The notes under the pieces: generated by a model
Seen by the model: only the letters and a program-made list of their open reading frames with translations
What the model was told of the DNA's origin: nothing
Databases searched by the model: none
Position numbers and translations under genes: made by a program
Part shown: positions 1-64,000 of the stretch, piece by piece
Layout of the letters: each line of letters begins with the position of its first letter
Numbering within the stretch: the first letter of the stretch is position 1
Sequence record: NC_134263.1
Length of the DNA: 64,000 nucleotides
Reading direction: 5' to 3' (one strand)
Origin: Escherichia phage T5_ev219

Positions 1-32
1 TACCCGTATTCTGCAAATTGAGAGGGAATTAG

Positions 33-350
33 ATGTTTAGTATTATAATTGCTTTTATTATCGGGGTACTTGCGGGAATTTTCGGAATGACTGCGGCTAT
101 TAACAAGCATCGTAAGTATACTGCGGAAGTATCGCGGGAGATTGCGGAAAGAGAGCGAAGGTTTGACGAGAAACGTGCGGAGTTTGAGCGGGAGTGGTCG
201 GATGGATCTCTTCCGCGACGCGGAAGAGATTCCGTGAGTTCAGACCAGAACACAGGTTTGATGATCCTTCTATGCGCTAATTGGGAAATCTCGAAATTTC
301 ATAAGATTACACATGGAGGTGTGCTCACTGCCCCGGGCGAAAATACTTAG
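33..350 (+). CDS. hypothetical small protein with hydrophobic N-terminus
   Basis: ORF track; N-terminal hydrophobic segment then charged region; followed by hairpin at 402-436. Confidence 0.4.
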   Translation: MFSIIIAFIIGVLAGIFGMTAAINKHRKYTAEVSREIAERERRFDEKRAEFEREWSDGSLPRRGRDSVSSDQNTGLMILLCANWEISKFHKITHGGVLTAPGENT

Positions 351-401
351 TCTGCTAACCGCCACCCCCGTTACTATTACCCTGCTAACTGTTTCACCCT
401 G

Positions 402-436
402 CAACCATTTTAATTGCAGGGTGAAACAATTTCAAC
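402..436. terminator. 13-bp-stem hairpin between convergent genes (possible bidirectional terminator)
   Basis: tttcaccctgcaa / ttgcagggtgaaa inverted repeat; flanking U-run weak. Confidence 0.4.
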
Positions 437-444
437 CTTAATTA

Positions 445-1179
445 TTATGCGACTTTTAGTTTCTCAATATATTGTTGCGGGCTGCAACTATATTCTGCGC
501 GTTCTTCCTCGGTCATACTTTCCCAACATAATTGCAGGCGGTCGGCTAGAAATTGATAATCATTATCATCCTCAAGAGATTCATCAATAAAGGTTTCACC
601 TATCAATGTAACCCCAATCGATAGAATATCGTTAATAGCTTGCGCGTCCAGCGTTTTAAATCCGTATGATGCCGCCGCTGATAGCACGCCTTTATGATCA
701 TCAATCATTGTAAAATCAGCGTTTGGATATAACTGTTTAAATAACTCAAAGTAATGGCTTTTATAAATAGCGTCTTTACTGTGGTATATCTCGCTAACTT
801 TATCAGCCTCAAAATATTTGTGTAGTGTATCGCGGGAAAACACGCGGATATTGCTTTTATCACGACCGCGCAGACCTTGTTTACGCAAATAATAATAGTC
901 CGACTTGCTCATTAGTCGAGCGGTACAAATAATGTTTAAAGTATTTGCGTCATTCATGCACTGGCGCATATATGTAACAAGGGGCAATAGTGTATCTTGC
1001 ATTATTAAATCATGTTTGCAGGCTTCATTTTTATACTTATTTAAATCTAAATTGCCCTCGCTATCAAAGCAAGGCGCTACACGATGAAACGAATTAATGA
1101 TAGTGCCGTCCAGATCCCAAATCATGACGCGGGAAATATGCGGGAAATTACGGGTAATATTCATTTTAACTTGATTCAT
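445..1179 (-). CDS. dmp: 5'-deoxyribonucleotidase (HAD-superfamily), T5 dmp-like
   Basis: 244 aa; HAD motif I DLDGTI near N-terminus; left-end position followed by A1-like gene as in T5. Confidence 0.8.
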   Translation of the reverse strand: MNQVKMNITRNFPHISRVMIWDLDGTIINSFHRVAPCFDSEGNLDLNKYKNEACKHDLIMQDTLLPLVTYMRQCMNDANTLNIICTARLMSKSDYYYLRKQGLRGRDKSNIRVFSRDTLHKYFEADKVSEIYHSKDAIYKSHYFELFKQLYPNADFTMIDDHKGVLSAAASYGFKTLDAQAINDILSIGVTLIGETFIDESLEDDNDYQFLADRLQLCWESMTEEERAEYSCSPQQYIEKLKVA

Positions 1180-1253
1180 TTTGTTACGTTCTCCATTAAA
1201 GGGATTAAATTAAATTAATCCAGCCCACTGGATGGGCTGGACTATTTCAGCTA

Positions 1254-1646
1254 TTAAAGACCATAAGCCAACGCATCAGCGATAAAACTAACATCTTCAC
1301 CCGATACACTGGAACGAATCCCCGCACAAGTATATACTTTTGCGCTGATCAATTGATCATCAAGACAAGCGGGGCAAGGCGCGACAACTGCAAAGGCTAG
1401 GCCGGATTTTACGGCGTCGATGATAATCGTTTCTTGTTTCACCGTGTCAACATAAACACCTTTTGCTTTAATATGGCTTGTCAGTTTGCCCTGCATATAT
1501 GCAAACGTTGTAACCTGCAAAGCGTCATTGAAATCTAATAATTCATCAATAACGTGCCCCGCCTCGACGTGGTAACGTTCGCCATTAGAATAAACCAGAA
1601 CAATGGAAGATTGAGCGCGATCGAATGGAATATTTTGCTTTTTCAT
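1254..1646 (-). CDS. hypothetical protein
   Basis: 130-aa ORF in pre-early block, same strand as neighbours. Confidence 0.5.
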   Translation of the reverse strand: MKKQNIPFDRAQSSIVLVYSNGERYHVEAGHVIDELLDFNDALQVTTFAYMQGKLTSHIKAKGVYVDTVKQETIIIDAVKSGLAFAVVAPCPACLDDQLISAKVYTCAGIRSSVSGEDVSFIADALAYGL

Positions 1647-1684
1647 ATTTATAAAACCCCAATTAGTTTAATAATGGATTTAAT

Positions 1685-1942
1685 TTATTTGATAATAATC
1701 TGCATCTGGTACGGCGTTAATTCACCGTTTACGGGTAAATTATTATCGCTTAGCCACTCATAAAAAGCGCCATCGTCATCAAAAGGAACAACATCATTAT
1801 CACGGGAATCGACGGAAATAATACCATCAGTATTAGTTTTAGCGGCTAGGATAGGCCCGAAGCTGTAAACTTTATCAGATTCCATTTCATCCGGTGAAAT
1901 GAATACTTTTTCGTCCAATGTTTTGGGTAATGTAACTTTCAT
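1685..1942 (-). CDS. hypothetical protein
   Basis: 85-aa ORF, compact spacing with neighbours. Confidence 0.5.
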   Translation of the reverse strand: MKVTLPKTLDEKVFISPDEMESDKVYSFGPILAAKTNTDGIISVDSRDNDVVPFDDDGAFYEWLSDNNLPVNGELTPYQMQIIIK

Positions 1943-1998
1943 TTTTTGTGACTCCTGTAATAGCGGCTATATTTCAAGCCGCTAGGGAAATAATTTAA

Positions 1999-3669
1999 TT
2001 ACGCAAAGAATTTACCGTTTTTAAAGTCGATCAAAGTGCGTTGACCGTTTGCATAGGTAATTAAATGCGTCTGCGTCCAACTTGACGCGCCAACGTTGTA
2101 GCCCATATCCAGACTACCAGCTACGCCAGCGGTATATACGCCGCCATAAATGCTGGCGGTATGGGTATGCCCCGTGTTTAACTTGCCCAATTTTTTAAAT
2201 TGTTTAGGATTGCCACGACTGCCGTTAATGCCATTGTGACCGTGTACGCCGCATTCAATGCCTGCAATCTTGAAAGATTGATCAGTGGTCAGGAAAATGG
2301 CGTTAAATTCACAACCTGCAACCTTGCGCAACGCATAATCTAGCACGTTAAACGTTTCGTCGTGTTCACCGATTGCCGCGTAAATTGCAGCATTCAGGCG
2401 GTGATATAACTCGGCGTTTGCTGGATCGTCTTTGATGTTAGCATTACGATCATCAAGCCAACGGGATAGCGCCAAATCGTGATTAGATTCAACAATGATT
2501 GTTTGACTAAAATCACGTTCCATTGATTCCAGCACGCGCCCCGTATCGATAAGATCATCCAGAACTTTATCACGTCCGGCGGCGTATTGTTTAGCTAGGA
2601 ATACACCGGATGCGCGGTTATGATGATTGCGGGATGTAAAATCGTGAACGTCATGCACAAACTGATATTTTGGTTTAAGAATATCTACTAGCCCATAAGT
2701 ATCACCATGCCCCCAAGATGCGGCGGCGCACTCCTCATCTAATTTTTCGGCGTGAATATCGCCATACTGCAAGCCTAAAACATGCCCCGATGTCTCATAG
2801 CATCCGGCAGGAGTAGCGCAAACGTTCAGATCATAAAACACCCCGCTTTCGTCCATTGTTTCAAGCTGGCGAACAAAAAATTCCCCGTCCTCATCGAACT
2901 CAACAATCAGCGCACCGAAGTTATGCAGCGCCTCGGCCTTTTGTCCTGCTTTCTGCTGAATGTAGTTTTTTAACGTTGCCGTTCCGGTTGAATACATACG
3001 GCGCACTACTTCACCTTTTAAAGCTGGCACGCTTTCAGCGGTAATTTTAGCGTGACCAATTGCCAGCCCCTCAATATTTAAAGCCGTTGCAGTCTCGGCG
3101 AATCCAGAAAGCGGATAATCTGCGGTTGGCAAAACATTAATTTCAGCCATGAAAGCAAAACGGCGATTATTCAAAAACACGTTTTTGCTGCAAATATATT
3201 TATCGAACGCGGAATCATATTTGATTCCATCCGCACCTTCCCCATTTTGGAATCCGTTTTTATTATAAATATACTTAGAAACAAGCAAATCAGCGCCGAT
3301 ATATTTAGCAAATTGCTCCAGTGAGGCTAAAAAGTTTTTATGCGGGAAAGTATTATTCTGAATCGAGGTAATAATAAAGCGTTTACCTTGTTTTACTTCC
3401 CATTGCTCCACCGTACTAGAAACAATCCCCGCCGCTTCTGGGCGTTCATCGTTTTTAATGGCTTTTGCTACTTTCGCCGCTTTCGGTTTCGCTGGTTTAT
3501 TTGCTTCCAGCCAGTCGCAGATAGCGGTCGAGTGTTTTGTAGTATCATAGACCGCTTTTGATATATCGTCGCAGACTTCCAGTTTAGTAGCGCGCAGACG
3601 TTTACCGTAGAAATTGAAGTCAGCGGCCATTTTCAGGATAACGGTTTGTTTTTCTGCGGAAATAATCAT
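1999..3669 (-). CDS. A1: pre-early A1 protein (calcineurin-like metallophosphoesterase motifs)
   Basis: Track ORF 561 aa; start at Met6 gives 556 aa with GGAG RBS 9 nt upstream; motifs GDIHAE, GHGD, SNHD. Confidence 0.8.
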   Translation of the reverse strand: MIISAEKQTVILKMAADFNFYGKRLRATKLEVCDDISKAVYDTTKHSTAICDWLEANKPAKPKAAKVAKAIKNDERPEAAGIVSSTVEQWEVKQGKRFIITSIQNNTFPHKNFLASLEQFAKYIGADLLVSKYIYNKNGFQNGEGADGIKYDSAFDKYICSKNVFLNNRRFAFMAEINVLPTADYPLSGFAETATALNIEGLAIGHAKITAESVPALKGEVVRRMYSTGTATLKNYIQQKAGQKAEALHNFGALIVEFDEDGEFFVRQLETMDESGVFYDLNVCATPAGCYETSGHVLGLQYGDIHAEKLDEECAAASWGHGDTYGLVDILKPKYQFVHDVHDFTSRNHHNRASGVFLAKQYAAGRDKVLDDLIDTGRVLESMERDFSQTIIVESNHDLALSRWLDDRNANIKDDPANAELYHRLNAAIYAAIGEHDETFNVLDYALRKVAGCEFNAIFLTTDQSFKIAGIECGVHGHNGINGSRGNPKQFKKLGKLNTGHTHTASIYGGVYTAGVAGSLDMGYNVGASSWTQTHLITYANGQRTLIDFKNGKFFA

Positions 3670-3758
3670 AGTATAAAACTCCATTAAAGGGATTAAGTTA
3701 ATAACGGCAATATTGCCAAATATAACGCCTATTATTCAAGGCGTTATAATTTGCAACA

Positions 3759-3956
3759 TTAATTTAAAGGCATAAGGCTAGAACTAACACCACAAGCAAC
3801 GGCAGCGATAAAACAAAGCAGACCTAAACGTTTTGCTAATTTAGATTTACGTTTAAAATAATATGAATCTAAATCATTTTGAAAATAAGCGAATAATAGG
3901 GAGGCCGCCATAATAAATAAGCCTAGAATTAAAGATTCAGTAGGGAAGAAAACCAT
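3759..3956 (-). CDS. small membrane protein
   Basis: 65-aa ORF, two hydrophobic segments. Confidence 0.4.
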   Translation of the reverse strand: MVFFPTESLILGLFIMAASLLFAYFQNDLDSYYFKRKSKLAKRLGLLCFIAAVACGVSSSLMPLN

Positions 3957-4046
3957 TTTTAAAACTCCTGATTTAAGGGAAGAAAATAACTATCGCTAAA
4001 CAGTTATATTATTGCCCCCTCACTAAAAGGGGGCAAGATATAACTA

Positions 4047-4454
4047 TTATTCGCCTGCGGCCTGTTTTACTTCATCGGCAACGCCTAACAATTGCGCTAC
4101 TGCGTCCAGCGTTTCAAGTTTTGCACTTTCAAGGCTTGCCAAATCATCGGCGTCTTTGATAATGCCGGAATCAATAGCATGTTTAGCGATAACGCGCACA
4201 TAGTGAGCTTTACGCACAGAGCTACCGCCGCCAACTTTACGCGGCTTATCGCTTTTTTGATAGGCTTTTGCACTGGTCAATTTTGAGCGAACGGATACGG
4301 GGGAGGCCGCGCCTACTGCTTTTGCAATCTCTTTCAGGCCGTCGCTATTTGCAAAATCTAAACCGTTTTCGTTGATTAACTGCTGGTACATGGTAACAGC
4401 TTTCTGAGTGTTTTCTTCATTCCATGCGAATTTTGCGGTTTTTGCGTTAGTCAT
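4047..4454 (-). CDS. pre-early protein, candidate A2 (small DNA-binding protein)
   Basis: 135-aa ORF immediately downstream of A1, Lys/Ala-rich; assignment by position only. Confidence 0.5.
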   Translation of the reverse strand: MTNAKTAKFAWNEENTQKAVTMYQQLINENGLDFANSDGLKEIAKAVGAASPVSVRSKLTSAKAYQKSDKPRKVGGGSSVRKAHYVRVIAKHAIDSGIIKDADDLASLESAKLETLDAVAQLLGVADEVKQAAGE

Positions 4455-4553
4455 GGTAAAAACTCCTATTAGTTTAATTTAAGGGATTTAATGATTAACC
4501 TAATGTTAATCGTTATATCCCCTTATTTCAGGGGATATAAAGTTAACACTAAT

Positions 4554-4805
4554 TTATAGTACAGCTTCCCATTTTTCGTTGCGTTGAACAACTTTTACAA
4601 CGTCGCCGGATTTAACGCGAACGCTAAAAACGGTTTTGCCGTTGTTACTACGTTCATTTTCAGCGTATACCGCGTCGATTGTATCAAACGGCATAAGCGC
4701 CGCACCTTTAATACGTTCGGCTTTTCCGGTTAGTTCATCCGTTTTAGTAACGAAAGGAATAAAAACGGATTGACCAATTTTAGGCGCGGTAATAACGTTT
4801 TTCAT
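4554..4805 (-). CDS. hypothetical protein
   Basis: 83-aa ORF. Confidence 0.45.
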   Translation of the reverse strand: MKNVITAPKIGQSVFIPFVTKTDELTGKAERIKGAALMPFDTIDAVYAENERSNNGKTVFSVRVKSGDVVKVVQRNEKWEAVL

Positions 4806-5032
4806 AATATAAACTCCTAGTTATTTGGGGATTGTTCCGCATTACCTGCTAGAAAGTAGCAGGTAATAAGCAACAATCCGCTCACCGCTATAATCAATTT
4901 AAAGAACTCCATGCAGGCCGCTATATCCCAGTTAGGGGGCGGGACACATTATGGTAAGTGCCGACCGTCAGATTTTATCAAGTTATCGCTCTTATCGAAC
5001 TGAGTACATCTTAAAGCCTATCGGCTAGGTTG

Positions 5033-5236
5033 TCAAACAATTTTTTGAGATTTTTTATGATTTTCTTTCAGGTCAATCATAATATTCCGCCAGATCATTT
5101 CTAAACCTTGCTGGCGACCTTTCTTGTACTGCGTGAATCGGTATTTTACCGATCTTTGCGCTATTGTCAACAATTTTTTAGTTTCGCTATCCAGTGCCTT
5201 GCTAGGTTTACCAGTGATCAATAAAGTTTGTTTCAT
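5033..5236 (-). CDS. hypothetical small basic protein flanked by 16-bp inverted repeats
   Basis: 67-aa ORF; perfect IR cttaaagcctatcggc at 5010-5025 and 5271-5286. Confidence 0.4.
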   Translation of the reverse strand: MKQTLLITGKPSKALDSETKKLLTIAQRSVKYRFTQYKKGRQQGLEMIWRNIMIDLKENHKKSQKIV

Positions 5237-5690
5237 ATCGTCGATTCCTTATATAATAGATAAGTTTATCGCCGATAGGCTTTAAGATATACCCAATTTT
5301 TAAAGAGCGCGGCGGTAAACTTTCCCGCCGTTGTAGTTCGTCATTGCCGCCCTACGAGATAAATAATAGCAAATGCCAAAAATGGCGCAACCTTATTTTT
5401 GTAAAGAAACGTAAAGACAAATGCCACCGGACACCGTGCGGCGACGGCCTAAAATTAAAAGAAACGGGCGCGCGAATACCACAAAACAAAGCAGATAGGC
5501 AAGTAATTTTTTCATTTATATTTGCTTCCCCTACTTGACAAAATCTAAAAAGCTCGTGGCAGCGATAAACGAGGGTAGGCAATGCAATGGCATGGCTAAA
5601 ACTTTCATCGCGTTCTAGGGCGTTTTAGGCGCCTTAAATTGGACTTAACAAATATTTAACAAAAGCAAAATTGAAAAATAGTTGAAAAAG

Positions 5691-5714
5691 GTCTTGACTT
5701 TTAAAAATCAAGAC
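5691..5714 (-). terminator. hairpin downstream of HNH gene
   Basis: gtcttga...tcaagac stem followed on minus strand by a T-run. Confidence 0.45.
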
Positions 5715-5739
5715 TAAATAAGTTAATTTAGTAAATAAA

Positions 5740-6258
5740 TTAATTGACAATTCCATATTCAGCTTTTTTAATTTCAAGCCATAATAATAACTCTTGTAAA
5801 TCATAACCAGACTTACTAACACGCTTGTTAGTAATAGGATTCTTAATTTGAGCAGTCAAATAGTCACGCCCGTAATTATCCCGGGGGCGAACTTTATTAA
5901 CGTAAATGTTTTTAGGGATACCATTAGCACGCTTACAGTTTTCATACTCACTAGGAGTGCGATTATAATTATTCTGCGAACTATCAACCGCGCGAAGATT
6001 CCAGATGTTATTATTACGAGTGTTACGATCAATATGGTCAATCATTAGCTCGCTATCTATACCGCCATTCATTATACAAAAGATAATTCTATGTACTTTG
6101 AATTGTCCCATGTCTAATAGTTCAACTTGCCAATAATTACCATTTAAACCACCTGCGATGGCGTGATCTTCTCGCCAACGTAAAAACGATAACGACGTTT
6201 CATCATAATAAAAGTAACTATTAAAAAGGTCATAATCTATATCTTTATATTTAGGCAT
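5740..6258 (-). CDS. HNH homing endonuclease
   Basis: 172 aa; HNH-like motif HRIIFCIMNG...DHIDRNTRNNNIWNLR. Confidence 0.65.
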   Translation of the reverse strand: MPKYKDIDYDLFNSYFYYDETSLSFLRWREDHAIAGGLNGNYWQVELLDMGQFKVHRIIFCIMNGGIDSELMIDHIDRNTRNNNIWNLRAVDSSQNNYNRTPSEYENCKRANGIPKNIYVNKVRPRDNYGRDYLTAQIKNPITNKRVSKSGYDLQELLLWLEIKKAEYGIVN

Positions 6259-6448
6259 CTAATTGTTTCCTTATGTTATTACTTTAATCTCTATTATATT
6301 ATATCAAAATGATTAGCAGACTAGCTAATGAGTTTTTCAGGTTTAATTAGCTGACTCATAATCACTATAAAAACCTATTAGCCAACTAACTATATTTTAC
6401 GATATAATAACTACATAAATTAGTTAGTGAGAATCACTATCATTTAAG

Positions 6449-6530
6449 TTATCCACAGACTTAATCACAGCACAAAATGATTTGACACGATAGGCGGCGA
6501 TATAAGCACTTATCCACAGACTTATCCACA
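6449..6530 (+). promoter_or_regulatory. cluster of three DnaA-box matches (TTATCCACA)
   Basis: Exact TTATCCACA at 6449-6457, 6510-6518, 6522-6530. Confidence 0.6.
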
Positions 6531-6536
6531 TGTTAT

Positions 6537-6556
6537 CCTACTGTATAAATATACAA
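6537..6556. promoter_or_regulatory. LexA-box-like palindrome, imperfect
   Basis: cctactgtataaatatacaa; CTGT-N8-ACAA, one mismatch from CTGT-N8-ACAG; inverted copy of 10066-10085. Confidence 0.4.
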
Positions 6557-6822
6557 GGTAGAAAGGTAGTGTTAACAACTGCAATCAATTTCAGGCGGCC
6601 TAAAACGCTTTCTAACGAGCTAAATGCGGTGGGGTAATATTAAAGTAAAGCCTTCACCCGTCGCCCTGGAGGCTCCGCCGTGTTTTGCTTTTTACTGCAC
6701 CGCTGCGCGGTTAGCATAAAACTAGGTGTTAGGCAAGGAAAATAAAAAGGTAAAATAATATTTGCCCCTAGAAAGAAAATACCTTTATCATTCTTCTACC
6801 GATTAACGAGGGAGGCCAACAA

Positions 6823-7815
6823 ATGAGGCTATATAAACCAGATAACGCAACCGTCTTAAAAGGTGCGCTGCGTAACCTGCTGGACGGTAGCAGAACAACC
6901 AGCATTAAACATTTTATTAACAAGGCTGAAACTATTCACCAAAACTTTTTTGATGATTATGATGCCTATGATATGGATAGTTTTCTACCATTATATAAGC
7001 AAGGGGCAACGCTAGTTTTATATAATCAGGAATCTCACTTGCTTACTAGTCGAGGGCCAGATACTGATTTTATTATAGTGAAAGGCAGTACAGTAAAAGC
7101 CTATGATGCGGGGGCGGGCTTAGAAGTTTTCTCGATAGAAAATTATGAGCCTTATGATAAGGATCTTTATGACGTAGAAAATTTTCTCGATTCATTTTGG
7201 CGTTATTTATCAATTGGGTGGAATCGGTCGGATTATGACGGGTATCGTTTTGCGGCTGTAATGGCTTTTGATGATAACGGTAATTTTTTGTTACCGTCGG
7301 AATTATACCCGTATGTATACAATGATTTAATAGAGGAGGCTGGTTTTACTTTCTGGAAAGATGAAGATCAGCCTATTGACAATATAGAAAACCATGCTGT
7401 AAATTCTAACACTCAAAGCGTTAACACTCAAATTACTGAAAACAAAGGAAAAAATACCATGACCAAGATCGCTAATATCGTTGCCGCTAATAAATCCGCT
7501 GTTGTAAATGCTGCAAAACTGGAGGCGGGTAAAATTGCATTAACTCAAATTACGAAAGTAGCGGCTAAAAAAGCACCATTCATGATCAAAGGTTATATCG
7601 ATACGCCTATTGGTCGAGTAGTGATTGCTAACCTGCTGAGTGTAGCGGTTGACCAATACGCCCCAAATAACCAAAAGGCGAAAGCGGTAGCAGGGGCGGC
7701 TATGGAAGCGGCAATGCTGGAAATGGTGCAAAGTTTTAACATCGCTGAAATGATTGATGAAATGGTGAAAGGTATTGATATTTCTACTTTTACCACTAGC
7801 ACCGAAATCGAGTAA
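6823..7815 (+). CDS. hypothetical protein
   Basis: 330-aa ORF with GGGAGG RBS; Ala/Lys-rich C-terminus. Confidence 0.6.
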   Translation: MRLYKPDNATVLKGALRNLLDGSRTTSIKHFINKAETIHQNFFDDYDAYDMDSFLPLYKQGATLVLYNQESHLLTSRGPDTDFIIVKGSTVKAYDAGAGLEVFSIENYEPYDKDLYDVENFLDSFWRYLSIGWNRSDYDGYRFAAVMAFDDNGNFLLPSELYPYVYNDLIEEAGFTFWKDEDQPIDNIENHAVNSNTQSVNTQITENKGKNTMTKIANIVAANKSAVVNAAKLEAGKIALTQITKVAAKKAPFMIKGYIDTPIGRVVIANLLSVAVDQYAPNNQKAKAVAGAAMEAAMLEMVQSFNIAEMIDEMVKGIDISTFTTSTEIE

Positions 7816-7880
7816 TAATATTTAGTGGGGATTATTTCCCCACTTTACTATTCCCTTGTTAATTAATAGGAGGATAATAA

Positions 7881-8375
7881 ATGGCTGAGGAAAAATACGG
7901 CTTCTCGCTAGGGGAAGTGAGCACGGCTAAACACGATATGATCATTTTGGTTGATTGTCATACGGGTTACTGCGGTGAAGGGAATACCGAAGAATATTTT
8001 GTTCCTGCTGGTACGGATCTCGACGCTTTCGCTCATGAAATGGCGGTTGATAATGCTTCTCGTTTTGGTAGCGATGGTTATGAAGATGAAGAAACTGGCG
8101 ATTGGTATGAGAATGATAATGTATATGCAAGCCTTTATCATTATCAATTAAGTAAATCCGGCACGTATGTAAACGGCGGCGATCCTATTAATTCCGTCAT
8201 GAAATTAATTATTAAATATGGTGGCGCTGAGATAATTGGTAACAAAGCGGTATTATACGCAAATCGATTAAAACAGCTTGTTTATATCCCTGATAGTACC
8301 CGATGGGAGGAATATGCTGTTTTGCATGACGAATTGAAACGATGTTTCAATATTGAATCCTTGCAGGTAGTCTAA
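7881..8375 (+). CDS. hypothetical protein
   Basis: 164-aa ORF with AGGAGG RBS. Confidence 0.6.
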   Translation: MAEEKYGFSLGEVSTAKHDMIILVDCHTGYCGEGNTEEYFVPAGTDLDAFAHEMAVDNASRFGSDGYEDEETGDWYENDNVYASLYHYQLSKSGTYVNGGDPINSVMKLIIKYGGAEIIGNKAVLYANRLKQLVYIPDSTRWEEYAVLHDELKRCFNIESLQVV

Positions 8376-8479
8376 TGTAAAGTTTTGTAAAGGTCGCCTT
8401 TTATGGTGGCCTTTTTTGTTATAATGCCTTTACACCAAAACGGTGGATTGAAAATTTCCCAAAAATTTGGAGGCTTAAA

Positions 8480-8710
8480 ATGGTTGCATACTCTTCTGCT
8501 AGTCATCTGTTCACCGCTCAAGGTTGGGTGTCTAATCGCGTAATCATTCATGAAATGGTGCAGGAGTTCGGCATTGCTAAAACTTATAACACCATCCAAG
8601 AACTATACAACGCCGATAAAATCGATCAGCAAACGGCGGGCTTTTTGCTGGACACGCTGAAAGCGGAACACTGTACTAAAAAACAAGCGGCAAAAATTGT
8701 TTTAATGTAA
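8480..8710 (+). CDS. hypothetical protein
   Basis: 76-aa ORF. Confidence 0.5.
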   Translation: MVAYSSASHLFTAQGWVSNRVIIHEMVQEFGIAKTYNTIQELYNADKIDQQTAGFLLDTLKAEHCTKKQAAKIVLM

Positions 8711-8910
8711 TTAATAACGGGGCGTTACTTTCGCCCCACTAACTAGGGGAGTATTACAAATGGTTATTTTTCGAGCTATTTTAGCTGGTATCTTGGGCGC
8801 TATTTTATCACTTTTTGCAATAGCTTTCGGCGTTCACGCGGTTATTATTGGTGCGGGTATCGCCGTTTTTTCTTATTTGCTGGGCTGCATGAGTAAAGGA
8901 GAATAAAAAA

Positions 8911-9123
8911 ATGATTCGTAACGTTTCCCTTGCACGTTCAAAGGGTTTTAAGCTGGTGGATGTAAACACGTTTGAGCGGGAGGATTGTAAAATTGAATAT
9001 GTAGCACGTAACAAAAATGCCTTTCGTGTTACCGAGAAAAAATTTGACAAGCGCGGCAACGTGGTCGCTGAAACAGTTAAACACTTTGCCACCTTTTACG
9101 CGGCTTTTCGTGGGGTGTTATAA
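8911..9123 (+). CDS. hypothetical protein
   Basis: 70-aa ORF with AGGAG RBS. Confidence 0.45.
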   Translation: MIRNVSLARSKGFKLVDVNTFEREDCKIEYVARNKNAFRVTEKKFDKRGNVVAETVKHFATFYAAFRGVL

Positions 9124-9124
9124 A

Positions 9125-9469
9125 ATGGTTATTTATGAGGGCAATCGTTTTGTTGCTAATTGCCGTCCGGCATTACTAGCAAACTATTTAAACCAGCTTT
9201 CCCCAGCTTACAAGGGCGTTATTAATATTTATGAGGGCAAGGCGCATTATAAAATTAATGCGGTCGTTGCCCGTGAACTAGCGTTTCAATTTTTGACCTT
9301 TGCATCTTGTGACGTTCAGGTTATGGGTGAAGCATTAATTGCGGAAAATGAAGATGATTTTATTAATATTTTCCGCAAGGTATGTACCGAGCGCCTGATA
9401 ATGAAAGGCGCATATATTCAATCCACTGCGGATAGTATTGAAACAGCGTTTCGAAAGGTGGCGCAATGA
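9125..9469 (+). CDS. hypothetical protein
   Basis: Track ORF 9017..9469 trimmed to Met at 9125, which abuts the stop of the upstream gene. Confidence 0.5.
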   Translation: MVIYEGNRFVANCRPALLANYLNQLSPAYKGVINIYEGKAHYKINAVVARELAFQFLTFASCDVQVMGEALIAENEDDFINIFRKVCTERLIMKGAYIQSTADSIETAFRKVAQ

Positions 9470-9494
9470 GATTATATAATAACGGAGCGTTATT

Positions 9495-9698
9495 ATGAGC
9501 AATAAAATTGTTGTAACCAAAATCAGTACAATGGTTGACGTTTTTTATGTGCCCGATACGCCGGAAAACCGACAAGCGGTCGAGCGGGGCGAATATGATA
9601 GCGTTATTTATGATGCCGATGGTTATTATCATCATTTGGTCGATTCCTATGGGGAAGAGGAGAAGATCACGCATCGACTACCCGAGGGGGATTTATGA
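9495..9698 (+). CDS. hypothetical protein
   Basis: 67-aa ORF. Confidence 0.45.
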   Translation: MSNKIVVTKISTMVDVFYVPDTPENRQAVERGEYDSVIYDADGYYHHLVDSYGEEEKITHRLPEGDL

Positions 9699-9849
9699 AA
9701 CGATGGTTTAATCACTGGTATAAGCGGTTTTTAGTACGCCGTCGCAAGTCTAGACAACAAGATGAGTGGCGGGAGTGGGCAAAGCGTAACGGTTGCCCAC
9801 TACTATAATAATAACGGGGCGCAACTATCAGGGAGTGCCCCCAATTCTC

Positions 9850-9870
9850 AAATGAGAATCATTCTCATTT
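9850..9870. repeat. 21-bp perfect palindrome
   Basis: aaatgagaatcattctcattt. Confidence 0.7.
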
Positions 9871-10065
9871 GACCGCGCCCGCGATGGTTAGCCTGCTAAT
9901 GATTAGGGTGTTACGTGTCGCCTTGTGTGATCGTTAGCGAGCTAACTAATTTTCAAGCCTCCTCCAATTTTGCCCTTGTTTTAGTATCCCCACCAAAATT
10001 AAACGCGTTAGAATGCGATCTAGGACGTTTTAACGCTATATTAGAACTATTCACTGCATAGGAAT

Positions 10066-10085
10066 ACTGTATATTTATACAGTAG
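10066..10085. promoter_or_regulatory. LexA (SOS) box consensus palindrome
   Basis: tactgtatatttatacagta contains CTGT-N8-ACAG; adjacent TTATCAACA-like motifs and a perfect DnaA box (ctgtggataa) at 10166-10175. Confidence 0.5.
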
Positions 10086-10189
10086 GATAAGCTGTTGATA
10101 AGTCTGTTGATAACGCTTCAAAATGGCTAGGATTCTGTCAAGTCAAATCGTGCTGTTAATAAGCCTGTGGATAACTTAAATAACAGTGT

Positions 10190-10370
10190 TTCTCATTCCC
10201 GTTTTTAAACGAGAATCATTATCATTCGCATTCCACTATCTAACTGATAATCATTCCACTTTTTAAATGAGAATCATTTCACTTCCTGAATAATTTTCAT
10301 TTCACTTTCTAAATGCAAATCATTATCATTCGCATTCCGCTTTTTAAATGCGAATGATTCTCATTTGTAT
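10190..10370. repeat. array of degenerate ~20-35-bp repeats
   Basis: tttttaaa(c/t)g(a/c)gaatcatt units at 10202, 10260, 10340; atcattatcattcgcattcc twice. Confidence 0.65.
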
Positions 10371-10408
10371 TAGCATTCAGGCGAGCAGGGCAATTGCCCT
10401 GCGCTTTT

Positions 10409-11010
10409 GTGCAAATCCGACATTTGCCCCCATGGATTACACGTGGGCGTGTATGTGCAAATCCGACAATTTTTGGTAGTGTGCAAATCCGACCCGAAAA
10501 ATTTTTATAGTGTGCGAATCCGACAATGAATTTTCCCAAAAACTCCAGCAATCACGAACTGCGTTCGAATCCTGTGGAATTAGCTAGAGTATGTGCAGAT
10601 CCGACATGAGTTTATTTGTGCGAATCCGACAAGATTTTTGTGACTTCGATTGGAGGGTGTGTGATTGTATAGGTTTGAGGAGAAGGTGAGAGAGCGAGAA
10701 AAATTTGGGAGGCTAGAAGGATGTGGGCGCAGGATTGGTGCGGAGCACCTGATTTGCGGGGATTTTGGGGAATAGTTGAGATAATTTGGGAAGATTTGAG
10801 ATAGGTGCAGAAAAAGTGAAATTTTATTAGCTAAACGGGGTAAAATAGCTTGACAAGTGAAAATTCTTGTGGCTCTAAAAACTCAGGCAATCATGGGCCT
10901 TCGGCCCGAAATAATGCTGCCATTTTCAGGGTTCCTAAAAACTTAGGAGACTCCTGTCATTGTGCAAATCCGACCATAAATTTCTAGAAACACAATGTGC
11001 AAATCCGACA
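10409..11010 (+). repeat. eight same-orientation copies of 14-bp motif GTGC(A/G)(A/G)ATCCGAC(A/C)
   Basis: Copies at 10409, 10455, 10480, 10512, 10593, 10618, 10962, 10997; ninth copy at 12851 inside an ORF. Confidence 0.7.
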
Positions 11011-11518
11011 GTAATTTCTGGAAATGTGTTTTCAAAAAATGTCTTCTAGAAATAACCGCCCTCCCTATAACCGCCCTGTATTAACCGCCTATTGCTGGAG
11101 TTTCTAGGAACATGAAAACCGCCTGAGTTGACTAGAGAAACAGATTTAAAGTTTAATGTAAACTCTAGAGTTAGTGCTCAACTATTCCTAGAAACTTAGG
11201 AATCTAGAAGAAAGTGTTGTGCCATCCTAGCAGATGAGCGGCAACAGGTGTATCATCTTGAACACAGATATTGCCTTTAAATATTTTTTAGTTATTTAAA
11301 AGTAAATATACCCCCATTTCATGAGAGCTTACTCGTGGGGCGCGTGAGTATTACGGAAGACTTAGTAATTAGATCTATACTCGTGCTGTCGCAACGTATA
11401 GACGTAATACTAAGTGTAATAATCATCGCCCCTAGAGTTCAAAACAAGAGTTGTTTTTAATCTATGAGATTATTATAACATGTGCCGCAATGAGTTGTCA
11501 AGAAGATTTTGTTAATGT

Positions 11519-11875
11519 TTATACATCTCCTTCGAAATTGGTATTGGGATCGTAAATCTTTTTGGCTCCTGTATTTAATAGGAATCGTTCTGCAAGTTGT
11601 GGGTGAATATCAAAGAACTCTGTACATCCTTCGAATCCCTTTAAATTACAGCGGTATTTCTTAAAGTAGATATGAGCAGCGGCTTCTAGATCTCTAGGGT
11701 TATGGGTTTCATAGATTCCATACACATATAAATCGTCAAAACCTCGATAGACTATCTTATCTAAGTTTAGAGTTTGAATCCTATTATGTGGATTCATGCT
11801 AATACCGATCTTTGTTCTCTTAGGGATCTTTGTCAGATCCCTGTTCGCAAGAATATATACTTTATATAGTGACAT
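11519..11875 (-). CDS. GIY-YIG-like domain protein
   Basis: 118 aa; YKVYILAN...KIGIS.NP..R motif pattern. Confidence 0.5.
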   Translation of the reverse strand: MSLYKVYILANRDLTKIPKRTKIGISMNPHNRIQTLNLDKIVYRGFDDLYVYGIYETHNPRDLEAAAHIYFKKYRCNLKGFEGCTEFFDIHPQLAERFLLNTGAKKIYDPNTNFEGDV

Positions 11876-12593
11876 TCTTTCTAGCCTTTAGATAGATTCC
11901 TTTAGATGCTAAATAAATATATGTAGCAAGGAATGAAGATGTAGATCCTGTTTCTTCAAGAGTAATAGATCCCTTTGCATAACGCTTGGTTCTAGGAGCC
12001 TGGTTAAGCACAAGCGCAGTGAGACTGCCTAATCCTAGAGCATCCATTAGACGTTTGAAGGAGTCCTTTTCATCATGGATAGCGTATAGAATATAATCTT
12101 CCGCTGTAGTAAGTTCTATGCCACGATGATGTGCCACTGCAATCCGTGCTACTACAGCTCCAATCGTTCTATAAATATCTTCAAACGTGATACTAGTTTC
12201 AAATGCTAACGCTGGAAGATGATCGAACTTACATTTCTTAGGCGGAATGTATAATTGTTCTGGATATGCTTCTAATGCTTCTCTAGCAGATGTTTCTCTA
12301 TAAGCCGGGAGAGGTTCATCAATGATAACATGAATATAGTTTCCCATGTGACCTTTAGCAGTGGGGTCTAAAGACTTGAGGAGTTTATTCATATCAACGT
12401 AAGAATAAGCAAGGTCAGCTTTTGCTGCTTTGTTATCATACTTAATCTTACCCCCCTCCCATCTAGCTGGGAACATTTCGCAAACAAACATTACTGCATG
12501 TTTCTCTTCAGTGGTTAAATCAGAGAAACAGCGATGATCAGCCCCCTTAGCGAGGGCTAGAATATTCTTAAACTTTACAGCCAAATCTTTCAT
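11862..12593 (-). CDS. hypothetical protein
   Basis: 243-aa ORF. Confidence 0.6.
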   Translation of the reverse strand: MKDLAVKFKNILALAKGADHRCFSDLTTEEKHAVMFVCEMFPARWEGGKIKYDNKAAKADLAYSYVDMNKLLKSLDPTAKGHMGNYIHVIIDEPLPAYRETSAREALEAYPEQLYIPPKKCKFDHLPALAFETSITFEDIYRTIGAVVARIAVAHHRGIELTTAEDYILYAIHDEKDSFKRLMDALGLGSLTALVLNQAPRTKRYAKGSITLEETGSTSSFLATYIYLASKGIYLKARKNVTI

Positions 12594-13207
12594 TAACTAC
12601 CTCTCTTATTCTCGTCAATAACAGCTCCCAATGCCTCCATAATAGTATCTTCTAAGCTTCCATGTTTACTAGGATTATTAAAATGAATAGTATAAACAGA
12701 GTTCCTAGAAACTCCAGCATCCGCAGGTGCTACGCTTCGCATATCAGATTCAAAAGCTTCTTGAGTATGTTTCAATTGCACAGAAGGGCCGTAATCTTCC
12801 CCAAACTTATATGACTTCGTACTACTTACCACACCCCCACAAGGAACATTGTGCAAATCCGACATTAATCTTTTATCGGAGTTATTCAGCATTGGGATTG
12901 TCCCTGACTGCCACGGATCTCTAATAGTCACTGGAGTACTGGGACGATTTACCTCAGTCTTCACAAGTTTGTATCCTGCATCGATCAGTGCATTAATCAG
13001 GTTATCAGCCGGGATGCGAGCCGTACCAAAAATCTTACGAGCATCTTCGAGCTTACCTTCAAGATCTTTGCAGGCTTTAAGGTCAGTGTGTGCAAATGTT
13101 AGCTTCATAGATTTGAATTGTACAGTAGCAGTTAAATCTTTAAAGCTATAATCCCATGTGTTCAGTTCATGGTCTGGTACTACTTGAATAGGTTGTTGTG
13201 TAAACAT
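12593..13207 (-). CDS. hypothetical protein
   Basis: 204-aa ORF; contains one copy of the 14-bp GTGCAAATCCGACA motif. Confidence 0.6.
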   Translation of the reverse strand: MFTQQPIQVVPDHELNTWDYSFKDLTATVQFKSMKLTFAHTDLKACKDLEGKLEDARKIFGTARIPADNLINALIDAGYKLVKTEVNRPSTPVTIRDPWQSGTIPMLNNSDKRLMSDLHNVPCGGVVSSTKSYKFGEDYGPSVQLKHTQEAFESDMRSVAPADAGVSRNSVYTIHFNNPSKHGSLEDTIMEALGAVIDENKRGS

Positions 13208-13392
13208 TATTTATTCTCCAGTTTGTCTAACAGTTTATGGGCTGCTAGGTTATATTGCTCAAGTTCACGATTAAGGATTTGGTTTTCACACTTTAGCTCT
13301 AGATTCTTATTATTAAGAATATTGCAGATCAGTAGAAGTGCTAATATAGCTAGCAAGGAACCTATGAGCATTAAAAGAAAAAGAGTTTCCAT
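13207..13392 (-). CDS. small membrane protein
   Basis: 61 aa, N-terminal TM helix; start/stop abut neighbours. Confidence 0.45.
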   Translation of the reverse strand: METLFLLMLIGSLLAILALLLICNILNNKNLELKCENQILNRELEQYNLAAHKLLDKLENK

Positions 13393-13625
13393 TATTTAAC
13401 TCCCATGTAACGTTTGAGATATATGATGAAGTCTTCTGCTGTATGCTCTACGCTACCTTGAGCTACAAATAGCTTGAGGGCTTCACGTTGTAGTTTAAGA
13501 GCAGCCAACTCACCACGTAATTTTATTAGATCTTCTGCTAGTTCTCTAGCTCTACGCATAATAGCAAAAGATACAAGTACTACGATGAATAACATAACTA
13601 CTAAAATAATTGCTATGATTTCCAT
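13392..13625 (-). CDS. small membrane protein
   Basis: 77 aa, N-terminal TM helix. Confidence 0.45.
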   Translation of the reverse strand: MEIIAIILVVMLFIVVLVSFAIMRRARELAEDLIKLRGELAALKLQREALKLFVAQGSVEHTAEDFIIYLKRYMGVK

Positions 13626-13903
13626 ATTAACATCCAGCTTTTATCCCACATTTGGGCATGATCTATCAGATCATTCATTGATGTATTGTTATCATAAATG
13701 CACTCTAGTATATACCTTCTGTCAAATTCGTCAACCAAATATTCTACATTATTTATTACTACTTTATACAGATCTGGGACTAGAGAGCATGTATTTGGTA
13801 TGGGTCGACTGCTTAAGTCTATTTCATTATAGCCCCATGTTGTTTTAAATAGTTTGTTACTAAGTGCTGCTAATGGATTTGACCATATAATATAGCTACT
13901 CAC
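13613..13903 (-). CDS. hypothetical protein
   Basis: 96-aa ORF. Confidence 0.5.
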   Translation of the reverse strand: MSSYIIWSNPLAALSNKLFKTTWGYNEIDLSSRPIPNTCSLVPDLYKVVINNVEYLVDEFDRRYILECIYDNNTSMNDLIDHAQMWDKSWMLIWKS

Positions 13904-14444
13904 TACTTATCTCCATTCTTAGCTTTGAAAACTTATTATACCAAACTATGTGATTATCGTCAATTACAAATTTATGATAACATGCTGGTACGGTATAAGT
14001 TCCATAATCCGTGACACGCTGCACAACCTTGTGTGCACACAGTCGACAACCGTGCCCTTCTAAATGAGATCTAGCAGTTTGCCAGTAATAACCATCATGG
14101 TCCGGGCAGTAGATCTCGACTTGCTGTTGCATTGTCTTATAATTTACACGTTCATACCCAAAGAAAGCTCCATGAACTGCAACAGCTTTCTTGATAAATA
14201 TAAGGTTTAGTGCTTCTTGTTGAAAGTCAGGATGTAGCTGCTTAATCTTAGTTCTATTAATAGATCCATCCGATTTAATGAATCTATTTATTGGAAAGTT
14301 GTTAGCTTCCTCGATTAATAATTCATTTACTTTTTCTCTCATATTAGATATTCTCACAGCTAAGGTAGAAACATTCGTAAGCATCACCAGTAAACTCTTT
14401 ATCTTGGAGTATACACTTAGCCTGGTCTTCTGGTACTCCAGCAT
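13896..14444 (-). CDS. hypothetical Cys/His-rich protein
   Basis: 182 aa; CPDHDG...HGCRLCAH...C cluster suggests metal binding. Confidence 0.5.
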   Translation of the reverse strand: MLEYQKTRLSVYSKIKSLLVMLTNVSTLAVRISNMREKVNELLIEEANNFPINRFIKSDGSINRTKIKQLHPDFQQEALNLIFIKKAVAVHGAFFGYERVNYKTMQQQVEIYCPDHDGYYWQTARSHLEGHGCRLCAHKVVQRVTDYGTYTVPACYHKFVIDDNHIVWYNKFSKLRMEISSE

Positions 14445-14603
14445 CTAATAATTGTTGTTTACTTGGCTTTTCAGCGAATACCTTTACAAAATATTCGCCA
14501 TCCTGATTATACTCATTTATATCTCTAGTAAGGACATACACTTGCATTTGAAGTTCCTTGAAAACATAAAAGGCCAGAACAATTAAGTCCTGGCCTCCTA
14601 AAA

Positions 14604-15041
14604 TTAATGAAGTTGTTTACCACTTCTTAACATAGTGGCCGTTTCCATAAGACCTAGTGTAGCATCACGCTTATTGATCTGTTTACCAAGTTCATCAGTA
14701 CGTTTACTGATGTAAGCATTAATAGCCATATTCATAGCTGTAGCGAGATCTTCTTTGGTTATCTCTTCATCGTCTAAAGCTAATTTAGCCAAAGAATCAA
14801 ATGTGCTAGAGAGTCCTATAAGATCTGAGGTTTCTCCAGCCAAAATAGGATTAATATTATCTACTGTTACTTCTAGCATGGAGTTAACAATATCTTCACC
14901 GTCTATTAGACCAAATTCAATATTACTCTCCCACTCCTTCATCTGTTCCAGCAATGGATTTTTCTTTTCTGTCATGGTAGAGGTTTCCTGTATCTGTGGG
15001 TAAGAAGGATGATTGCGTTTTAGGTGGATGTTGCTTAGCAA
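14604..15041 (-). CDS. hypothetical protein
   Basis: 145-aa ORF. Confidence 0.5.
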   Translation of the reverse strand: MLSNIHLKRNHPSYPQIQETSTMTEKKNPLLEQMKEWESNIEFGLIDGEDIVNSMLEVTVDNINPILAGETSDLIGLSSTFDSLAKLALDDEEITKEDLATAMNMAINAYISKRTDELGKQINKRDATLGLMETATMLRSGKQLH

Positions 15042-15384
15042 TCCAGTTAAGAATCAGCACGCGACTAGGAACAATATCGGTGTTATACCAAAAATCGTGA
15101 ACCCATTGACGAGCATCTTCAAACTTACCAAATTTATACGCTTTCTTAAACAATTCAAATCCAAAACAATCTGGTGTAAAGTCTACTTCGCGATACTGAA
15201 TTACTTTAGAACCTGTTAAGTCTTGAATCGCTGCATTAATTTCTGTATGTGAGAACTTTGTTTCATGAAACTTATTAAAGAATCGGTAATTGAAGCGTCC
15301 ATTCGTTTCGACAAATAACTGGATGAAGAGATCGTTAAATTGGTTATCAAACCAGTAATTCTGTAGTTGTTGTAGTGCTGTCAT
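14923..15384 (-). CDS. hypothetical protein
   Basis: 153-aa ORF; track N-terminus overlaps upstream gene, true start probably internal. Confidence 0.45.
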   Translation of the reverse strand: MTALQQLQNYWFDNQFNDLFIQLFVETNGRFNYRFFNKFHETKFSHTEINAAIQDLTGSKVIQYREVDFTPDCFGFELFKKAYKFGKFEDARQWVHDFWYNTDIVPSRVLILNWIAKQHPPKTQSSFLPTDTGNLYHDRKEKSIAGTDEGVGE

Positions 15385-15680
15385 TTACGAACCCCGTTAA
15401 TTGCCATAATGATGCCTTCGTACATAAAAGGAAGTAACCCAGAAGTATAGAATATATTTTCCGTTATTCCTAGATGTCGAAAAAGTATATTAAACAATGC
15501 TGTTAGAAATACAACCTGAGGCAGTAATACAAAATACTCAGTTACAATCTTTGGTGCCTGATAAACAAGACGTTTTACCATTGTTTTTAAGTCTCCTTAT
15601 TACTTTGGCCTGCTCCACAATAATGAAAACTGCGAGCACTAATAGTGCTATTAGCCCCGCAGTAATTGGTACTAAATCAA

Positions 15681-16025
15681 TCATGGGAGACGCCATACGT
15701 AATTAGCTGTCTGTAGAACTTCGGAAACATCATCATGTTGCATCACTACAGACGTTGGAGAGTAACTATTCGCCAGTTCTGTACGAACCATCTCACGTTC
15801 TTCTCCAGTTTCAATATTTTTAACAACCACCTTCATTTTGAGAGGTGTCAGTTCAGAGAGCGGTTTCCAAGAGCCCTCAATTTCAACCCCTACCTTTTTC
15901 TCGATTAACATGAGAACTTCTAGTGTATCATCTGGAATACTAATATTATTATTTACAAACTGTAACAGCTCATGCAAAGTATTTAATTCGTTAAAATTAA
16001 GTTTCATCTTTAAGAATATCCTCAA
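15681..16025 (-). CDS. hypothetical protein
   Basis: 114-aa ORF. Confidence 0.5.
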   Translation of the reverse strand: MRIFLKMKLNFNELNTLHELLQFVNNNISIPDDTLEVLMLIEKKVGVEIEGSWKPLSELTPLKMKVVVKNIETGEEREMVRTELANSYSPTSVVMQHDDVSEVLQTANYVWRLP

Positions 16026-16242
16026 TCATATTACAGGACTGTTGCAATTCGTCAGCAATGCGCTTAACATCTGTTTTTGTTACTTTACCGATTAACATCA
16101 CCAGTAACATAGAAAGTATAATAAGTGGAACTGGGATAACAAATAGTGCTACCTTAACTACATTCTTTGGTGCCCATGTATGGTACTTAGTAACTAGAAC
16201 TCCCACCACGATTAGATAAAATGCTAGAATAAACATCATCAT
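15997..16242 (-). CDS. small membrane protein
   Basis: 81 aa, two hydrophobic helices. Confidence 0.45.
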   Translation of the reverse strand: MMMFILAFYLIVVGVLVTKYHTWAPKNVVKVALFVIPVPLIILSMLLVMLIGKVTKTDVKRIADELQQSCNMIEDILKDET

Positions 16243-16520
16243 TTTTTAATCTCCGTGATTATCTGTGTACGCATTACTTTAGCGGGTAATTTATTATTCC
16301 CAATTATTGCTTCTATATTATTTAATTTTTCTTTAAGAATATCTGAGCGTCTTTGTGCTAATTCAATATCTTGCTCTTGCTCTAGCAAACGGTGGTGTAA
16401 TCCATCATTAGTAATGAGCATACTTTCCATGTTTTTTCGTGCGTTTACAATCCCAATAACTCCACCAATCGCTACTAGCGTAGTAAGAATTAGTAACCCA
16501 ATAAGAATTTCTGTAATCAT
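16239..16520 (-). CDS. small membrane-anchored protein
   Basis: 93 aa, N-terminal TM. Confidence 0.45.
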   Translation of the reverse strand: MITEILIGLLILTTLVAIGGVIGIVNARKNMESMLITNDGLHHRLLEQEQDIELAQRRSDILKEKLNNIEAIIGNNKLPAKVMRTQIITEIKK

Positions 16521-17053
16521 TTATTTAATTCCTCTAAAGTAGGTAAGGGTTTTGTATGATCAAAAGTTTCTATAACAGCGTTAGACCCATGTAGTTCTAA
16601 ACGTAGTTCATTAGCTCTTTGAACCGCTAATTCTAGATCTAAGAAATCAAAATACCCACCATGTACTAACTTTTTGTATGAATCTACAACCCTTACTTCC
16701 CATTTTTGCTTTTGTTTATGCCAAAAGATTCCCAAATACCCTGATTTGCTCCTTGCTGTTCTATTTCTAGAATTTTCTTGGTTGTTAGATTCTCTAAGGT
16801 TAGCCCACCTATTATCACTCCGTATACGATTTACGTGGTCTATTACTTCGGGAATATAACCTTCCATATAGAGGAAGGCTAGTCGATGTGCTTTGTAACC
16901 TACTTTATCTACTCTTATCTCTATATACCCAGTCTTTCTTAGACAGCCAGCAATACTACCAGCTTTTTGATTACCTATACTTACTAATCTAATAAACTCG
17001 CCCGTTTCCGGGCGGTATTCCAATAATTCTTTTAATCTTTCTTGTGTTATCAT
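16517..17053 (-). CDS. HNH homing endonuclease with AP2-like DNA-binding domain (paralog 1)
   Basis: 178 aa; HRLAFLYMEGY...DHVNRIRSDNRWANLRE plus SGYLGIFWHKQKQKWEVRV; paralog of 23957..24493 and 47203..47751. Confidence 0.75.
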   Translation of the reverse strand: MITQERLKELLEYRPETGEFIRLVSIGNQKAGSIAGCLRKTGYIEIRVDKVGYKAHRLAFLYMEGYIPEVIDHVNRIRSDNRWANLRESNNQENSRNRTARSKSGYLGIFWHKQKQKWEVRVVDSYKKLVHGGYFDFLDLELAVQRANELRLELHGSNAVIETFDHTKPLPTLEELNK

Positions 17054-17343
17054 TTTTTCTTTAATTGCTTAACTTCACGCTCAAAGCTAGCTGCTCGGCG
17101 TTCTGCCACTGCTTGATGCTCCTTAGCAAAGCGTGCCTCTTGTTTTGCTAAGTTAAAGGCCATAGCGTTCTTGTTAAGAGAATCGTACATCTTTTTCATT
17201 GCTGGGATGGACATTTTCATCAGTTGCCCCTCAAATCCTTGCATGTCGAGGAGAATTGCTAATACATTGGCCATTTCAGTCTTGGTAAGGTTAGAGGCGT
17301 CGAAGTCTTTAGTCATGTTTTCCATTAGAATTTCCTCTCTCAT
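17050..17343 (-). CDS. hypothetical protein
   Basis: 97-aa ORF. Confidence 0.5.
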   Translation of the reverse strand: MREEILMENMTKDFDASNLTKTEMANVLAILLDMQGFEGQLMKMSIPAMKKMYDSLNKNAMAFNLAKQEARFAKEHQAVAERRAASFEREVKQLKKK

Positions 17344-17403
17344 TAATTTATGAACTTATTATACGGAATTTTAAGGCTTAAAGCAACTGAATTTTTTAAT
17401 TAC

Positions 17404-17835
17404 TTACCAATCGTTAACAACGCCGGAGAACTCAGAAGCAAAAACTTTTTCAAATTTCTCTGCAATTTCAGGATGATCTTTGCAGATCAGCTCAATACAG
17501 GCTTCTGGAGCCATTCCTTCATCTTCAGGATCACCATAGTATTTATCCCAAAGATCATCAGGAATGATATGCTCCGCCAAATCTTGGAAAGATATTAACT
17601 GATAACGTTCTGCTTCCTCGGGGATAAGGATCTCACAAAGATCTTTATCTATATCGCTACGATAATCCGCAATTAATAAGGCATTGCAAGCATGACATTC
17701 CCAGACCATCAAACGTTCAGAGATAGGATTAGACTTATCCTGAACGTAGGACTGAAACAGGGTTCGGAAAGTAGCTTTAACTTGTTCAAACTTATCTGCT
17801 GCTGCGAAAACTAGGGCTTTATCAACTTTGTTCAT
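17404..17835 (-). CDS. hypothetical acidic protein
   Basis: 143-aa ORF behind a family promoter. Confidence 0.55.
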   Translation of the reverse strand: MNKVDKALVFAAADKFEQVKATFRTLFQSYVQDKSNPISERLMVWECHACNALLIADYRSDIDKDLCEILIPEEAERYQLISFQDLAEHIIPDDLWDKYYGDPEDEGMAPEACIELICKDHPEIAEKFEKVFASEFSGVVNDW

Positions 17836-17865
17836 TTTTATTCCTTCTCATCAATTTATAAAGTA

Positions 17866-17894
17866 ATTATACAGAAACTTAGGCATTTTAGCAA
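17866..17894 (-). promoter_or_regulatory. sigma70-type promoter of the conserved T5-early family
   Basis: Minus-strand TTGCTA -35, 17-bp spacer, TATAAT -10, AT-rich upstream. Confidence 0.6.
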
Positions 17895-18002
17895 ATAAAA
17901 CTTTTAATTAAAATGCCTAGTCCTGTACCAATAGCAATACAAATGATTATAAGTATTGCTATCGCCTGTATGATTCGTTTAATAATAACCTCAGCTATAT
18001 AC

Positions 18003-18596
18003 TTAGACATTTATATCGCCACGCAATACAGCAGCTACGTCTTCTCCTATTTGTAATACCTCGCCGGTAGTACAATTAACCACTCTATCGTAACTAGTAA
18101 ACTTACCAGACACAATATCCTCTAGTGGAATTGGAGTTCTACTCATTTCAAATGAGACATTAATATAACGTGGATCACGTAAAGAAGTAGTATGTACATG
18201 TCCGTGAATATTTAGTTTGCCACGAAGTTCATTAGGGTGCAAAGGGCAGTGAGATAGCCAAAACTTTTTGCCACCTCCAGTCTGTTTGCCTAGAGCTTGA
18301 ATACCGTCATAAACTTCCGCTAAGTCCCTAATACTCAGTCCTTGACGCTCCGCATCATGATTACCCATAATGAGTTGATTAGGGACATTGTGGATAACCG
18401 ACTTTAATTTGGCCAGACCTTCACGACCTACTGCAATATCTCCTAGCAAAATAAGTTTTGTTCGTTTACCAATATGCTTGGATAAAGTATCTAGAATATA
18501 CTCATCGTGCTCTTTCATGTTCTTAAACCACGGACGGAAACGTAGTGCTCCAGGGTGGTCTAAGTGCAAGTCTGACCAGAATTTAACCTTCATCAC
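18003..18596 (-). CDS. calcineurin-like metallophosphoesterase
   Basis: 197 aa; motifs DLHLDH, GDI, GNHD, GHVH. Confidence 0.65.
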   Translation of the reverse strand: MMKVKFWSDLHLDHPGALRFRPWFKNMKEHDEYILDTLSKHIGKRTKLILLGDIAVGREGLAKLKSVIHNVPNQLIMGNHDAERQGLSIRDLAEVYDGIQALGKQTGGGKKFWLSHCPLHPNELRGKLNIHGHVHTTSLRDPRYINVSFEMSRTPIPLEDIVSGKFTSYDRVVNCTTGEVLQIGEDVAAVLRGDINV

Positions 18597-18880
18597 TTAC
18601 TCCTTTTTTGTATTAAATTATCAATCCAGGTAGTTAATACTCTAGTTTTAAACTCCTCGGGAGTCTCTCCTTCCTTAAGGTCTACCTCATTAAGGTAGGT
18701 AGTAAGCCTTGTTTCTATCTCTATTTCAGCAGGAGAATTAAAACAAAAATTGACTGCTATTCCAGAATATATTACTCCGGTATCTCCTTTGACGAAAGCA
18801 TTAACTAATGCTCTCCAACGAAGGGCATCAATACGCATTGCTCGTAATTCTTCTTGTACTTCTTTCATTCTATCATTCAT
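18593..18880 (-). CDS. hypothetical protein
   Basis: 95-aa ORF. Confidence 0.5.
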   Translation of the reverse strand: MNDRMKEVQEELRAMRIDALRWRALVNAFVKGDTGVIYSGIAVNFCFNSPAEIEIETRLTTYLNEVDLKEGETPEEFKTRVLTTWIDNLIQKRSK

Positions 18881-19755
18881 TAAAGAATCCTCTGTACACC
18901 ACAGCTATCTTCTCGAAGCGTGGTAAATGTTGTGATTTTCCCAGTTTCATCATTAACTTGCGCAACCGTCAACCGCCCGTTGAAAACACCGCCAGTATCT
19001 AGGTAAACACGGTTTTTATAAAGAAGTGGGTAAGGTACTCCAGTATGCCCGTGAAACACGAAATCTACCCCTTTAACTTCTGGCACTTCTACCATGTATT
19101 TTTCTTTAAATCCTGCATAACGCTGGAAATACGGATGTTCCTCACCGTTTTTGGACAAGTAGAAACCTATTTCTTGGATTACATCTCGATCCCATAAGTA
19201 TGGTTCAACATGGTATCCAGGATGGTCGTGTGGGTCTTCCTTAGCTGCTTCTACTTGTGCAATAAGATTATCCCATACTGGGGTTTCTACTTCATTACCA
19301 CATTCTTTGTACGTAAAAGGTACACCACCATGAACAACACCAAACTTCTTACCACGATGTCTAACAGTTAGGAATACTGGCATTTTTTCAGCCATATCTT
19401 CGGCAATATTTTTAATGGTATCCGCGTCTAGCTCATTCATAGCCCACATACCGCCATTATACATCCAGTTAGCCCAATCTCCTACAATCATAAATTGGTC
19501 ATGATTACCACGAGCGCTACAGAAACGTGGATTATATAGGAATTTGGCTAGAACTTGTAGGTTCTGCGTGCCCCGATCAATTAAATCCCCCACGCATACA
19601 ACGCAATCTTTCTTGCCATTATAGCCAGCTAATTGTAGTGCATCTTCTAGTAAATCGTTGCATCCATGAATATCGCCAACAAAGAATAAGTTAACATCAT
19701 CAGGTACTACTAGTGTTTTATGCACATTAAATTCTTTTTTCATAATTATTCCCAA
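18880..19755 (-). CDS. Ser/Thr protein phosphatase (PPP family)
   Basis: 291 aa; motifs GDIHG, GDLIDRG, GNHD. Confidence 0.7.
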   Translation of the reverse strand: MGIIMKKEFNVHKTLVVPDDVNLFFVGDIHGCNDLLEDALQLAGYNGKKDCVVCVGDLIDRGTQNLQVLAKFLYNPRFCSARGNHDQFMIVGDWANWMYNGGMWAMNELDADTIKNIAEDMAEKMPVFLTVRHRGKKFGVVHGGVPFTYKECGNEVETPVWDNLIAQVEAAKEDPHDHPGYHVEPYLWDRDVIQEIGFYLSKNGEEHPYFQRYAGFKEKYMVEVPEVKGVDFVFHGHTGVPYPLLYKNRVYLDTGGVFNGRLTVAQVNDETGKITTFTTLREDSCGVQRIL

Positions 19756-19991
19756 ATAACATTTAAAATAGTTGTACCATAGTTATTAGATAGTTTGAGA
19801 GTATAACCCTCTTTATTGAGGGCTTTTATAGCTTCATAACTAATTTCGTCACGATTAAGCTGTACAAAAGAACCTCCAATCTCTACAGAAGATACTATCC
19901 TCCGCTTAACCCATCTATACGTTTTCTTTCGGCTCTTAAGGGACGCGGCTCTATTTATCCTAGCTAAACGTTTTGCTTGTTCTGCTAACAT
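19746..19991 (-). CDS. hypothetical protein
   Basis: 81-aa ORF. Confidence 0.45.
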   Translation of the reverse strand: MLAEQAKRLARINRAASLKSRKKTYRWVKRRIVSSVEIGGSFVQLNRDEISYEAIKALNKEGYTLKLSNNYGTTILNVIWE

Positions 19992-20018
19992 TTAATCCTC
20001 CTATCAATCTATACAAAT

Positions 20019-20047
20019 ATTATACCAAAATTTTTAGCAAAAAGCAA
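20019..20047 (-). promoter_or_regulatory. sigma70-type promoter of the conserved family
   Basis: Minus-strand TTGCTT, 17 bp, TATAAT. Confidence 0.55.
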
Positions 20048-20088
20048 GTAAAATAAAAGCCTGATCAGCTAAGATCAGGCTTTGTTTA

Positions 20089-20379
20089 TTAGTCTTCTGG
20101 ATTATCATCCAGGAAATTTTTAATAGCTTCGTGCATAGTTTCTTTACGAAGCTGACGTCCAATCAAAATATGGTTAGCTTCTACTCGACCATTAGGTAAG
20201 CGATCTGCCAGAACTACTACGGGAACTTGACGTACACCAAATTTCTGCATTAATTCTGTATTATCAGTCTCTTTATGGATTTCCAAATTATAGTCATTGA
20301 CTACTTTATCAAATACTGGCTCAAACATTTTGCAAGGATTGCAAGTAGAACCTTTCAATAGATATACTAATTTACTCAT
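20089..20379 (-). CDS. thioredoxin/glutaredoxin-like protein
   Basis: 96 aa; CNPC active-site-like motif near N-terminus. Confidence 0.5.
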   Translation of the reverse strand: MSKLVYLLKGSTCNPCKMFEPVFDKVVNDYNLEIHKETDNTELMQKFGVRQVPVVVLADRLPNGRVEANHILIGRQLRKETMHEAIKNFLDDNPED

Positions 20380-20803
20380 AGTTATTAATGGCCTCTAAGA
20401 AGTTTTTCATAGTTTTTACGGTTGCGGTGCTCAGATCAAGATTTACACCCAAACACTCGGTTAATGCTTCCTGATAAGGAGCCTTCAATCTGCCTTCCGG
20501 GACTTCTACCTTTTTATACTCTTTATTTTTGACCTTTTTAATCATAGTCTCTAGTACAAGAAGTGGTAATTTAGCACCTTCAATATCCGTACCCAAAAGT
20601 TCAGTTAAAATTTTATTAAGATCAAGACGAGTTAACTTTTTGCCCTTAGACATAGGTGCACCTACCTTTGTATCAATAGATTTTTCCGCTTTCTTTTCGA
20701 GCTTTTTGTACTCAGGAGAGTCATGATCACGGAGTGCAATGTTTAGCTCGTAATGTGGTATACGAAAATGTTCCGCCATTTGAGTGTAGAAACGATCAGA
20801 CAT
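20372..20803 (-). CDS. hypothetical protein
   Basis: 143-aa ORF. Confidence 0.5.
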   Translation of the reverse strand: MSDRFYTQMAEHFRIPHYELNIALRDHDSPEYKKLEKKAEKSIDTKVGAPMSKGKKLTRLDLNKILTELLGTDIEGAKLPLLVLETMIKKVKNKEYKKVEVPEGRLKAPYQEALTECLGVNLDLSTATVKTMKNFLEAINNYE

Positions 20804-20878
20804 AATATATACCTCTCTTAACTAATTTATGTATATATTATATAATAACTAGGGCTAAAAGTCAACTACTTTTTTATC

Positions 20879-21295
20879 TTAATCTACTGCATGTATAAAT
20901 CTTTTCCTAACTAGATACATAGTTATTGGATAAATTGAGTACATAAGTATCGGGGAGAAAAGGGTGAAATACGCTGTAACTCCCCCAGCTAACATCAAAG
21001 GTATTAATGCTAGAGTAAGGGCCATAAGAATCATACCGAATGAAACAGCCAAAGCTATGGATATAGGATTCTCTAGTTCCATCCATAACCAACAATATTT
21101 CGTATCTCTATGGCAATTGCATTTACAAACGCCGAATGAACCCATAATTATATACTCTAGTCCGTGAATAACCTTTATTAATAAGCTATTTCGGGTAGTT
21201 AATGCAAGGATAGTAAAGACTATCATTAAAACGAATACTACTAGACTTATTTTCCAGATACCTAGCAGCATCATAGTGAATAGTTCTGCAAACAT
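20879..21295 (-). CDS. integral membrane protein
   Basis: 138 aa, about four hydrophobic helices. Confidence 0.5.
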   Translation of the reverse strand: MFAELFTMMLLGIWKISLVVFVLMIVFTILALTTRNSLLIKVIHGLEYIIMGSFGVCKCNCHRDTKYCWLWMELENPISIALAVSFGMILMALTLALIPLMLAGGVTAYFTLFSPILMYSIYPITMYLVRKRFIHAVD

Positions 21296-21372
21296 GGCTT
21301 TCTCCTATCTTCAAAAATTATTAAAGCCCCCTTTGCCTAAAAAGGCGGGAATATTCCCGCCTCAGTTATTAA

Positions 21373-21786
21373 TTAAACTAGTTCGACATGACCGCCATCA
21401 TAGGTACCACGTTTTATTTCATCGTGATAATCTCCCGAAGCATTCCAATCAGCACCAAAGCGAAGTTTAATGCCTAGTTCTTTACCAGCTTGTTCAAAAG
21501 CCTTTTTAACTGCCCAAAATGCTTCTAAATCATTCCAATCAATTTTGCCATTAATGTATGGAGCAAAATCAAGGGCATCCCCAGTAATATGCTTGCTTTT
21601 ACTAGGATCTTTTAAAAATGAAGTACCATTAGCAATATTCTGGGCACTTTGTGCTACTGTACGAATACCCTGTACGATCGTGAAATCATATGGAGATAAT
21701 TCTAAAGCTCTACGAGCTACTTTTTGTAGCTCTGGCTTAACAGTAGCTAATTGTTTTTCGCTATTTTTACCAAATTTAAAACTCAT
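21373..21786 (-). CDS. lys: endolysin, L-alanyl-D-glutamate peptidase
   Basis: 137 aa; His/Asp metal ligands (H..D...GGH); directly downstream of holin-like gene. Confidence 0.8.
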   Translation of the reverse strand: MSFKFGKNSEKQLATVKPELQKVARRALELSPYDFTIVQGIRTVAQSAQNIANGTSFLKDPSKSKHITGDALDFAPYINGKIDWNDLEAFWAVKKAFEQAGKELGIKLRFGADWNASGDYHDEIKRGTYDGGHVELV

Positions 21787-22439
21787 ATTGATCTACCTAA
21801 AGATCTCTGTTGTGGGGAACAGAGCTTTGTTAAATACTCGTTAAATTTCTCAGAATCGGCTGCATCTACAGGATTATCTTTCCAAGCAATACCAATATAT
21901 CCAGCATAGATATTGTTTAGATTGAAATACGGACAAGTGTATATGTAATTAAAAGTAACGTTCTTAAACGCAGGTATATTTAACCCCATGTATTTATTTA
22001 CTTTTACACTTAAATCCGATGCGTAGTTAAAGCCTTCCAAGTGACGTCTATATAGCTCAGACGTTTTATTTACCGCTTTATCGGCCAAGTCAGCCCTATC
22101 TAATTGCGCATTGCTTTCCCATGCAATAATGTTAGAATAATCATTAATGGCATCGGGTTTATACTTGACGACAAAAACAGCATCCGCACCCGTTTGAGAA
22201 AAGAGTACCATGCTCTTCTCTCTAGCTACATTAGGAAAGTTATCTATCCTTTGAGTTTGAACATCCTGTAGAACCGCAGACGTGGAGAAAGTCTTTAAGA
22301 ATGACATCACCTCGCTAGTATTACTAACAAATAAGAAAATAATGACAGCAACTAAGATAGTTAGCAGACGTTTAAGAAGCGATGCTGGATCTTTCGCTTC
22401 TTGGAGCAGTACCGTTAATAATTGTAAGAACTTTTCCAA
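21783..22439 (-). CDS. hol: holin
   Basis: 218 aa, single N-terminal TM segment, overlaps endolysin start. Confidence 0.65.
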   Translation of the reverse strand: MEKFLQLLTVLLQEAKDPASLLKRLLTILVAVIIFLFVSNTSEVMSFLKTFSTSAVLQDVQTQRIDNFPNVAREKSMVLFSQTGADAVFVVKYKPDAINDYSNIIAWESNAQLDRADLADKAVNKTSELYRRHLEGFNYASDLSVKVNKYMGLNIPAFKNVTFNYIYTCPYFNLNNIYAGYIGIAWKDNPVDAADSEKFNEYLTKLCSPQQRSLGRSI

Positions 22440-22595
22440 TTGTAACCTCCTCTAACCAATACCATTATACTAATTTTGGAGGAAAATTACAATGTGTTTT
22501 TAAAGATCACTTCTGGAGCATAAAATTTTGTCGTTGTCAAGAAGAATTTTAGATAAAAGAAAAGCCAGGGTCGTTAAACCCTGGCTTAAAACTAC

Positions 22596-23195
22596 TTACT
22601 CTTCGTTGTGCTCCTCGAATTGAGGTAACTGGGCTTTATTATATTGCTCAGATCGATATTTTGCCAAGATTTCAATACGCTTATGGATTTCCTTGCTATC
22701 TAGATAGATATTTTTGTTGTCTTTTACCATCTCGTCGATTTCATCTATTGAGAAGAATGGATAGTAGACATCTAGCATCATATCTTCTACGAACTTGTTG
22801 TAAGATTCATAGGCTTTCTTGATTTCTTGACCTTTCTCACAGAATCCGCCAGAGAACGTGTGCCCCATTAGCGTAGCATGTGGATGTACTACCCATCCAT
22901 GACAAGATAGGAAAATTGTGCAGTAAGCAGAAGCACTAGGACCAATCAGGTGTCCTATAACTGTCCCACGGCAATTAGCAATTAAGTTAGATAACTGTGC
23001 GGCAGTATCAACATAACCACCAGGACCATTAATCATCAGATTAATTTCGTCGTCCTCATTTGCCTGCATAAGTACCATTGATAAATCACGGTATTCATCA
23101 GGTGGACCTAATTCTTCATCAAAGAAAAAGGTATACTCATTAGATTGGCGAATGGAGTGAAACAGGTTAGTCTTTTCTTCTTTTTTATTAGTCAT
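22596..23195 (-). CDS. ClpP-like serine protease
   Basis: 199 aa; INGPGG, GPSASAY (Ser) and HPHATLMGHTFSGG (His) align with ClpP catalytic motifs. Confidence 0.6.
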   Translation of the reverse strand: MTNKKEEKTNLFHSIRQSNEYTFFFDEELGPPDEYRDLSMVLMQANEDDEINLMINGPGGYVDTAAQLSNLIANCRGTVIGHLIGPSASAYCTIFLSCHGWVVHPHATLMGHTFSGGFCEKGQEIKKAYESYNKFVEDMMLDVYYPFFSIDEIDEMVKDNKNIYLDSKEIHKRIEILAKYRSEQYNKAQLPQFEEHNEE

Positions 23196-23207
23196 AGCGA
23201 TCCTTGA

Positions 23208-23960
23208 TTATCCAACTAGTGGTTCTAGCTCTAAGTCACAGAAGTTATAAACTTCTAGTTTAAGGTTATTGATACCATCGAATTTATTAACTAATTCGTG
23301 AGTAATATATTTTGCAGGAATACCACTTTCAGATGGATGATCTGATTTAATAGTGAACTTCTGCTCAGCGGGTACTACATTTACTATCAAAGAGTCCATA
23401 TCTAAATGGTTTGTTTCTCTGAGTAGCTCTCCTTCATTGGGGAATCTAACATCTGTTATTACGGCGACGTCTGGGTCGTCTTTAGCGATGGATTGCTCCA
23501 GAATTACGAGCCAAATGCGTTCATGCACCAGCTGCCTTCCTAGCTCTGTCCCTACGAGCTGTAACATTTTTCTCGGAGAAATAAATAAACTATAAAGTCC
23601 ATCTTCTTTAATCTCTGAGATAAGTTGTTGAGGATTAAGATATTTTTCCTCAAAAATAGGCCAAACGTACGAGAAGTCTTCAAACTTATCGATACCGTAC
23701 TTAAACCACACATCTCTGGCTCGCTCCAATTGAGATTGTGTGACCATAAACCATTGGTCAATCTCTTTTCCCTTGCGCTCTCCTAGAAACTCTGGAGTTA
23801 CACCGAGGATTACGGATGCAAGTTCATAAACGGGCTTAGCAAAACTATAACGACGGGGTAAACACGTTGGATACGTATCATTACACCAATCGATAATTAA
23901 TTTTGCAACGGTATCTTTTCCTGCACCTGCTTCGCCATGCAGACCCACTAGTACACTCAT
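23208..23960 (-). CDS. dnk: deoxynucleoside monophosphate kinase
   Basis: 250 aa; N-terminal P-loop GEAGAGKDT. Confidence 0.65.
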   Translation of the reverse strand: MSVLVGLHGEAGAGKDTVAKLIIDWCNDTYPTCLPRRYSFAKPVYELASVILGVTPEFLGERKGKEIDQWFMVTQSQLERARDVWFKYGIDKFEDFSYVWPIFEEKYLNPQQLISEIKEDGLYSLFISPRKMLQLVGTELGRQLVHERIWLVILEQSIAKDDPDVAVITDVRFPNEGELLRETNHLDMDSLIVNVVPAEQKFTIKSDHPSESGIPAKYITHELVNKFDGINNLKLEVYNFCDLELEPLVG

Positions 23961-24493
23961 TTATTAAGTTCCTCTAAAGTTGGTAAAGATTTTGTAGAAT
24001 CAAAAGTTTCTATAACAGCATTTTCACCGTGCAATTGTAAACGAAGTTCATTGGCTCTTTTAACGGCGGATCCTAGATATAGGTAATCAAAGTGACCTCC
24101 GTATATATTATTACCCTTAGAATTAGCAACGTTTACTTCCCACTTCTGGTCACGTTTCTTCCAGCTAACTCCTAGATAACCAGATTTACTTCTGGCAGCT
24201 TTATTTCTCTGGTTTTCTTGGTTATTGGACTCTCTAAGATTTAGCCAACGATTGTCACCACCTACGCGGTTTATGTGATCCACCATCTCAGGAAAATAGC
24301 CCTCCATATAAAGGAATGCTAGCTGATGTGCTAGGTAAGGTTTTCCATCTACCTTTATTTGTATATACCCATCTTTCCTAAGTGTACCTGCAATATTACC
24401 CGCTTTTTGATTACCAACACTCACTAATCTAGTAAATAATCCAGTATCAGGGGTATATTCAAGTAATTCCTTTAATCTTTCTTGTGTCACCAC
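23957..24493 (-). CDS. HNH homing endonuclease with AP2-like domain (paralog 2)
   Basis: 178 aa; near-identical termini to 16517..17053. Confidence 0.75.
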   Translation of the reverse strand: MVTQERLKELLEYTPDTGLFTRLVSVGNQKAGNIAGTLRKDGYIQIKVDGKPYLAHQLAFLYMEGYFPEMVDHINRVGGDNRWLNLRESNNQENQRNKAARSKSGYLGVSWKKRDQKWEVNVANSKGNNIYGGHFDYLYLGSAVKRANELRLQLHGENAVIETFDSTKSLPTLEELNK

Positions 24494-24494
24494 A

Positions 24495-24848
24495 TTAATC
24501 TTTCCTATTGTTAATTGGTGGATAATATACTAAACAACGTTTTTCTTGCAAATCTTGGCGATAGAAGCAAACCATACTTGTCAGTCGTGAAATATATGAA
24601 TATTCTGCCTCACGGCATTTTGCCAACATATTCCAATCTTTATATGGTACAACAACTACTACGCCATCTTCCCCATTTGTAGCTAATTTCTTTTCAAACT
24701 TAAAGTCAAAGCTACAAGGTTGAAGTCCTTTAGGCCAGTCTACATGAGCTGTTGGTAGCTCATGTGTGGGTTCTGACTCTATTTCTTGTGCACAGCCTGT
24801 GATTGTGATTGCGGCTGCGAGCAGTATTCCAAGTTTCCAGTTAAACAT
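24495..24848 (-). CDS. lipoprotein (possible o-spanin)
   Basis: 117 aa; signal peptide with lipobox ITGC; 5' end overlaps upstream TM/coiled-coil gene. Confidence 0.45.
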   Translation of the reverse strand: MFNWKLGILLAAAITITGCAQEIESEPTHELPTAHVDWPKGLQPCSFDFKFEKKLATNGEDGVVVVVPYKDWNMLAKCREAEYSYISRLTSMVCFYRQDLQEKRCLVYYPPINNRKD

Positions 24849-25228
24849 GCTAATCTTTCCTCGAACTCCTTACTCTGCTTTTTAGCAATTAATGTTACCA
24901 ATCCAGGCTTTGCGGCTATAATATCTTGGCGGTTAAGTGCTTTATCAAGCTGACCAATTTTCTTATCTAAGTCTGCTTGAGAAATATTGTTCATCGTGAA
25001 ATACTGATTCATTCTAGTCTCACGAAGTTCGCTTTCAGCTTTCACCTTGTTAAGGGAAGTCTCTAGAGAAGAGATCTTTTTAGTAGCTACCGCAAGATCT
25101 CCCGCCAAAGTCTCCACTTTATTTATTAAGTGATAAGCACCGAACCCGATGCCTATCGCTAGACCTGCTCCCAGGATATACCACTTACCGCGCCATATTC
25201 CTGAAAGAAGTTTTTGTATCAAATCCAT
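24779..25228 (-). CDS. membrane-anchored coiled-coil protein (possible i-spanin)
   Basis: 149 aa; N-terminal TM then coiled-coil region. Confidence 0.45.
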   Translation of the reverse strand: MDLIQKLLSGIWRGKWYILGAGLAIGIGFGAYHLINKVETLAGDLAVATKKISSLETSLNKVKAESELRETRMNQYFTMNNISQADLDKKIGQLDKALNRQDIIAAKPGLVTLIAKKQSKEFEERLACLTGNLEYCSQPQSQSQAVHKK

Positions 25229-25883
25229 GCGCTGCTAACCTGTCTTTATCTGATACTTTAATCATATCAGGCTCACCAGTTCCTAGTACACCGAAGATAT
25301 ACTGTTCGAGAACTTGGTGTAAACGGTATAAGTTACTTTCAATTTCCTGCCACGGAATACCTGACTGATGGAAACGAATGTTAGTCTGAATCACGAAGTT
25401 ACGAACATCATCGTTATCGTTCTTTTTAATACCTTTCACATATGCAATCGGTACACGCAGTTCGGATAAGATACGTTCTGCTTTAGGTTTTGCTTCAGCG
25501 AGCAAATCACGCATTGTTTCACGAACATCTCCGCGACTCTTATCCATTAAGTAAGAGCGAACATGCAATCCCATCTCTTCCATTTTATCGAACATAGTGT
25601 CGAGATTAAACGTTTTGAAGCTAAATGCTGGATGCCAGCAGTACAGCTCGTGTAACCAATAAACTTCACCTGCAACAAATAGTGGGTTTACAAAATATTC
25701 GAAATCACCACGGAAGGATAGCGAACCATCACGAAATACCTGGCGAGTATGCACAATGTTCTTTTCTGCATCATCGGTTACTTTGACCAGCAACTCTTCA
25801 GTTTTACGTTCCCAAACACGATCTGGGTCGAACAAACTGTTCTGCAAATCATAAACATCGGCGAACTTAGAAATAATCCTCAT
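25185..25883 (-). CDS. hypothetical protein
   Basis: 232-aa ORF behind a family promoter. Confidence 0.6.
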   Translation of the reverse strand: MRIISKFADVYDLQNSLFDPDRVWERKTEELLVKVTDDAEKNIVHTRQVFRDGSLSFRGDFEYFVNPLFVAGEVYWLHELYCWHPAFSFKTFNLDTMFDKMEEMGLHVRSYLMDKSRGDVRETMRDLLAEAKPKAERILSELRVPIAYVKGIKKNDNDDVRNFVIQTNIRFHQSGIPWQEIESNLYRLHQVLEQYIFGVLGTGEPDMIKVSDKDRLAAHGFDTKTSFRNMAR

Positions 25884-25914
25884 ATTTAATCCTCTTGCCT
25901 CAATCTATAAACAT

Positions 25915-25943
25915 ATTATACAAAAGTTTGGGCATCTAAGCAA
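25915..25943 (-). promoter_or_regulatory. sigma70-type promoter of the conserved family
   Basis: TTGCTT, 17 bp, TATAAT on minus strand. Confidence 0.55.
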
Positions 25944-26037
25944 CTAAAATTTTATTATAAAAATAGCCCAGTCGCAAAAGTGCAGGCTGGGCTTTGTCAT
26001 TATTTGCTTTTGCTAGTAAGTTGATTTAGTATCAATC

Positions 26038-26418
26038 TTATGTAATATTAGTTTCTCTGGCTTTGCGTAGTACCCCTGCATTTCTCCACAATTTGATGTC
26101 AGCAACTGTTTCTTTATATGGAGCAATGGTAGAACCAATTGGGCCAGCAACTAATAGTCCAAAGAACCCTACAATACGCATGTAGAACAAGCATTCTTTG
26201 GCTGTCATATTATTTACTGCTTTTTTCTGCTTTTCATCTTTAAACTTCTGTTCTTGATCATCAATACGTAGATACTTAACAAACCATTCAGCAGAGTATT
26301 CGTCCAAATGTCTAATAATAGCTATCGCATATACAGCACCGATTAAAAACCAAGTTGCAACAAGAATTAGTAATATAGTCATATTATCTCCAGTTAGGGC
26401 TAGCAGCCACCTCACCAC
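26038..26418 (-). CDS. membrane protein
   Basis: 126 aa, hydrophobic helices. Confidence 0.5.
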   Translation of the reverse strand: MVRWLLALTGDNMTILLILVATWFLIGAVYAIAIIRHLDEYSAEWFVKYLRIDDQEQKFKDEKQKKAVNNMTAKECLFYMRIVGFFGLLVAGPIGSTIAPYKETVADIKLWRNAGVLRKARETNIT

Positions 26419-26492
26419 TTACCGCACTAAGGGGCACGACTCCCTTATCCGTAACAGTTGCAGGTGACGCAACTCGGTCCTACGCGAGTTCT

Positions 26493-26777
26493 TTAGGTAT
26501 TCTGCATTTCAGCTTTAAATTTTTTCATATTACGAGTCTTTCTATAAAAGAAAAACACAGATGTTGGGCCTAGAAGAATATCCACAATAAATATCATAGA
26601 TCTAGCACATCTGAGTAATGTTTTATCATCAAGAGGAGGCAGATCTAACGGTCGAGTTTTATGTATAACGTATAATATTACATCTTTATTCTTAGAAATA
26701 TACAGATCATCAACCAAGCTGTAAATAGCTACTATAGATCCAATGACGAACCAAAGAGCAAATGGAGAGATAATCAT
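26493..26777 (-). CDS. small membrane protein
   Basis: 94 aa. Confidence 0.45.
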   Translation of the reverse strand: MIISPFALWFVIGSIVAIYSLVDDLYISKNKDVILYVIHKTRPLDLPPLDDKTLLRCARSMIFIVDILLGPTSVFFFYRKTRNMKKFKAEMQNT

Positions 26778-27112
26778 TTCAGATCCTTTTCATTAATTAG
26801 AATATTTGTAAACAGTGGAGTAAATCCTAGACTCATAGTAGGTCCAAACGTATTCATGGCTACCCACAATTGCATAGTGATCATCCCATCTTTAATCTCT
26901 GGATCTTTATATTCTTCGATACGTTTTTTGGCAAAGGCAACTACATCTGGGTTATTTTTATTTTTCTGGATATAGTCATGCCAAAACTGGGCATTCTCAC
27001 TACGTAGGAATGTTAAAATATCCTTAGTTGCTGGGATCTGCACTGTGCTATTAATATTTAGTCTTTTCACGTTCTTTTCCATGTTACTCTTCTCCTTCAA
27101 AGTCGCAATCAT
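26774..27112 (-). CDS. hypothetical protein
   Basis: 112-aa ORF. Confidence 0.5.
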   Translation of the reverse strand: MIATLKEKSNMEKNVKRLNINSTVQIPATKDILTFLRSENAQFWHDYIQKNKNNPDVVAFAKKRIEEYKDPEIKDGMITMQLWVAMNTFGPTMSLGFTPLFTNILINEKDLK

Positions 27113-27386
27113 AACGACAAGTAAAAGAATCAGAACTATTAGTACGTTGAGTGGTTATTTCACCGCGTTTGCTAATAGTAACGGCTGGAGTAGAGAAGTT
27201 TTTGTTAGTGTATATTTCTACTTTACCATTACGTTCCTTAACATCACGTACTTTACCATACTCGGTAATAATGCCGTTCTGTTGGACTTTAACATTACCA
27301 TTTTTCATAGAAACTTTGGTAGATGCCAGAGAACCGAAACTAACTGCGGAGATCATCAGTGCAATAATAAACTTATTCATCTTCAT
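27084..27386 (-). CDS. small secreted protein
   Basis: Track ORF trimmed to MKMNKF start, which overlaps the upstream stop; N-terminal signal-peptide-like segment. Confidence 0.45.
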   Translation of the reverse strand: MKMNKFIIALMISAVSFGSLASTKVSMKNGNVKVQQNGIITEYGKVRDVKERNGKVEIYTNKNFSTPAVTISKRGEITTQRTNSSDSFTCRYDCDFEGEE

Positions 27387-27654
27387 CCTCCCCACTACAA
27401 TCACGACATACATCATAATCGTTGAAAGAACGTTCGTGAGCTTCACCCCACCAAGAACAAGAATCGCAGAGGAACATTTCGGTTTTCTCAAGTGCTTGGC
27501 CTAAAAGATCATCAGCTTCCTCAGCAGTAATCTTCAATCCACATACATCTGCCACACGTTCTTTAATTAAGCGACCTGCCTCATGGTAAGACATACAGGT
27601 TCCAACAACACTATGCTCGACAACGTGAATAGCACAGTCTAGGCGATTTTTCAT
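27373..27654 (-). CDS. Cys-rich small protein (zinc-ribbon-like)
   Basis: 93 aa; CDSC...CRDC pairs. Confidence 0.5.
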   Translation of the reverse strand: MKNRLDCAIHVVEHSVVGTCMSYHEAGRLIKERVADVCGLKITAEEADDLLGQALEKTEMFLCDSCSWWGEAHERSFNDYDVCRDCSGEDEDE

Positions 27655-27683
27655 TTCAAACCTCTCTCATCAATTTATAAATA

Positions 27684-27712
27684 TATTATAGCAAGAAAAG
27701 AGAGGTTTAGCA
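27684..27712 (-). promoter_or_regulatory. sigma70-type promoter of the conserved family
   Basis: TTGCTA, 17 bp, TATAAT on minus strand. Confidence 0.55.
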
Positions 27713-27730
27713 AATGAATTATTTCAGAAT

Positions 27731-28078
27731 TTAGTCATAGCACCACCATAATCCACGCTTACGCATGTCATGATCGCGATTATAGTCGTAATTTTCTGGA
27801 TCTTTCATCACGCGGTGGAGTTCTTGACGATTCCCTTGACGAACCATTTTATTAGAGTGCCACTTAACATTCTTACTAATGGAATTCCAGTTATAACCAT
27901 CCTTTTTCTCATTACGAATGGTTGCTTCCTTCATTTCCTGTTCTACATCATCCCAGGATTTAGCATAAATAACACGAATCCAGTAGCCATTTTCTTTGAG
28001 GAAAGAATATTCTTGAGAGAATTGTTCTTTAGACTTCCACCACTGATCACCAGATTGTCTACGATAAGTACGGCTCAT
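27731..28078 (-). CDS. hypothetical protein
   Basis: 115-aa ORF, Trp-rich. Confidence 0.5.
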   Translation of the reverse strand: MSRTYRRQSGDQWWKSKEQFSQEYSFLKENGYWIRVIYAKSWDDVEQEMKEATIRNEKKDGYNWNSISKNVKWHSNKMVRQGNRQELHRVMKDPENYDYNRDHDMRKRGLWWCYD

Positions 28079-28199
28079 ATTACCTCCATTAAGTCTTTTA
28101 AATTAACCTAATGTGGATGAATTTTATTATACATAAACTATTTTCCTGTACACAGAAAAACCCCAGACTACTTATTCAATAGCTGGGGTTTGTTATTAA

Positions 28200-28514
28200 T
28201 TACAGATCGGGGCGTTCATCTTCGAAACAGCCTGAGCTAATTCCTTCTCCGAATCCTACAAAGCCATCAAATTCGTCATTTGAGATGCCCATAATCATTG
28301 CTTCCATTTTCCTAATTTCCGAGGTTTTCATACCTGCTTTACTATTCTTAAAGTGTTTGCGAGGGTTCCCACACATCCAACAAGAACAGATGCAAGGAGT
28401 AGTAGTGATAATACCTAACCGTTTAGGGCTTTCTTCATGTGGGAAGACTGTCCAATACTTCTTGCGGTTGTTCTTTACACGTTGCCGGTGATGGCGTCTT
28501 AATGCTCGATCCAC
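28200..28514 (-). CDS. hypothetical Cys-containing protein
   Basis: 104 aa; CICSCWMCGN cluster. Confidence 0.45.
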   Translation of the reverse strand: MDRALRRHHRQRVKNNRKKYWTVFPHEESPKRLGIITTTPCICSCWMCGNPRKHFKNSKAGMKTSEIRKMEAMIMGISNDEFDGFVGFGEGISSGCFEDERPDL

Positions 28515-28595
28515 ACATTTCTCCTAAAACTTGGGAGATAAATGGAGTTTGCTCGACTACCTTACGTAGTTCGTAGAAACCGTATCCAAGCCCCA

Positions 28596-28964
28596 TTACA
28601 TCGCCTGAGTAAATGTACGACTAATAACGTCGTTCTGCTGTTCACGCGTCAGTGAGTTAAAACGTACAGCATACCCTGAAACACGGATAGTTAATTGAGG
28701 GTATTTTTCAGGATGTTTCTGTGCATCCAAAAGCTGATCACGACTTAACACATTGACATTTAGGTGCTGACCACCTTCAATTTGAGGGGCGACTTCCACC
28801 TTGACTTCACGGAAGGATTCGGGGTCAAAATGGGGTGTGATACTTTCTAGATCCTCAACCAGAACTTTTTGTTTAAGTTCGCCATTTTTAGAGTACAGTT
28901 GAATAATCTGATTATCATGAACAAGATTAATTACGCCAGACTTAAGATTTTGATATGCTTTCAT
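28596..28964 (-). CDS. autonomous glycyl-radical cofactor, GrcA/YfiD-like
   Basis: 122 aa; C-terminal [11 protein letters not shown]...[23 protein letters not shown] matches the GrcA glycyl-radical domain as recalled. Confidence 0.7.
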
Positions 28965-29006
28965 TAGCTCTCCCCGATGTTAGAAATTGGCTCAGCTCTT
29001 TATTCT

Positions 29007-29201
29007 TTATAGTTTACCACGATATACAGAAACTGTCTTACCAGTTTGGTTCATAACGTATGCTACTTCATCTTCTTTTAAGAAGATTGCTTGATCTATT
29101 CCAGAAATAGCTATGCTTTTATTTCTGGGATTAAACCCTACGCTTTTACCAACATGAATCTGCTCACCACCATCAGTGGACATTATTTTAACTGTTAACA
29201 T
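29007..29201 (-). CDS. hypothetical protein
   Basis: 64-aa ORF. Confidence 0.4.
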   Translation of the reverse strand: MLTVKIMSTDGGEQIHVGKSVGFNPRNKSIAISGIDQAIFLKEDEVAYVMNQTGKTVSVYRGKL

Positions 29202-29238
29202 AATTGCTCCTATATTTAGCTATCTCTAGCTCTGTTAA

Positions 29239-29315
29239 TGGTAGTTAGTAGTGGATTTGAACCACTGTAGTCGCTCCGTATGAAGGAGGTGCATAACCAC
29301 TCTGCCAACTAACTA
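29239..29315 (-). tRNA. tRNA with CAT anticodon (Met, fMet or Ile-lysidine)
   Basis: Manual cloverleaf; loop TTCATAC; CCA encoded. Confidence 0.65.
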
Positions 29316-29409
29316 TTATGTTTTATTAGACTAAGTAAGTATTCTTTATACTCTATAGACCAATTAGCTTTTTTAAACTTTCCTGGACGCATAGTCTTAA
29401 TTCCTAAAT

Positions 29410-29486
29410 TTGGTACTCCGGGAGGGATTTAAACCCCCGATCTCTCGGTTATCAGCCGAGTGCTTTAGATCGCTAAGCTACCGAAG
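29410..29486 (-). tRNA. tRNA-Ile (GAT)
   Basis: Manual cloverleaf; anticodon loop CTGATAA; CCA encoded. Confidence 0.7.
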
Positions 29487-29502
29487 CATTAGAATATTTA
29501 CA

Positions 29503-29793
29503 TCATACACTGTCTAAATAAGAAGTATAATGGAATTTAGCTTCTCCAGTCTTATCTATTTCTACCTCAGTTCGTGGTACTTGACGAACTACACCATGAA
29601 TCATCTTATAGCGAATGCCTTTAGCTGGTTCATGATCTTTTGGAAATACCTGTTTAACCGTTACTACTTTATACTCTTCACGCGGTGTTAACACAACTAC
29701 TTGATCACCTTCTTTGATTTTCCAAGAAGATGGAAATTCATAGGTATATCTTTGACCACCAGTTTGGAATACTACAGAAAGATAACGCTTCAT
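29503..29793 (-). CDS. hypothetical protein
   Basis: 96-aa ORF between tRNA genes. Confidence 0.5.
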   Translation of the reverse strand: MKRYLSVVFQTGGQRYTYEFPSSWKIKEGDQVVVLTPREEYKVVTVKQVFPKDHEPAKGIRYKMIHGVVRQVPRTEVEIDKTGEAKFHYTSYLDSV

Positions 29794-29823
29794 TTGGTTT
29801 CCCTCTCATTAATTTATATAAAT

Positions 29824-29853
29824 ATTATAACAAGAAATAAGAGAGAAGGCAAA
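29824..29853 (-). promoter_or_regulatory. sigma70-type promoter of the conserved family
   Basis: TTGCCT, about 18 bp, TATAAT on minus strand. Confidence 0.5.
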
Positions 29854-29867
29854 TGAATTTTTAAATT

Positions 29868-29942
29868 TGGTGCTCCCACCAGGAATCGAACCCGGTTCAG
29901 ATGCTTACAAGGCAACTGCATCGCCAGCAATGCTTTAGGAGC
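29868..29942 (-). tRNA. tRNA-Thr (TGT)
   Basis: Manual cloverleaf; loop CTTGTAA. Confidence 0.65.
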
Positions 29943-29952
29943 GATAATCCCA

Positions 29953-30117
29953 TTATTTCAACGGGATTTCTTTTTCAATAACAGGAGACTTATCAGTCAT
30001 AACTGTCATTGCCATTTGTTGTAGAAATTCAAAGGTGAAGGCTACACGTTCTTCACCAATCTCTACTTCTACACGTTTCTTTTGTTTATCGATCTTGACT
30101 TTTAGGTTATCAGCCAT
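29953..30117 (-). CDS. small hypothetical protein
   Basis: 54-aa ORF below the track cutoff. Confidence 0.35.
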   Translation of the reverse strand: MADNLKVKIDKQKKRVEVEIGEERVAFTFEFLQQMAMTVMTDKSPVIEKEIPLK

Positions 30118-30361
30118 TAGAGAGTACAGTACTGGTAGTTGGCAATACTACAGATGAAGCAACAGTGTTTAAATGCTTTCTCCAGTCTAGGTTAAATTGT
30201 TTTCGAAACTCTTCATAAGGTTCTTCTGGATAAAAGCTAAAACCTCCTTTCTCGTCATTCAGGATAACAGAGCCGTCAGTTTGTTCGTATGCTCGGTATG
30301 TTTCTCCAATAACAATAATTCGTTTATCGGTACTTTTATTACGAAACTCAAAAACGTGCAT
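30110..30361 (-). CDS. hypothetical protein
   Basis: 83-aa ORF. Confidence 0.45.
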   Translation of the reverse strand: MHVFEFRNKSTDKRIIVIGETYRAYEQTDGSVILNDEKGGFSFYPEEPYEEFRKQFNLDWRKHLNTVASSVVLPTTSTVLSNG

Positions 30362-30377
30362 AATGTTTCCTTAAAGT

Positions 30378-30453
30378 TGGAGCGGCTAGAGGGAATCGAA
30401 CCCTACTCAGCGAGGCTTGGAAGGCCTGCGACACAACCCGTGTGCTTAACCGC
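30378..30453 (-). tRNA. tRNA-Gly (TCC), tentative
   Basis: Manual cloverleaf; good acceptor and T arm; anticodon assignment depends on stem register. Confidence 0.55.
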
Positions 30454-30461
30454 TTATTATT

Positions 30462-30537
30462 TGGCTGGAGAAGGAGGAATCGAACCTACCATTAACGGAG
30501 TCAAAGGCCGTTGTGCTAACCGTTACACTACTCTCCA
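30462..30537 (-). tRNA. tRNA-Gln (TTG)
   Basis: Manual cloverleaf; U1-A72; loop CTTTGAC. Confidence 0.65.
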
Positions 30538-30543
30538 ATAATT

Positions 30544-30619
30544 TGGCTGGGATGCCACGGATCGAACGTGGAACCTTCGGAGTCAGAGGCCGACGATCTG
30601 CCAATTGATCTACATCCCA
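30544..30619 (-). tRNA. tRNA-Gln (CTG)
   Basis: Manual cloverleaf with fully paired arms; loop CTCTGAC. Confidence 0.7.
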
Positions 30620-30632
30620 ATAATTCTTTACT

Positions 30633-30827
30633 CTATGGAAATAGAGTAACTGGCTCAGGTTCTTCAAGGCGCTTACCTTCATGATCTACTCGAATGACTC
30701 CGCATCCTTCGCAAACCACAACTGCACCATAACCTTCTTTGACTTCGGCTTCTGTAATCAGACCAGATAAGTCACCAGTATCTCTGCCCCACATATCAAT
30801 GGAGCATTGTTTGCAGAAATCAGCCAT
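30633..30827 (-). CDS. small Cys-rich protein (zinc-ribbon-like)
   Basis: 64 aa; CKQC...CEGC. Confidence 0.5.
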   Translation of the reverse strand: MADFCKQCSIDMWGRDTGDLSGLITEAEVKEGYGAVVVCEGCGVIRVDHEGKRLEEPEPVTLFP

Positions 30828-30852
30828 AGTTTATTTCCTATTTAAGTTAATT

Positions 30853-30929
30853 TGGGGTGGCTAGTGGAATTCGAATCCACATAGGCCTGATTCACAATCA
30901 GGATCATTAACCAATTATGATATAGCCAC
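30853..30929 (-). tRNA. tRNA-His (GTG)
   Basis: Manual cloverleaf, perfect stems; loop TTGTGAA. Confidence 0.75.
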
Positions 30930-31297
30930 AATTGAAAACTCGCAGGGTTAGCGAAACCATCCTCAATTAGCATGTTCTAGAATACTAATCAAGTTATCTC
31001 CTATTGCACGCAGCTCAAGACGAGTACGAATTTTCAATTGTGGCGGCTCTCAGAAACTCTTCTATTCTAGCCTCAGAAGCTTACCCCCGAACGCATGTCG
31101 GGAAAGTCTTTCCAAGAGCATCAAATAGCACCGTTACACTTTGAGCCATTGATGTATCAAGGAATAGAAGGGCTTGAACCTTCATGAGTTAGACCATTTA
31201 ACTCAACCGCTTTTAAGGTATATTTCTAGGAGTGGATGTTCCTAGTAAACCTATTCGGCAGTCCCGTCTACCAATTCCGGCATATTCCAAGAATTTT

Positions 31298-31471
31298 TTA
31301 TAAACCGGCAGAAGCCTCATTTAAAGCATCAACAATAGCTTCACGCTGGGTCATTCCATACCCGGTGGAGTCTAGGTGAGGCAAATAGGCTGCCCATCCA
31401 TTATCTGTTTCATGAAGGTATGCTTTAAATTTTTTACCATCCTTCATTGTTACAGTAACTGTTTTGCTCAT
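31298..31471 (-). CDS. small protein, HicB-antitoxin-like fold candidate
   Basis: 57-aa ORF with AGGAAT RBS; resemblance weak. Confidence 0.35.
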   Translation of the reverse strand: MSKTVTVTMKDGKKFKAYLHETDNGWAAYLPHLDSTGYGMTQREAIVDALNEASAGL

Positions 31472-31491
31472 AAGGATTCCTTATAGTTAAT

Positions 31492-31581
31492 TGGAGGAAG
31501 GTAATGGAGTCGAACCATCACCGTATCACTACAGCGGGCTAGTTTTCAAGACTAGTTGCGTACCACTACGCCCTACCTTCC
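31492..31581 (-). tRNA. tRNA-Ser (TGA), class II
   Basis: 90 nt; perfect acceptor; loop CTTGAAA; long variable arm. Confidence 0.75.
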
Positions 31582-31588
31582 ATTTGTT

Positions 31589-31679
31589 TGGCGGAAGAGG
31601 AGAGATTTGAACTCTCAAGCCGTTTTACCAGTCAGCCACTTTCCAAGCGGTTTTCGTCGCCAATTCGATTTGCTCTTCC
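31589..31679 (-). tRNA. class II tRNA, probably Ser (GGA)
   Basis: 91 nt; perfect acceptor and T arm; anticodon stem partly paired. Confidence 0.55.
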
Positions 31680-31791
31680 AATAATAAGATGATGCCTCTA
31701 TCATACCAGGCAGTTACGCCTCGCTGGGATTCGAACCCATTAAAACAGCTCAACCGAGATAGTAGGTTTAATTTACTCTGACCATCAAATT

Positions 31792-31868
31792 TGGTGCGTG
31801 ACAAGGGATTCGAACCCTCAAAACCCGACTTCTAAGGACGGTATGTATGCCAATTCCATCAATCACGC
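31792..31868 (-). tRNA. tRNA with TAG anticodon (Leu codon CUA) but short variable loop
   Basis: 77 nt; good acceptor, D, anticodon and T arms; 5-nt variable region. Confidence 0.55.
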
Positions 31869-31873
31869 GTATT

Positions 31874-31952
31874 TGGTGGAGGATAACGAATTCGAATCGT
31901 TCTGATGTCCTCGGTGCAAGCGAGGTGTCCACTCCCAGCAGACCCATCCCCC
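31874..31952 (-). tRNA. tRNA-Ala (TGC)
   Basis: Perfect anticodon stem; loop CTTGCAC. Confidence 0.7.
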
Positions 31953-32238
31953 AAATTCTTTAGTTTACTAAGGCTATTAGCTCGGCGTAACTACAGCACC
32001 TTCGCTTCGAGCGGAAGGAACTGCGTCATCTCGCAAACCCAATACACTATTCAGTTGCCGCTGAATCTAGTGGACTAATCTAGAACTTCTCCCAAATCGT
32101 AGGAATCGTGCTTTTTGGCAGCCAGTCCTAGGTCGAGCTAATACCTTAGTGAACTATGATGAGGATTTCTCCCCATCAATTTATATAAATATTATAACAA
32201 GAAATTAAGCATTAAGCAACTGCGTTTTTTCTTGAAAT

Positions 32239-32317
32239 TGGTAGATCGCCTGGGACTCGAACCCAGAACCTTCCGATTAAAAGTCGGATGCTACTAAACC
32301 TATTGAGCTAGCGACCT
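32239..32317 (-). tRNA. tRNA-Lys (TTT)
   Basis: Perfect anticodon stem; loop CTTTTAA. Confidence 0.7.
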
Positions 32318-32318
32318 A

Positions 32319-32486
32319 TTAGTAACCATTATATACTTCTTTAATAGAGTGGACTTTTAAATAGGGATGATTAGTATTAAACTCTACCATTACTTCATCC
32401 CAATTTTTACCATAATGGGCAAGTAAGGATTTTGATGTATTCTTACCTAAACGTTTGTCACTTACTACTAATCGAAATACTTTCAT
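32319..32486 (-). CDS. small hypothetical protein
   Basis: 55-aa ORF with GAGGAT RBS. Confidence 0.4.
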   Translation of the reverse strand: MKVFRLVVSDKRLGKNTSKSLLAHYGKNWDEVMVEFNTNHPYLKVHSIKEVYNGY

Positions 32487-32506
32487 TTCGAAATCCTCTA
32501 TTAAAA

Positions 32507-32584
32507 TGGAAGCGGGTGCAGGAATCGAACCTACCTCTTTCTAGCTTATGAGACTAGTGATCTCTACCAGAGATCTAACCCGCA
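32507..32584 (-). tRNA. tRNA with CAT anticodon, unpaired 1:72 (initiator-like)
   Basis: Loop CTCATAA; D stem GATC/GATC; U1-U72 mismatch. Confidence 0.6.
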
Positions 32585-32590
32585 ATTGTT

Positions 32591-32669
32591 TGGTCTCCGT
32601 GGGAGGATTTGAACCCCCGACCCTATCGCCCCAAACGAAACGCTCTGACCAAACTGAGCTACACGGAGA
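32591..32669 (-). tRNA. tRNA-Pro (TGG)
   Basis: Perfect acceptor; loop TTTGGGG. Confidence 0.65.
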
Positions 32670-32672
32670 ATA

Positions 32673-32831
32673 TTATTTCTTCAACCACAACAAAGATAAG
32701 CCCAGCATACTAAAGCCGCTAACTAATCCGATACCTTTTTCTTCTATAGTAAAAGTATCTAGATTAAATGCTGTTATAGCTATTGGCATACACCATAATG
32801 CCATAAAAACTTGAGCTATCTTGTGTTTCAT
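32673..32831 (-). CDS. small hydrophobic protein
   Basis: 52-aa ORF with GGAAGG RBS behind a family promoter. Confidence 0.4.
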   Translation of the reverse strand: MKHKIAQVFMALWCMPIAITAFNLDTFTIEEKGIGLVSGFSMLGLSLLWLKK

Positions 32832-33042
32832 TTTGCTTTCCTTCCCTTCACTTTATAAGATATATTATACAGAGAATTAAGCAGAATAGCAAATGAATTT
32901 TTAATAAATTTACTTATTGTGTAGGCCACCTGGAGGCTATGAACCCCACGGCTGACAAAGAAGTTTGCGAGACCTCTCTTAAATGCCAGAATAGACCCGC
33001 CGATCTATCGGAACCTACATAATAAGTAAACTTTATAGTGTC

Positions 33043-33162
33043 ATTCTAGACAGGATTCGAACCTGTTATCACTTGTGCGGACTTACGAGAACCATTCTTT
33101 CACTCGAATCGAACGAGCTTCTGCCCTCGCCAAGTTGGTTTCCCCATCAACCACGCTAGAAT
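33043..33162 (-). other. 120-nt tRNA-like structured element (two T-arm-like hairpins inside a 7-bp closing stem)
   Basis: CTAGAAT/ATTCTAG pair at the ends; internal GGTTCGAATCC-like and TTCGATT hairpins. Confidence 0.3.
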
Positions 33163-33284
33163 GTTTGATTGTTTTCAGTGCAAGAGTCCGAGTCTTGGAC
33201 ACGACCGCTTCGCAAGTACATAGGCAGCTTATCATGAGTCAGCACTTCCGAATTGCTAGCTCCGTGTTCTGCACTGAAATTTTA

Positions 33285-33641
33285 TTAGTTTAACCGTAAA
33301 GTATTATCTACTTCACCATTAATTGTTCGGCATTCCTCTGGGATTGCCGGGGTGGCCTTGTATTCCCACCACTCAGCACCATCATATTCCCCACGTTCTA
33401 GCCAAGTTCCATCGGCAAACCATACATTACCATAAAGTAATTGTCCACCGTATCCAGAATCATATTCAAAGTCTAGGTTATTAAGAAAATCCTCAATATC
33501 TTCTTCTGCATAACCTAAAGGTAATACCCAAACTTTTTTATCCCCATAATACCCGAATTCTATTTTAATACACTTAACTTCAGAATTAGTATTTTTTAAG
33601 GCAAGTAACAGCTCTTCTTTAGCATTACGCATATTACGCAT
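33285..33641 (-). CDS. hypothetical protein
   Basis: Track ORF 33285..33728 trimmed to Met30 because the N-terminal extension runs into tRNA-Asp. Confidence 0.5.
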   Translation of the reverse strand: MRNMRNAKEELLLALKNTNSEVKCIKIEFGYYGDKKVWVLPLGYAEEDIEDFLNNLDFEYDSGYGGQLLYGNVWFADGTWLERGEYDGAEWWEYKATPAIPEECRTINGEVDNTLRLN

Positions 33642-33666
33642 AATATATTCCCATACTGGATTAATT

Positions 33667-33743
33667 TGGCGCGACCGATGGGATTTGAACCCACATTCTC
33701 TCCCGTGACAGGGGAGTACCATTACCAAGCCAGCCCCGGTCGC
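33667..33743 (-). tRNA. tRNA-Asp (GTC)
   Basis: Perfect acceptor; loop CTGTCAC. Confidence 0.75.
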
Positions 33744-33752
33744 ATAATTTAT

Positions 33753-33938
33753 TTACTCAGCTTTGAGTTTTTCAATAGCTGCATTAAGTTCTTTAAGAAA
33801 CTCTTTTCGTACATTAAGACGATTGAGACTTACTAGTATATCATGTTTAAGTTCTTCGATGTATTTCTTTTCAACTTCAATATTGTTGATAGTGCTATCA
33901 CGATGAACTTCTAACTGTGCAATTACATTCTTGGACAT
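33753..33938 (-). CDS. hypothetical coiled-coil protein
   Basis: 61-aa ORF. Confidence 0.4.
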   Translation of the reverse strand: MSKNVIAQLEVHRDSTINNIEVEKKYIEELKHDILVSLNRLNVRKEFLKELNAAIEKLKAE

Positions 33939-34040
33939 GCTTGTTTCCTCAGTTATTAATGAAAATGGTATCTGTGGCTGAATTCGATGTCAGCAATGAT
34001 AGCTGGTTGGCTACCGGTTTACTTAACTCTACACAGAATT

Positions 34041-34118
34041 TGGCGGTTCCTGCTGGATTCGAACCAGCAACCCTCAACTTAACAAGATGCCGCTCTAACC
34101 AATTAGAGCTAAGGAACC
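34041..34118 (-). tRNA. tRNA-Asn (GTT), tentative
   Basis: Perfect acceptor, D and T arms; weak anticodon stem; loop TTGTTAA. Confidence 0.55.
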
Positions 34119-34613
34119 ATATAAGTCAGAACTAGAGTTAATACGTTCTAGATATTTACTAAGATCCCTAGAATTTATACTAAACCACTCATGTTCTTTT
34201 AAATCTTTGAAATACTGGTGAATTAGTTTTTCACCTTTTCGTTTGTCAAACCAAAAAGACCAATGCTCTAACTTATAATCCCTATAAGGGGAATAAGTCT
34301 GATATTGAGCTAATCTCTCTTTTGGATTTTGACTCATACCTATTTTATACTGATTTTTCCATGCAGGATTACTAATACAGTATACAAAACCTTCAGAAAT
34401 AGGAAGTTTATTTTCCTGCTTAAACTTTATAAAGGAAAGTGCAGCAAGTTTTCTCGAATACATAGTATTTGTATTCTTTTTGGTATTACCATTGGTTCCT
34501 GAAAGATTTATATATTCTTCCATAAATCTCTGGATTAGTTCTGCGGTTATATAGAAGGGCTCATTAGTAACAACGCCTTTCTTTACCAAACTATCAAAAA
34601 CTTTTGTATGCAC
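34095..34613 (-). CDS. GIY-YIG-like domain protein
   Basis: 172 aa; GFVYCISNP...YKIGMSQNP..R pattern; last 7 codons and stop overlap the 5' end of tRNA-Asn. Confidence 0.55.
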   Translation of the reverse strand: MHTKVFDSLVKKGVVTNEPFYITAELIQRFMEEYINLSGTNGNTKKNTNTMYSRKLAALSFIKFKQENKLPISEGFVYCISNPAWKNQYKIGMSQNPKERLAQYQTYSPYRDYKLEHWSFWFDKRKGEKLIHQYFKDLKEHEWFSINSRDLSKYLERINSSSDLYGSLALIG

Positions 34614-34633
34614 TACTTCTTTCCTTTAGTAAT

Positions 34634-34709
34634 TTGGACGACCGCATGAGATTTGAACTCACATAAAAAGGATTTGCAATCCTTCGCCTAAGCCATTCAG
34701 CCAACGGTC
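34634..34709 (-). tRNA. tRNA-Cys (GCA)
   Basis: Loop TGCAAAT. Confidence 0.65.
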
Positions 34710-34897
34710 GATTTATCTTGTTTTTCGAGATCTTCAAATTCTAAATCATTGAAGTTCCCTAGAGTACGGGAGTAGAACCCGTCTCCTGCGTCATAGCCTG
34801 ATTTGCCACAATCACACATTTTAAATTCACGAAGATGTGTGAAAATATGCTCAGAACCACAACACTTAAATCTAACTAATCGTTTCATTAGTTTCAT
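34697..34897 (-). CDS. small zinc-ribbon-like protein
   Basis: 66 aa; CCGSEH...CDCG; 3' end overlaps tRNA-Cys 5' end. Confidence 0.45.
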   Translation of the reverse strand: MKLMKRLVRFKCCGSEHIFTHLREFKMCDCGKSGYDAGDGFYSRTLGNFNDLEFEDLEKQDKSTVG

Positions 34898-34946
34898 TAG
34901 CTTCTCCAGTTCAATTTATATAATTATTATATAGAACTTTTGGAAA

Positions 34947-35231
34947 CTAAGCAACTACATTTTTTAAGAATTTGATGTCTTTCTTCTTCTTATATTTCCA
35001 CGTTAATGGATTCTGTCGATTGTGAACGCTTGAGATCTTCGTCTCGTCAAAGTTCTTCAATATCATGTAATCACAAGATAATTGTTCTAATGGAATGTGA
35101 TCACCGTCAAAAGCATATACATAAGGCTGTTGACTAGCACGATAATGATAGACTTTGTTAATTCTACGTTTCAGCGACTTATCAGCGCAGTAAATAAAGA
35201 AGTTTTCAGGATGCATCAGCATCTCCTTCAA
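34947..35231 (-). CDS. hypothetical protein
   Basis: 94-aa ORF. Confidence 0.45.
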   Translation of the reverse strand: MKEMLMHPENFFIYCADKSLKRRINKVYHYRASQQPYVYAFDGDHIPLEQLSCDYMILKNFDETKISSVHNRQNPLTWKYKKKKDIKFLKNVVA

Positions 35232-35233
35232 TT

Positions 35234-35308
35234 TGGTGCACCCTGTTCGTATCGAACGAACCTCTCAAGCTCTTCAGGCAAGCGCTAATCCATCTCAGCT
35301 AAAGGTGC
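35234..35308 (-). tRNA. tRNA-Phe (GAA), tentative
   Basis: Good acceptor and T arm; loop CTGAAGA; partial anticodon stem. Confidence 0.55.
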
Positions 35309-35315
35309 AAATTTT

Positions 35316-35391
35316 GGCAAACCTACTAGGACTCGAACCTAGACCGTACGGTTTTGGAGACCGACATGCTGTCCAGTAACACTCTAGGAAT
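35316..35391 (-). tRNA. tRNA-like, Trp (CCA) anticodon arm but unpaired acceptor stem (possible pseudogene)
   Basis: Good D, anticodon and T arms and 3' CCA; 5' and 3' acceptor strands not complementary. Confidence 0.35.
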
Positions 35392-35399
35392 GCAGAAAT

Positions 35400-35476
35400 T
35401 GGCGTCCTGTGCGGGGATCGAACCCGCAAATCCTACCTTGAAAGGGTAGTGACTTTACCAGTTTGTCTAACAGGAC
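35400..35476 (-). tRNA. tRNA-Glu (TTC)
   Basis: Perfect acceptor and anticodon stems; loop CTTTCAA. Confidence 0.7.
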
Positions 35477-35483
35477 TTAAATT

Positions 35484-35574
35484 TGGTGTTGGATGATGGA
35501 GTCGAACCACCCGAGACCCTTCCGAGTCGGCAGATTTACAGTCTGCTTCGCTACCTCTACGATACTAATCCAAC
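35484..35574 (-). tRNA. tRNA-Tyr (GTA), class II
   Basis: 91 nt; perfect acceptor; anticodon stem GCAGA/TCTGC; loop CTGTAAA. Confidence 0.7.
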
Positions 35575-35702
35575 ATATTTAAAAGTATTCAAATACTAGT
35601 TTAAACACTTTTAAATATGTTTCCGAATTAGATAACTATTATACCAAGTTTTAAGGCACTGAGCAAGTCAAATTTTAAAGAACTTGCTCAGTGCTGTATT
35701 AG

Positions 35703-35978
35703 TTAGTCGAACTTAGGAGTGACAGTTAAGGAGAACGGAAGTTCGAAAACTTCTTCGCCCTCATTACTAACGGTAACTACACGACCTTTAAGTTCAGACA
35801 TTAAAATATCAATATCAGCTTTTGCATCTGGAGCCATGCCAGCTTCAATACATTTAGCTTTAACTTCCGGTAAAAGCTCTACGTTATAGAGATAGAGCCA
35901 CTCAATCTCACCTTCCCAGTCTTCCCAGGATTTGCAGATTGCACTTTCAATACCAGTTGCTACAACACGATTTTGCAT
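35703..35978 (-). CDS. hypothetical protein
   Basis: 91-aa ORF behind a family promoter. Confidence 0.5.
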   Translation of the reverse strand: MQNRVVATGIESAICKSWEDWEGEIEWLYLYNVELLPEVKAKCIEAGMAPDAKADIDILMSELKGRVVTVSNEGEEVFELPFSLTVTPKFD

Positions 35979-36068
35979 TAATTAACTCCTTCATCAATTT
36001 ATATAACTATTATACCAGAAATTTAAAGTAAAAGGCAAGTACATTTTTAAAAATTCTGTTTGGAGGAG

Positions 36069-36275
36069 CTAAACTCCAGATTTTTCGGCCAAGTCTAGAC
36101 TAATAAGAGTTATAGCCATAATTGCTGCACCGTGTTCTTTTTCTCCGGTGTTTTTAGCAGAGTCTATAATATCCTTAATCTGTTCGTAATAACTTTTTAC
36201 TTCTTGTTCAATGCCTGCCTCGGCTATCATGCCTTTAGCCATGAATCGTTGCATGGTAATTTCAGGATTAGCCAT
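36069..36275 (-). CDS. hypothetical protein
   Basis: 68-aa ORF. Confidence 0.45.
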   Translation of the reverse strand: MANPEITMQRFMAKGMIAEAGIEQEVKSYYEQIKDIIDSAKNTGEKEHGAAIMAITLISLDLAEKSGV

Positions 36276-36450
36276 GTTGTTTCTCCAGTTTCATTTTTAA
36301 TAGTTTACAGATGAAATCAACGTCTTCATCTGTGCCTAAGTCTCTATCCTCAAGGGTCGCCTTGAAGTTTTTCGTCAATTCCATGAGGATGATTTCCCTA
36401 GAACGACGTGTTGGCGGAGGTGGATGTCTATACATCTTATTTCCTTAATT

Positions 36451-36527
36451 TGGTAGGGGTGGTGGGATTCGAACCCACAAAACCTGAATTTTAAGTCCAG
36501 TACCTATGCCAATTCGATTACACCCCC
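36451..36527 (-). tRNA. tRNA with TAA anticodon (Leu codon UUA) but short variable loop
   Basis: 77 nt; good acceptor, anticodon and T arms; D-loop AATTGGCATA shared with 31792..31868. Confidence 0.55.
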
Positions 36528-36628
36528 GTGTAATCAGTTTATTAGTTGATACATATTATAGCCTAAAGAAAACCCTACTACTAATCCTACTAACCAACCA
36601 ATATAATAATCTTTTAATTTCACGGGTG

Positions 36629-36814
36629 TCAACCTCGTTCAATATCTAGAGAAATACCACAGGTAGGATTAATGCCTGTGCCTTTGCACGTCGGACAAAC
36701 CCAGATATTACAGAATGTATCCCCTGCTTCTGCATCAGAACTTTCTCCAACTCCTAGACAGTCAGGACAGGCACATTCTTCTAGCTCTTGCTTGAGTTCT
36801 TGAAACTTAGACAT
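36629..36814 (-). CDS. small zinc-ribbon protein
   Basis: 61 aa; CACPDC...CPTCKG. Confidence 0.5.
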   Translation of the reverse strand: MSKFQELKQELEECACPDCLGVGESSDAEAGDTFCNIWVCPTCKGTGINPTCGISLDIERG

Positions 36815-36823
36815 ATAGTTTCC

Positions 36824-37012
36824 TTATTCAATTACTTTTGAGGCTTCAAGGGAGTCGATATAGTGTACGTTTTCTACCATAATCATATAATCTGCCACTT
36901 TATCCATAGCCTGAGCTTCAGAGGTAGCCCTGGCTAACCTATATCCTTTTTTATATTCATCCGGGTATTCCCTATCTGGAATAAACACAACATAAACTAG
37001 GTATAGTTCCAC
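36824..37012 (-). CDS. hypothetical protein
   Basis: 62-aa ORF. Confidence 0.4.
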   Translation of the reverse strand: MELYLVYVVFIPDREYPDEYKKGYRLARATSEAQAMDKVADYMIMVENVHYIDSLEASKVIE

Positions 37013-37033
37013 TTGTAACCCCTCTAATTAAAC

Positions 37034-37111
37034 TGGTGGCTCCCCGAGGATTCGAACCTACGTACCTTCCGGTTATGAGCCGGGTGCTCATACCATATGA
37101 GCTTGAGAACC
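37034..37111 (-). tRNA. tRNA with CAT anticodon, E. coli fMet-like anticodon arm
   Basis: Anticodon arm CCGG-CTCATAA-CCGG; D stem GCTC/GAGC; weak T stem. Confidence 0.5.
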
Positions 37112-37117
37112 AGAATT

Positions 37118-37206
37118 TGGCGGAAGAAGTGGGAATCGAACCCACAAGGCTATATTTCAAACCGACAGATTAGCAATCTGCTGCAATACCGTTATGCTAT
37201 TCTTCC
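37118..37206 (-). tRNA. tRNA-Ser (GCT), class II
   Basis: 89 nt; perfect acceptor; loop TTGCTAA. Confidence 0.65.
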
Positions 37207-37310
37207 GAATTTATAAGATATATTATATTAGAAATTTAGCTTCATAGCAAGAAAATTTTTCAAGTTTTCGGTAGACATCTCATCCACATCTACAGGAGAA
37301 ACAAATCCAT

Positions 37311-37745
37311 TTAATTGTCTAGCAAATTTTCACCAGCAGGATCATTATCCCCAACAGCTACCAATTTAAAAGGTAATAATTTCAGTTGCTTTAATAACGC
37401 TTTTCCTGGAGAAGAACCCAACATTGCTAGGGCTGGATAACCAGCGTTATGTAACGCAACTGCCTTAAATACAGATTCAGCGATCAATACTACTTTTTCA
37501 TCTCCATTGAGAGTTTCTAGTCCCCATACACACTGGGTAGTAGAATAAGTAAAATATTTAGCTTCAAAGGGACACTTACCATGACCTTTTGGAGCAGAAG
37601 GATTATAAGTTTGATAGCCCCTCAACATCCCAGAGAAGTCATACAACGGGACTGTTAGCCATCCTTCCGGACTTAACCAGCAATGATATTTTTCTGTATC
37701 AAATCCTCTAGATAAGAGGTGCTGTGTTAGCTCATCAACATTCAT
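37311..37745 (-). CDS. Toprim-domain protein (primase-like C-terminal fragment)
   Basis: Track ORF trimmed to Met18 because Met1 lies inside the promoter; LIAESV...ALHNAG...AMLGSS...VGDNDPAG resembles DnaG Toprim motifs. Confidence 0.45.
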   Translation of the reverse strand: MNVDELTQHLLSRGFDTEKYHCWLSPEGWLTVPLYDFSGMLRGYQTYNPSAPKGHGKCPFEAKYFTYSTTQCVWGLETLNGDEKVVLIAESVFKAVALHNAGYPALAMLGSSPGKALLKQLKLLPFKLVAVGDNDPAGENLLDN

Positions 37746-37920
37746 ATCTGGTTCCTCTCTCAAATTTATAGATATATTATACAGAGAATTTAGCATTCAA
37801 GCAATCAAATTTTTTAACTTTTTAGAGGAAAATCATAGGGCACTTAAGGGCAGCAGATAAGTGGTGAGGACCAAAATTTGTGACCCCACTAAAAATCCGG
37901 GGGCAATTTTTAAAGACCCT

Positions 37921-37949
37921 TTGACATTTTCGCCGGGGTAGTGTAAAGT
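37921..37949 (+). promoter_or_regulatory. sigma70-like promoter for the plus-strand cassette
   Basis: TTGACA, 17-bp spacer, TAAAGT. Confidence 0.45.
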
Positions 37950-38011
37950 ATATGTTATGGATGAGTGATCAAAGAGACACACATTTTCTATATACTAGGA
38001 GGTGTCAAAAA

Positions 38012-38992
38012 ATGACAGAAGAAGTAGCTAAGAGTCCTGAGACCGTCGCTAGCGTAGCAGCAGAACTGCATCGTCACGAGGAATCAGATAAGAAAAAGTG
38101 GGAGAAGGTCAGAGCCTACGAAGAAGAACATCGTGAACACGATGATAAAGATGAAGAAGATGACGATGATGTACGTTGTCATAAATATGGAAAATATAAA
38201 ATGCAAGAACCAGTAAACGTATTTACTAACGGCTTCCCTGGCATGGGTGCATTCCCAGCTAACGCAAGTGCTTTCGGTGGAGAAGGTATGGGTCTATTCG
38301 GAGCTATCCTAATCGGTGCTCTATTAACCGGCGGATTTGGTGGTTTTGGTGGTTTTGGTCGTGGTGCTGGCGTTGCCGCTGAAGGAACCGCTGTGGACGC
38401 GATCCTTTCTAACCAGGATACTGCAAGTATTCTAGCTGCAATCAATACTACTCGTACAGAAGCTAACCAGGGCACTGGGGCTGTTCTAAGTGCAGTAAAC
38501 GGTGTGGGAGCTGCTCAAGCTGCTAGCACTCAGCAAGTTCTGACTACTATCTACGGTACAGGTGCTAATCTGTCAAACCAGATCTGTGCTGAAACTCGTA
38601 ACGTTATTCAGGGTCAGTTCGATCTTTCTCGTCAGATGGATCAATCTTTCGCTGCTAACCAGATAGCACGTGCTCAAGATAAGTTTGACTCTGCTCAGAT
38701 TGCTTTCCAGCAGTCTATTCAGACCAACAACCAGTTTGCCGCTGTTCAGGCTCAGATGTGCGCTAACCAGAACGCTATCGAACGTCAGCTTGCTGAATGT
38801 TGCTGTGAGCTTCAGACTGCGATCGCTGGTGTAACTACTGCACGTATCCAGGACGAACTGAATGAATGCCGTCTGCGCGAAGCAATCGCTGCAGGTAGCG
38901 GTGCAAATGGTCAGGTAATCAACCAAATCGCTGTAAGTCTTGGTGCTATCACTCAGACTCTGGCTGGTCTGCAGGCTAAACTGCCGGCTTAA
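38012..38992 (+). CDS. Gly/Ala/Gln/Asn-rich low-complexity protein with central hydrophobic Gly-rich segment
   Basis: Track ORF trimmed to MTEEVAK with AGGAGG RBS; acidic N-terminus, GMGLFGAILIGALLTGGFGGFGGFG segment, Q/A/N-rich C-terminus with ECCCEL. Confidence 0.6.
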   Translation: MTEEVAKSPETVASVAAELHRHEESDKKKWEKVRAYEEEHREHDDKDEEDDDDVRCHKYGKYKMQEPVNVFTNGFPGMGAFPANASAFGGEGMGLFGAILIGALLTGGFGGFGGFGRGAGVAAEGTAVDAILSNQDTASILAAINTTRTEANQGTGAVLSAVNGVGAAQAASTQQVLTTIYGTGANLSNQICAETRNVIQGQFDLSRQMDQSFAANQIARAQDKFDSAQIAFQQSIQTNNQFAAVQAQMCANQNAIERQLAECCCELQTAIAGVTTARIQDELNECRLREAIAAGSGANGQVINQIAVSLGAITQTLAGLQAKLPA

Positions 38993-39013
38993 AATTAAGG
39001 GGAGGAGCCCATT

Positions 39014-39430
39014 ATGAGTAAATATGGTTTTGTGAACAACGGATTTAATCAACCAATGGGCTCCCAGCAGCCCGTTCCGGGTCTGGATAATCCTTACCTA
39101 CAACAGTTGCAACAGCGTTTAGCAGAAGCGCAACAGATGCAGCAACAACTCCAGCAAAACCCTGGAAGTGTGAGTCCTATGCAAATGATGCAGCAAATGA
39201 GCGGGCAGTCGCAAATGCCTCAACAAATGCATCAACAGGTGACTCAGCAGCAAGTTCAGCAGCAAACCCAACAACCGCAGGTTTCTGCGGAAGGACAGGC
39301 AGTACTAGCCCTTTTCGAAGACTTCGCAAAGACAGAGGATGGGAAGCAGCTTGTATCACTTATGGGTAAGTTTAATAGCTTCTGCCAAAGCCAAATTGCA
39401 AAAGCTCAAAATAGCGGTAATAACTCCTAA
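39014..39430 (+). CDS. glutamine-rich low-complexity protein
   Basis: 138 aa; GGGAGG RBS; poly-Q/QQ-rich middle. Confidence 0.55.
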   Translation: MSKYGFVNNGFNQPMGSQQPVPGLDNPYLQQLQQRLAEAQQMQQQLQQNPGSVSPMQMMQQMSGQSQMPQQMHQQVTQQQVQQQTQQPQVSAEGQAVLALFEDFAKTEDGKQLVSLMGKFNSFCQSQIAKAQNSGNNS

Positions 39431-39439
39431 GGAGGAATT

Positions 39440-39634
39440 ATGTGTTGCAGAAAATCTGTTTCGTGCTGCCCAATGCCTGTAGCACGTTGTTGCTCTCCAG
39501 CAATGTTTACGCAAATACCGGCGTTCAATCCGTTTGCCTTTAAGCCTACTCTTATCCTGCCCCCTAGAGTAGATTTTCAGTCAAGATTGGCCTCCCGTAT
39601 GGGTGGTTGCTGTAACAAGAGTATATGGTTCTAA
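39440..39634 (+). CDS. Cys-rich small protein with four CC doublets
   Basis: 64 aa; AAGGAGG RBS; MCCRK..SCCP..RCCSP...GGCCNK. Confidence 0.5.
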   Translation: MCCRKSVSCCPMPVARCCSPAMFTQIPAFNPFAFKPTLILPPRVDFQSRLASRMGGCCNKSIWF

Positions 39635-39649
39635 GGAACCAAACAATAA

Positions 39650-39686
39650 AGCCCCTAGTCGAAAGACTTAGGGGCTTTTCTTTTAT
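39650..39686 (+). terminator. rho-independent terminator of the plus-strand cassette
   Basis: GC-rich hairpin followed by TTTTCTTTT. Confidence 0.7.
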
Positions 39687-39687
39687 C

Positions 39688-39735
39688 TTAAATACAGAAA
39701 AGCCCTGCGCTCTCCAGGGAACGCAGGGCTTACTT
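39688..39735 (-). terminator. rho-independent terminator downstream of SPFH gene
   Basis: 8-bp stem gccctgcg/cgcagggc then U-run on minus strand. Confidence 0.65.
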
Positions 39736-39754
39736 CGAATATTACGTGTGGGTA

Positions 39755-40702
39755 TTACTTGTTACGCATATCCATAATCATCTGGCCATCGTAACCAGTG
39801 CCAACCACAGTCTGCGGTACGCCACCTTGATATTTCTGAGCACGAATCATCTCAACTTCCAGTTGTTTCCAACGAATCATCTCAGGAGTAATGGTACGTT
39901 GCAGTGCGGCGTTAGCTTCAGCTTCTTTCTTAGCTGCGTACAGTTTAGCATCTGCGTCACGTTCATTAGCGATAGCTTGGTTGTTGCGAGCTTCACGATC
40001 TGCTTCTGCTTGTTTAACTTTTTGCTGTGCTTCCTGTTCAACACGAGCTAATTCAGCTTTAGCAGCATTAACCTGTTCTTCACGAACTTTGGTATTCTGT
40101 ACCTGTTCCATGATTACCGGTGGCAAAGTAATATCCTGAAGGAATACCTGCTTAACTGTGTAACCATATGGGCGTGCATACTCTTCAACTTCCTGTTGAA
40201 TTGCAGTTTGCAATTGAGCCTGAATTTTAGCATCAAACAAATCTTGTGCTTTAGGTACAGACTTACCAAACTCACGAATAGTAGACAGTAATTTTTCAGT
40301 TACATACTTGTCTAGTGCCTGATCCTGAGTACCTGCATTAATACGGTTAATCGGTGCCTTAGAACCATCAAACTGCAACATAACAGTCAGGTCAACAGTG
40401 GATTTAAACTTATCCTGACTAGGAACCTGAAGTTTATCTAATTTTACAGCAATATCTTTTGTACTGAAAGTATCGAAAGATGCAAACGGGTTTACAATAT
40501 GGAAACCAGGTAATACTGGATTAGGGTCTACTTTACCCAGGAATGTTTGAGTTTTAACCGTACCATCAGAAACAATAGTATATGAATTAAAAGCTAGGAT
40601 TAAACCTGCTAAACCAACTACAGCACCAATCCCCCAACGTTTAATAGTACGAATTACTTTCTGCTCAGAAGTTAGTTCTTTCATATTTTTAGTATTAAAC
40701 AT
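39755..40702 (-). CDS. SPFH/band-7 (prohibitin/HflC-like) membrane protein
   Basis: 315 aa; N-terminal TM, SPFH-like core, long Ala/Glu/Gln-rich coiled-coil tail; AAGGAA RBS. Confidence 0.65.
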   Translation of the reverse strand: MFNTKNMKELTSEQKVIRTIKRWGIGAVVGLAGLILAFNSYTIVSDGTVKTQTFLGKVDPNPVLPGFHIVNPFASFDTFSTKDIAVKLDKLQVPSQDKFKSTVDLTVMLQFDGSKAPINRINAGTQDQALDKYVTEKLLSTIREFGKSVPKAQDLFDAKIQAQLQTAIQQEVEEYARPYGYTVKQVFLQDITLPPVIMEQVQNTKVREEQVNAAKAELARVEQEAQQKVKQAEADREARNNQAIANERDADAKLYAAKKEAEANAALQRTITPEMIRWKQLEVEMIRAQKYQGGVPQTVVGTGYDGQMIMDMRNK

Positions 40703-40736
40703 ATATTTCCTTTGTTTTAGTTACAGTTAATAAAAT

Positions 40737-40811
40737 TGGCCGAGGTGACAGGATTCGAACCTGCATAAAGGAATTTAGAAGACTCCTGCCTCTCCCTTAG
40801 ACTACACCCCG
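40737..40811 (-). tRNA. tRNA-Arg (TCT)
   Basis: Anticodon stem GGAGT/ATTCC; loop CTTCTAA; CCA encoded. Confidence 0.65.
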
Positions 40812-41313
40812 TTTAAGTATTTTTAAGAACTCTCGTAAAAACTCTTAAAAATACAGACGATACCGGGAGAGTCATAAGTCTCACTCATTAAGTATTTCAA
40901 GACAAAATACAGTAACGTCTATTATTTTCCAGTTTAAGTCAGGGTGACTTAGTGGTTATGTCCTGCGGTATATTGAGGACTCGGTTAGGCTTGGGGTCAT
41001 GACTTCCCGCCTTTTGCTGCTACTCAACAGGAGTTATCGCGAATTACCTGTGCTATTGTGCACCATTAGTGACATCTCTCATGTCAGCATTTCCCACTTT
41101 GTGGATAGCTTGAAAAACTACTCCGATATGGAGAAAGAACTTCACTATCCTAGAATACCTTCTAAAGTTCTTCTTTAGCCTGGACATAGTTAAATCGTAA
41201 TAAAACTATTCAGCAGACTGGTTGGTTAGTCTGGAACCAACTACCGCGTGGTTTAGGCAGTGCGCAACTAACCTCGGAAGCTTTTACGTTAAAAGCATCA
41301 GTTATCCAGTTCT

Positions 41314-41385
41314 TACCGACCGTAGGATTCGAACCTACATCTTCCACCAGTTACGGCTTGGTAATACCAATTATACTAGGACGGC
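41314..41385 (-). tRNA. tRNA-like element (no encoded CCA; possible pseudogene)
   Basis: T arm GTAGG-TTCGAAT-CCTAC; acceptor with one mismatch; non-canonical anticodon loop. Confidence 0.3.
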
Positions 41386-41645
41386 AGTGTTACTACATAA
41401 GTGATTTCCACACCCCACTATTTATAAATTAGAGAAGAGTTTAGGGGAGAGGTTTCAGACGCCCCATTTTACACGTTCTAGCCACTAACCGGGATTGCCG
41501 CCCCCTGTGTACTAGTTTTCCAACTAACCCACCGACTCTATTCAATGCGCTCCGGTTGGGATTCTGCACTCAGCGTAATCGGCTCGCTGTTCTCTAATTT
41601 ATGAATATATTATACAGAATTTATAGGCATTTAGCAAATAAATTT

Positions 41646-42089
41646 TTAATTAAATTCGCCAGCAATCTGAGCAGCAGTACCACCATCATAACGCCCAGGA
41701 AATTCTTCCTTAATCGCTTTCATCAGCATACCTTTTGTAATTCCAGGGTTTAGCTTAACTAATTCTGCAAAGTATTTACGAATCTCAGTATCAGATAACT
41801 GAGGAGGCAGATACTCCTGCAACCACTTATTTAGAATGTATTCATACTGAGCGGACTGCAAGCTATAACTATCAAGATCTTGACCATGAAGTTTAGCTTT
41901 CATCTGGTTAATGCTTTTTAGTTGAGCTTTGAGATAAGACACAAATTGTTCAGAAGTGATGAAATCTTTATCAATACGCTGAAGATCCCCGATTATGGTC
42001 TGATAGCTTTTAGCGACTTCTTTATCAGAACCATTAAACTTAGAATCCTGCAAAGCTCTACGCAAAACATCTAAAATATTCTCTTCCAT
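41646..42089 (-). CDS. GatB/YqeY-domain protein
   Basis: 147 aa; C-terminal GITKGMLMKAIKEEFPGRYDGGTAAQIAGEF resembles YqeY C-terminus. Confidence 0.5.
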   Translation of the reverse strand: MEENILDVLRRALQDSKFNGSDKEVAKSYQTIIGDLQRIDKDFITSEQFVSYLKAQLKSINQMKAKLHGQDLDSYSLQSAQYEYILNKWLQEYLPPQLSDTEIRKYFAELVKLNPGITKGMLMKAIKEEFPGRYDGGTAAQIAGEFN

Positions 42090-42260
42090 TATTTCATTCC
42101 TAACGCTTGGTTAAAAGATTGTTCTGTCATAACTGCTGAGACTTTGGCGAAATCAAACTTTTTAGGGTTCGTAGTGATCTCAGCAACGTTGGAAGTTTTA
42201 ACAGTTTTCGTAGTACGAATACCGCGAGTATTAACACCAATAATTACAACTGATTTCATA
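42090..42260 (-). CDS. small hypothetical protein
   Basis: 56-aa ORF; stop overlaps downstream start (TAATG). Confidence 0.4.
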
Positions 42261-42327
42261 TTTCGCTTCCTCTCATTAATTTATGAAAGTATTATACAGA
42301 AGTTTAAGTATTTAAGCAAATAAATTT

Positions 42328-42795
42328 TTAAGTTTTAGTGACAACAGGCTTATAAAATGTATGTCCCTTAATCTTAGTTGTTTTCTTAAACTTCTTTGTC
42401 CAGTATGGTTTATCTTTACCACTATGGAAGTATAAAGCTCCATGTGTAGGATCTTGTGGTAAATCAACGTAGTATATCACTCTAGCTAAATTCTTGGCGG
42501 TTTGCCAAGCCTCATCAGTTTTATCAACTTTTGGTCTCTTAGATACCCAAGAGAACTGGTTAGACTGATATACTACTTTACAGTAGGAATCTGGGAATTT
42601 ACCGGAGTTTACACGGTTTTTAGTAACATGTGCAATCGCCGTCATTCCCTTTATGCCCTCACCACGACTTTCGAAATAGATATTTTTAGCAATGCAATCT
42701 ATTTCTTTTGCATCGTGCGATGCCTGACTACTAAAGCTGAAGGTAAGGGCAGCTACTAAAAGCAAAGCTGCCTTCATTCTTTTTACTCCTGCCAA
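42328..42795 (-). CDS. secreted cell-wall hydrolase, SleB/CwlJ-like
   Basis: 155 aa; N-terminal signal peptide; CIAKNIYFESRGE...AIAHVTKNR...GALYFH pattern. Confidence 0.6.
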   Translation of the reverse strand: MAGVKRMKAALLLVAALTFSFSSQASHDAKEIDCIAKNIYFESRGEGIKGMTAIAHVTKNRVNSGKFPDSYCKVVYQSNQFSWVSKRPKVDKTDEAWQTAKNLARVIYYVDLPQDPTHGALYFHSGKDKPYWTKKFKKTTKIKGHTFYKPVVTKT

Positions 42796-43100
42796 TCATA
42801 TTCAACACGATTGGGATTTTCTTTATACCCTAAGTCAAGCAAATCATTACGCATAGTTTGCTTAGCTACGGGATTCGAGGTTACTAGTACCACTTTCTTT
42901 GGTCTCTGCCCAAATTCTAAGAGTAAACGAAGAATTTGATAACCTTCCATACCATCTACAGCCAAGTCATTATCCATATAAACAAAGTGGCCTGTGGTAT
43001 CAGTTTTATTCAGAAACTCGACAGCGGCTTCTGGGGTTCGAATGATAATGTCCATTCCGTGAAGATTACGCACATCATCAATCAAAATATGAAAAGTCAT
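42783..43100 (-). CDS. stand-alone CheY-like receiver-domain protein
   Basis: 105 aa; ILIDDV acidic pair, YMDNDLAVDGMEG phospho-acceptor region, VVLVTS, downstream Lys. Confidence 0.5.
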   Translation of the reverse strand: MTFHILIDDVRNLHGMDIIIRTPEAAVEFLNKTDTTGHFVYMDNDLAVDGMEGYQILRLLLEFGQRPKKVVLVTSNPVAKQTMRNDLLDLGYKENPNRVEYDWQE

Positions 43101-43542
43101 AATAGCCTCGTTTCATCAATTTAAAAATATATTATACAGATAACTTAATAAATTAGCAAATACATTTTTAAATTGTGAAACTAGTAAACCGATAAACAGC
43201 CTAGAGGCGCCACAGGCCATATCTTATGAGCCATGTACCTTTGATCTAGGGTTTGAATCATCAACGAATACTTTGCATCTTTTAGCTTTAGAAGTTTAGA
43301 AGTTTGAGTTCTTTAAACTTTTCAGCTTTCATACTTAAATGTTGATCTTTGAAGTTGTGTCGGTAATATCAACGACGCTTTGTTCTTACGTGTCAGCTTA
43401 AAAGGCTGGTGTAATAAACATAATCTCCAATAGATTATACTTTATAGTATGGTCAGCGGTCTTATTTAACCTCGTATTTCAACCGCTGCTGCGAGGTAAG
43501 ATGCTTGGGCTTTCGTCTACCGATTTACTAGCTTTTAAATTA

Positions 43543-44181
43543 TTACTCTACTTCAATGAAGGTAGAGGCGTTAGACTCGGACAGAACAAAGTCAACATTT
43601 GTTGCAAAGTCCTGATATTCCTCGTCATGCTGCTTAATCAGCTTCTCCAGTTCCAGCGGATCAATCAAGAATGGAGTATTCTTGAGTTCCAGCAGGTTGA
43701 GCTGCATTTTAACTTCATCTTCGGAAGTTTTCTTATCGCGGGTAGCCATGCTATCCTGCAAACGCTCATATTTAGCATCAAACTGTGCTTTCTGCGTATT
43801 AAACTTAACCGTAGCGGCATGGAACTGCTTACGCATGTTAGCCAGTAGCTGAGCTTTAAGCTCCATAGAACGCTTAGCTTCAATTGCTTCCGCAACAGTC
43901 ATCTTACGAGAGCCAATCTCAACGATTGTTTCCGCATTGCTCTTAATCAGAGCAGCTTTGATACAATCACGCTGGGACATCATATCTAGGAGAGATTGGA
44001 AATCTGCCTTAATACGAGCAGATAGATCGTCTACTTCGATTGCAGCGCCAACTACAACCTTATTTTTATCCTTACCTTCACCAACAGCGATCAGAAGCTG
44101 TTGTTCAGTAGCTTTACGGATTTTAGCTTCCAGAGATTTGATAGTTGCCAGAGCGCGAGTTTTAGAAATACGAGTAGTCAT
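43543..44181 (-). CDS. hypothetical coiled-coil protein
   Basis: 212-aa ORF. Confidence 0.55.
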   Translation of the reverse strand: MTTRISKTRALATIKSLEAKIRKATEQQLLIAVGEGKDKNKVVVGAAIEVDDLSARIKADFQSLLDMMSQRDCIKAALIKSNAETIVEIGSRKMTVAEAIEAKRSMELKAQLLANMRKQFHAATVKFNTQKAQFDAKYERLQDSMATRDKKTSEDEVKMQLNLLELKNTPFLIDPLELEKLIKQHDEEYQDFATNVDFVLSESNASTFIEVE

Positions 44182-44234
44182 TATTTGCTTCCTTATATGA
44201 AGTTTGAGATTTGAATTTGTTTAAATTTGATCTA

Positions 44235-44417
44235 TTACAGACCAATTGCCAGCAGAGTGCGCAGAACAGTATCATTACTGTTATCAATTTTAGGATTAGC
44301 ACGATTTAACAGATCAAAGATTTTCTGGATACCTGATTGACGTTCAGCCATACGACGAATACCCAGATTACGAGTAGCTTTCTTAGCATTTTTACGAACA
44401 TTTTTAGATACTGGCAT
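44235..44417 (-). CDS. small basic protein
   Basis: 60 aa, Lys/Arg-rich. Confidence 0.4.
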   Translation of the reverse strand: MPVSKNVRKNAKKATRNLGIRRMAERQSGIQKIFDLLNRANPKIDNSNDTVLRTLLAIGL

Positions 44418-44487
44418 ATTTGTTTTCCTTTTATTGTTTTCTCAAATTTATGAATATATTATACAGAATTTTGGAGCCGGAAGCAAA

Positions 44488-45189
44488 TCAAATTTTGATT
44501 TTTTCGACCATAGCTGCAACACAATAGCTCTCAACTAAGGCATCAAATGCTGGGTCGTGCTTAACCGGATAGATCCCATAACGAATGGTGTCCATCTTCT
44601 CCATTTTAGCTATTGCCCAGCTAATACCTTCGGTCTCTAGAGCTTTATAACTATATCCAGCTTGCATCCAGAGATTACGAAGAGATCGAACATTACCCAA
44701 GTTCCAGAATTTCCACGGAACTATTTCTTCATTGGTTCCAGCATGGAAAGTGTTTGCAGAGTAGATAGTCATATCAAACTCTGGGCCGTTGCCATAATAC
44801 AAAGCATTCTCTCCTAGAGCCAACTCCATAATATTTTGAGCCATAGAGTAAGCAGCATAGTTAGAGCCGAGTTTATTAGTACAATGATGTTTACCGTTTT
44901 GGAATGCAATCAGCTTTGGATTACGATCGTTCATAGCTTCCATAATGTGGAGGGCAGACGGACTATTCTTAGCTTGACCCATCCAGAATGCTAGAGTAGA
45001 TGCTGTAACTTTAGCACCAGAGTTAAACTGATCTTGCACATCCAAAGTAACAAATACTAGATCAGGGTCTTTATCAATCCCATGCATAGCCACAAAAGCG
45101 AAAGAAGGCATTGCGATATGAGTAGTACCACAATCTCCTGGAGTTCCTAGAGATTCAATATCTAGCATACCAAATGGTTTTACTTTCAT
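44488..45189 (-). CDS. DnaQ-like 3'-5' exonuclease (DEDDh)
   Basis: 233 aa; motif I LDIESLG, C-terminal H-x4-D (KHDPAFDA). Confidence 0.6.
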   Translation of the reverse strand: MKVKPFGMLDIESLGTPGDCGTTHIAMPSFAFVAMHGIDKDPDLVFVTLDVQDQFNSGAKVTASTLAFWMGQAKNSPSALHIMEAMNDRNPKLIAFQNGKHHCTNKLGSNYAAYSMAQNIMELALGENALYYGNGPEFDMTIYSANTFHAGTNEEIVPWKFWNLGNVRSLRNLWMQAGYSYKALETEGISWAIAKMEKMDTIRYGIYPVKHDPAFDALVESYCVAAMVEKIKI

Positions 45190-45217
45190 AACTTATCCTT
45201 TATTGTGTAGAAAACTA

Positions 45218-45454
45218 TTAAAGAGCTGTCTCTTTAATAGACTCCCACTTCTTGGGGTCTTTAAAACCAGGAAGCATATCTTCACTAACATCCCAGTTTT
45301 CTTCCATAGAAAAGTCTGGCCATTCATTCCAGTTATCTTCCAGCTCTTCATAACAGGTATCCATTACCTCATGACTAGAAAGTCGTGTATAATCTCTAGC
45401 GGACTTATGAGTGCTAGCACGGTTAAAATCATTCTTTGCTACAAAATTACGCAT
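45218..45454 (-). CDS. hypothetical acidic protein
   Basis: 78-aa ORF. Confidence 0.4.
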   Translation of the reverse strand: MRNFVAKNDFNRASTHKSARDYTRLSSHEVMDTCYEELEDNWNEWPDFSMEENWDVSEDMLPGFKDPKKWESIKETAL

Positions 45455-45495
45455 AGTTTCTCCAAATAAGAGGGGCTTTCGCCCCCTGATTTAAA

Positions 45496-45711
45496 TTACT
45501 TGCCCAGCAGTTTAAGGATATTTTCCATAATAGTTTGGGCAGATTTTTCACTCTTGTTGGTTTCAGCCAACTTTAAAGCGAGTTCTTCCTGCTGTTTCTG
45601 AATATCCGCAGCAATTTTTTGATCAGCCTCAATACGAGCTTGAAGCTCATCAGTGATAATGGTAAAGGAAGCAACGATTTCAGTAACGGAACGTGGTTTC
45701 TTAGAGAACAT
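45496..45711 (-). CDS. hypothetical coiled-coil protein
   Basis: 71-aa ORF. Confidence 0.45.
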   Translation of the reverse strand: MFSKKPRSVTEIVASFTIITDELQARIEADQKIAADIQKQQEELALKLAETNKSEKSAQTIMENILKLLGK

Positions 45712-45775
45712 AAAAAATATCCTTGATTAGTTAGAGAATCAGTAGATTGTAGGGGCTCTCGCCCCTATTTATCTA

Positions 45776-46291
45776 TTACTTCGCTTTACGCTTGCGAGCT
45801 GGTTTAGCAGATTTACGAGCAGAATCACCCGTGAACTTAATACCTACACCGTAACACAGAGCACGAACATTATCTTTACTATACTCTACGCCAAAGATAT
45901 TTGGCTTAACAGAACCAAACTGTCCACGAGTATCACGCAATACATCTGCTGTTGGTTTACGCTTCTGGTTAACTGCCTTCTCATAGTCTTTCATAGACAT
46001 ACCATTACGAGAGAACAATTCAGCCCCAGCGTTGAAGCTCAGAGAAACTGGGACAGATTTGTGGCCATAACCCTGTACATAGGTCACAAGGCGGGCTACA
46101 GAACGAGTAGCATTCTTAGCCTTCGGCTTTTGACGAATCGGAGCCGGACGATTCAGTGCCTGTGCAGCTTGAGCATCAGTAGGGTGCTTGCGCAGGTGGC
46201 GTTCCAGACGAGCTTTGCGGTTAGCCTCAGTCTGCGGGAAAGTTTTAACTGTAGTAGCTGCTTGAGTTTTTGCGTTTTTCTGCTTAGCCAT
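45776..46291 (-). CDS. hypothetical basic protein
   Basis: 171 aa, Lys/Arg/Ala-rich. Confidence 0.55.
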   Translation of the reverse strand: MAKQKNAKTQAATTVKTFPQTEANRKARLERHLRKHPTDAQAAQALNRPAPIRQKPKAKNATRSVARLVTYVQGYGHKSVPVSLSFNAGAELFSRNGMSMKDYEKAVNQKRKPTADVLRDTRGQFGSVKPNIFGVEYSKDNVRALCYGVGIKFTGDSARKSAKPARKRKAK

Positions 46292-46374
46292 TATTTGTTT
46301 TCCTTTTTGTTTATCAATTTATGAAGTATATTATACGAGAATTTGAAGCGTTTAGCAAATGAATTTTTTAAAAA

Positions 46375-46653
46375 TTATCTACCAACCATCTTAGCTTGTT
46401 CGGCATCTGAGACATATTGATACGCCCCTTTATTATACGCTGGAGCAGTACACATTTTCTTACGCTCAATCTCTTCTTGAGCTTTTCTTTCGCGTTCAGC
46501 TAATTCTTCGTCCAGGTAAACTAAACGTTGTTCTGGGGGAGGTGGAAGACGTGTTTCTGGCTCACCAATATTAGCCTTTCTTATTTGACGAGGTGATTGT
46601 GCACGTTTTCTCAATGGTTTAAATCCTAATGAATTTGAGTTATAAATTCGCAT
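46375..46653 (-). CDS. hypothetical protein
   Basis: 92-aa ORF. Confidence 0.5.
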   Translation of the reverse strand: MRIYNSNSLGFKPLRKRAQSPRQIRKANIGEPETRLPPPPEQRLVYLDEELAERERKAQEEIERKKMCTAPAYNKGAYQYVSDAEQAKMVGR

Positions 46654-46729
46654 AAAGCCCTCCTCACTTTCAATACGAATATTATACTAAATTAGAGGGC
46701 TTTAAGCAAGAAAATTTTTAATTTATTTA

Positions 46730-47206
46730 TCACATCTCAGCCATTTCAGCTTCAGTAATAACTGTGTTACACAGTGCATCTACAGCTTCATTACCACTAA
46801 TACCAGAATGTCCTTTAACCTTAATAAAGGTAGGATTAGTATTATGAAAGTTGATATACTGCTGTGTTAATTTAAATGCTTCCTGCCAAAGTTCTAGATT
46901 AAGAGGAACTTCACCATCTGCTTTCTTCCAGCCTTTCCTTTGCCAAGAAAACATCCAACTTTCCATACCATTTTTGCAATAAGCAGAATCAGTATAGATA
47001 GCAATTGGTCTATTATCTTTTTTAACGGACCAACGTAGAGCTTCTACAATAGCTGTGAGTTCCATCTCATTATTTGTAGTTTTAGGATTATAACCAGATT
47101 TAGAACCTAAACGATCGTCGTTATCATCATAGACAATAAAACCCCAAGCACCTGGACCTGGATTAGATTTACAAGCACCATCTGTGTAAATGTGGAAAAC
47201 GCTCAC
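46730..47206 (-). CDS. rnhA: ribonuclease HI
   Basis: 158 aa; IYTDGACKSNPGPGAWG, NNEMEL, IYTDSAYC, KVKGHSG motifs. Confidence 0.8.
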   Translation of the reverse strand: MSVFHIYTDGACKSNPGPGAWGFIVYDDNDDRLGSKSGYNPKTTNNEMELTAIVEALRWSVKKDNRPIAIYTDSAYCKNGMESWMFSWQRKGWKKADGEVPLNLELWQEAFKLTQQYINFHNTNPTFIKVKGHSGISGNEAVDALCNTVITEAEMAEM

Positions 47207-47751
47207 TTATTAAGTTCCTCTATTGGTGGGTAATAGTTGGTATAGAAATCTTCTATAACTGCTTCGCTACCATGAAGTGTTTTTCTTAGTTTATTAGCCT
47301 TTATGACCGCACTTTCTAGGTCTAAGTAGTCAAAAACACCCCCGTAAATATTTTTACCATTATTATCAATCACCTGTACTTGCCATTTCTGTAGTTGTTT
47401 GTTCCAGTGTACACCTAGATATCCAGATTTACTCGATGTGGTACAATTTCTGTTATTAGACTGGCTTGTAGCTTCTCTTAGATTTATCCACCTATTATCT
47501 GACCTAATTCTATTTTTGTGGTCTATTAAATCAGGTATTGATCCTGTCATATATAGAAAGGCTAACCTATGCGCTAAATAATCTATTTTATCTATCTTAA
47601 TAGTTATATATCCGTCTTTTCTTAGGTATCCAGCTGGCGAACCTGCTTTTCCTCCCCTACCACGACTTACCTTATTAGTAAATATACCAGTATCTGGATC
47701 ATAGATTAGTAGTTCTTTTAATCTTTCTTGGCTAGGTAACTTTTTACTCAT
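47203..47751 (-). CDS. HNH homing endonuclease with AP2-like domain (paralog 3)
   Basis: 182 aa; shares ERLKELL...YLAHRLAFLYM...DH.NRIRSDNRW.NLRE...SGYLGV and C-terminal EELNK with the other two. Confidence 0.75.
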   Translation of the reverse strand: MSKKLPSQERLKELLIYDPDTGIFTNKVSRGRGGKAGSPAGYLRKDGYITIKIDKIDYLAHRLAFLYMTGSIPDLIDHKNRIRSDNRWINLREATSQSNNRNCTTSSKSGYLGVHWNKQLQKWQVQVIDNNGKNIYGGVFDYLDLESAVIKANKLRKTLHGSEAVIEDFYTNYYPPIEELNK

Positions 47752-48127
47752 CTAACCATCCTATGTCTATACTAAGTAATGCTTTTATTCCTGTAATACC
47801 TGTACCATAAGTATTATATCGAATAGCACTTCTGCTCTTTACTTCAAGTATATTTTCATGCTCTGTATTTTCTAGAATTTCTGTAGATATACCTAAATAT
47901 CCTAATTGATCTTCCTCGTCCCAACCCATATCTTCTAGAAGATTTAGACGTAACTCTACCTTCTCATCTCCATTGCCTACAGAGTAGTAGTCTTCTAAAG
48001 TCCTGAATTTAGAAGTGATAGAGTCTAGTATTAATAATACCTGTTCCTTAGTAACAGTTTCTTTATCACTCTGCAAGTAATTGGAGTAACTCAGAAGGGC
48101 TTGTTCTAATTCAATTTCTTTACTCAT
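47744..48127 (-). CDS. hypothetical acidic protein
   Basis: Track ORF trimmed to Met25 with AAAGGA RBS. Confidence 0.45.
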   Translation of the reverse strand: MSKEIELEQALLSYSNYLQSDKETVTKEQVLLILDSITSKFRTLEDYYSVGNGDEKVELRLNLLEDMGWDEEDQLGYLGISTEILENTEHENILEVKSRSAIRYNTYGTGITGIKALLSIDIGWLDE

Positions 48128-48227
48128 TTTATTATCCTTTTTGTACTTATTGAGTATATTATATTTGAAATTGTACTTAATAAGCAAATACAATTTCAAA
48201 TATAATAGCCCCGAAGGGCTATTTAAG

Positions 48228-49067
48228 TTAAGAGGACATTTTAGCTTTAAGAGCTGGGTGAGGATCGTACCCCTCTAAATGGAATGACCAAGCTGCCGTA
48301 TTATTTTCTAGTAAGTCGTAAAGATCTACAAACTCTGGCATTACTAGAGTTGGTAAAGCACGAGGTTTACGTTTTACCTGTTCTTCTACCTGTTCCATAT
48401 GGTCATTATAGATATGAGTATCACCACCACTAAAGATAAGATAACGAGGTTTTAATCCTGTCAGTTTTGCTAATATATGCGTTAATAAAGCATAACTAGC
48501 AATATTGAAAGGTAAACCGAGGAAACAATCTACAGAACGTTGTGTCCATTTAAGATCTAGGTATCCATCGTTACTTACATAACACTGGAAGCCGTAGTGA
48601 CAAGGTGGTAATGCCATTTTATCAAGTTCAGCTACGTTCCACGCAGAAACTAGATGTCTGCGGCCATGAGGATTATTCTTGAGTCCTTCAATAAGTTCTA
48701 GAATCTGATCTCGCCCACCAAAGTTACGCCACTGTTTACCATATACCGGTCCTAGATTACCCTTATCATACCCCATACTTATAGCTTGGTCTTCATAATT
48801 TGGAGTCCAGATGGTCCACTGTCCTTCGTCACGCCCAAATGTGAATACACGTAGATCATGAAGATTTGTGGAACCAGACAAGAACCATAAAAGTTCTCCT
48901 ACTACTGATTTCCAGGCCAGGCGTTTAGTAGTTACAGCCGGGAACCCTTCACGTAGATCGAACTTAGCATAGGAATCAAAAATTGAAACTGTGCCTGTTC
49001 CTGTACGGTCATTACGGGGTTCACCTAATAAAATTACATCTGTCAAAATTTTTAAGTATTGTTGCAT
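48228..49067 (-). CDS. thyA: thymidylate synthase
   Basis: 279 aa; N-terminal RNDRTGTGT..F, central LPPCH...Q, C-terminal region typical of ThyA. Confidence 0.85.
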   Translation of the reverse strand: MQQYLKILTDVILLGEPRNDRTGTGTVSIFDSYAKFDLREGFPAVTTKRLAWKSVVGELLWFLSGSTNLHDLRVFTFGRDEGQWTIWTPNYEDQAISMGYDKGNLGPVYGKQWRNFGGRDQILELIEGLKNNPHGRRHLVSAWNVAELDKMALPPCHYGFQCYVSNDGYLDLKWTQRSVDCFLGLPFNIASYALLTHILAKLTGLKPRYLIFSGGDTHIYNDHMEQVEEQVKRKPRALPTLVMPEFVDLYDLLENNTAAWSFHLEGYDPHPALKAKMSS

Positions 49068-49600
49068 TAATAAGTAACCAATTCCTGTACAAATCGCAGG
49101 CTGTTATCACTGTTTGCGCCAACTGCATAGACTAATCGAGTGGATTCATAGTTATAATCCAGTATCATACTATCTAGGTGTATATCTGCCTCTAGCTTCT
49201 GTTCGCTAAAGATTGTAGATACAAAAGCACTTTCTATATGCCCATGTTGGTACATTTCTAGAAGAAGATTAGCTCCACCTAGAACTACTGTTTGCTGATT
49301 TTTTAGAAAGGTAGGTAGTGTATCACCTATCATTGATATGGGAGTGTAAATATCATGTGTAATATCGTCTGGCAATGGACGATCAGCACGAATAAATAAG
49401 TCAGAAGCTCCAATCATACGTTCCCTAACGGCATATGGAAGAGCTAAATAAGTACCTGCCCCAATAATAATATTATCAGGATTTAGTACATCTAATTGTG
49501 AATAAAAAGCATCTAGTTCTTCTTTAAAAGAACCCCAGGGAAGCTTACCCTGGAGGCCGAACTCCCCATTCGGCCCAACTGCATACATTGCTGTAATCAT
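49067..49600 (-). CDS. frd: dihydrofolate reductase
   Basis: 177 aa; between thyA and nrdB; N-terminal MITAMYAVGPNGEFG...LPW pattern. Confidence 0.65.
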   Translation of the reverse strand: MITAMYAVGPNGEFGLQGKLPWGSFKEELDAFYSQLDVLNPDNIIIGAGTYLALPYAVRERMIGASDLFIRADRPLPDDITHDIYTPISMIGDTLPTFLKNQQTVVLGGANLLLEMYQHGHIESAFVSTIFSEQKLEADIHLDSMILDYNYESTRLVYAVGANSDNSLRFVQELVTY

Positions 49601-50742
49601 AGGAAATCTCCAAATTCATTGCCCAGATCTTTCAGAGTATCAGTAGAGGTCTCAGTTACCTGACCTACACGGTAGGCTGCACCAATCTGGATTTCTTGTG
49701 GAGCAGGCTGTAGAGAAGTAGTATCCAACCAGTTCATAATCCACGGAATAGGGTTTTTGGTGATTACTGGTAAATGACCAGGCCATTCTACACCGATGTG
49801 CATAAATGCATTACGCCCCACAAAGTATAGGTATTCTTCTAGAAGTTCTGCATTCAAGCCAATCAGACTACGACCTTTGAAAATGAAATGACCCCATTCA
49901 ATTTCAGTTTTCAGAGTTTTCAAGAGCTGTGCTGGTGCTTTAGCCACTGCTTCATCTACCAGATCTTTGTCAAACTGCTGGAACATGATCTGGATGATTG
50001 CTTTAGACATCTGGGTGTGTAGAGCTTCATCTTTAGCGATTAATTGCAGATTTTTAGCAATACCTTGCAGAATATCGTTCTCTGCTAATGCAAAGGTACA
50101 TGCAAAGGATGCGTAAAACTGCATTGCTTCCAGACCATAGATCGCAAAGTAAGCGTCTAATAGTTTAGCCTGAGTTTCACGTTTAACTTCAGGGAACTCA
50201 GTTTCTGGATATGTATTGTCGCCACGATGATCGCGTACTGCGATGAAATACTGACCTAACTGGTACAGTTCATCGAATAGTTCAACAGAATCAGCGATGC
50301 GCGCGAATGCTTCTTGGTTTTTGGTTACAGAATCAATAAATTCTGCTGGATCAGTCAGCACATTACGAATAATATTACTATATGCACGGCTATGCAGATC
50401 TTCGAAGTAGCTCCACTGCTTGAGCATACCTTCCAATTCTGGGCGACTTACAAGTGGCATAATAGCTGCTTCAGGAGCACGACTGATAAAGGAATCAGTT
50501 TGAGTTTGCCATGCTAAGTTCAGGAGTGTAATTTCCTGAATTTCTCGTGGGAGATTAGGCCATTGTTTCTTATCTGCTTCCAGACTGATTTCAGTTTCAG
50601 TCCAAAATTGAGAGCGTTGCAGAAGTGCCAGACGTTCTAGTTCTGGATGTGCTACACGTACATAATCTGCGATACCGAGAGAATCTCCCAGGAAAAGGTC
50701 AGCGTTAGTATGATCCCAATTCAGGTTTAATAAAGTAGTCAT
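49597..50742 (-). CDS. nrdB: ribonucleotide reductase class Ia beta subunit
   Basis: 381 aa; di-iron ligand region; directly downstream of nrdA. Confidence 0.8.
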   Translation of the reverse strand: MTTLLNLNWDHTNADLFLGDSLGIADYVRVAHPELERLALLQRSQFWTETEISLEADKKQWPNLPREIQEITLLNLAWQTQTDSFISRAPEAAIMPLVSRPELEGMLKQWSYFEDLHSRAYSNIIRNVLTDPAEFIDSVTKNQEAFARIADSVELFDELYQLGQYFIAVRDHRGDNTYPETEFPEVKRETQAKLLDAYFAIYGLEAMQFYASFACTFALAENDILQGIAKNLQLIAKDEALHTQMSKAIIQIMFQQFDKDLVDEAVAKAPAQLLKTLKTEIEWGHFIFKGRSLIGLNAELLEEYLYFVGRNAFMHIGVEWPGHLPVITKNPIPWIMNWLDTTSLQPAPQEIQIGAAYRVGQVTETSTDTLKDLGNEFGDFL

Positions 50743-50848
50743 TGATTTTCCTCTTTCTCACTATTTCAGGAATATTATAGCAAATCTGGTAGTGATTAGC
50801 AAGTAAAATTTCAAAGAAAAAGGAGACCCGAAGATCTCCTTGTTTTTA

Positions 50849-53179
50849 TTATAACTGGCAACCACCAGAAGCACAACCCGCTGCTTCTTCACCAGCTCCT
50901 CCACCATTCGCAGTGTTAAAGTTAGCATAATACCAAGTTTTTATACCGTACTTAACAGCAGTCATGAAATCACGAACTACTACTGGGCCAGGGATGATTT
51001 CATTCTCGAATTTAGAGTAATCATAATACATCTGGAAACTTGATGACTGATTCAAGAATTTTTGGTAAACGGCGTTCCACTTGATCCACTCAGTGCGATC
51101 AATATCATAGGCCAGTTTATAGCTCATGAGAGTATCCCAATCAGTTGCACCTGGAGCAATTGCAATTACTTTATTCACTGCACTACCCTTGATAGATACA
51201 ATCTTACGAGGTGGTTCAATAGAGTTAGTAACCCCTAACAGAACGGAAGAACTTTCTCCTGGCATCTGCGCAGTCAGAACAGAGTTACGCATACCGTATT
51301 TCAGAATATCTGCACGCAGAGATTCCCAATCCATTTCTAGACCTACGGATACCAGCTCATCAACAGTTTTCTTATACGTGTCGATTACCAGAGTTCCTTT
51401 AGATGGTTTAGTACGATCGAACCATTCACATGCACCTTGCTCTTTGGCTAGACGTACAGAGGCTTTATGCAGGAAGTAAGACAGTTTTTCAGCTTCACGA
51501 TGGATCCAGTTACGTGCTTCAATACCTTCGTAAGCCAGACCTTCTGCTGCCATTGCACCTGCTGCGTTCATAAGGCCAATACCAACGTTACGACGTTTCT
51601 TAGCTGTGTATTCCATAGTTGGGAACGGATAGTCCTGAATTTCAATGATGGTATCAACGAATTTCAGAAGAATATAGCAAGTCTTTTCCCACTCAGCCAG
51701 AGATTCCATGCGTCCAAGTACAACACCACCTAAGTTACACAGAGATACTTCACCAATATCCTCCGGCTTCATTTGATCAAGTTGTTCTTTCGTTTTATAC
51801 AGTTCCGTGATATGATGGAACGGGCGTGTAGGCTGAGTAATTTCAACACAAAGGTTTGTCATACGGATCGGATCAAGGAAGTTACCGTGACGATTAGATT
51901 CCCCGATGTGGTGAGCATACATACGTCCTGTTTCCATTCGGATACGTAGCCAAGTATCTAGGATTTCTTTTGCAGAGACTTTAGGAGCTGCTGGAACTGT
52001 TTTTCCTTCGTGGTCGATCTTTGTAAGAGATGCCACACGTTTCTCCGCTGCCACATAGATTTCTTCAAATTTAGCCTCGTCATCACTATAAAACGCTTCA
52101 TGAACTTCTGGAGCATAGAAGTATGACATTAGCGTAATATCTTCATTTTTCAGATAACGTTTTAACAAAAGATTGTTGAAGCTCAGAGAATAATCCATCT
52201 TATCGATTTTATTCTCATCTGTAGCACGTTGCTGCTTAACCTGCATCAATTGAATGATTTCAGGGTCAAAGTATGGATAAGACACTGTAGCAGAACCACC
52301 ACGAGTTTGCTGAGTATTGGCCTTTACTGAGCGGTCAATGTGTCGATAATATGGCAGTTTTCCGGAATGCGGGAATGCCCCATTTCGCACCGGATCAGCA
52401 ATTGATCGGCTTTCAAGATGATACCCGATTCCCGCTCTGGCTGCGACCATTTTGAAGACGATGTGCTCGGCTGTGTCGATTGAATCCAATGTGTCAGTGG
52501 AATCCACGAGGCAACAACTAGCAAATCCACGATCACTAGAGCGCAAGCCAACCAATGGCGGCGTAGGAATGTTGATTTTGTGTAGCGACATTGCGTTGTA
52601 GAGGTCGATTGCATCTAGAATTGTCCAATTAGGTTGAGATAACATCGCCATTGCCATACCCATATAGGCGAATTGCGGGGTTTCGTAAATTTCGCCAGTT
52701 GCGATATTACGACGGGAATACTTATCAAAGAATTGTTTCAATCCTCCGCTAGTGAAAAGACGGTCGCGATCATGGTCGATAACCTGATTCAGAGCTTCAA
52801 ATTGCTCATCGGTAATCCATGCACTCATGTCTTCCCATGCACCTACACTAACCATATGATCGTGGAAGAAGCGTAGAGAAGGTGGTTCGAAGGAATCATA
52901 AAGGCGTTTACGCATTTGCGCAAGACGTAATTCCTTTGCTGGCACGTCGTATGCTGGATTATCTTTGATAAGACTTTCAGCAGCCTTAATTAAAGCATCC
53001 ATCAGAGTGTCGGAATCTACAACCCCTTTAGGCAGAGTTTTTTGAGCAGCCATAGTAATGGCAGACCAACTTACATCAACTGTTTTGCAACCATACTCTG
53101 CCCAACCATTGAGTTTTTCAGGAGCAAAGTCTTCTACAGTACCGTCACGTTTAATTACTTTTTCAATGCGATGGCTCAT
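50849..53179 (-). CDS. nrdA: ribonucleotide reductase class Ia alpha subunit
   Basis: Track ORF trimmed to MSHRIEK (ATP cone) with AAGGAAAG RBS; NLCVEITQP active-site region. Confidence 0.85.
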   Translation of the reverse strand: MSHRIEKVIKRDGTVEDFAPEKLNGWAEYGCKTVDVSWSAITMAAQKTLPKGVVDSDTLMDALIKAAESLIKDNPAYDVPAKELRLAQMRKRLYDSFEPPSLRFFHDHMVSVGAWEDMSAWITDEQFEALNQVIDHDRDRLFTSGGLKQFFDKYSRRNIATGEIYETPQFAYMGMAMAMLSQPNWTILDAIDLYNAMSLHKINIPTPPLVGLRSSDRGFASCCLVDSTDTLDSIDTAEHIVFKMVAARAGIGYHLESRSIADPVRNGAFPHSGKLPYYRHIDRSVKANTQQTRGGSATVSYPYFDPEIIQLMQVKQQRATDENKIDKMDYSLSFNNLLLKRYLKNEDITLMSYFYAPEVHEAFYSDDEAKFEEIYVAAEKRVASLTKIDHEGKTVPAAPKVSAKEILDTWLRIRMETGRMYAHHIGESNRHGNFLDPIRMTNLCVEITQPTRPFHHITELYKTKEQLDQMKPEDIGEVSLCNLGGVVLGRMESLAEWEKTCYILLKFVDTIIEIQDYPFPTMEYTAKKRRNVGIGLMNAAGAMAAEGLAYEGIEARNWIHREAEKLSYFLHKASVRLAKEQGACEWFDRTKPSKGTLVIDTYKKTVDELVSVGLEMDWESLRADILKYGMRNSVLTAQMPGESSSVLLGVTNSIEPPRKIVSIKGSAVNKVIAIAPGATDWDTLMSYKLAYDIDRTEWIKWNAVYQKFLNQSSSFQMYYDYSKFENEIIPGPVVVRDFMTAVKYGIKTWYYANFNTANGGGAGEEAAGCASGGCQL

Positions 53180-53300
53180 TTGGCTTTCCTTTTTATAGTT
53201 ATCAGGATTTAAGGAATATTCTACTTTATTATTGGTCATTAGGCAAATAAAATTTTCTGATAGAAAAGGCCCGAGTATTTTCATACCCAGGCCTTATGTA

Positions 53301-53543
53301 TTACCAGTCTAGCTTTTTAGCTTGTTCAATTACTTTAGCTCTAGCTACTTCTTTTAATAGAATATCTATGGAAGTGCTTAACTCATTATAGTTGAACGGT
53401 TTATTTGGATTTGAGGTTATAATTTTCCACGCTAGGGTTGTCTTAGGACTTTCTTCCCCTTCCTTACGTGTAATCATATTAGCAGCACTCAGTGAAGTAC
53501 GATGTATTTTAGTTTTACGGTGTAGATGTACGACGTTTCCCAT
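53301..53543 (-). CDS. hypothetical protein
   Basis: Track ORF trimmed to Met at 53543, which overlaps the phoH stop. Confidence 0.4.
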   Translation of the reverse strand: MGNVVHLHRKTKIHRTSLSAANMITRKEGEESPKTTLAWKIITSNPNKPFNYNELSTSIDILLKEVARAKVIEQAKKLDW

Positions 53544-53544
53544 A

Positions 53545-54297
53545 TTACACCTTCCCCATGTCTTTAAAAATATCGTAGAATGCTTTAGACTCAACAGAAC
53601 GAACGTTATCAATTAATTCGATCATTGAGAACGGAGCATTTTCATATTTCTCATAGACTTCCATAAGGAGTGCTAGACCTGAGTCACCTTTAATGTCTTT
53701 CTGAGCTATATCTCCGCAGATAATTAAACGGCAGTCTTGTCCTACACGAGTTAGGAGACAAATCATTGCCTCAACGGAAATATTCTGAGCTTCATCGACA
53801 ATTACATAGGAGTTGTTGAAAGTTCTGCCACGAGCATGTTCTACAGCCAAAAATTTAATTTTCTGACGTTCGACATATCCCTTATAGGCATGATCACCGA
53901 TGGCCCATTTCATACCATCAGCTATTGGCTCTAACCAAGGCTCTAGCTTTTCCGCTAGATCACCAGGAAGCATACCAAGAGACTTACCTAGAGGTTCATT
54001 AGGACGTACGAGGATCACTTGCTCAATATCTGAGTGAATGTCTACGAGTTCCTGAGCTGCAAGAACAGACGGAATAAAGGTTTTACCTGTACCTGGCTCA
54101 CCAATACCCACAGTCACTGTGTTGTTCTTGATCATATTGATATATGATTTTTGCTCGCGGTTTTTACCTACTAGGGATTTAGCAACTGGGTTAGCGTAAT
54201 CATTAGAAAAATCAGCCTGAATTACGTTATTCTCATACTTGTTGCCACGCTTTCTTGAACCATTGCGGTTCTCTCTTTTTTGACGTGCTTTTCCCAT
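53545..54297 (-). CDS. phoH: PhoH-like ATPase
   Basis: P-loop GEPGTGKTF; start set at MGKARQ with GGAG RBS. Confidence 0.8.
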   Translation of the reverse strand: MGKARQKRENRNGSRKRGNKYENNVIQADFSNDYANPVAKSLVGKNREQKSYINMIKNNTVTVGIGEPGTGKTFIPSVLAAQELVDIHSDIEQVILVRPNEPLGKSLGMLPGDLAEKLEPWLEPIADGMKWAIGDHAYKGYVERQKIKFLAVEHARGRTFNNSYVIVDEAQNISVEAMICLLTRVGQDCRLIICGDIAQKDIKGDSGLALLMEVYEKYENAPFSMIELIDNVRSVESKAFYDIFKDMGKV

Positions 54298-54591
54298 AAA
54301 TAACACTCCTATAGTGTACTTCGCTAACAGAGGATCAACAAAAAGATCTTGTTTATCAACTTACAAATATATTATACCAATATATACAGTAAAAAGCAAC
54401 TACAATTTTAAATAAGCCTATGATATTGCATTTAAATAAAAAATTTGCTTGCTTTTAACGTGAGATGTGTGATACTAGATAATCATTTTATATCGCGTGC
54501 ACGAGTGCGTGATTATACAATTTTTAATAGAGATTGGCAAATAAAATTTTTTGACTCAGATCATGTTACAGAACTTTATAGTAAAATATTG

Positions 54592-54620
54592 TTGACATCC
54601 GCCCTCGAATGAGTTATAAT
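54592..54620 (+). promoter_or_regulatory. consensus sigma70 promoter for nrdD
   Basis: TTGACA, 17 bp, TATAAT; GAAGGAG RBS before ATG at 54650. Confidence 0.7.
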
Positions 54621-54649
54621 AGTAGTCTTAGTTAGAGAAGGAGAGTATA

Positions 54650-56524
54650 ATGAATCGCAATGAAGAACTAAAGTATAAAGAAATGCAGGCGTTAATTAGA
54701 AACTGCAAAGAGATTATCGAAGGGTCAGCAGATGAAGAGCTGCTGTTTAATAATGCCAATAAACCCTCAGAACGTTTCCCTACACAAAGGGATATGCTTG
54801 CAGGTGAATTGAGTAAGTATCTGATTCTAGAAGAAATGCCAATTCAGATTCGAAATGCTCATATGATTGGGGATATTCATTTCCATGATGCTGATTATGC
54901 TGCATTAGGTATGACTAACTGTTGTCTGGTAGCTTTGGAAGATATGTTGAAGAATGGTATGAAGGTTGGTAATGCTGAAATTAGCACTCCAAACTCTATC
55001 ACTACTGCGGCGGCTATTACTGCTCAGATTATCACTCAGGTTAGCTCCCACCAGTATGGTGGTACTTCTGTAGATCGTCTTGATGAAGTATTGGCTCCTT
55101 ATGTTCGTAAGTCTTATGATAAGAATCATGCGTTTGCAAAACGTTGGACTAAGGATGAAGCCAAAGCATCAGTAATGGCTACTGAGATGACTGAAAAAGA
55201 AGTCTATGATGCTTGTCAGGGTCTAGAGTATGAAATCAATACGATGTTCAACTCTAATGGTCAGAGTCCATTTATTACCTTTGGTTTTGGTCTAGGAACT
55301 TCTTGGGAAGCACGTCTAGTACAGAAAGCAATACTGAAAGTACGTATGGATGGTTTAGGTATCAATAAACGTACAGCTATCTTTCCGAAACTGGTGTTTG
55401 TTCTGCGTGATGGCGTAAATATGAAGCCAGGAGATGTTAATTATGACGTCAAGAAGTTAGCTATGAAATGTACTGCTGAACGTATGTATCCAGATTATAT
55501 CAGCTATGATAAGGTTGTGGAAGTTACTGGGGACTATAAAGTTTCTATGGGCTGCCGTTCATTCCTAGCTGCTACAGAAGATGGTGAAACTGCCGGTCGT
55601 AATAACTTAGGTGTTGTTTCTGTAAACTTGCCTAGAATTGCTATCGAAGCTGAAGGAAATATTGACCTATTCTTTGATTTGCTTGAGCTACGTGTAGATA
55701 CAGCATTAAAAGCGTTGGAGTGGAGAGTTGATCGCTTAAAATACATTCAAGCTAAAGCTGCACCCATCCTCTATATGTCAGGAGCCTTTGGGTTACGCTT
55801 GGAGCCTGATGAATATGTATTCGATCATTTCTATAACCGTGCTTCTGTATCTCTAGGGTATATTGGTTGCCATGAAATGCTACAGTTCATGTTTGGCAAA
55901 GATGTAGACACAATGTCCGAGACCTGCATCAAGTTTGTTCAGCGTGTATTGCAGTACATGCGGGATAGAGTCGATCAGAAGAAGGAAGAAACTAAGTTAG
56001 GTTATAGCCTGTATGCTACACCATCAGAATCCCTATGTGATCGTTTTTGTCGTCTAGACCGTGAATATTTCCCGGAGCATGAAGATATTCTGTCTAAAGG
56101 ATACTACACTAACTCGCACCACCTTGATGTAGAACGCAAAGTTGCTCCCAATGTGAAATTTGATTATGAATCTAATTTTACTCCGATTGCTTCTGGTGGG
56201 TGCATTTCCTATGTAGAACTACCAGATATGAAACGATTCCCAGATGCACTGGAATGGGTTATTAATTATGCTGCTAGTAAAGTTCATTACTTCGGTATTA
56301 ATACTCCAGTGGATTCTTGTAGTAAATGTGGATTCTTAGGTGAAACAATAGCATCCGAAGATGGATTTAAGTGCCCTATCTGTGGTAATCATGACCCCGA
56401 AACTCTTGAAGTAACTCGTCGAGTTTGTGGGTATCTTGGAAATCCGGGTGCTCGTCCATTTAACCCCGGCAAACAGCACGAGGTGATGGGCAGAGTGAAA
56501 CATCAGGATATTCGAGCTAAATAA
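54650..56524 (+). CDS. nrdD: anaerobic ribonucleoside-triphosphate reductase (class III)
   Basis: 624 aa; C-terminal glycyl-radical motif RVCGYLGNP; Cys pairs CSKCG...CPICG. Confidence 0.85.
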   Translation: MNRNEELKYKEMQALIRNCKEIIEGSADEELLFNNANKPSERFPTQRDMLAGELSKYLILEEMPIQIRNAHMIGDIHFHDADYAALGMTNCCLVALEDMLKNGMKVGNAEISTPNSITTAAAITAQIITQVSSHQYGGTSVDRLDEVLAPYVRKSYDKNHAFAKRWTKDEAKASVMATEMTEKEVYDACQGLEYEINTMFNSNGQSPFITFGFGLGTSWEARLVQKAILKVRMDGLGINKRTAIFPKLVFVLRDGVNMKPGDVNYDVKKLAMKCTAERMYPDYISYDKVVEVTGDYKVSMGCRSFLAATEDGETAGRNNLGVVSVNLPRIAIEAEGNIDLFFDLLELRVDTALKALEWRVDRLKYIQAKAAPILYMSGAFGLRLEPDEYVFDHFYNRASVSLGYIGCHEMLQFMFGKDVDTMSETCIKFVQRVLQYMRDRVDQKKEETKLGYSLYATPSESLCDRFCRLDREYFPEHEDILSKGYYTNSHHLDVERKVAPNVKFDYESNFTPIASGGCISYVELPDMKRFPDALEWVINYAASKVHYFGINTPVDSCSKCGFLGETIASEDGFKCPICGNHDPETLEVTRRVCGYLGNPGARPFNPGKQHEVMGRVKHQDIRAK

Positions 56525-56554
56525 GCTAATCAGCCGGGTTGCTAGTCGACCTGG

Positions 56555-56600
56555 CTTTTATTTTATTTGCTTTCAGCCAAAAATTTATATATAATAGATT
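56555..56600 (+). promoter_or_regulatory. T5 early promoter, PN25 family
   Basis: TTGCTT, 17 bp, TATAAT; near-identical architecture to the promoter at 63225-63270. Confidence 0.7.
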
Positions 56601-56623
56601 TATAAATTTGAGAGGAGAAAGCT

Positions 56624-56905
56624 ATGAGCGAGTTGCTTCCTAAAGTAGATGTCTCCCATCTTGGAGAGCCTAGTGAAGAACGTAAGGCTCTAGATTGGTT
56701 GGGTGGATTTGATTATCGTCGTGTTGTTGCAACATGGAATGTTAAGAAAGTTAAGAAGTTTCGGGTACATTATGTAGGTAAAGACAAGTGGCTCTGGATT
56801 GATTATGAAGAATCAAAGGGGTCTACTAAGGCTGTGAAAATTTATCGTATGTATGGGTATTATTATGCTCACTGTGACAAGAATGAATTTACAGTACAGA
56901 ACTAA
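56624..56905 (+). CDS. hypothetical protein
   Basis: 93-aa ORF with GAGAGGAG RBS. Confidence 0.6.
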   Translation: MSELLPKVDVSHLGEPSEERKALDWLGGFDYRRVVATWNVKKVKKFRVHYVGKDKWLWIDYEESKGSTKAVKIYRMYGYYYAHCDKNEFTVQN

Positions 56906-56914
56906 GGAACAAGA

Positions 56915-57118
56915 ATGAAAAACGTAAAACATCTTAAATATCGCTTAATTTACAACGGACGTATGGAAACAGAAGACCTGGCCCAGTTAGCTATTAATTC
57001 TAATGAGGTTACAGTGCGTGCGCTGGCAATTGAAAAGTTGCGTGCTTCTTATGAAAATCGTGTTATGGAACTAGAGGAGAAACTTTATGGACTTCTTGAA
57101 TCAGAATCTAAAAAGTAA
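56915..57118 (+). CDS. hypothetical protein
   Basis: 67-aa ORF. Confidence 0.45.
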   Translation: MKNVKHLKYRLIYNGRMETEDLAQLAINSNEVTVRALAIEKLRASYENRVMELEEKLYGLLESESKK

Positions 57119-57281
57119 TCCAGAAAACATACTTATTGAGCAATGGAACTTTGGTTATAATGCTGGTGTAGCTACTTGTATTGCTAGATTGGATATGCTT
57201 ATTAAGCAAGAAAAGGTGCGTCCGGAGGAAGCAATTTTACTCCGAAATATTATCGAAGGATTTAAGCAAGGAATCGTATAG
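57087..57281 (+). CDS. hypothetical protein
   Basis: 64-aa ORF. Confidence 0.45.
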   Translation: MDFLNQNLKSNPENILIEQWNFGYNAGVATCIARLDMLIKQEKVRPEEAILLRNIIEGFKQGIV

Positions 57282-58105
57282 TGCGTAGATTAATTATTAT
57301 TAGCGGTGCGGGTTTGAGTGTTGAAAGTGGTGTACGAGCTTTTCGTACTGATACTGCTAGTGGTAAAGCATTGTGGGATGATTATGATCTAGAAGAAGTA
57401 TGTAATATTCATGCCTTTCGTGGTAATTTTTACCATAAAACCCATATGTTTTACAACAAGCGACGTGAAGAGCTAGAAACTGTTGAACCTAACCTTGCGC
57501 ATCTTCGTATTGGTGAGTGGTATAAGAAATATCCGGGTCAAGTAGTAAATTTGACTACTAATGTTGATGACCTTATTGAGCGTGCTGGTGTTCCTCATAA
57601 TGATATTCTCCACATTCATGGATACTTAAAGGAGGTTGTTGTAGCTGATAGCTACAATAGTAGTAATAAACGAATTATTGATGTTGGGTATAACTCTATT
57701 GACCCAGATGATTATAAATGGGCTAAACCTAATGTAATCTTCTTTGGTGAGCATGCTCCAGCGTACGCAGAAATGTACAATATTTTTGATGGTATTACTA
57801 GTCAAGATATGATCGTTGTAGTTGGTTGCTCTAATCAAGTAATTAATTTCTACTGGGAATTATTTCCTGTTCTTAATTTGACTGCTGCTAAACTTATGGT
57901 TGTTAACTACTACGATAGTGCCCTAGCGGCAGAACCAGGCTATCAAGGTATGACTCGTAGTGATATGTACCAGTTGGAAGAACGGGGTATTCCTTACTGG
58001 AGTAAAGGTGCGGTAGATGCTTTCAGTGATCCTGGTTTTATCGCTCGTATAGAAGCTCATCTAGAGGGTAGACCTTATATGCAGGGGGAACAGACATGTC
58101 CATAG
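57281..58105 (+). CDS. Sir2-family (sirtuin-like) protein lacking the zinc ribbon
   Basis: 274 aa; GAGLSVESGVRAFR, TTNVDDL, LHIHG motifs; no CxxC...CxxC. Confidence 0.6.
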   Translation: MRRLIIISGAGLSVESGVRAFRTDTASGKALWDDYDLEEVCNIHAFRGNFYHKTHMFYNKRREELETVEPNLAHLRIGEWYKKYPGQVVNLTTNVDDLIERAGVPHNDILHIHGYLKEVVVADSYNSSNKRIIDVGYNSIDPDDYKWAKPNVIFFGEHAPAYAEMYNIFDGITSQDMIVVVGCSNQVINFYWELFPVLNLTAAKLMVVNYYDSALAAEPGYQGMTRSDMYQLEERGIPYWSKGAVDAFSDPGFIARIEAHLEGRPYMQGEQTCP

Positions 58106-58278
58106 TTAAATCTGTGTATACACATCCAGATGATATATTTGTATGGGCGGATGGTAGTTGGTGCTATCGATGTGAGTTATGGGAAATGGACTATAAATCT
58201 GAGGACTATGGTGTCATATATGTTGATACGGTTGAGTATGATACGTTCTTAGAAAGGGACAAAAATGGAAATAAGTAA
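58096..58278 (+). CDS. hypothetical protein
   Basis: 60-aa ORF overlapping both neighbours. Confidence 0.4.
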   Translation: MSIVKSVYTHPDDIFVWADGSWCYRCELWEMDYKSEDYGVIYVDTVEYDTFLERDKNGNK

Positions 58279-58771
58279 TACTCCAATTATTTTTCTAGAC
58301 ATTGATGGGGTGCTTAATTCTAGCATCTCCCACCATCATGCACCTGATGATGAAAAGATTTTCTTTGGAAGTGACTGGGTTTTTAAACCGCTTCTCAAGG
58401 CTTTTCAGGACTTTATTCGTCCTTCTCCAATAATGATTGTTGGGGTATCTTCATGGTTCTCTGTCAGGAATGAGATGGAGAACGTTCAGATTATGACCGG
58501 ATTAGATCTTATCGATCGTTTTCTTGGTACAACGGATTTTACTGGTGGTGGGCTATCTAGGGGTAATTCTGTTCTTCGCTTCGTTGAAAAGCATAAGCTC
58601 AAACATTGGTGTGTGCTGGATGATGCTGGTGCTATGATGTATCAGTATCCAACGGTTATAGTCAACGGTAGAACCGGAATAAATCTTCAAGATTTAAGAG
58701 CTGTTAGCTATATGTTAGAATTTAGTCCAGATCTTGAAATGTGTAAAGCCCTACAAAAATTTAAGGTGTAA
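58265..58771 (+). CDS. HAD-superfamily phosphatase
   Basis: 168 aa; motif I FLDIDGVL, later VLDDAG. Confidence 0.55.
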   Translation: MEISNTPIIFLDIDGVLNSSISHHHAPDDEKIFFGSDWVFKPLLKAFQDFIRPSPIMIVGVSSWFSVRNEMENVQIMTGLDLIDRFLGTTDFTGGGLSRGNSVLRFVEKHKLKHWCVLDDAGAMMYQYPTVIVNGRTGINLQDLRAVSYMLEFSPDLEMCKALQKFKV

Positions 58772-58773
58772 AT

Positions 58774-59202
58774 ATGTTCAATAATATACTCTCTAAAGAG
58801 GCTAACCCGATATTGGTTAATTTTTGGCGTACTCTTCCAGCCAACCTGTACAATGAGGCTATTAATGATCTGAAAATATGGTGTGAGAATAATGAAATCT
58901 CCTTTGCTTTTAAGGGTGAGATTGAAGAAGCTCCCTGTATTGGTTTAATTGTGCAGGTAGAGGATGGTCTGGAAGAGATTGTCGGCTGGAAAGAGTTGGA
59001 TGAAATGGGGTTGGTTTTTGCATTAAACTATAAGCTATTTATGCCCAATAAACACCGTATTGTTGTTAATTATAAAACCAGTGAATCTCCTGGTTTTCAA
59101 GTTAATGAACACTACGGTTGGTCTTACTCACCGGAAGAAGTAAATGATGGTATCCAAAAACTTCGTCGTTTTGGTTATCAAATTCCCGGTTTAACTGCCT
59201 AA
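58774..59202 (+). CDS. hypothetical protein, paralog A of a tandem pair
   Basis: 142 aa; shares motifs with 59212..59604 (C[IV]G, W.EL, GL[IV].ALN..LF.P, GY.[IV]PGL). Confidence 0.55.
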   Translation: MFNNILSKEANPILVNFWRTLPANLYNEAINDLKIWCENNEISFAFKGEIEEAPCIGLIVQVEDGLEEIVGWKELDEMGLVFALNYKLFMPNKHRIVVNYKTSESPGFQVNEHYGWSYSPEEVNDGIQKLRRFGYQIPGLTA

Positions 59203-59211
59203 GGGGGCACA

Positions 59212-59604
59212 ATGGAACAAGTATATTGGCGTCAGATTGATCCTAGTTTGGTGAAGCGTGCTGAGAAGCTGCTACAACGTTGGTTGGGGGTAAGACAAGC
59301 CTCCTTCACTTTTCCGGAGCAGCAAATAGACGATCCCTGTGTTGGTGTTTTTCTATCAGGCTACGCTGGGGAATGGGAATTGGATTGGAATGAATTGTCT
59401 GCTATAGGTCTAATTGTTGCCCTAAATTTCTCTTTGTTCCATCCACGTGGTTTGGCCATATGTCGTGTGCCTGATGACGGTTGTTCGCCCTATCTTTTAC
59501 AGGTGGAAGATGATATTTGGGAGTACACTCCAGATATTCTCAAAGAAGCCAAAGAACAATTAAACCGTGTTGGGATCTATGTTCCGGGGCTAAATGATAA
59601 ATGA
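59212..59604 (+). CDS. hypothetical protein, paralog B of a tandem pair
   Basis: 130 aa; see paralog A. Confidence 0.55.
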   Translation: MEQVYWRQIDPSLVKRAEKLLQRWLGVRQASFTFPEQQIDDPCVGVFLSGYAGEWELDWNELSAIGLIVALNFSLFHPRGLAICRVPDDGCSPYLLQVEDDIWEYTPDILKEAKEQLNRVGIYVPGLNDK

Positions 59605-59625
59605 TTTTTATTAGTTGACCTCTGA

Positions 59626-59655
59626 TTACCGAGTCATTTTGGCTCGGTTTTCTCT
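59626..59655 (+). terminator. candidate rho-independent terminator
   Basis: accgag...ctcggt hairpin then TTTTCTC. Confidence 0.45.
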
Positions 59656-59695
59656 ATGCTCAAAGACACTGATAGCACCATCCGGAAAATTTTAC

Positions 59696-59724
59696 TTGCA
59701 GGATGCCCAAAATCTTGATATAAT
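59696..59724 (+). promoter_or_regulatory. sigma70 promoter with extended -10
   Basis: TTGCAG, 17 bp, TGaTATAAT. Confidence 0.55.
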
Positions 59725-60221
59725 ATTTATATTGAATTGAGAGACATTAGTAAAAATTGATTTTGCTAATTTTTCTTGTTTACAATCCGCGATACGGAAC
59801 AGTTAGGCTGCCCCATTAAGGGTTGTTTTAACTATTACTAGTGTTTATATTGCATTAGTTAATCTTCAATTAAGTGATCTGTGTACCCTGAATTCGGAAA
59901 GGTAAATCCAAACCGTGCATATTTAGCTCGTTATATAGGCAGAGTTTTATATGGGGGTGCGAACGAAAAGAGCAGCGAATGGCGGCACGTACAGTAGTCA
60001 CCTACCAATAGGATAGTGAGGACAAATAGAATCGGCTTAGCGGCCAATGACCTAGGTTCTATTCTGTATATGAGCGAAGAGAGCACAGCACTGAGATATG
60101 ATAACTTATTCATATTGTTTGATGATAATTGATGTTTACGTAAATAGTAGTAATAGTTGTTCTATTCTTTCTGAATAGTCCTAAAGAAAAGATTTCGATT
60201 AACCAACACAGGAGTATTGTT

Positions 60222-63011
60222 GTGTTTTCTATCCTCCAAGGTCACGCCGGATTTTCTCGTGATTTAGCAACAGGTATTTGGCGAGAAATCAAAGCGGAAG
60301 ATTATACCTTTGCCAAGCGATTCTCGAAAGAGCATCCAGAAGGTAAACCAGCTTCTATGCCCTTCAAATTTGATGTAATAGAAGAGCACGACCCACAAAG
60401 CCTTGCCGAAATGTTACCCCTTATGAGACGTTTAACGTCTGACCCTCATATCGTTGCGGTACGAGGTCGATGTCTTGCACCTAAAAATAATGTGCGACGT
60501 AAGAAAGGTAACTTTAATGTATCTAATCCTAGTAATATTATTGCTATGGACGTGGATGGTATCCTAGATACCGGTGGGTATGACAAATTTAATCTTGTTG
60601 GTATGGCCCGCCACATTATTAAGATGTTGAATAGTATTAGTGAGGACATGTTCCCTCTTGATGCAGGCTTTATAGCTCATGCATCGTCTTCGGCTGGGCT
60701 TAAACCAGGTATCCGAATGCACTTAATGCTAGAATCTAACGTCAAGGTAACTCAGGGTCAGCTAAAGTTCTTATTTACATCTATCAACGATAGTAGTAAG
60801 CAAAAATTTGGTTTTGATATTGCCGACCTAGCTTATTATTCATCTGTCCAGCTCCACTATTTTGCCGACCCCTTATTTAGCGATGGTATTGTTGATCCGT
60901 TTAAAGCGGAGAGTAAGCCACGTCTGGTGTATGTTAAAGGTTCGAAAGTAAATTTGCCCAATAATCTAGTTGACTATGAAACAACTAGAGGGGAGTTTAA
61001 GGAAGAGTTTTATTCTTTACTTGATCAAATTAAAGGCAAAAAGATTGCTTCTGATAAAGTAGAAGAAACCATCAGCGAGTTAGAAGAGGCTGATGATGGA
61101 GTGTATTTGCGTATTATCCCCAAACTATACCATAGAGCATTAGAGGATGGTGTTGATTTTGCATGGCTAGAACGTGAGATTAAACCAGCTTTATCCGAAT
61201 ATATTGCAACTAAAGATAACAGTCGTAATATTCAAGATTACTTTAATAACGGTCGTAAGCAGGCTCTCAAAGCGTTTGTTAATAATTCTAAACGTGAGAT
61301 TCCATTAAATCTGAAAGGTGTTCCACTTAAGAAATTAGAAGTGGATTCTCCACCAGAAGTTCCATACCTGAAGATTAACATTGTGCCCCCAAAAGGCCAT
61401 ATAACATTTGTTAAGGCAAGTCTTGGTACGGGTAAAACTACGGCAGTAACTAAATGGCTGGACGCAGGTGTTCTTCCGGGCAACTTTTTAGCAGTTACAA
61501 ATACTAGAGCACTGGTATCTTCAAATGCCAAGAAATTTAGTGCAGGACAATACGATAAGTCTGTAGATATGCTCAACTTTAAACGTGGGGCTATTGATCG
61601 TATGTCCACAACTATTCACTCTTTGCATAAGTTCAAAAGTTTTATTGGTCAAATAGACACCATTTTTATTGACGAATGTGACGCTGTAATGAATGACCTA
61701 TTATTCGCCCCTGTTGTTAAACAACGTCGCGAGTGTATTCAAGTTCTACGTGACATCCTCATGACAGCTAAAACTGTAATCTTATCCGATGGTGATATTA
61801 GTGCTGAGACTATTGAAGCATATGGTTCTCTAATTGATTTTGATAAACCGGTTGCATTTTATAATCATCATCGTAAGATGCTGTCAAAAGCTCATGCTTA
61901 TGAGTTCCCTGATGAGTCCAGTATTTGGGTTGCACTTCAAACATCTCTAGAGATGGGTGAAAAATCTATTCTAGTATCTGATTGTGGCCCTGATGAGCTG
62001 AATGAGAAGGGTATGGCACTACGTCGTAATACTGGTGCATTAGTTAAGGAAATCCATTCAAACTCCACATCTGATGTGGATATTAGACGTATTCTGGATT
62101 ACACAACTAATGAGCTAATTGATCAACAAATTGATTGCTTATTATGTAGTCCATCCGTAACGAGTGGAGTTGACTTCAACTACTTCGATAACGTATTTGT
62201 TATTACGAGAACTAGTAATCAAGCGCCAAACATGCGTTTTCAAGCAATCAGGCGCGACCGTGGTGCTCAGAATATCTATTATTTTATTGATAAATCCACT
62301 AGTGGGTTCTCCGCAGGTTCTGAACAATATAATATTGATGAAGGTTGGCTGGAGTTAGCACAGCAATTATACGCACGTCGCAGGGAGCTGGAATCTAGGA
62401 ACTATACTAGTACTTTACGTTATTACTTGCTTGATCAAGGTGCAACTATTGATATTTTCAGCGAAAGCTGGGGAACTATTGAAGGTGCTGGTAAAGAGTA
62501 CACAGAAGAGCGAATCAAAGCTATTCTACATTCAACTCCTGATTATTGTGCCCCACGTCATGCGGATGCGTATGAAGCTAAGCTACTTCTTGTTCGCTAT
62601 TATCATCTTGAGTCTATTAAAGATGTAACAGTTGAGCATGTTGAACAATATATCAAAGATAAGCCAAATGATCGAGCTGCATTCTTCCATAAGATGCACG
62701 AGATGTTCTGGGAGGATATTAAGAAGTGTTCAAATGTGACCATTAAACCATTCATAGAGGCTCTGAAAGGTAAGAAAAAGGACTTCTTCCTTAAAACAGG
62801 CCAGAGTGCGAACCCAAAATATGCAAGAATGTACCTCGGTATGATGGGTATTGGTAAGGATATGAACACTGAAAATATCGTAGACTGGTATAGAACCTAT
62901 TGTAAAATCGAGTGTATGCCAATTCCTTATAAGTTTATGACTGATGAGGAGAAACATATGCATGATGAAGCAATGTCAGAACTAGGTGCTAGAAATGACA
63001 GTGAAGAATAA
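60222..63011 (+). CDS. SF2 helicase-like P-loop NTPase, putative replication-origin-binding protein
   Basis: 929 aa; GTG start with ACAGGAG RBS; Walker A SLGTGKTT, Walker B FIDECDAV. Confidence 0.65.
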   Translation: MFSILQGHAGFSRDLATGIWREIKAEDYTFAKRFSKEHPEGKPASMPFKFDVIEEHDPQSLAEMLPLMRRLTSDPHIVAVRGRCLAPKNNVRRKKGNFNVSNPSNIIAMDVDGILDTGGYDKFNLVGMARHIIKMLNSISEDMFPLDAGFIAHASSSAGLKPGIRMHLMLESNVKVTQGQLKFLFTSINDSSKQKFGFDIADLAYYSSVQLHYFADPLFSDGIVDPFKAESKPRLVYVKGSKVNLPNNLVDYETTRGEFKEEFYSLLDQIKGKKIASDKVEETISELEEADDGVYLRIIPKLYHRALEDGVDFAWLEREIKPALSEYIATKDNSRNIQDYFNNGRKQALKAFVNNSKREIPLNLKGVPLKKLEVDSPPEVPYLKINIVPPKGHITFVKASLGTGKTTAVTKWLDAGVLPGNFLAVTNTRALVSSNAKKFSAGQYDKSVDMLNFKRGAIDRMSTTIHSLHKFKSFIGQIDTIFIDECDAVMNDLLFAPVVKQRRECIQVLRDILMTAKTVILSDGDISAETIEAYGSLIDFDKPVAFYNHHRKMLSKAHAYEFPDESSIWVALQTSLEMGEKSILVSDCGPDELNEKGMALRRNTGALVKEIHSNSTSDVDIRRILDYTTNELIDQQIDCLLCSPSVTSGVDFNYFDNVFVITRTSNQAPNMRFQAIRRDRGAQNIYYFIDKSTSGFSAGSEQYNIDEGWLELAQQLYARRRELESRNYTSTLRYYLLDQGATIDIFSESWGTIEGAGKEYTEERIKAILHSTPDYCAPRHADAYEAKLLLVRYYHLESIKDVTVEHVEQYIKDKPNDRAAFFHKMHEMFWEDIKKCSNVTIKPFIEALKGKKKDFFLKTGQSANPKYARMYLGMMGIGKDMNTENIVDWYRTYCKIECMPIPYKFMTDEEKHMHDEAMSELGARNDSEE

Positions 63012-63224
63012 AAAATGGGAAACAAGGAAGTTTCCAGTAAAAGAACGTAAAGTTCCTGTTTATGATACTTCGGAAAAGCTATGTAGGGTGGTTCCGCACA
63101 GATTAGCTGGCATCCCTAACATATCCGAGTGGTTACTTAAACAACGGAGGACTAACGTATCTCTTCGCATAGGGTTTGAGTTAGATAAAGTATATGCTGA
63201 ACTTTCTTCTTTGCTCAAGGAATC

Positions 63225-63270
63225 GTAAAAATTTATTTGCTTTCAGGAAAATTTTTCTGTATAATAGATT
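63225..63270 (+). promoter_or_regulatory. T5 early promoter PN25
   Basis: aaatttatttgctttcaggaaaatttttctgtataatagattcataaatttgagagaggagtttaaat matches PN25 as recalled; TTGCTT, 17 bp, TATAAT. Confidence 0.8.
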
Positions 63271-63296
63271 CATAAATTTGAGAGAGGAGTTTAAAT

Positions 63297-64000
63297 ATGG
63301 CTGGTTCTCGCAGAAAGAAACATATCCATGAAATCCCTGATGAAGTCTTTAAAAAAGTTATAGAGCATCTGGAGAACGGTGGTACTAAGAAAGCAGCATG
63401 TGAGATGCTCGGCGTATCATCCAATCCGACTATGGAAAGGATGATAGAAGAGTGGCAAGATCGCCAAATTCAGGTTGCCGAGATGAAGAAAAAGAAACGT
63501 GGTACACTCATTGAAGGTATTGAGTTGGCCAACGTTATTGAACAGTATCTATCTGGTGATTCTTTTGAAGAGATTGCCGATCGTAACTACCGCTCTGTAG
63601 CAATGGTTAAATCTGTTCTAGAACGATATGGTGCTCTACTTCGTTTGAACGATATTGTAGACCCCTTGAATCCTCCAATTATTCCTGACGATGCTGTAGC
63701 AGAAGAATTTGAGGTTGGAGAACTTGTTTGGGTTCCTGGATACCAGTGTATCGGTGAAATCAAAAAAGCAATGGATAACCCTGTTGGTTGTTATCGAGTC
63801 TGGTTACTATCGGAAGGCAAACAACAGAACGTTCATTATATGAATTACGAGCTGGCTTCTGTTAAACATCTGGAAAAGTTAGGGGTTGACGTAAAATCTC
63901 TGGGGTACAAGTGGACTCGTGAAGAAGTTATTACGTTGATTAACGAAGCTGTTAAGGCTGCCTTGAAACTTGATAAAGAAAAAGGAAAACGCCGTGAGTA
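63297..64000 (+). CDS. hypothetical protein (3' partial at window end)
   Basis: Open frame from ATG at 63297 (MAGSRRKKHIHEIPDE...) to window end; driven by the PN25-like promoter. Confidence 0.6.
   Translation, partial: MAGSRRKKHIHEIPDEVFKKVIEHLENGGTKKAACEMLGVSSNPTMERMIEEWQDRQIQVAEMKKKKRGTLIEGIELANVIEQYLSGDSFEEIADRNYRSVAMVKSVLERYGALLRLNDIVDPLNPPIIPDDAVAEEFEVGELVWVPGYQCIGEIKKAMDNPVGCYRVWLLSEGKQQNVHYMNYELASVKHLEKLGVDVKSLGYKWTREEVITLINEAVKAALKLDKEKGKRRE

What the first reader, a model, noticed from the sequence alone, without database searches (positions are those of the whole stretch)
57281..59604. Sir2-like protein without zinc ribbon, followed by a HAD phosphatase and a tandem duplicated gene pair
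The 274-aa protein carries the three sirtuin catalytic-core signatures (GAGxSxESGxxxFR, TxNxDxL, HG) but no CxxC...CxxC zinc module, which is the architecture of bacterial Sir2 NADase effectors rather than classical deacetylases. It sits in one plus-strand operon with a DxDGxL HAD phosphatase and two paralogous ~135-aa proteins. In a lytic phage this could be an NAD(+)/ADP-ribose-processing or anti-defence module; the function is inference only.
Basis: partly seen in the sequence, partly recalled or inferred. Interest (0 to 1): 0.7.

Follow-up and report, generated by a model that had tools for sequence, protein, structure and literature searches.

The report
T5-phage zinc-free sirtuin and HAD phosphatase operon
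This is the already-annotated early operon of T5-like phages that encodes a zinc-free, CobB-like sirtuin, a HAD phosphatase and two DUF7415 proteins; it is dispensable in the lab, and its function has been predicted (RNA repair or NAD/ADP-ribose handling) but never tested.

Summary
Window 57281-58105 encodes a 274-aa protein in Pfam SIR2 (E 9e-24) with GAGLSVESGVRAFR, TTNVDDL and HG, and no CxxC. It is followed by a HAD_SAK_2 phosphatase (DIDGVL) and two paralogous DUF7415 proteins (31% identity).

The window is a Tequintavirus, 94-96% identical to known phages; these genes are T5.102-T5.107.

The "defence-type NADase architecture" reading is not supported:
- No SIR2_2 or PADLOC match.
- The best sequence and fold matches are E. 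coli CobB, archaeal Sir2-Af1 and SIRT5.
- The small domain is kept and only its cysteines are lost.
- The class-III Y..R motif is invariant.

Zinc-free phage sirtuins (2016) and this exact sirtuin + HAD neighbourhood (Iyer et al. 2022, predicted KptA-like RNA 2'-phosphate removal) are already published, with no experiments.

Related sirtuins (47-63% identity) sit in RNA-ligase/kinase operons. Homologues of the HAD head NARP1-type NAD+-rebuilding operons, which points to ADP-ribose-phosphate as its substrate. Phage DT57C has deleted the sirtuin and the HAD, and T5 knock-downs show no defect, so the module is accessory.

Already known in kind; modest interest.

The parts
56532..56556 (+). Terminator-like hairpin after nrdD; upstream boundary of the unit
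   Evidence: 10-bp stem, 6 GC pairs, T-run. BF23 has a terminator annotated at the equivalent place.
56567..56595 (+). Putative sigma-70 early promoter, TTGCTT-17 nt-TATAAT, followed by RBS GAGAGGAG
   Evidence: Read directly from the sequence. The scan missed it because only 3 of 6 bases match in the -35 hexamer. BF23 annotates a hypothetical early promoter at the same place.
56624..56905 (+). 93-aa ORF of unknown function (phrog_7953)
   Evidence: Present in a subset of T5-like loci.
56915..57118 (+). 67-aa ORF of unknown function (phrog_5236, equivalent to T5.101)
57087..57281 (+). 64-aa ORF of unknown function (phrog_5827); its stop codon overlaps the sirtuin start
57281..58105 (+). Zinc-free CobB-lineage sirtuin (equivalent to T5.102), 274 aa. 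Predicted catalytic residues H113, N94 and D96; class-III-type Y58 and R61
   Evidence: Pfam SIR2 E 9e-24. CobB 1s5p E 2.4e-17. AF2 model pLDDT 86.8. Foldseek best match CobB, TM 0.85 on the target. Family invariants.
57623..57724 (+). Segment encoding the small-domain insert (aa 115-148) that carries CxxC...CxxC in relatives and has no Cys here
   Evidence: Predicted strands at aa 114-122, 131-134 and 147-152.
58096..58278 (+). 60-aa ORF (phrog_5116; T5.103 and T5.104 are two copies of it). It overlaps the sirtuin gene by 10 nt and the HAD gene by 14 nt
   Evidence: A homologue is present in Sugarlandvirus.
58265..58771 (+). HAD-superfamily phosphatase, HAD_SAK_2 family (equivalent to T5.105). 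Motif residues D12/D14, S62/S63, R99 and D119/D120 are invariant
   Evidence: Pfam E 1.8e-20. Alignment A3. Homologues sit in NARP1-type operons.
58774..59202 (+). DUF7415 protein a (equivalent to T5.106), 142 aa
59212..59604 (+). DUF7415 protein b (equivalent to T5.107), 130 aa. Its two halves each match DUF7415
59628..59648 (+). Terminator-like hairpin that ends the unit
   Evidence: 9-bp stem, 5 GC pairs. BF23 has a terminator annotated at the equivalent place.

Best explanation
SHOWN. This is the conserved early accessory operon of T5-like phages (T5.100-T5.107). Its sirtuin belongs to a phage-specific, zinc-free offshoot of classical CobB/SIRT5-type sirtuins. It keeps every residue needed to bind NAD+ and to cleave off nicotinamide.

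INFERRED, following Iyer, Burroughs and Aravind 2022. The sirtuin most likely works like KptA/Tpt1, not as a lysine deacylase. In that scheme a phosphate on damaged RNA (a 2'-phosphate left after a 2',3'-cyclic end is opened) attacks C1'' of NAD+. Nicotinamide leaves, and H113 helps the ADP-ribose 2''-OH displace the RNA. The products are repaired RNA and ADP-ribose cyclic phosphate.

The adjacent HAD phosphatase would then remove the remaining phosphate, either from the ADP-ribose-phosphate by-product or from an RNA end.

The small phrog_5116 protein and the two DUF7415 proteins have no recognisable catalytic features and are probably binding or regulatory partners.

The module is not needed on laboratory E. 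coli. It would matter only on hosts that damage RNA or NAD+.
For: Identity:
- Pfam SIR2 E 9e-24.
- CobB, Sir2-Af1 and SIRT5 are the best hits by sequence and by fold.
- G9, A10, G11, S13, F21, R22, N94, D96, H113, G114, F154, F155 and E157 are invariant in 32 family members. H113, N94 and G114 are invariant in 137 broader representatives.

Context:
- Sirtuins 47-63% identical to this one lie in 13 of 62 IMG/VR loci, and in L003, immediately downstream of Metallophos - T4-type RNA ligase 1 - (cREC) - AAA_33 kinase and upstream of an ATP-dependent DNA ligase. In L003 the start and stop codons of neighbouring genes overlap.
- 28 of the 32 T5-like loci pair the sirtuin with the HAD. A diverged contig keeps both downstream of nrdD in a different gene order.
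- The HAD belongs to Pfam HAD_SAK_2, the 'RNA repair' HAD family, and its catalytic motifs are invariant.
- HAD homologues at 37-41% identity head Prs-like/NAPRTase-like (NARP1-type) operons. In those operons ADP-ribose-1''-phosphate is the known problem metabolite (bioRxiv 10.64898/2026.01.28.702374). It is also the downstream product of the Tpt1 pathway.
- The same prediction for this neighbourhood is published (PMC9503650 section 3.7.3).

Accessory status:
- Phage DT57C carries a sirtuin/HAD deletion chimera and is viable.
- T5.102 and T5.105 were 'Not Fit' in the CRISPRi-ART screen.
Against: - No biochemical data exist for any phage sirtuin.
- No homologue of the RNA ligase, polynucleotide kinase or cREC queries was found in the 64-kb window or in BF23 1-59 kb (the rest of the genome was not searched). 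A complete RNA heal-and-seal pathway would therefore need host enzymes.
- Every conserved residue is equally what a lysine deacylase needs. This includes the class-III Y58/R61 pair and the small residue C41 at the CobB A76 position.
- Three or four T5-like lineages keep the sirtuin without the HAD, including Sugarlandvirus. ChuuTotoro-like phages keep the HAD without a nearby sirtuin. The two are therefore not obligate partners.
- 17 of 62 sirtuin loci show none of the partners I searched for.
- Gene order in related phages is inherited, so the contexts are few independent events.
Confidence: 0.4

Rival explanations
1. The sirtuin is an ordinary NAD+-dependent protein lysine deacylase of the CobB/SIRT5 type, with a preference for acidic acyl groups such as succinyl or malonyl. 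It would reset acylation of host or phage proteins early in infection. The HAD and DUF7415 genes would be unrelated neighbours.
For: - The closest characterised relatives by sequence, profile and fold are all deacylases.
- The class-III specificity pair Y58/R61 is invariant in the family, and the small residue C41 aligns with CobB A76.
- The FFGE loop and V187, which line the acyl-lysine tunnel, are conserved.
- A Zn-bearing relative at 45% identity (P0136) is a cellular gene two genes downstream of a lipoate-protein ligase gene.
- This is the view taken for KVP40-type phage sirtuins in PMC5107563.
Against: - The host already has CobB.
- The protein scores far below the curated CobB equivalog cut-offs (97 bits against 243, 87 against 320).
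- Q is replaced by T in the TQNxD motif throughout the zinc-free clade.
- Repeated operonic linkage to RNA ligase, kinase, phosphoesterase and HAD genes is not explained by this reading.
Confidence: 0.3
2. The pair is an NAD+/ADP-ribose counter-defence module that has nothing to do with RNA. The HAD would be a non-homologous analogue of the Macro-domain phosphatase Adpp and would convert ADP-ribose-1''-phosphate, or another phosphorylated NAD+ breakdown product made by host immunity, to ADP-ribose. The sirtuin would act on an NAD-derived metabolite or signal.
For: - HAD homologues are the first gene of Prs-like/NAPRTase-like operons in three ~150-kb phage contigs.
- That gene pair defines NARP1.
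- 15% of NARP1 operons carry an ADPR-1''-phosphate phosphatase that defeats RES-type defence.
- The HAD catalytic motifs and a GGG..RG loop are invariant across both contexts.
- The sirtuin and the HAD were lost together in DT57C.
Against: - No Prs or NAPRTase homologue was found in the window or in BF23 1-59 kb, so there is nothing to feed with ADP-ribose.
- No known sirtuin chemistry rebuilds NAD+ or degrades ADPR signals.
- The substrate assignment rests on gene neighbourhood alone.
Confidence: 0.2
3. One reading: a defence-type Sir2 NADase that simply destroys NAD+, for example for host shut-off or superinfection exclusion.
For: The protein has no zinc ligands and an intact NAD+ site. Sirtuins can hydrolyse NAD+ slowly.
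Against: - No SIR2_2 or PADLOC match.
- No defence Sir2 among the top 50 fold matches.
- No sensor or partner domain.
- T5-like phages replicate with an NAD+-dependent DNA ligase (own knowledge), so NAD+ depletion would harm the phage itself.
- Loss of the gene has no detected cost.
Confidence: 0.05

Closest known systems
E. coli CobB / human SIRT5 (class III sirtuin deacylases)
   Same: It has the same fold (Foldseek E 2e-17, TM 0.85 normalised to CobB). It shares the NAD+ motifs, the catalytic His and the Y..R pair.
   Different: Identity is only about 24%, and the protein scores below the curated CobB cut-offs. It has no zinc ligands, TTNVD instead of TQNID, and about 60 extra C-terminal residues. 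Its substrate is unknown.
Phage 'RNA-repair' sirtuin clade of Iyer, Burroughs and Aravind 2022 (PMC9503650), type 3 neighbourhood typified by Escherichia phage SP15
   Same: It is the same gene and the same neighbourhood, a sirtuin plus a Swiss-army-knife-type HAD. SP15 is among the hits with a DUF7415 protein at 94.6% identity. The clade link to sirtuins in RNA-ligase operons is confirmed.
   Different: Nothing differs structurally. That paper does not discuss the phrog_5116 or DUF7415 genes, the HAD-NARP1 linkage, or the natural deletion in DT57C.
KptA/Tpt1 RNA 2'-phosphotransferase with Poa1p/Adpp ADPR-1''-phosphate phosphatase
   Same: The proposed chemistry is the same: an NAD+-dependent phosphate acceptor reaction followed by dephosphorylation of an ADP-ribose phosphate.
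   Different: The folds are unrelated: sirtuin instead of an ART-fold enzyme, and HAD instead of a Macro domain. The resemblance is by analogy and gene context only, and is untested.
Defence-associated Sir2 NADases (ThsA, DSR1/DSR2, SIR2-HerA, SIR2-APAZ)
   Same: They share the Sir2 Rossmann core and the lack of a zinc ribbon.
   Different: This protein gives no profile or fold match to them. It has no sensor domain and is phage-encoded as a standalone 274-aa protein.
Zinc-free Sir2/CobB of KVP40-like Vibrio phages (PMC5107563)
   Same: It is a phage sirtuin of about 40% identity that also lacks zinc ligands.
   Different: The phage family and the neighbouring genes differ. In KVP40-like phages the sirtuin accompanies NAD+ salvage genes.

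Membership tests
Sirtuin superfamily (Pfam SIR2, PF02146) | Profile match above the curated threshold | tested here: met
   84.8 bits against a cut-off of 24, covering profile positions 1-178 of 180.
Sirtuin superfamily (Pfam SIR2, PF02146) | NAD+-binding motifs GAGxS...FR and (T/S)QNxD, and the catalytic HG | tested here: met
   GAGLSVESGVRAFR at 9-22, TTNVDDL at 92-98 (Q replaced by T) and H113-G114. These are invariant in the family.
Sirtuin superfamily (Pfam SIR2, PF02146) | Cys4 zinc-binding small domain | tested here: not met
   There is no Cys between aa 115 and 148. The segment has normal length and is predicted as beta strands. About 55 of 137 representative relatives likewise lack the cysteines.
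Sirtuin superfamily (Pfam SIR2, PF02146) | NAD+-dependent catalytic activity | not testable with these tools
   This needs purified protein.
Class III sirtuins (CobB/SIRT5) | Closest characterised relatives by sequence and by fold | tested here: met
   CobB, Sir2-Af1 and SIRT5 head both lists.
Class III sirtuins (CobB/SIRT5) | Y..R acidic-acyl recognition pair and a small residue at the SIRT5 A86 / CobB A76 position | tested here: met
   Y58 and R61 align with the CobB FYNARR motif, and C41 aligns with the Ala of CobB VEDVATPEGF. All three are invariant in 32 sequences. The roles of these residues are from own knowledge of SIRT5 and CobB.
Class III sirtuins (CobB/SIRT5) | Score above the NCBIfam CobB equivalog or subfamily cut-offs | tested here: not met
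   97 bits against 243 for NF001753, and 87 against 320 for NF040867.
Defence-associated Sir2 NADase effectors | Match to SIR2_2 or to PADLOC defence models | tested here: not met
   Pfam at E<=1 gives only PF02146. PADLOC gives nothing at E<=1.
Defence-associated Sir2 NADase effectors | Fused or adjacent sensor or partner (SLOG, HerA, pAgo, TPR and similar) | tested here: not met
   The protein is a standalone 274 aa. Its neighbours are a small ORF, the HAD and the DUF7415 genes.
Defence-associated Sir2 NADase effectors | Structural similarity to ThsA, DSR2 or SIR2-HerA | tested here: not met
   None appears among the top 50 Foldseek PDB matches.
Phage RNA-repair-associated sirtuin clade (PMC9503650) | Conserved neighbourhood with RNA-end-processing enzymes | tested here: met
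   HAD_SAK_2 lies two genes downstream here. Relatives at 47-63% identity lie in RNA-ligase/kinase/Metallophos operons.
Phage RNA-repair-associated sirtuin clade (PMC9503650) | RNA 2'-phosphate-dependent NAD+ consumption | not testable with these tools
   This is a prediction only. No experiment was found in the literature.
HAD superfamily, HAD_SAK_2 (PF18143) | Profile match and the four HAD catalytic motifs | tested here: met
   74.2 bits against a cut-off of 27.5. D12/D14, S62/S63, R99 and D119/D120 are invariant in 14 sequences down to 37% identity.
NARP1-associated ADPR-1''-phosphate phosphatase (Adpp) | Macro domain | tested here: not met
   The protein is HAD-fold by profile, so it could only be an analogue, not a member.
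NARP1-associated ADPR-1''-phosphate phosphatase (Adpp) | Location inside an Adps-Namat operon | tested here: not met
   No Prs or NAPRTase homologue is present in the window. The feature is met only for homologues at 37-41% identity in L069, L071 and L072.
DUF7415 (PF24187) | Profile match | tested here: met
   E 6e-33 and 1e-30 for the two proteins. The N- and C-terminal halves of protein b match separately, E 3e-16 and 3e-13.

The most novel reading that the evidence does not exclude
The phage HAD_SAK_2 protein may be a HAD-fold analogue of the Macro-domain enzyme Adpp: an ADP-ribose-1''-phosphate (or ADP-ribose cyclic phosphate) phosphatase. In ~150-kb phages it would feed NARP1. In T5-like phages it would clear the by-product of a sirtuin that acts as a Tpt1-like RNA 2'-phosphotransferase. 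That would be the first sirtuin shown to use a phosphate rather than an acyl-lysine as nucleophile. It would link RNA repair and NAD+ counter-defence through one shared metabolite.
Probability: 0.2. Interest if true: 0.7.

Novelty: already known. Interest (0 to 1): 0.3.

Why it matters
As a sequence feature this is ordinary. The genes are T5.102-T5.107, present in hundreds of sequenced T5-like phages, annotated as Sir2-like since the T5 genome paper, and already interpreted in a 2022 comparative-genomics paper.

The open point is biochemical, because no phage sirtuin has been assayed. If the KptA-like prediction holds, it would widen sirtuin chemistry from acyl-lysine to phosphate nucleophiles.

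The HAD-NARP1 linkage found here also offers a concrete candidate substrate, ADP-ribose phosphates. That connects the module to the current work on the NAD+ arms race between phages and bacteria.

T5 and its natural deletion variant DT57C are tractable systems in which to test this.

Tried and rejected
- **Defence-type Sir2:** rejected. No PADLOC or SIR2_2 match, and no defence Sir2 among the fold matches.
- **Pseudo-enzyme:** rejected. All catalytic and NAD+-binding residues are invariant.
- **"No zinc ribbon" as a domain deletion:** rejected. The insert has normal length, is predicted as beta strands, and shares the (D/N)(I/V)GY and KPNVVFFGE motifs with Zn-bearing relatives.
- **Internal repeat in DUF7415:** hhalign of the two halves was negative (probability 3.7%), but each half matches the Pfam model on its own, so I accept two repeats.
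- **HAD against solved structures by sequence:** no hit at E<=10. NCBIfam gives only a weak HAD-IIIA N-terminal match.
- **Published experiments on phage sirtuins:** none found.
- **RNA ligase, kinase, cREC, Prs or NAPRTase in the T5-like genome:** none found in the window or in BF23 1-59 kb. The late half of the genome was not searched directly. A tblastn of the NAPRTase-like protein showed no ~110-kb T5-like record among 30 sampled hits.
- **Annotations 'exonuclease' and 'tail tube protein' for the DUF7415 genes, and 'Sir2' for the HAD gene, in some records:** unsupported by any profile.
Full report
**What the window is.** The region 56600-59800 is 94-96% identical at the DNA level to many Tequintavirus genomes (VEc33, BF23, SP01, OSYSP and others); 527 phage records match. 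In BF23 the equivalent stretch is annotated as nrdD, terminator, early promoter, three small ORFs, 'Sir2-like protein', a small ORF, three hypothetical proteins, terminator, then the replication origin binding protein. In the T5 annotation table used by the CRISPRi-ART paper (PMC11879866) the genes are T5.102 (Sir2), T5.103/T5.104 (two phrog_5116 copies), T5.105 (phrog_1818, the HAD) and T5.106/T5.107 (phrog_2502, DUF7415).

**Check of the observation.**
- The 274-aa protein has GAGLSVESGVRAFR (aa 9-22), TTNVDDL (92-98) and HG (113-114). It has only three cysteines (41, 183, 273) and no CxxC.
- Pfam places it in SIR2 (E 9e-24). The next enzyme is in HAD_SAK_2 (E 1.8e-20, DIDGVL at 12-17), and both ~135-aa proteins are in DUF7415.
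- The two DUF7415 proteins are 31% identical over their full length (E 5e-19). Each half of protein b matches the DUF7415 model on its own, so the locus holds four copies of that domain.
- The unit is bracketed by terminator-like hairpins at 56532-56556 and 59628-59648. A TTGCTT-17-TATAAT promoter-like site sits at 56567-56595.

**What kind of sirtuin it is.** The evidence points the other way.
- Pfam at E<=1 returns only classical SIR2, and PADLOC returns nothing.
- The best solved relatives by sequence are E. coli CobB (E 2.4e-17), archaeal Sir2-Af1/Af2 and SIRT5.
- A confident AF2 model (pLDDT 86.8) matches CobB best (Foldseek E 2e-17, TM 0.85 on the target), followed by Sir2-Af1 and SIRT5. 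No defence Sir2 is in the top 50.
- The stretch between HG and KPNVIFFGE has the usual length (34 residues) and is predicted as three strands, so the small domain is kept and only its metal ligands are missing.
- A search of 1.84 billion representative proteins found 2802 relatives. The closest ones lack cysteines in this insert, while those at about 35-46% identity carry canonical CxxC...CxxC and share the flanking (D/N)(I/V)GY and KPNVVFFGE motifs.
- Of 137 full-length representatives, about 55 are cysteine-free and about 82 are zinc-type.
- One zinc-type relative (P0136, 45% identity) sits in a cellular, Mollicutes-like contig, two genes downstream of a lipoate-protein ligase gene.

Loss of the ligands goes with a Q-to-T change in the TQNxD motif. 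Within 32 family members H113, N94, D96, the GAG loop, F21/R22 and FFxE are invariant. So are Y58 and R61, which align with the CobB FYNARR motif, the class-III pair that binds acidic acyl groups in SIRT5 and CobB (own knowledge). C41 aligns with CobB A76. The protein is therefore a probably active, zinc-free descendant of classical deacylase-type sirtuins. It falls well below NCBI's CobB equivalog cut-offs, so it should not be called CobB.

**What is already published.**
- PMC5107563 (2016) described zinc-free Sir2/CobB proteins in KVP40-like Vibrio phages and listed T5 among the carriers.
- PMC9503650 (Iyer, Burroughs, Aravind 2022) states that most viral sirtuins form a distinct clade found in three neighbourhood types.
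[quoted passage not shown] That paper proposes the sirtuin removes RNA 2'-phosphates in the manner of KptA.
- SP15 is a close relative of this window.
- I found no experimental study of any phage sirtuin.

**Independent check of the contexts.** A scan of IMG/VR returned 62 sirtuin loci, which I screened with the window's proteins and with the neighbours seen in a Mydovirus-like contig.
- **T5-like, 32 loci:** nrdD upstream and the origin-binding protein downstream. 28 of them carry sirtuin - (phrog_5116) - HAD - DUF7415a - DUF7415b.
- **HAD-less T5-like loci:** L060, L063 and L064 lack the HAD. In Sugarlandvirus IME260 the order is sirtuin - phrog_5116 homologue - DUF7415a - DUF7415b with no HAD.
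- **RNA-ligase type, 13 loci (sirtuin 47-63% identical):** Metallophos, T4-type RNA ligase 1, AAA_33 kinase and often cREC lie within 0.4-3.7 kb upstream (cREC further away in one locus), and an ATP-dependent DNA ligase lies downstream. In L003 the genes overlap end to end.
- **No partner found, 17 loci:** none of these partners is present.
- **Shuffled order:** one diverged 7.7-kb contig has nrdD - 79 aa - HAD - 117 aa - 108 aa - sirtuin, so the pair persists in a different order.

**A lead on the HAD.** The HAD's catalytic motifs are invariant down to 37% identity: D12/D14, S62/S63, R99, D119/D120 and a GGG..RG loop. Homologues at 37-41% identity occur in three ~150-kb phage contigs as the first gene of an operon that continues with a Prs-like and a NAPRTase-like gene. 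One of these contigs is Serratia phage ChuuTotoro.

That adjacent pair is how NARP1 (Adps + Namat), which rebuilds NAD+ from ADP-ribose and nicotinamide, was defined. A January 2026 preprint reports three related findings:
- RES-type defence converts NAD+ to ADP-ribose-1''-phosphate.
- NARP1 cannot use that product.
- 15% of NARP1 operons add a Macro-domain phosphatase (Adpp, related to yeast Poa1p) to remove the phosphate.

Poa1p is also the enzyme that clears the Tpt1 by-product in yeast tRNA splicing. Both contexts of the HAD, next to a putative Tpt1-like sirtuin and at the head of NARP1-type operons, therefore point to an ADP-ribose phosphate as its substrate. This is inference from gene neighbourhood only. 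The window and BF23 1-59 kb contain no Prs, NAPRTase, RNA ligase, kinase or cREC homologue.

**Dispensability.** In the T5 CRISPRi-ART screen (PMC11879866, supplementary file 16) T5.102 to T5.106 were 'Not Fit'. T5.107 (DUF7415 b) was 'Fit' (p 0.02), one of 17 such genes. The screen is insensitive, since it also called the origin-binding protein 'Not Fit'.

The natural case is stronger. Phage DT57C carries a 90-aa 'defective sir2' ORF that is a chimera of sirtuin residues ~171-212 and the last 41 residues of the HAD. Both enzymes and the small ORF are therefore deleted, while both DUF7415 genes are intact. The module is accessory, and the two enzymes were lost together.

The DT57C-type remnant also seems to explain phrog_18062. 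That PHROG family is labelled 'Sir2' but matches the HAD's C-terminal half, which would account for the HAD being annotated as a second Sir2 in RefSeq records.

**Mechanism and odds.**
- **Shown:** identity, conservation, context and dispensability.
- **Inferred:** the chemistry.

| Reading | Probability |
|---|---|
| Published KptA-like reading, with the HAD acting on the ADP-ribose phosphate by-product or on RNA ends | about 0.4 |
| Plain CobB/SIRT5-like lysine deacylase | about 0.3 |
| RNA-independent NAD+/ADPR counter-defence role | about 0.2 |
| Defence-type NADase | about 0.05 |

The conserved residues cannot separate the first two readings, because both reactions need the same NAD+ site and the same histidine.

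**Verdict.** The 'NADase-effector architecture' inference is not supported. The feature is already known and already interpreted in the literature. Residual interest lies in the untested biochemistry and in the HAD-NARP1 link.

Noticed in passing
window 58265-58771; phrog_18062; L077 3480-3752 (phage DT57C): PHROG family phrog_18062 is labelled 'Sir2' but matches the C-terminal half of the HAD protein. This probably explains why RefSeq records list two 'Sir2' genes here. The DT57C 'defective sir2' ORF is a deletion chimera of sirtuin aa ~171-212 and HAD aa 128-168, which may be the source of the label.
   Followed up: yes
L069 7001-10217, L071 6001-9519, L072 6001-9569: HAD_SAK_2 homologues (37-41% identical to the window's HAD) are the first gene of Prs-like/NAPRTase-like (NARP1-type) operons in ~150-kb phages. 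This suggests a HAD-fold analogue of the Macro-domain ADPR-1''-phosphate phosphatase Adpp.
   Followed up: partly
window 59212-59604 (aa ~56-125); L005 3995-4237: Single-domain DUF7415 homologues occur in T4-like phages. In Klebsiella phage ValerieMcCarty01 one lies exactly between nrdD and nrdG and is annotated 'MazG-like'. In T5-like phages the DUF7415 pair also lies downstream of nrdD.
   Followed up: partly
window 59212-59604 (equivalent to T5.107): The second DUF7415 gene was one of only 17 'Fit' genes in the T5 CRISPRi-ART screen (p 0.02), while the sirtuin, the HAD and the first DUF7415 gene were not. DT57C keeps both DUF7415 genes although it has deleted the two enzymes.
   Followed up: partly
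window 58096-58278: A 60-aa ORF (phrog_5116) overlaps both the sirtuin and the HAD genes. It is conserved as far as Sugarlandvirus, is duplicated in T5 (T5.103 and T5.104), and is absent from a few T5-like loci.
   Followed up: partly
window 54592-54620: A perfect-consensus sigma-70 promoter (TTGACA-17-TATAAT) lies upstream of nrdD. The BF23 record marks a promoter at this place as 'absent in T5 phage'.
   Followed up: no
window 57281-58105, aa 93; alignment of 137 representatives: The Gln of the sirtuin TQNxD motif is replaced by Thr, and this change correlates with loss of the zinc cysteines across the family. Among sequences that keep Y..R, 28 zinc-free sequences have T, against 49 zinc-type sequences with Q.
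   Followed up: partly
L003 592-3133 and 14214-14720: In Mydovirus-like phages the sirtuin/RNA-ligase operon lies 5-8 kb from a NARP1-type Prs/NAPRTase pair and about 6 kb from a NADAR-domain gene. Several NAD+/ADP-ribose functions are clustered there.
   Followed up: no
window 59650-60220: A ~570-bp non-coding gap separates the operon's terminator from the origin-binding protein gene. Some relatives (JLBYU40) carry an HNH endonuclease gene at this place.
   Followed up: no

What the first reader, a model, noticed from the sequence alone, without database searches (positions are those of the whole stretch)
59605..60221. 600-bp non-coding island upstream of the helicase-like gene: candidate origin or ncRNA
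Between a terminator (59626-59655) and the 929-aa helicase-like gene lies ~570 bp with no credible ORF but an extended -10 promoter (TTGCAG-17-TGaTATAAT at 59696-59724) firing into it. A promoter-driven untranslated region next to the putative origin-binding helicase is the arrangement expected for a transcription-activated origin or a structured regulatory RNA.
Basis: inference. Interest (0 to 1): 0.55.

Follow-up and report, generated by a model that had tools for sequence, protein, structure and literature searches.

The report
Large structured leader RNA before T5 D2
The "empty" 570 bp in front of the phage T5-type replication helicase gene D2 encodes a large, intricately folded RNA leader, conserved by compensating mutations across T5-like phages and matching no catalogued RNA family, so it probably controls or assists the start of phage DNA replication.

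Summary
The window is a T5-like phage, 99.9% identical to EC100. A terminator (59628-59655) and a T5-type extended -10 promoter (59696-59724) precede about 490 nt with no conserved ORF, running up to the GUG start of D2 (60222).

The spacer is not neutral DNA, and it does not look like an iteron-type origin. It is a conserved, strand-specific, multi-helix fold:
- two 5' hairpins;
- a roughly 40-bp AU-rich rod that closes a ~290-nt core with long-range helices;
- an invariant UUAGCG hexaloop and a candidate pseudoknot;
- a hairpin that holds the D2 start codon.

Compensatory changes support the fold within lineage A (12 pairs, 0/500 shuffles), within lineage B, and across six lineages (31 of 39 pairs in the modelled 143-nt domain). 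A covariance model built from lineage B alone recovers four other lineages (C-F).

G·U pairs, folding energies and the promoter place the structure on the + strand, so an RNA is the simplest reading. Rfam 15 has no match. The element precedes D2 in every Demerecviridae locus examined whose D2 N-terminus is at least 58% identical.

The function is inferred. Most likely it is a cis-acting leader controlling D2 expression. A primer or R-loop role at an origin is not excluded.

The parts
59628..59655 (+). Rho-independent terminator ending the upstream operon (T5.100-107 homologues)
   Evidence: 9-bp stem plus T-tract. Annotated as a terminator in T5 records. Conserved in alignment A1.
59696..59724 (+). 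T5-type early promoter: -35 TTGCAG, 17-nt spacer, extended -10 TGaTATAAT. Equivalent to T5P32 of AY587007.
   Evidence: 8 matches of this promoter pattern against 0.03 expected. A promoter of this type is conserved in all lineages examined.
59731..60221 (+). Predicted ~490-nt 5' leader of the D2 mRNA. The transcription start near 59731 is inferred from the position of the -10.
   Evidence: No + strand terminator-like site between 59731 and 60221. Leader length is held at 480-505 nt in lineages A-F, apart from carriers of the 97-nt insert and L059 at 531 nt. MFE -130.5 kcal/mol, z = -2.9 on the + strand; -98 kcal/mol, z = -1.8 on the - strand.
59746..59770 (+). P1 hairpin (AUUAGUAAAA / UUUUGCUAAU). 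The optional 97-nt insert of related phages enters after 59769.
   Evidence: Different complementary sequences occupy this position in IME260, DU_PP_V and L062, read directly. Insert.
59782..59826 (+). P2 hairpin with the conserved core UAC-RG-AA-CRG-UUMGG-CYG
   Evidence: RNAalifold on A4 and A5. Inter-lineage changes CAG/CUG to CGG/CCG and GG/CC to AG/CU.
59829..59869 (+). 5' strand of the long AU-rich rod (P3) that closes the central domain
   Evidence: Inverted repeats I1 and I4. 35 pairs predicted in A4, all but two cells paired. The 9-bp core covaries in six lineages.
60119..60159 (+). 3' strand of the rod (P3). It falls inside the AT-rich stretch that resembles a DNA-unwinding element.
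59873..59884 (+). 5' strand of long-range helix P4, including the conserved GAUCU. It pairs with 60083-60092.
   Evidence: CUGUGU/GCACAG here. Related lineages carry CUGCGU/GCGCAG, CUACAC/GUGUAG, CUAGAA/UUCUAG, CUGUAU/GUACAG and CUGCAU/GUGCAG. Pairs changed on both sides within A and within B.
60083..60092 (+). 3' strand of P4
59885..59988 (+). X sub-domain (P5, hairpins, P7 equivalent). This is the least certain part of the fold in lineage A.
   Evidence: P5, P6 and P7 covary in lineages B-F. In A, only P5 (ACCCU/GGGGU) and the RNAalifold hairpins are defined.
59989..60069 (+). Y sub-domain: Y1 (59989-94 / 60064-69), Y2 hairpin (59997-60023), Y3 (60025-33 / 60055-63), and Y4 hairpin GGC-UUAGCG-GCC (60034-60045) with an invariant hexaloop
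   Evidence: Pairs changed on both sides in Y1, Y2 and Y3 within lineage A. Cross-lineage covariance-model alignment: 31 of 39 pairs with changes on both sides. The UUAGCG hairpin lies about 185 nt before the D2 start in lineages A-F, and further upstream in G and H.
60095..60116 (+). H13 hairpin (GAUAUGA / UCAUAUU)
   Evidence: A-U to G-C double changes within A. AGUGG/CCACU to AGGGG/CCCCU within B.
60162..60178 (+). P14 hairpin (CUAUUC / GAAUAG) between the rod and the ribosome-binding site. No U-tract follows, so it is not a terminator.
   Evidence: Different complementary sequences in other lineages.
60205..60226 (+). Translation-initiation hairpin: SD GGAG (60211-60214) in the loop, GUG start codon (60222-60224) in the stem
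   Evidence: The 5' partner follows the start codon: AACAC/GUGUU, AACAU/AUGUU (IME260) and AACAA/UUGUU (Pantoea-type).
60222..63011 (+). D2 gene (T5.108): 929-aa bipolar helicase, annotated 'replication origin binding protein'
   Evidence: Biochemistry in PMC3632103.

Best explanation
Shown: host RNA polymerase has a conserved T5-type early promoter at 59696-59724. The ~490 nt between that promoter and the D2 start codon are constrained to fold, on the + strand, into one elaborate structure. It comprises:
- two 5' hairpins;
- a ~40-bp AU-rich rod;
- a ~290-nt core held by long-range helices (P4, Y1, Y3);
- an invariant UUAGCG hexaloop;
- a candidate loop-to-strand pseudoknot;
- a hairpin that encloses the D2 start codon.

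Inferred: the element works as RNA, as the 5' leader of the D2 mRNA, and acts in cis to set how much D2 is made and when. The likely routes are control of start-codon and SD access and/or of mRNA processing and stability. The rod has the dimensions of an RNase III substrate. The large conserved core suggests that it binds a partner (protein, metabolite or RNA) that has not been identified.
For: Conserved synteny:
- Terminator, promoter and an ORF-free gap of 533-886 bp (about 600 bp in most) precede D2 in every Demerecviridae locus whose D2 N-terminus is at least 58% identical.
- Leader length is held at 480-505 nt in lineages A-F, apart from insert carriers and L059, even though the centre is only ~40% identical between lineages A and B (whole-leader identity 64%).

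Covariation:
- Lineage A alone (unambiguous alignment): 139 predicted pairs, 99.6% of cells paired, 12 pairs changed on both sides against 5.5 in shuffles (0/500) and 0-1 with slid partners.
- Lineage B alone gives the same topology at the same columns, with 5 pairs changed on both sides.
- A covariance model trained only on lineage B finds lineages C-F at the expected site (E from 1e-16 to 1e-4).
- In that alignment 31 of 39 pairs change on both sides, against 15.6 in shuffles (0/500) and 7-12 with slid partners.
- A second-round model also reaches lineages G and H (E from 1e-3 to 1e-2).
- Manual table of 15 helices: 96% paired within a lineage, 61% when strands are swapped between lineages, 0 of 20,000 permutations as good.

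Strand:
- 15% of paired cells are G·U, so only 85% would pair on the other strand.
- Consensus folding energy is -116 kcal/mol on the + strand against -87 and -95 on the - strand.
- MFE z-score is -2.9 on the + strand against -1.8 on the - strand.

Link to D2:
- No terminator-like site lies between the promoter and D2.
- The base that pairs with the first letter of the start codon changes with it: C-G for GUG, U-A for AUG, A-U for UUG.

Not coding.
Against: - No transcript, 5' end, processing site or ligand has been observed. Transcription and the cis-regulatory role are both inferred.
- The covariance model recognises lineage A, which includes this window and T5, only marginally (E about 0.4, though at the correct place). 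Homology of the A core to the others therefore rests on position, shared sequence islands and topology.
- The manual helix table was assembled by eye, and the covariance-model alignments are fitted to the structure. Both inflate the pairing percentages.
- L045 (lineage G) has a consensus promoter directly upstream of D2, and L044 (DU_PP_V) a weaker match that lies inside the rod's 3' strand. In those phages D2 could be expressed without the leader, which would favour a role independent of D2 translation.
- A core of about 290 nt is much larger than a typical translational operator.
Confidence: 0.55

Rival explanations
1. Transcription-activated replication origin. The promoter-driven transcript forms an R-loop or is processed into a primer, as with ColE1 RNA II or the T4 and T7 primary origins, or it loads D2 onto DNA. 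The conserved fold would then serve primer or R-loop formation rather than gene regulation. A variant is that the + strand folds as single-stranded DNA and acts as a priming signal.
For: - The element sits directly beside the gene annotated as origin-binding helicase. Its authors suggest D2 has an initiator role, and cite EM evidence for multiple internal T5 origins.
- A strong promoter fires into about 490 nt of untranslated sequence.
- An AT-rich stretch with 25% GC lies at 60100-60199.
- From my own knowledge, not tested here: ColE1 RNA II is also a ~550-nt primer precursor whose function depends on its structure.
Against: - No iterons or multi-copy repeats; only weak two-copy matches.
- The AT-rich stretch overlaps one strand of the base-paired rod.
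- No promoter-like site on the - strand inside the leader that could give an antisense regulator.
- The fold reaches into the ribosome-binding site and start codon, which points to translation.
- No T5 origin has been mapped to sequence in the papers I could read.
Confidence: 0.15
2. A trans-acting large non-coding RNA. The core is released from the leader, for example by RNase III cleavage in the rod. It then acts elsewhere, for instance as a decoy or sponge for a host factor or defence system, or as an RNA scaffold like GOLLD or ROOL.
For: - Size and complexity are those of 'ornate' large RNAs, which are often phage-borne and of unknown function.
- The ~40-bp rod could be a processing site.
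- The core exists as two very divergent alleles between nearly identical flanks, a pattern seen in modules under diversifying selection or exchange.
- A second promoter-like site lies next to D2 in two lineages.
Against: - No Rfam family matches, including GOLLD, ROOL and OLE.
- The element is always found in the same place and orientation, immediately upstream of D2.
- No terminator separates it from D2.
- No evidence of processing.
Confidence: 0.22
3. The region encodes one or more small proteins that annotation pipelines have missed or called inconsistently.
For: Some GenBank records annotate 'hypothetical proteins' inside the region. ORFs of 38-60 aa exist on both strands.
Against: - No ORF is conserved in position or sequence between lineages.
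- No codon periodicity in variable sites.
- No PHROG match.
- Substitutions are explained by base-pair conservation.
Confidence: 0.03
4. A neutral spacer, or the decayed remnant of a lost gene or mobile element.
For: The central 300 nt differ strongly between lineages A and B.
Against: - Length and topology are conserved.
- There is an excess of compensatory changes over the shuffle and slid-partner controls.
- Sequence islands are kept across at least six lineages.
Confidence: 0.02

Closest known systems
Large 'ornate' bacterial and phage RNAs (GOLLD, ROOL, OLE; the ~800-nt abundant ICP1 transcript)
   Same: Several hundred nucleotides long, many covarying helices, pseudoknot-level complexity, frequent phage association, function unknown.
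   Different: No covariance-model match to any of them. This RNA lies in a fixed cis position as the leader of one particular gene, and its fold includes that gene's start codon. It is smaller, with a ~330-nt closed domain (the rod plus a ~290-nt core).
ColE1 RNA II and the transcription-activated phage origins (T4 ori(uvsY)/ori(34), T7 primary origin)
   Same: A promoter firing into about 500 nt of untranslated, structured or AT-rich sequence next to replication functions. This comparison rests on my own knowledge.
   Different: No antisense promoter and no demonstrated R-loop or RNase H site. The AT-rich tract is paired within the RNA model. The transcript continues into a translated gene.
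Structured regulatory mRNA leaders (riboswitches, T-box leaders, ribosomal-protein and phage translational operators such as those of T4 gene 32 and gene 43)
   Same: A 5' UTR element with conserved junction nucleotides, and a downstream hairpin that involves the SD and start codon.
   Different: Two to five times larger than typical operators or aptamers. No known aptamer consensus matches (Rfam negative), and the ligand or partner is unknown.
RNase III processing sites of phage early mRNAs (T7 R sites, lambda N leader)
   Same: An extended, imperfect double-stranded stem in an early transcript upstream of a gene. This comparison rests on my own knowledge.
   Different: Here the stem closes a ~290-nt conserved core instead of being a simple hairpin. 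Cleavage has not been tested.

Membership tests
Any Rfam 15 family (4227 covariance models, including GOLLD, ROOL, OLE, riboswitches, group I/II introns, RNase P and tmRNA) | Score against the family covariance model at E <= 1 | tested here: not met
   No match in window 58500-61000. In ten related loci the only hits were two sub-threshold matches at terminator hairpins. ARAGORN finds no tRNA or tmRNA here.
Iteron-type replication origin | Three or more direct repeats that bind the initiator | tested here: not met
   The repeat finder returned only two-copy families of 69-100% identity.
Iteron-type replication origin | AT-rich DNA-unwinding element next to the repeats | tested here: inconclusive
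   GC is 25% at 60100-60199, but this stretch overlaps one strand of the base-paired rod.
ColE1 RNA II-type primer origin | Promoter about 500 nt upstream, with a structured untranslated transcript | tested here: met
   Promoter at 59696-59724 and a ~490-nt structured leader.
ColE1 RNA II-type primer origin | Antisense regulator RNA transcribed from the opposite strand of the leader | tested here: not met
   No - strand promoter-like site within 59731-60221.
ColE1 RNA II-type primer origin | Persistent RNA-DNA hybrid and RNase H cleavage that give a DNA-synthesis start | not testable with these tools
   Needs marker-frequency analysis, 2D gels or in vitro R-loop assays.
Cis-regulatory structured mRNA leader (riboswitch or operator type) | Lies between the promoter and the regulated ORF on the same strand, with no intervening terminator | tested here: met
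   The arrangement is conserved in all lineages.
Cis-regulatory structured mRNA leader (riboswitch or operator type) | Secondary structure supported by covariation | tested here: met
Cis-regulatory structured mRNA leader (riboswitch or operator type) | Expression platform that involves the SD or start codon | tested here: met
   Hairpin 60205-60226 has the SD in its loop and GUG in its stem, and the start codon covaries with its pairing partner. Whether this pairing switches has not been tested.
Cis-regulatory structured mRNA leader (riboswitch or operator type) | Identified ligand or binding partner and a regulatory response | not testable with these tools
   Needs reporter fusions, in-line probing and pull-downs.
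RNase III processing site | About 20 bp or more of near-continuous double-stranded RNA | tested here: met
   The rod has 35 predicted pairs in two segments separated by small bulges.
RNase III processing site | Cleavage by RNase III | not testable with these tools
   Needs an rnc host or in vitro cleavage.

The most novel reading that the evidence does not exclude
This is a previously unrecognised class of large pseudoknotted RNA that links early transcription directly to initiation of T5 DNA replication. Two versions are possible. In one it is a structured primer, R-loop former or D2-loading RNA at the long-sought T5 origin. In the other it is a very large ligand- or protein-sensing switch that gates synthesis of the initiator helicase. 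Its two interchangeable core alleles (T5-type and chee24-type) would then be specificity variants.
Probability: 0.2. Interest if true: 0.9.

Novelty: new variant of a known kind. Interest (0 to 1): 0.68.

Why it matters
T5 is a classical model phage, yet its replication origin and the control of its replication genes are still undefined at the sequence level. The three T5 genome records leave this region blank apart from a promoter and a terminator.

A ~490-nt RNA leader that covaries across genera, sitting directly before the essential helicase D2, gives a concrete and mutable target. Disrupting and then restoring single helices would test whether the RNA controls D2 translation, mRNA processing or replication initiation.

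It would also add a well-supported large RNA class from a tractable virulent coliphage. Large structured RNAs with strong covariation support are scarce, and most have unknown functions. This one comes with natural variants useful for structural work: two core alleles and an optional 97-nt insert.

Tried and rejected
- Rfam searches of the window and of ten related loci found nothing.
- tRNA and tmRNA scan: none in the region.
- Repeat and iteron search: only chance-level two-copy repeats, plus the inverted repeats that form the rod.
- Small-protein hypothesis rejected.
- Second promoter-like site TTGATT-18-TACAAT at 59757-59786: discounted, because the 97-nt insert present in 51 phage records separates its two hexamers.
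- The 97-nt insert as a dispersed mobile element: rejected. It has no copy elsewhere in the window and exactly one place per genome, always at this locus.
- MAFFT Q-INS-i structural alignment was unavailable. Plain MAFFT misaligned the UUAGCG loop between lineages. I therefore used within-lineage alignments, a manual helix table and covariance models.
- Vibrio Demerecviridae also have 600-1100 nt of ORF-poor sequence before their obp gene. They gave no motif or covariance-model match, and the one I folded showed no excess stability (z = -0.4). I do not claim they are related.
- Literature searches found no description of this RNA. The retron anti-defence (Rad) and D10-helicase papers concern other loci. 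The 1976 EM paper on T5 origins is not held.
- An 11-nt tetraloop-receptor-like pair (UAUGG / CCUAAAG) and RNase P-like 'ACAGAAC..GGCU' strings were considered by eye and dropped as coincidences. They do not fit the helix model, and Rfam was negative.

Full report
**Identity of the window.** The 901 bases around the finding are 99.9% identical to Escherichia phage EC100 and 98.6% identical to phage T5. The flagged interval lies between the T5.107 homologue (59212-59604) and the 929-aa gene D2 (T5.108; 60222-63011). D2 is annotated as 'replication origin binding protein'. It has been characterised biochemically as a bipolar helicase, and its authors suggest a role in replication initiation. Across this interval the three T5 GenBank records annotate only a terminator and a putative early promoter, named T5P32 in one of them.

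- The terminator is at 59628-59655.
- The promoter is TTGCAG, a 17-nt spacer, then TGaTATAAT, at 59696-59724. The generic sigma-70 scan skipped it because its -35 hexamer matches only 3 of 6 positions. The T5-style pattern TTGC-N16-TGNTATAAT occurs 8 times in the window against 0.03 expected, and this is the only + strand copy.
- The 566 bp from the terminator to D2 hold only 38-60-aa ORFs.
- These ORFs are not conserved between related phages and show no codon periodicity: 30/33/19 variable sites by frame position, against 21/15/80 in D2. None matches a PHROG family.

**Comparative picture.**
- DNA similar to the region occurs in 532 phage records.
- I collected D2 loci from IMG/VR, metagenomes and GenBank.
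- Every Demerecviridae locus whose D2 N-terminus is at least 58% identical has the same arrangement: terminator, T5-type promoter, then an ORF-free gap before D2. The gap is about 600 bp in most and ranges from 533 to 886 bp.
- These loci fall into eight lineages:
  - A: T5, this window, Epseptimavirus
  - B: chee24- and DT57C-like Tequintavirus
  - C: Klebsiella Sugarlandvirus
  - D: Pectobacterium DU_PP_V
  - E: L062
  - F: Pantoea AAS21 and L059
  - G: L045 and L046
  - H: Providencia PR1 and PSTCR5
- From the predicted start (about 59731) to the D2 start codon, the leader is 480-505 nt in lineages A-F, apart from carriers of a 97-nt insert and L059 at 531 nt.
- The central ~300 nt are only ~40% identical between A and B (by inspection; whole-leader identity is 64%), while their flanks are almost identical.
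- Short islands persist throughout: ACRGAAC, GAUCU, (G)CUUAGCGG and GUUGCC. In lineages A-F the UUAGCG motif sits about 185 nt before the D2 start.
- Conserved length, divergent sequence and a few fixed islands are the usual signature of a structured RNA.

**The fold** (window coordinates in the parts list).
- P1 and P2 are hairpins just after the transcription start.
- An AU-rich rod (59829-59869 with 60119-60159, 35 predicted pairs) closes the central domain.
- Inside it, long-range helix P4 (59873-84 with 60083-92) encloses an X sub-domain (P5, P6, P7) and a Y sub-domain.
- The Y sub-domain is Y1, the Y2 hairpin, Y3, and the Y4 hairpin GGC-UUAGCG-GCC at 60034-60045.
- Hairpin H13 follows, then hairpin P14 outside the rod.
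- Last comes a hairpin (60205-60226) with the Shine-Dalgarno sequence in its loop and the GUG start codon in its stem.
- A candidate pseudoknot joins the P6 loop to the single strand 3' of the UUAGCG hairpin. In one common register it reads GAGG/CCUC in B, UAGAG/CUCUA in F and UUAAGG/CCUUAA in D (CCUUAG in E). That amounts to three positions with compensating changes.

**Statistical support.**
- Lineage A alone (14 sequences, 88-99% identical, so the alignment is unambiguous). RNAalifold predicts 139 pairs and 99.6% of cells are paired. Twelve pairs change on both sides, against 5.5 in column shuffles (0 of 500 reach 12) and 0-1 when the partners are slid by 1-3 columns.
- Lineage B alone (18 sequences). 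The same topology appears at the same columns, with five pairs changed on both sides. Two of them are in P4.
- Across lineages. A covariance model built only from lineage B for the 143-nt Y domain finds lineages F, E, D and C at full length, at the expected place (E from 1e-16 to 1e-4). In the resulting alignment 93.4% of cells pair. 31 of 39 pairs change on both sides, against 15.6 in shuffles (0/500) and 7-12 for slid partners. The covariation score is 0.69 against 0.22.
- A second-round model also reaches lineages H and G (E from 1e-3 to 1e-2). It reaches lineage A only marginally (E about 0.4), though at the correct coordinates.
- Manual table of 15 helices. Strands from the same lineage pair in 466 of 485 positions. 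Strands swapped between lineages pair at 61%. None of 20,000 permutations came close, the maximum being 381.
- Caveats. The manual table was chosen by eye, and the covariance-model alignments are fitted to the structure. The within-lineage tests do not share those biases.

**Strand and molecule.**
- Fifteen percent of paired cells are G·U. On the opposite strand these would be A·C mismatches, leaving 85% paired.
- Consensus folding energy is -116 kcal/mol on the + strand, against -87 and -95 on the - strand.
- The window's leader folds at -130.5 kcal/mol (z = -2.9) on the + strand, against -98 (z = -1.8) on the - strand.
- The structure starts a few nucleotides after a conserved promoter that points the same way, and no terminator follows before D2. 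An RNA is therefore the simplest reading. Single-stranded + strand DNA cannot be formally excluded.

**What it does (inferred).**
- The base opposite the first letter of the start codon tracks it: C with GUG, U with AUG in Sugarlandvirus, A with UUG in the Pantoea-type phages, and U·G in Epseptimavirus. Start-codon pairing is therefore under selection, which ties the leader to D2 translation.
- The rod has the dimensions of an RNase III substrate. Cleavage there would change the 5' end of the D2 mRNA or release the core.
- The single strand next to the UUAGCG hairpin is pyrimidine-rich and resembles an anti-SD sequence (CCUCCUUA in DU_PP_V). Its pseudoknot partner resembles an SD. A switch between this partner and the real SD is conceivable, but it rests on 4-6-nt matches and remains only an idea.
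- My preferred reading is a cis-acting leader that sets D2 expression, probably by binding an unidentified partner.

**The origin hypothesis.** It has circumstantial support: the location beside the putative initiator gene, the promoter and an AT-rich tract. It has no positive sequence evidence. There are no iterons and no antisense promoter, and the AT-rich tract overlaps one strand of the base-paired rod. An RNA II-like primer or R-loop function would be compatible with everything seen, so it stays a live rival, as does a processed trans-acting RNA.

**Comparison with known systems.**
- No Rfam 15 family matches the window or ten related loci.
- The five literature searches I could run (a sixth and seventh failed on input errors) found no description of this RNA.
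- In size, complexity and phage association it resembles the 'ornate' large RNAs GOLLD and ROOL and the unexplained abundant ICP1 transcript. It differs in being locked in cis to one gene, start codon included.
- It works like a regulatory leader but is several times larger than known operators or aptamers.
- I class it as a new variant of a known kind: a new family of large structured leader RNA.

**Limits.**
- Transcription, processing, the binding partner and any replication role are all untested.
- The X sub-domain of lineage A is poorly defined.
- Homology of the lineage A core to the others rests on position, sequence islands and topology, not on a significant covariance-model score.
- Relatedness to the long spacers upstream of obp in Vibrio phages is not supported.

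Noticed in passing
Insertion point in window 59769/59770; present in L005, L007, L026, L033 and L048: An optional ~97-nt module is inserted into the 3' side of hairpin P1. It contains its own inverted repeat (ATTTACGG...CCGTAAAT) and is flanked by direct repeats TTTTTCTT. It occurs in 51 phage records on both lineage A and lineage B backgrounds and in Yersinia phiR2-01, always as a single copy at this locus. This window lacks it.
   Followed up: partly
Window ~59845-60150, compared with L004, L005, L015 and L032: The central ~300 nt of the leader exist as two very divergent alleles of equal length (T5-type A and chee24-type B, ~40% identical) between flanks that are nearly identical. Locus L027 has an A-type core joined to a B-type spacer before the ribosome-binding site. 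This suggests module exchange by recombination. The allele tracks the D2 N-terminus type: at least 92% identity to this window with A, about 88% with B.
   Followed up: partly
Window 58774-59202 and 59212-59604: The two genes just upstream (T5.106 and T5.107 homologues, 142 and 130 aa) are tandem paralogues: 31% identity over 124 aa, E = 5e-19. Both end in a G(Y/I)x(I/V)PGL motif.
   Followed up: partly
Window 20019, 27685, 29824, 32191, 35638, 50774, 54371 (- strand) and 59696 (+ strand): Eight exact matches to the T5-type promoter pattern TTGC-N16-TGNTATAAT, against 0.03 expected by chance. Seven are on the - strand. The one upstream of D2 is the only + strand copy.
   Followed up: no
L006:1140-1592 (Salmonella phage SP76); L015:798-995 (phage HASG4): Some relatives carry an extra ORF between the T5.107 homologue and the terminator-promoter pair: 150 aa in SP76 and 65 aa in HASG4. 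The leader itself is left intact.
   Followed up: no
L065:325-1429 (Vibrio phage phi 3); L064:704-1339; L066:685-1414: Vibrio-infecting Demerecviridae also have 600-1100 nt of ORF-poor, GC-richer sequence, starting at a promoter-like site, upstream of their obp gene. They share no motif with the T5-type leader and gave no covariance-model hit. The one I folded showed no excess stability (z = -0.4). Several records annotate 30-55-aa ORFs there.
   Followed up: partly
L007 (YZU-L1) CDS 1614-; L004 (saus111K) CDS 1944-: The D2 start is annotated inconsistently between records. One record starts it 99 nt upstream, inside the leader. Another starts it 324 nt downstream of the conserved GUG/AUG/UUG-UUU-UCU start.
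   Followed up: no
Window 29239-41386, - strand: A cluster of 23 tRNA genes, including a tRNA-Ser with anticodon ACT. This is the usual T5 tRNA region.
   Followed up: no
L045:1935-1964; L044:1905-1933: Two lineages have an additional promoter-like site directly upstream of D2. In L045 it is a perfect TTGACA-18-TATAAT. In L044 it is a weaker match inside the rod's 3' strand. In those phages D2 might be expressed independently of the leader.
   Followed up: no
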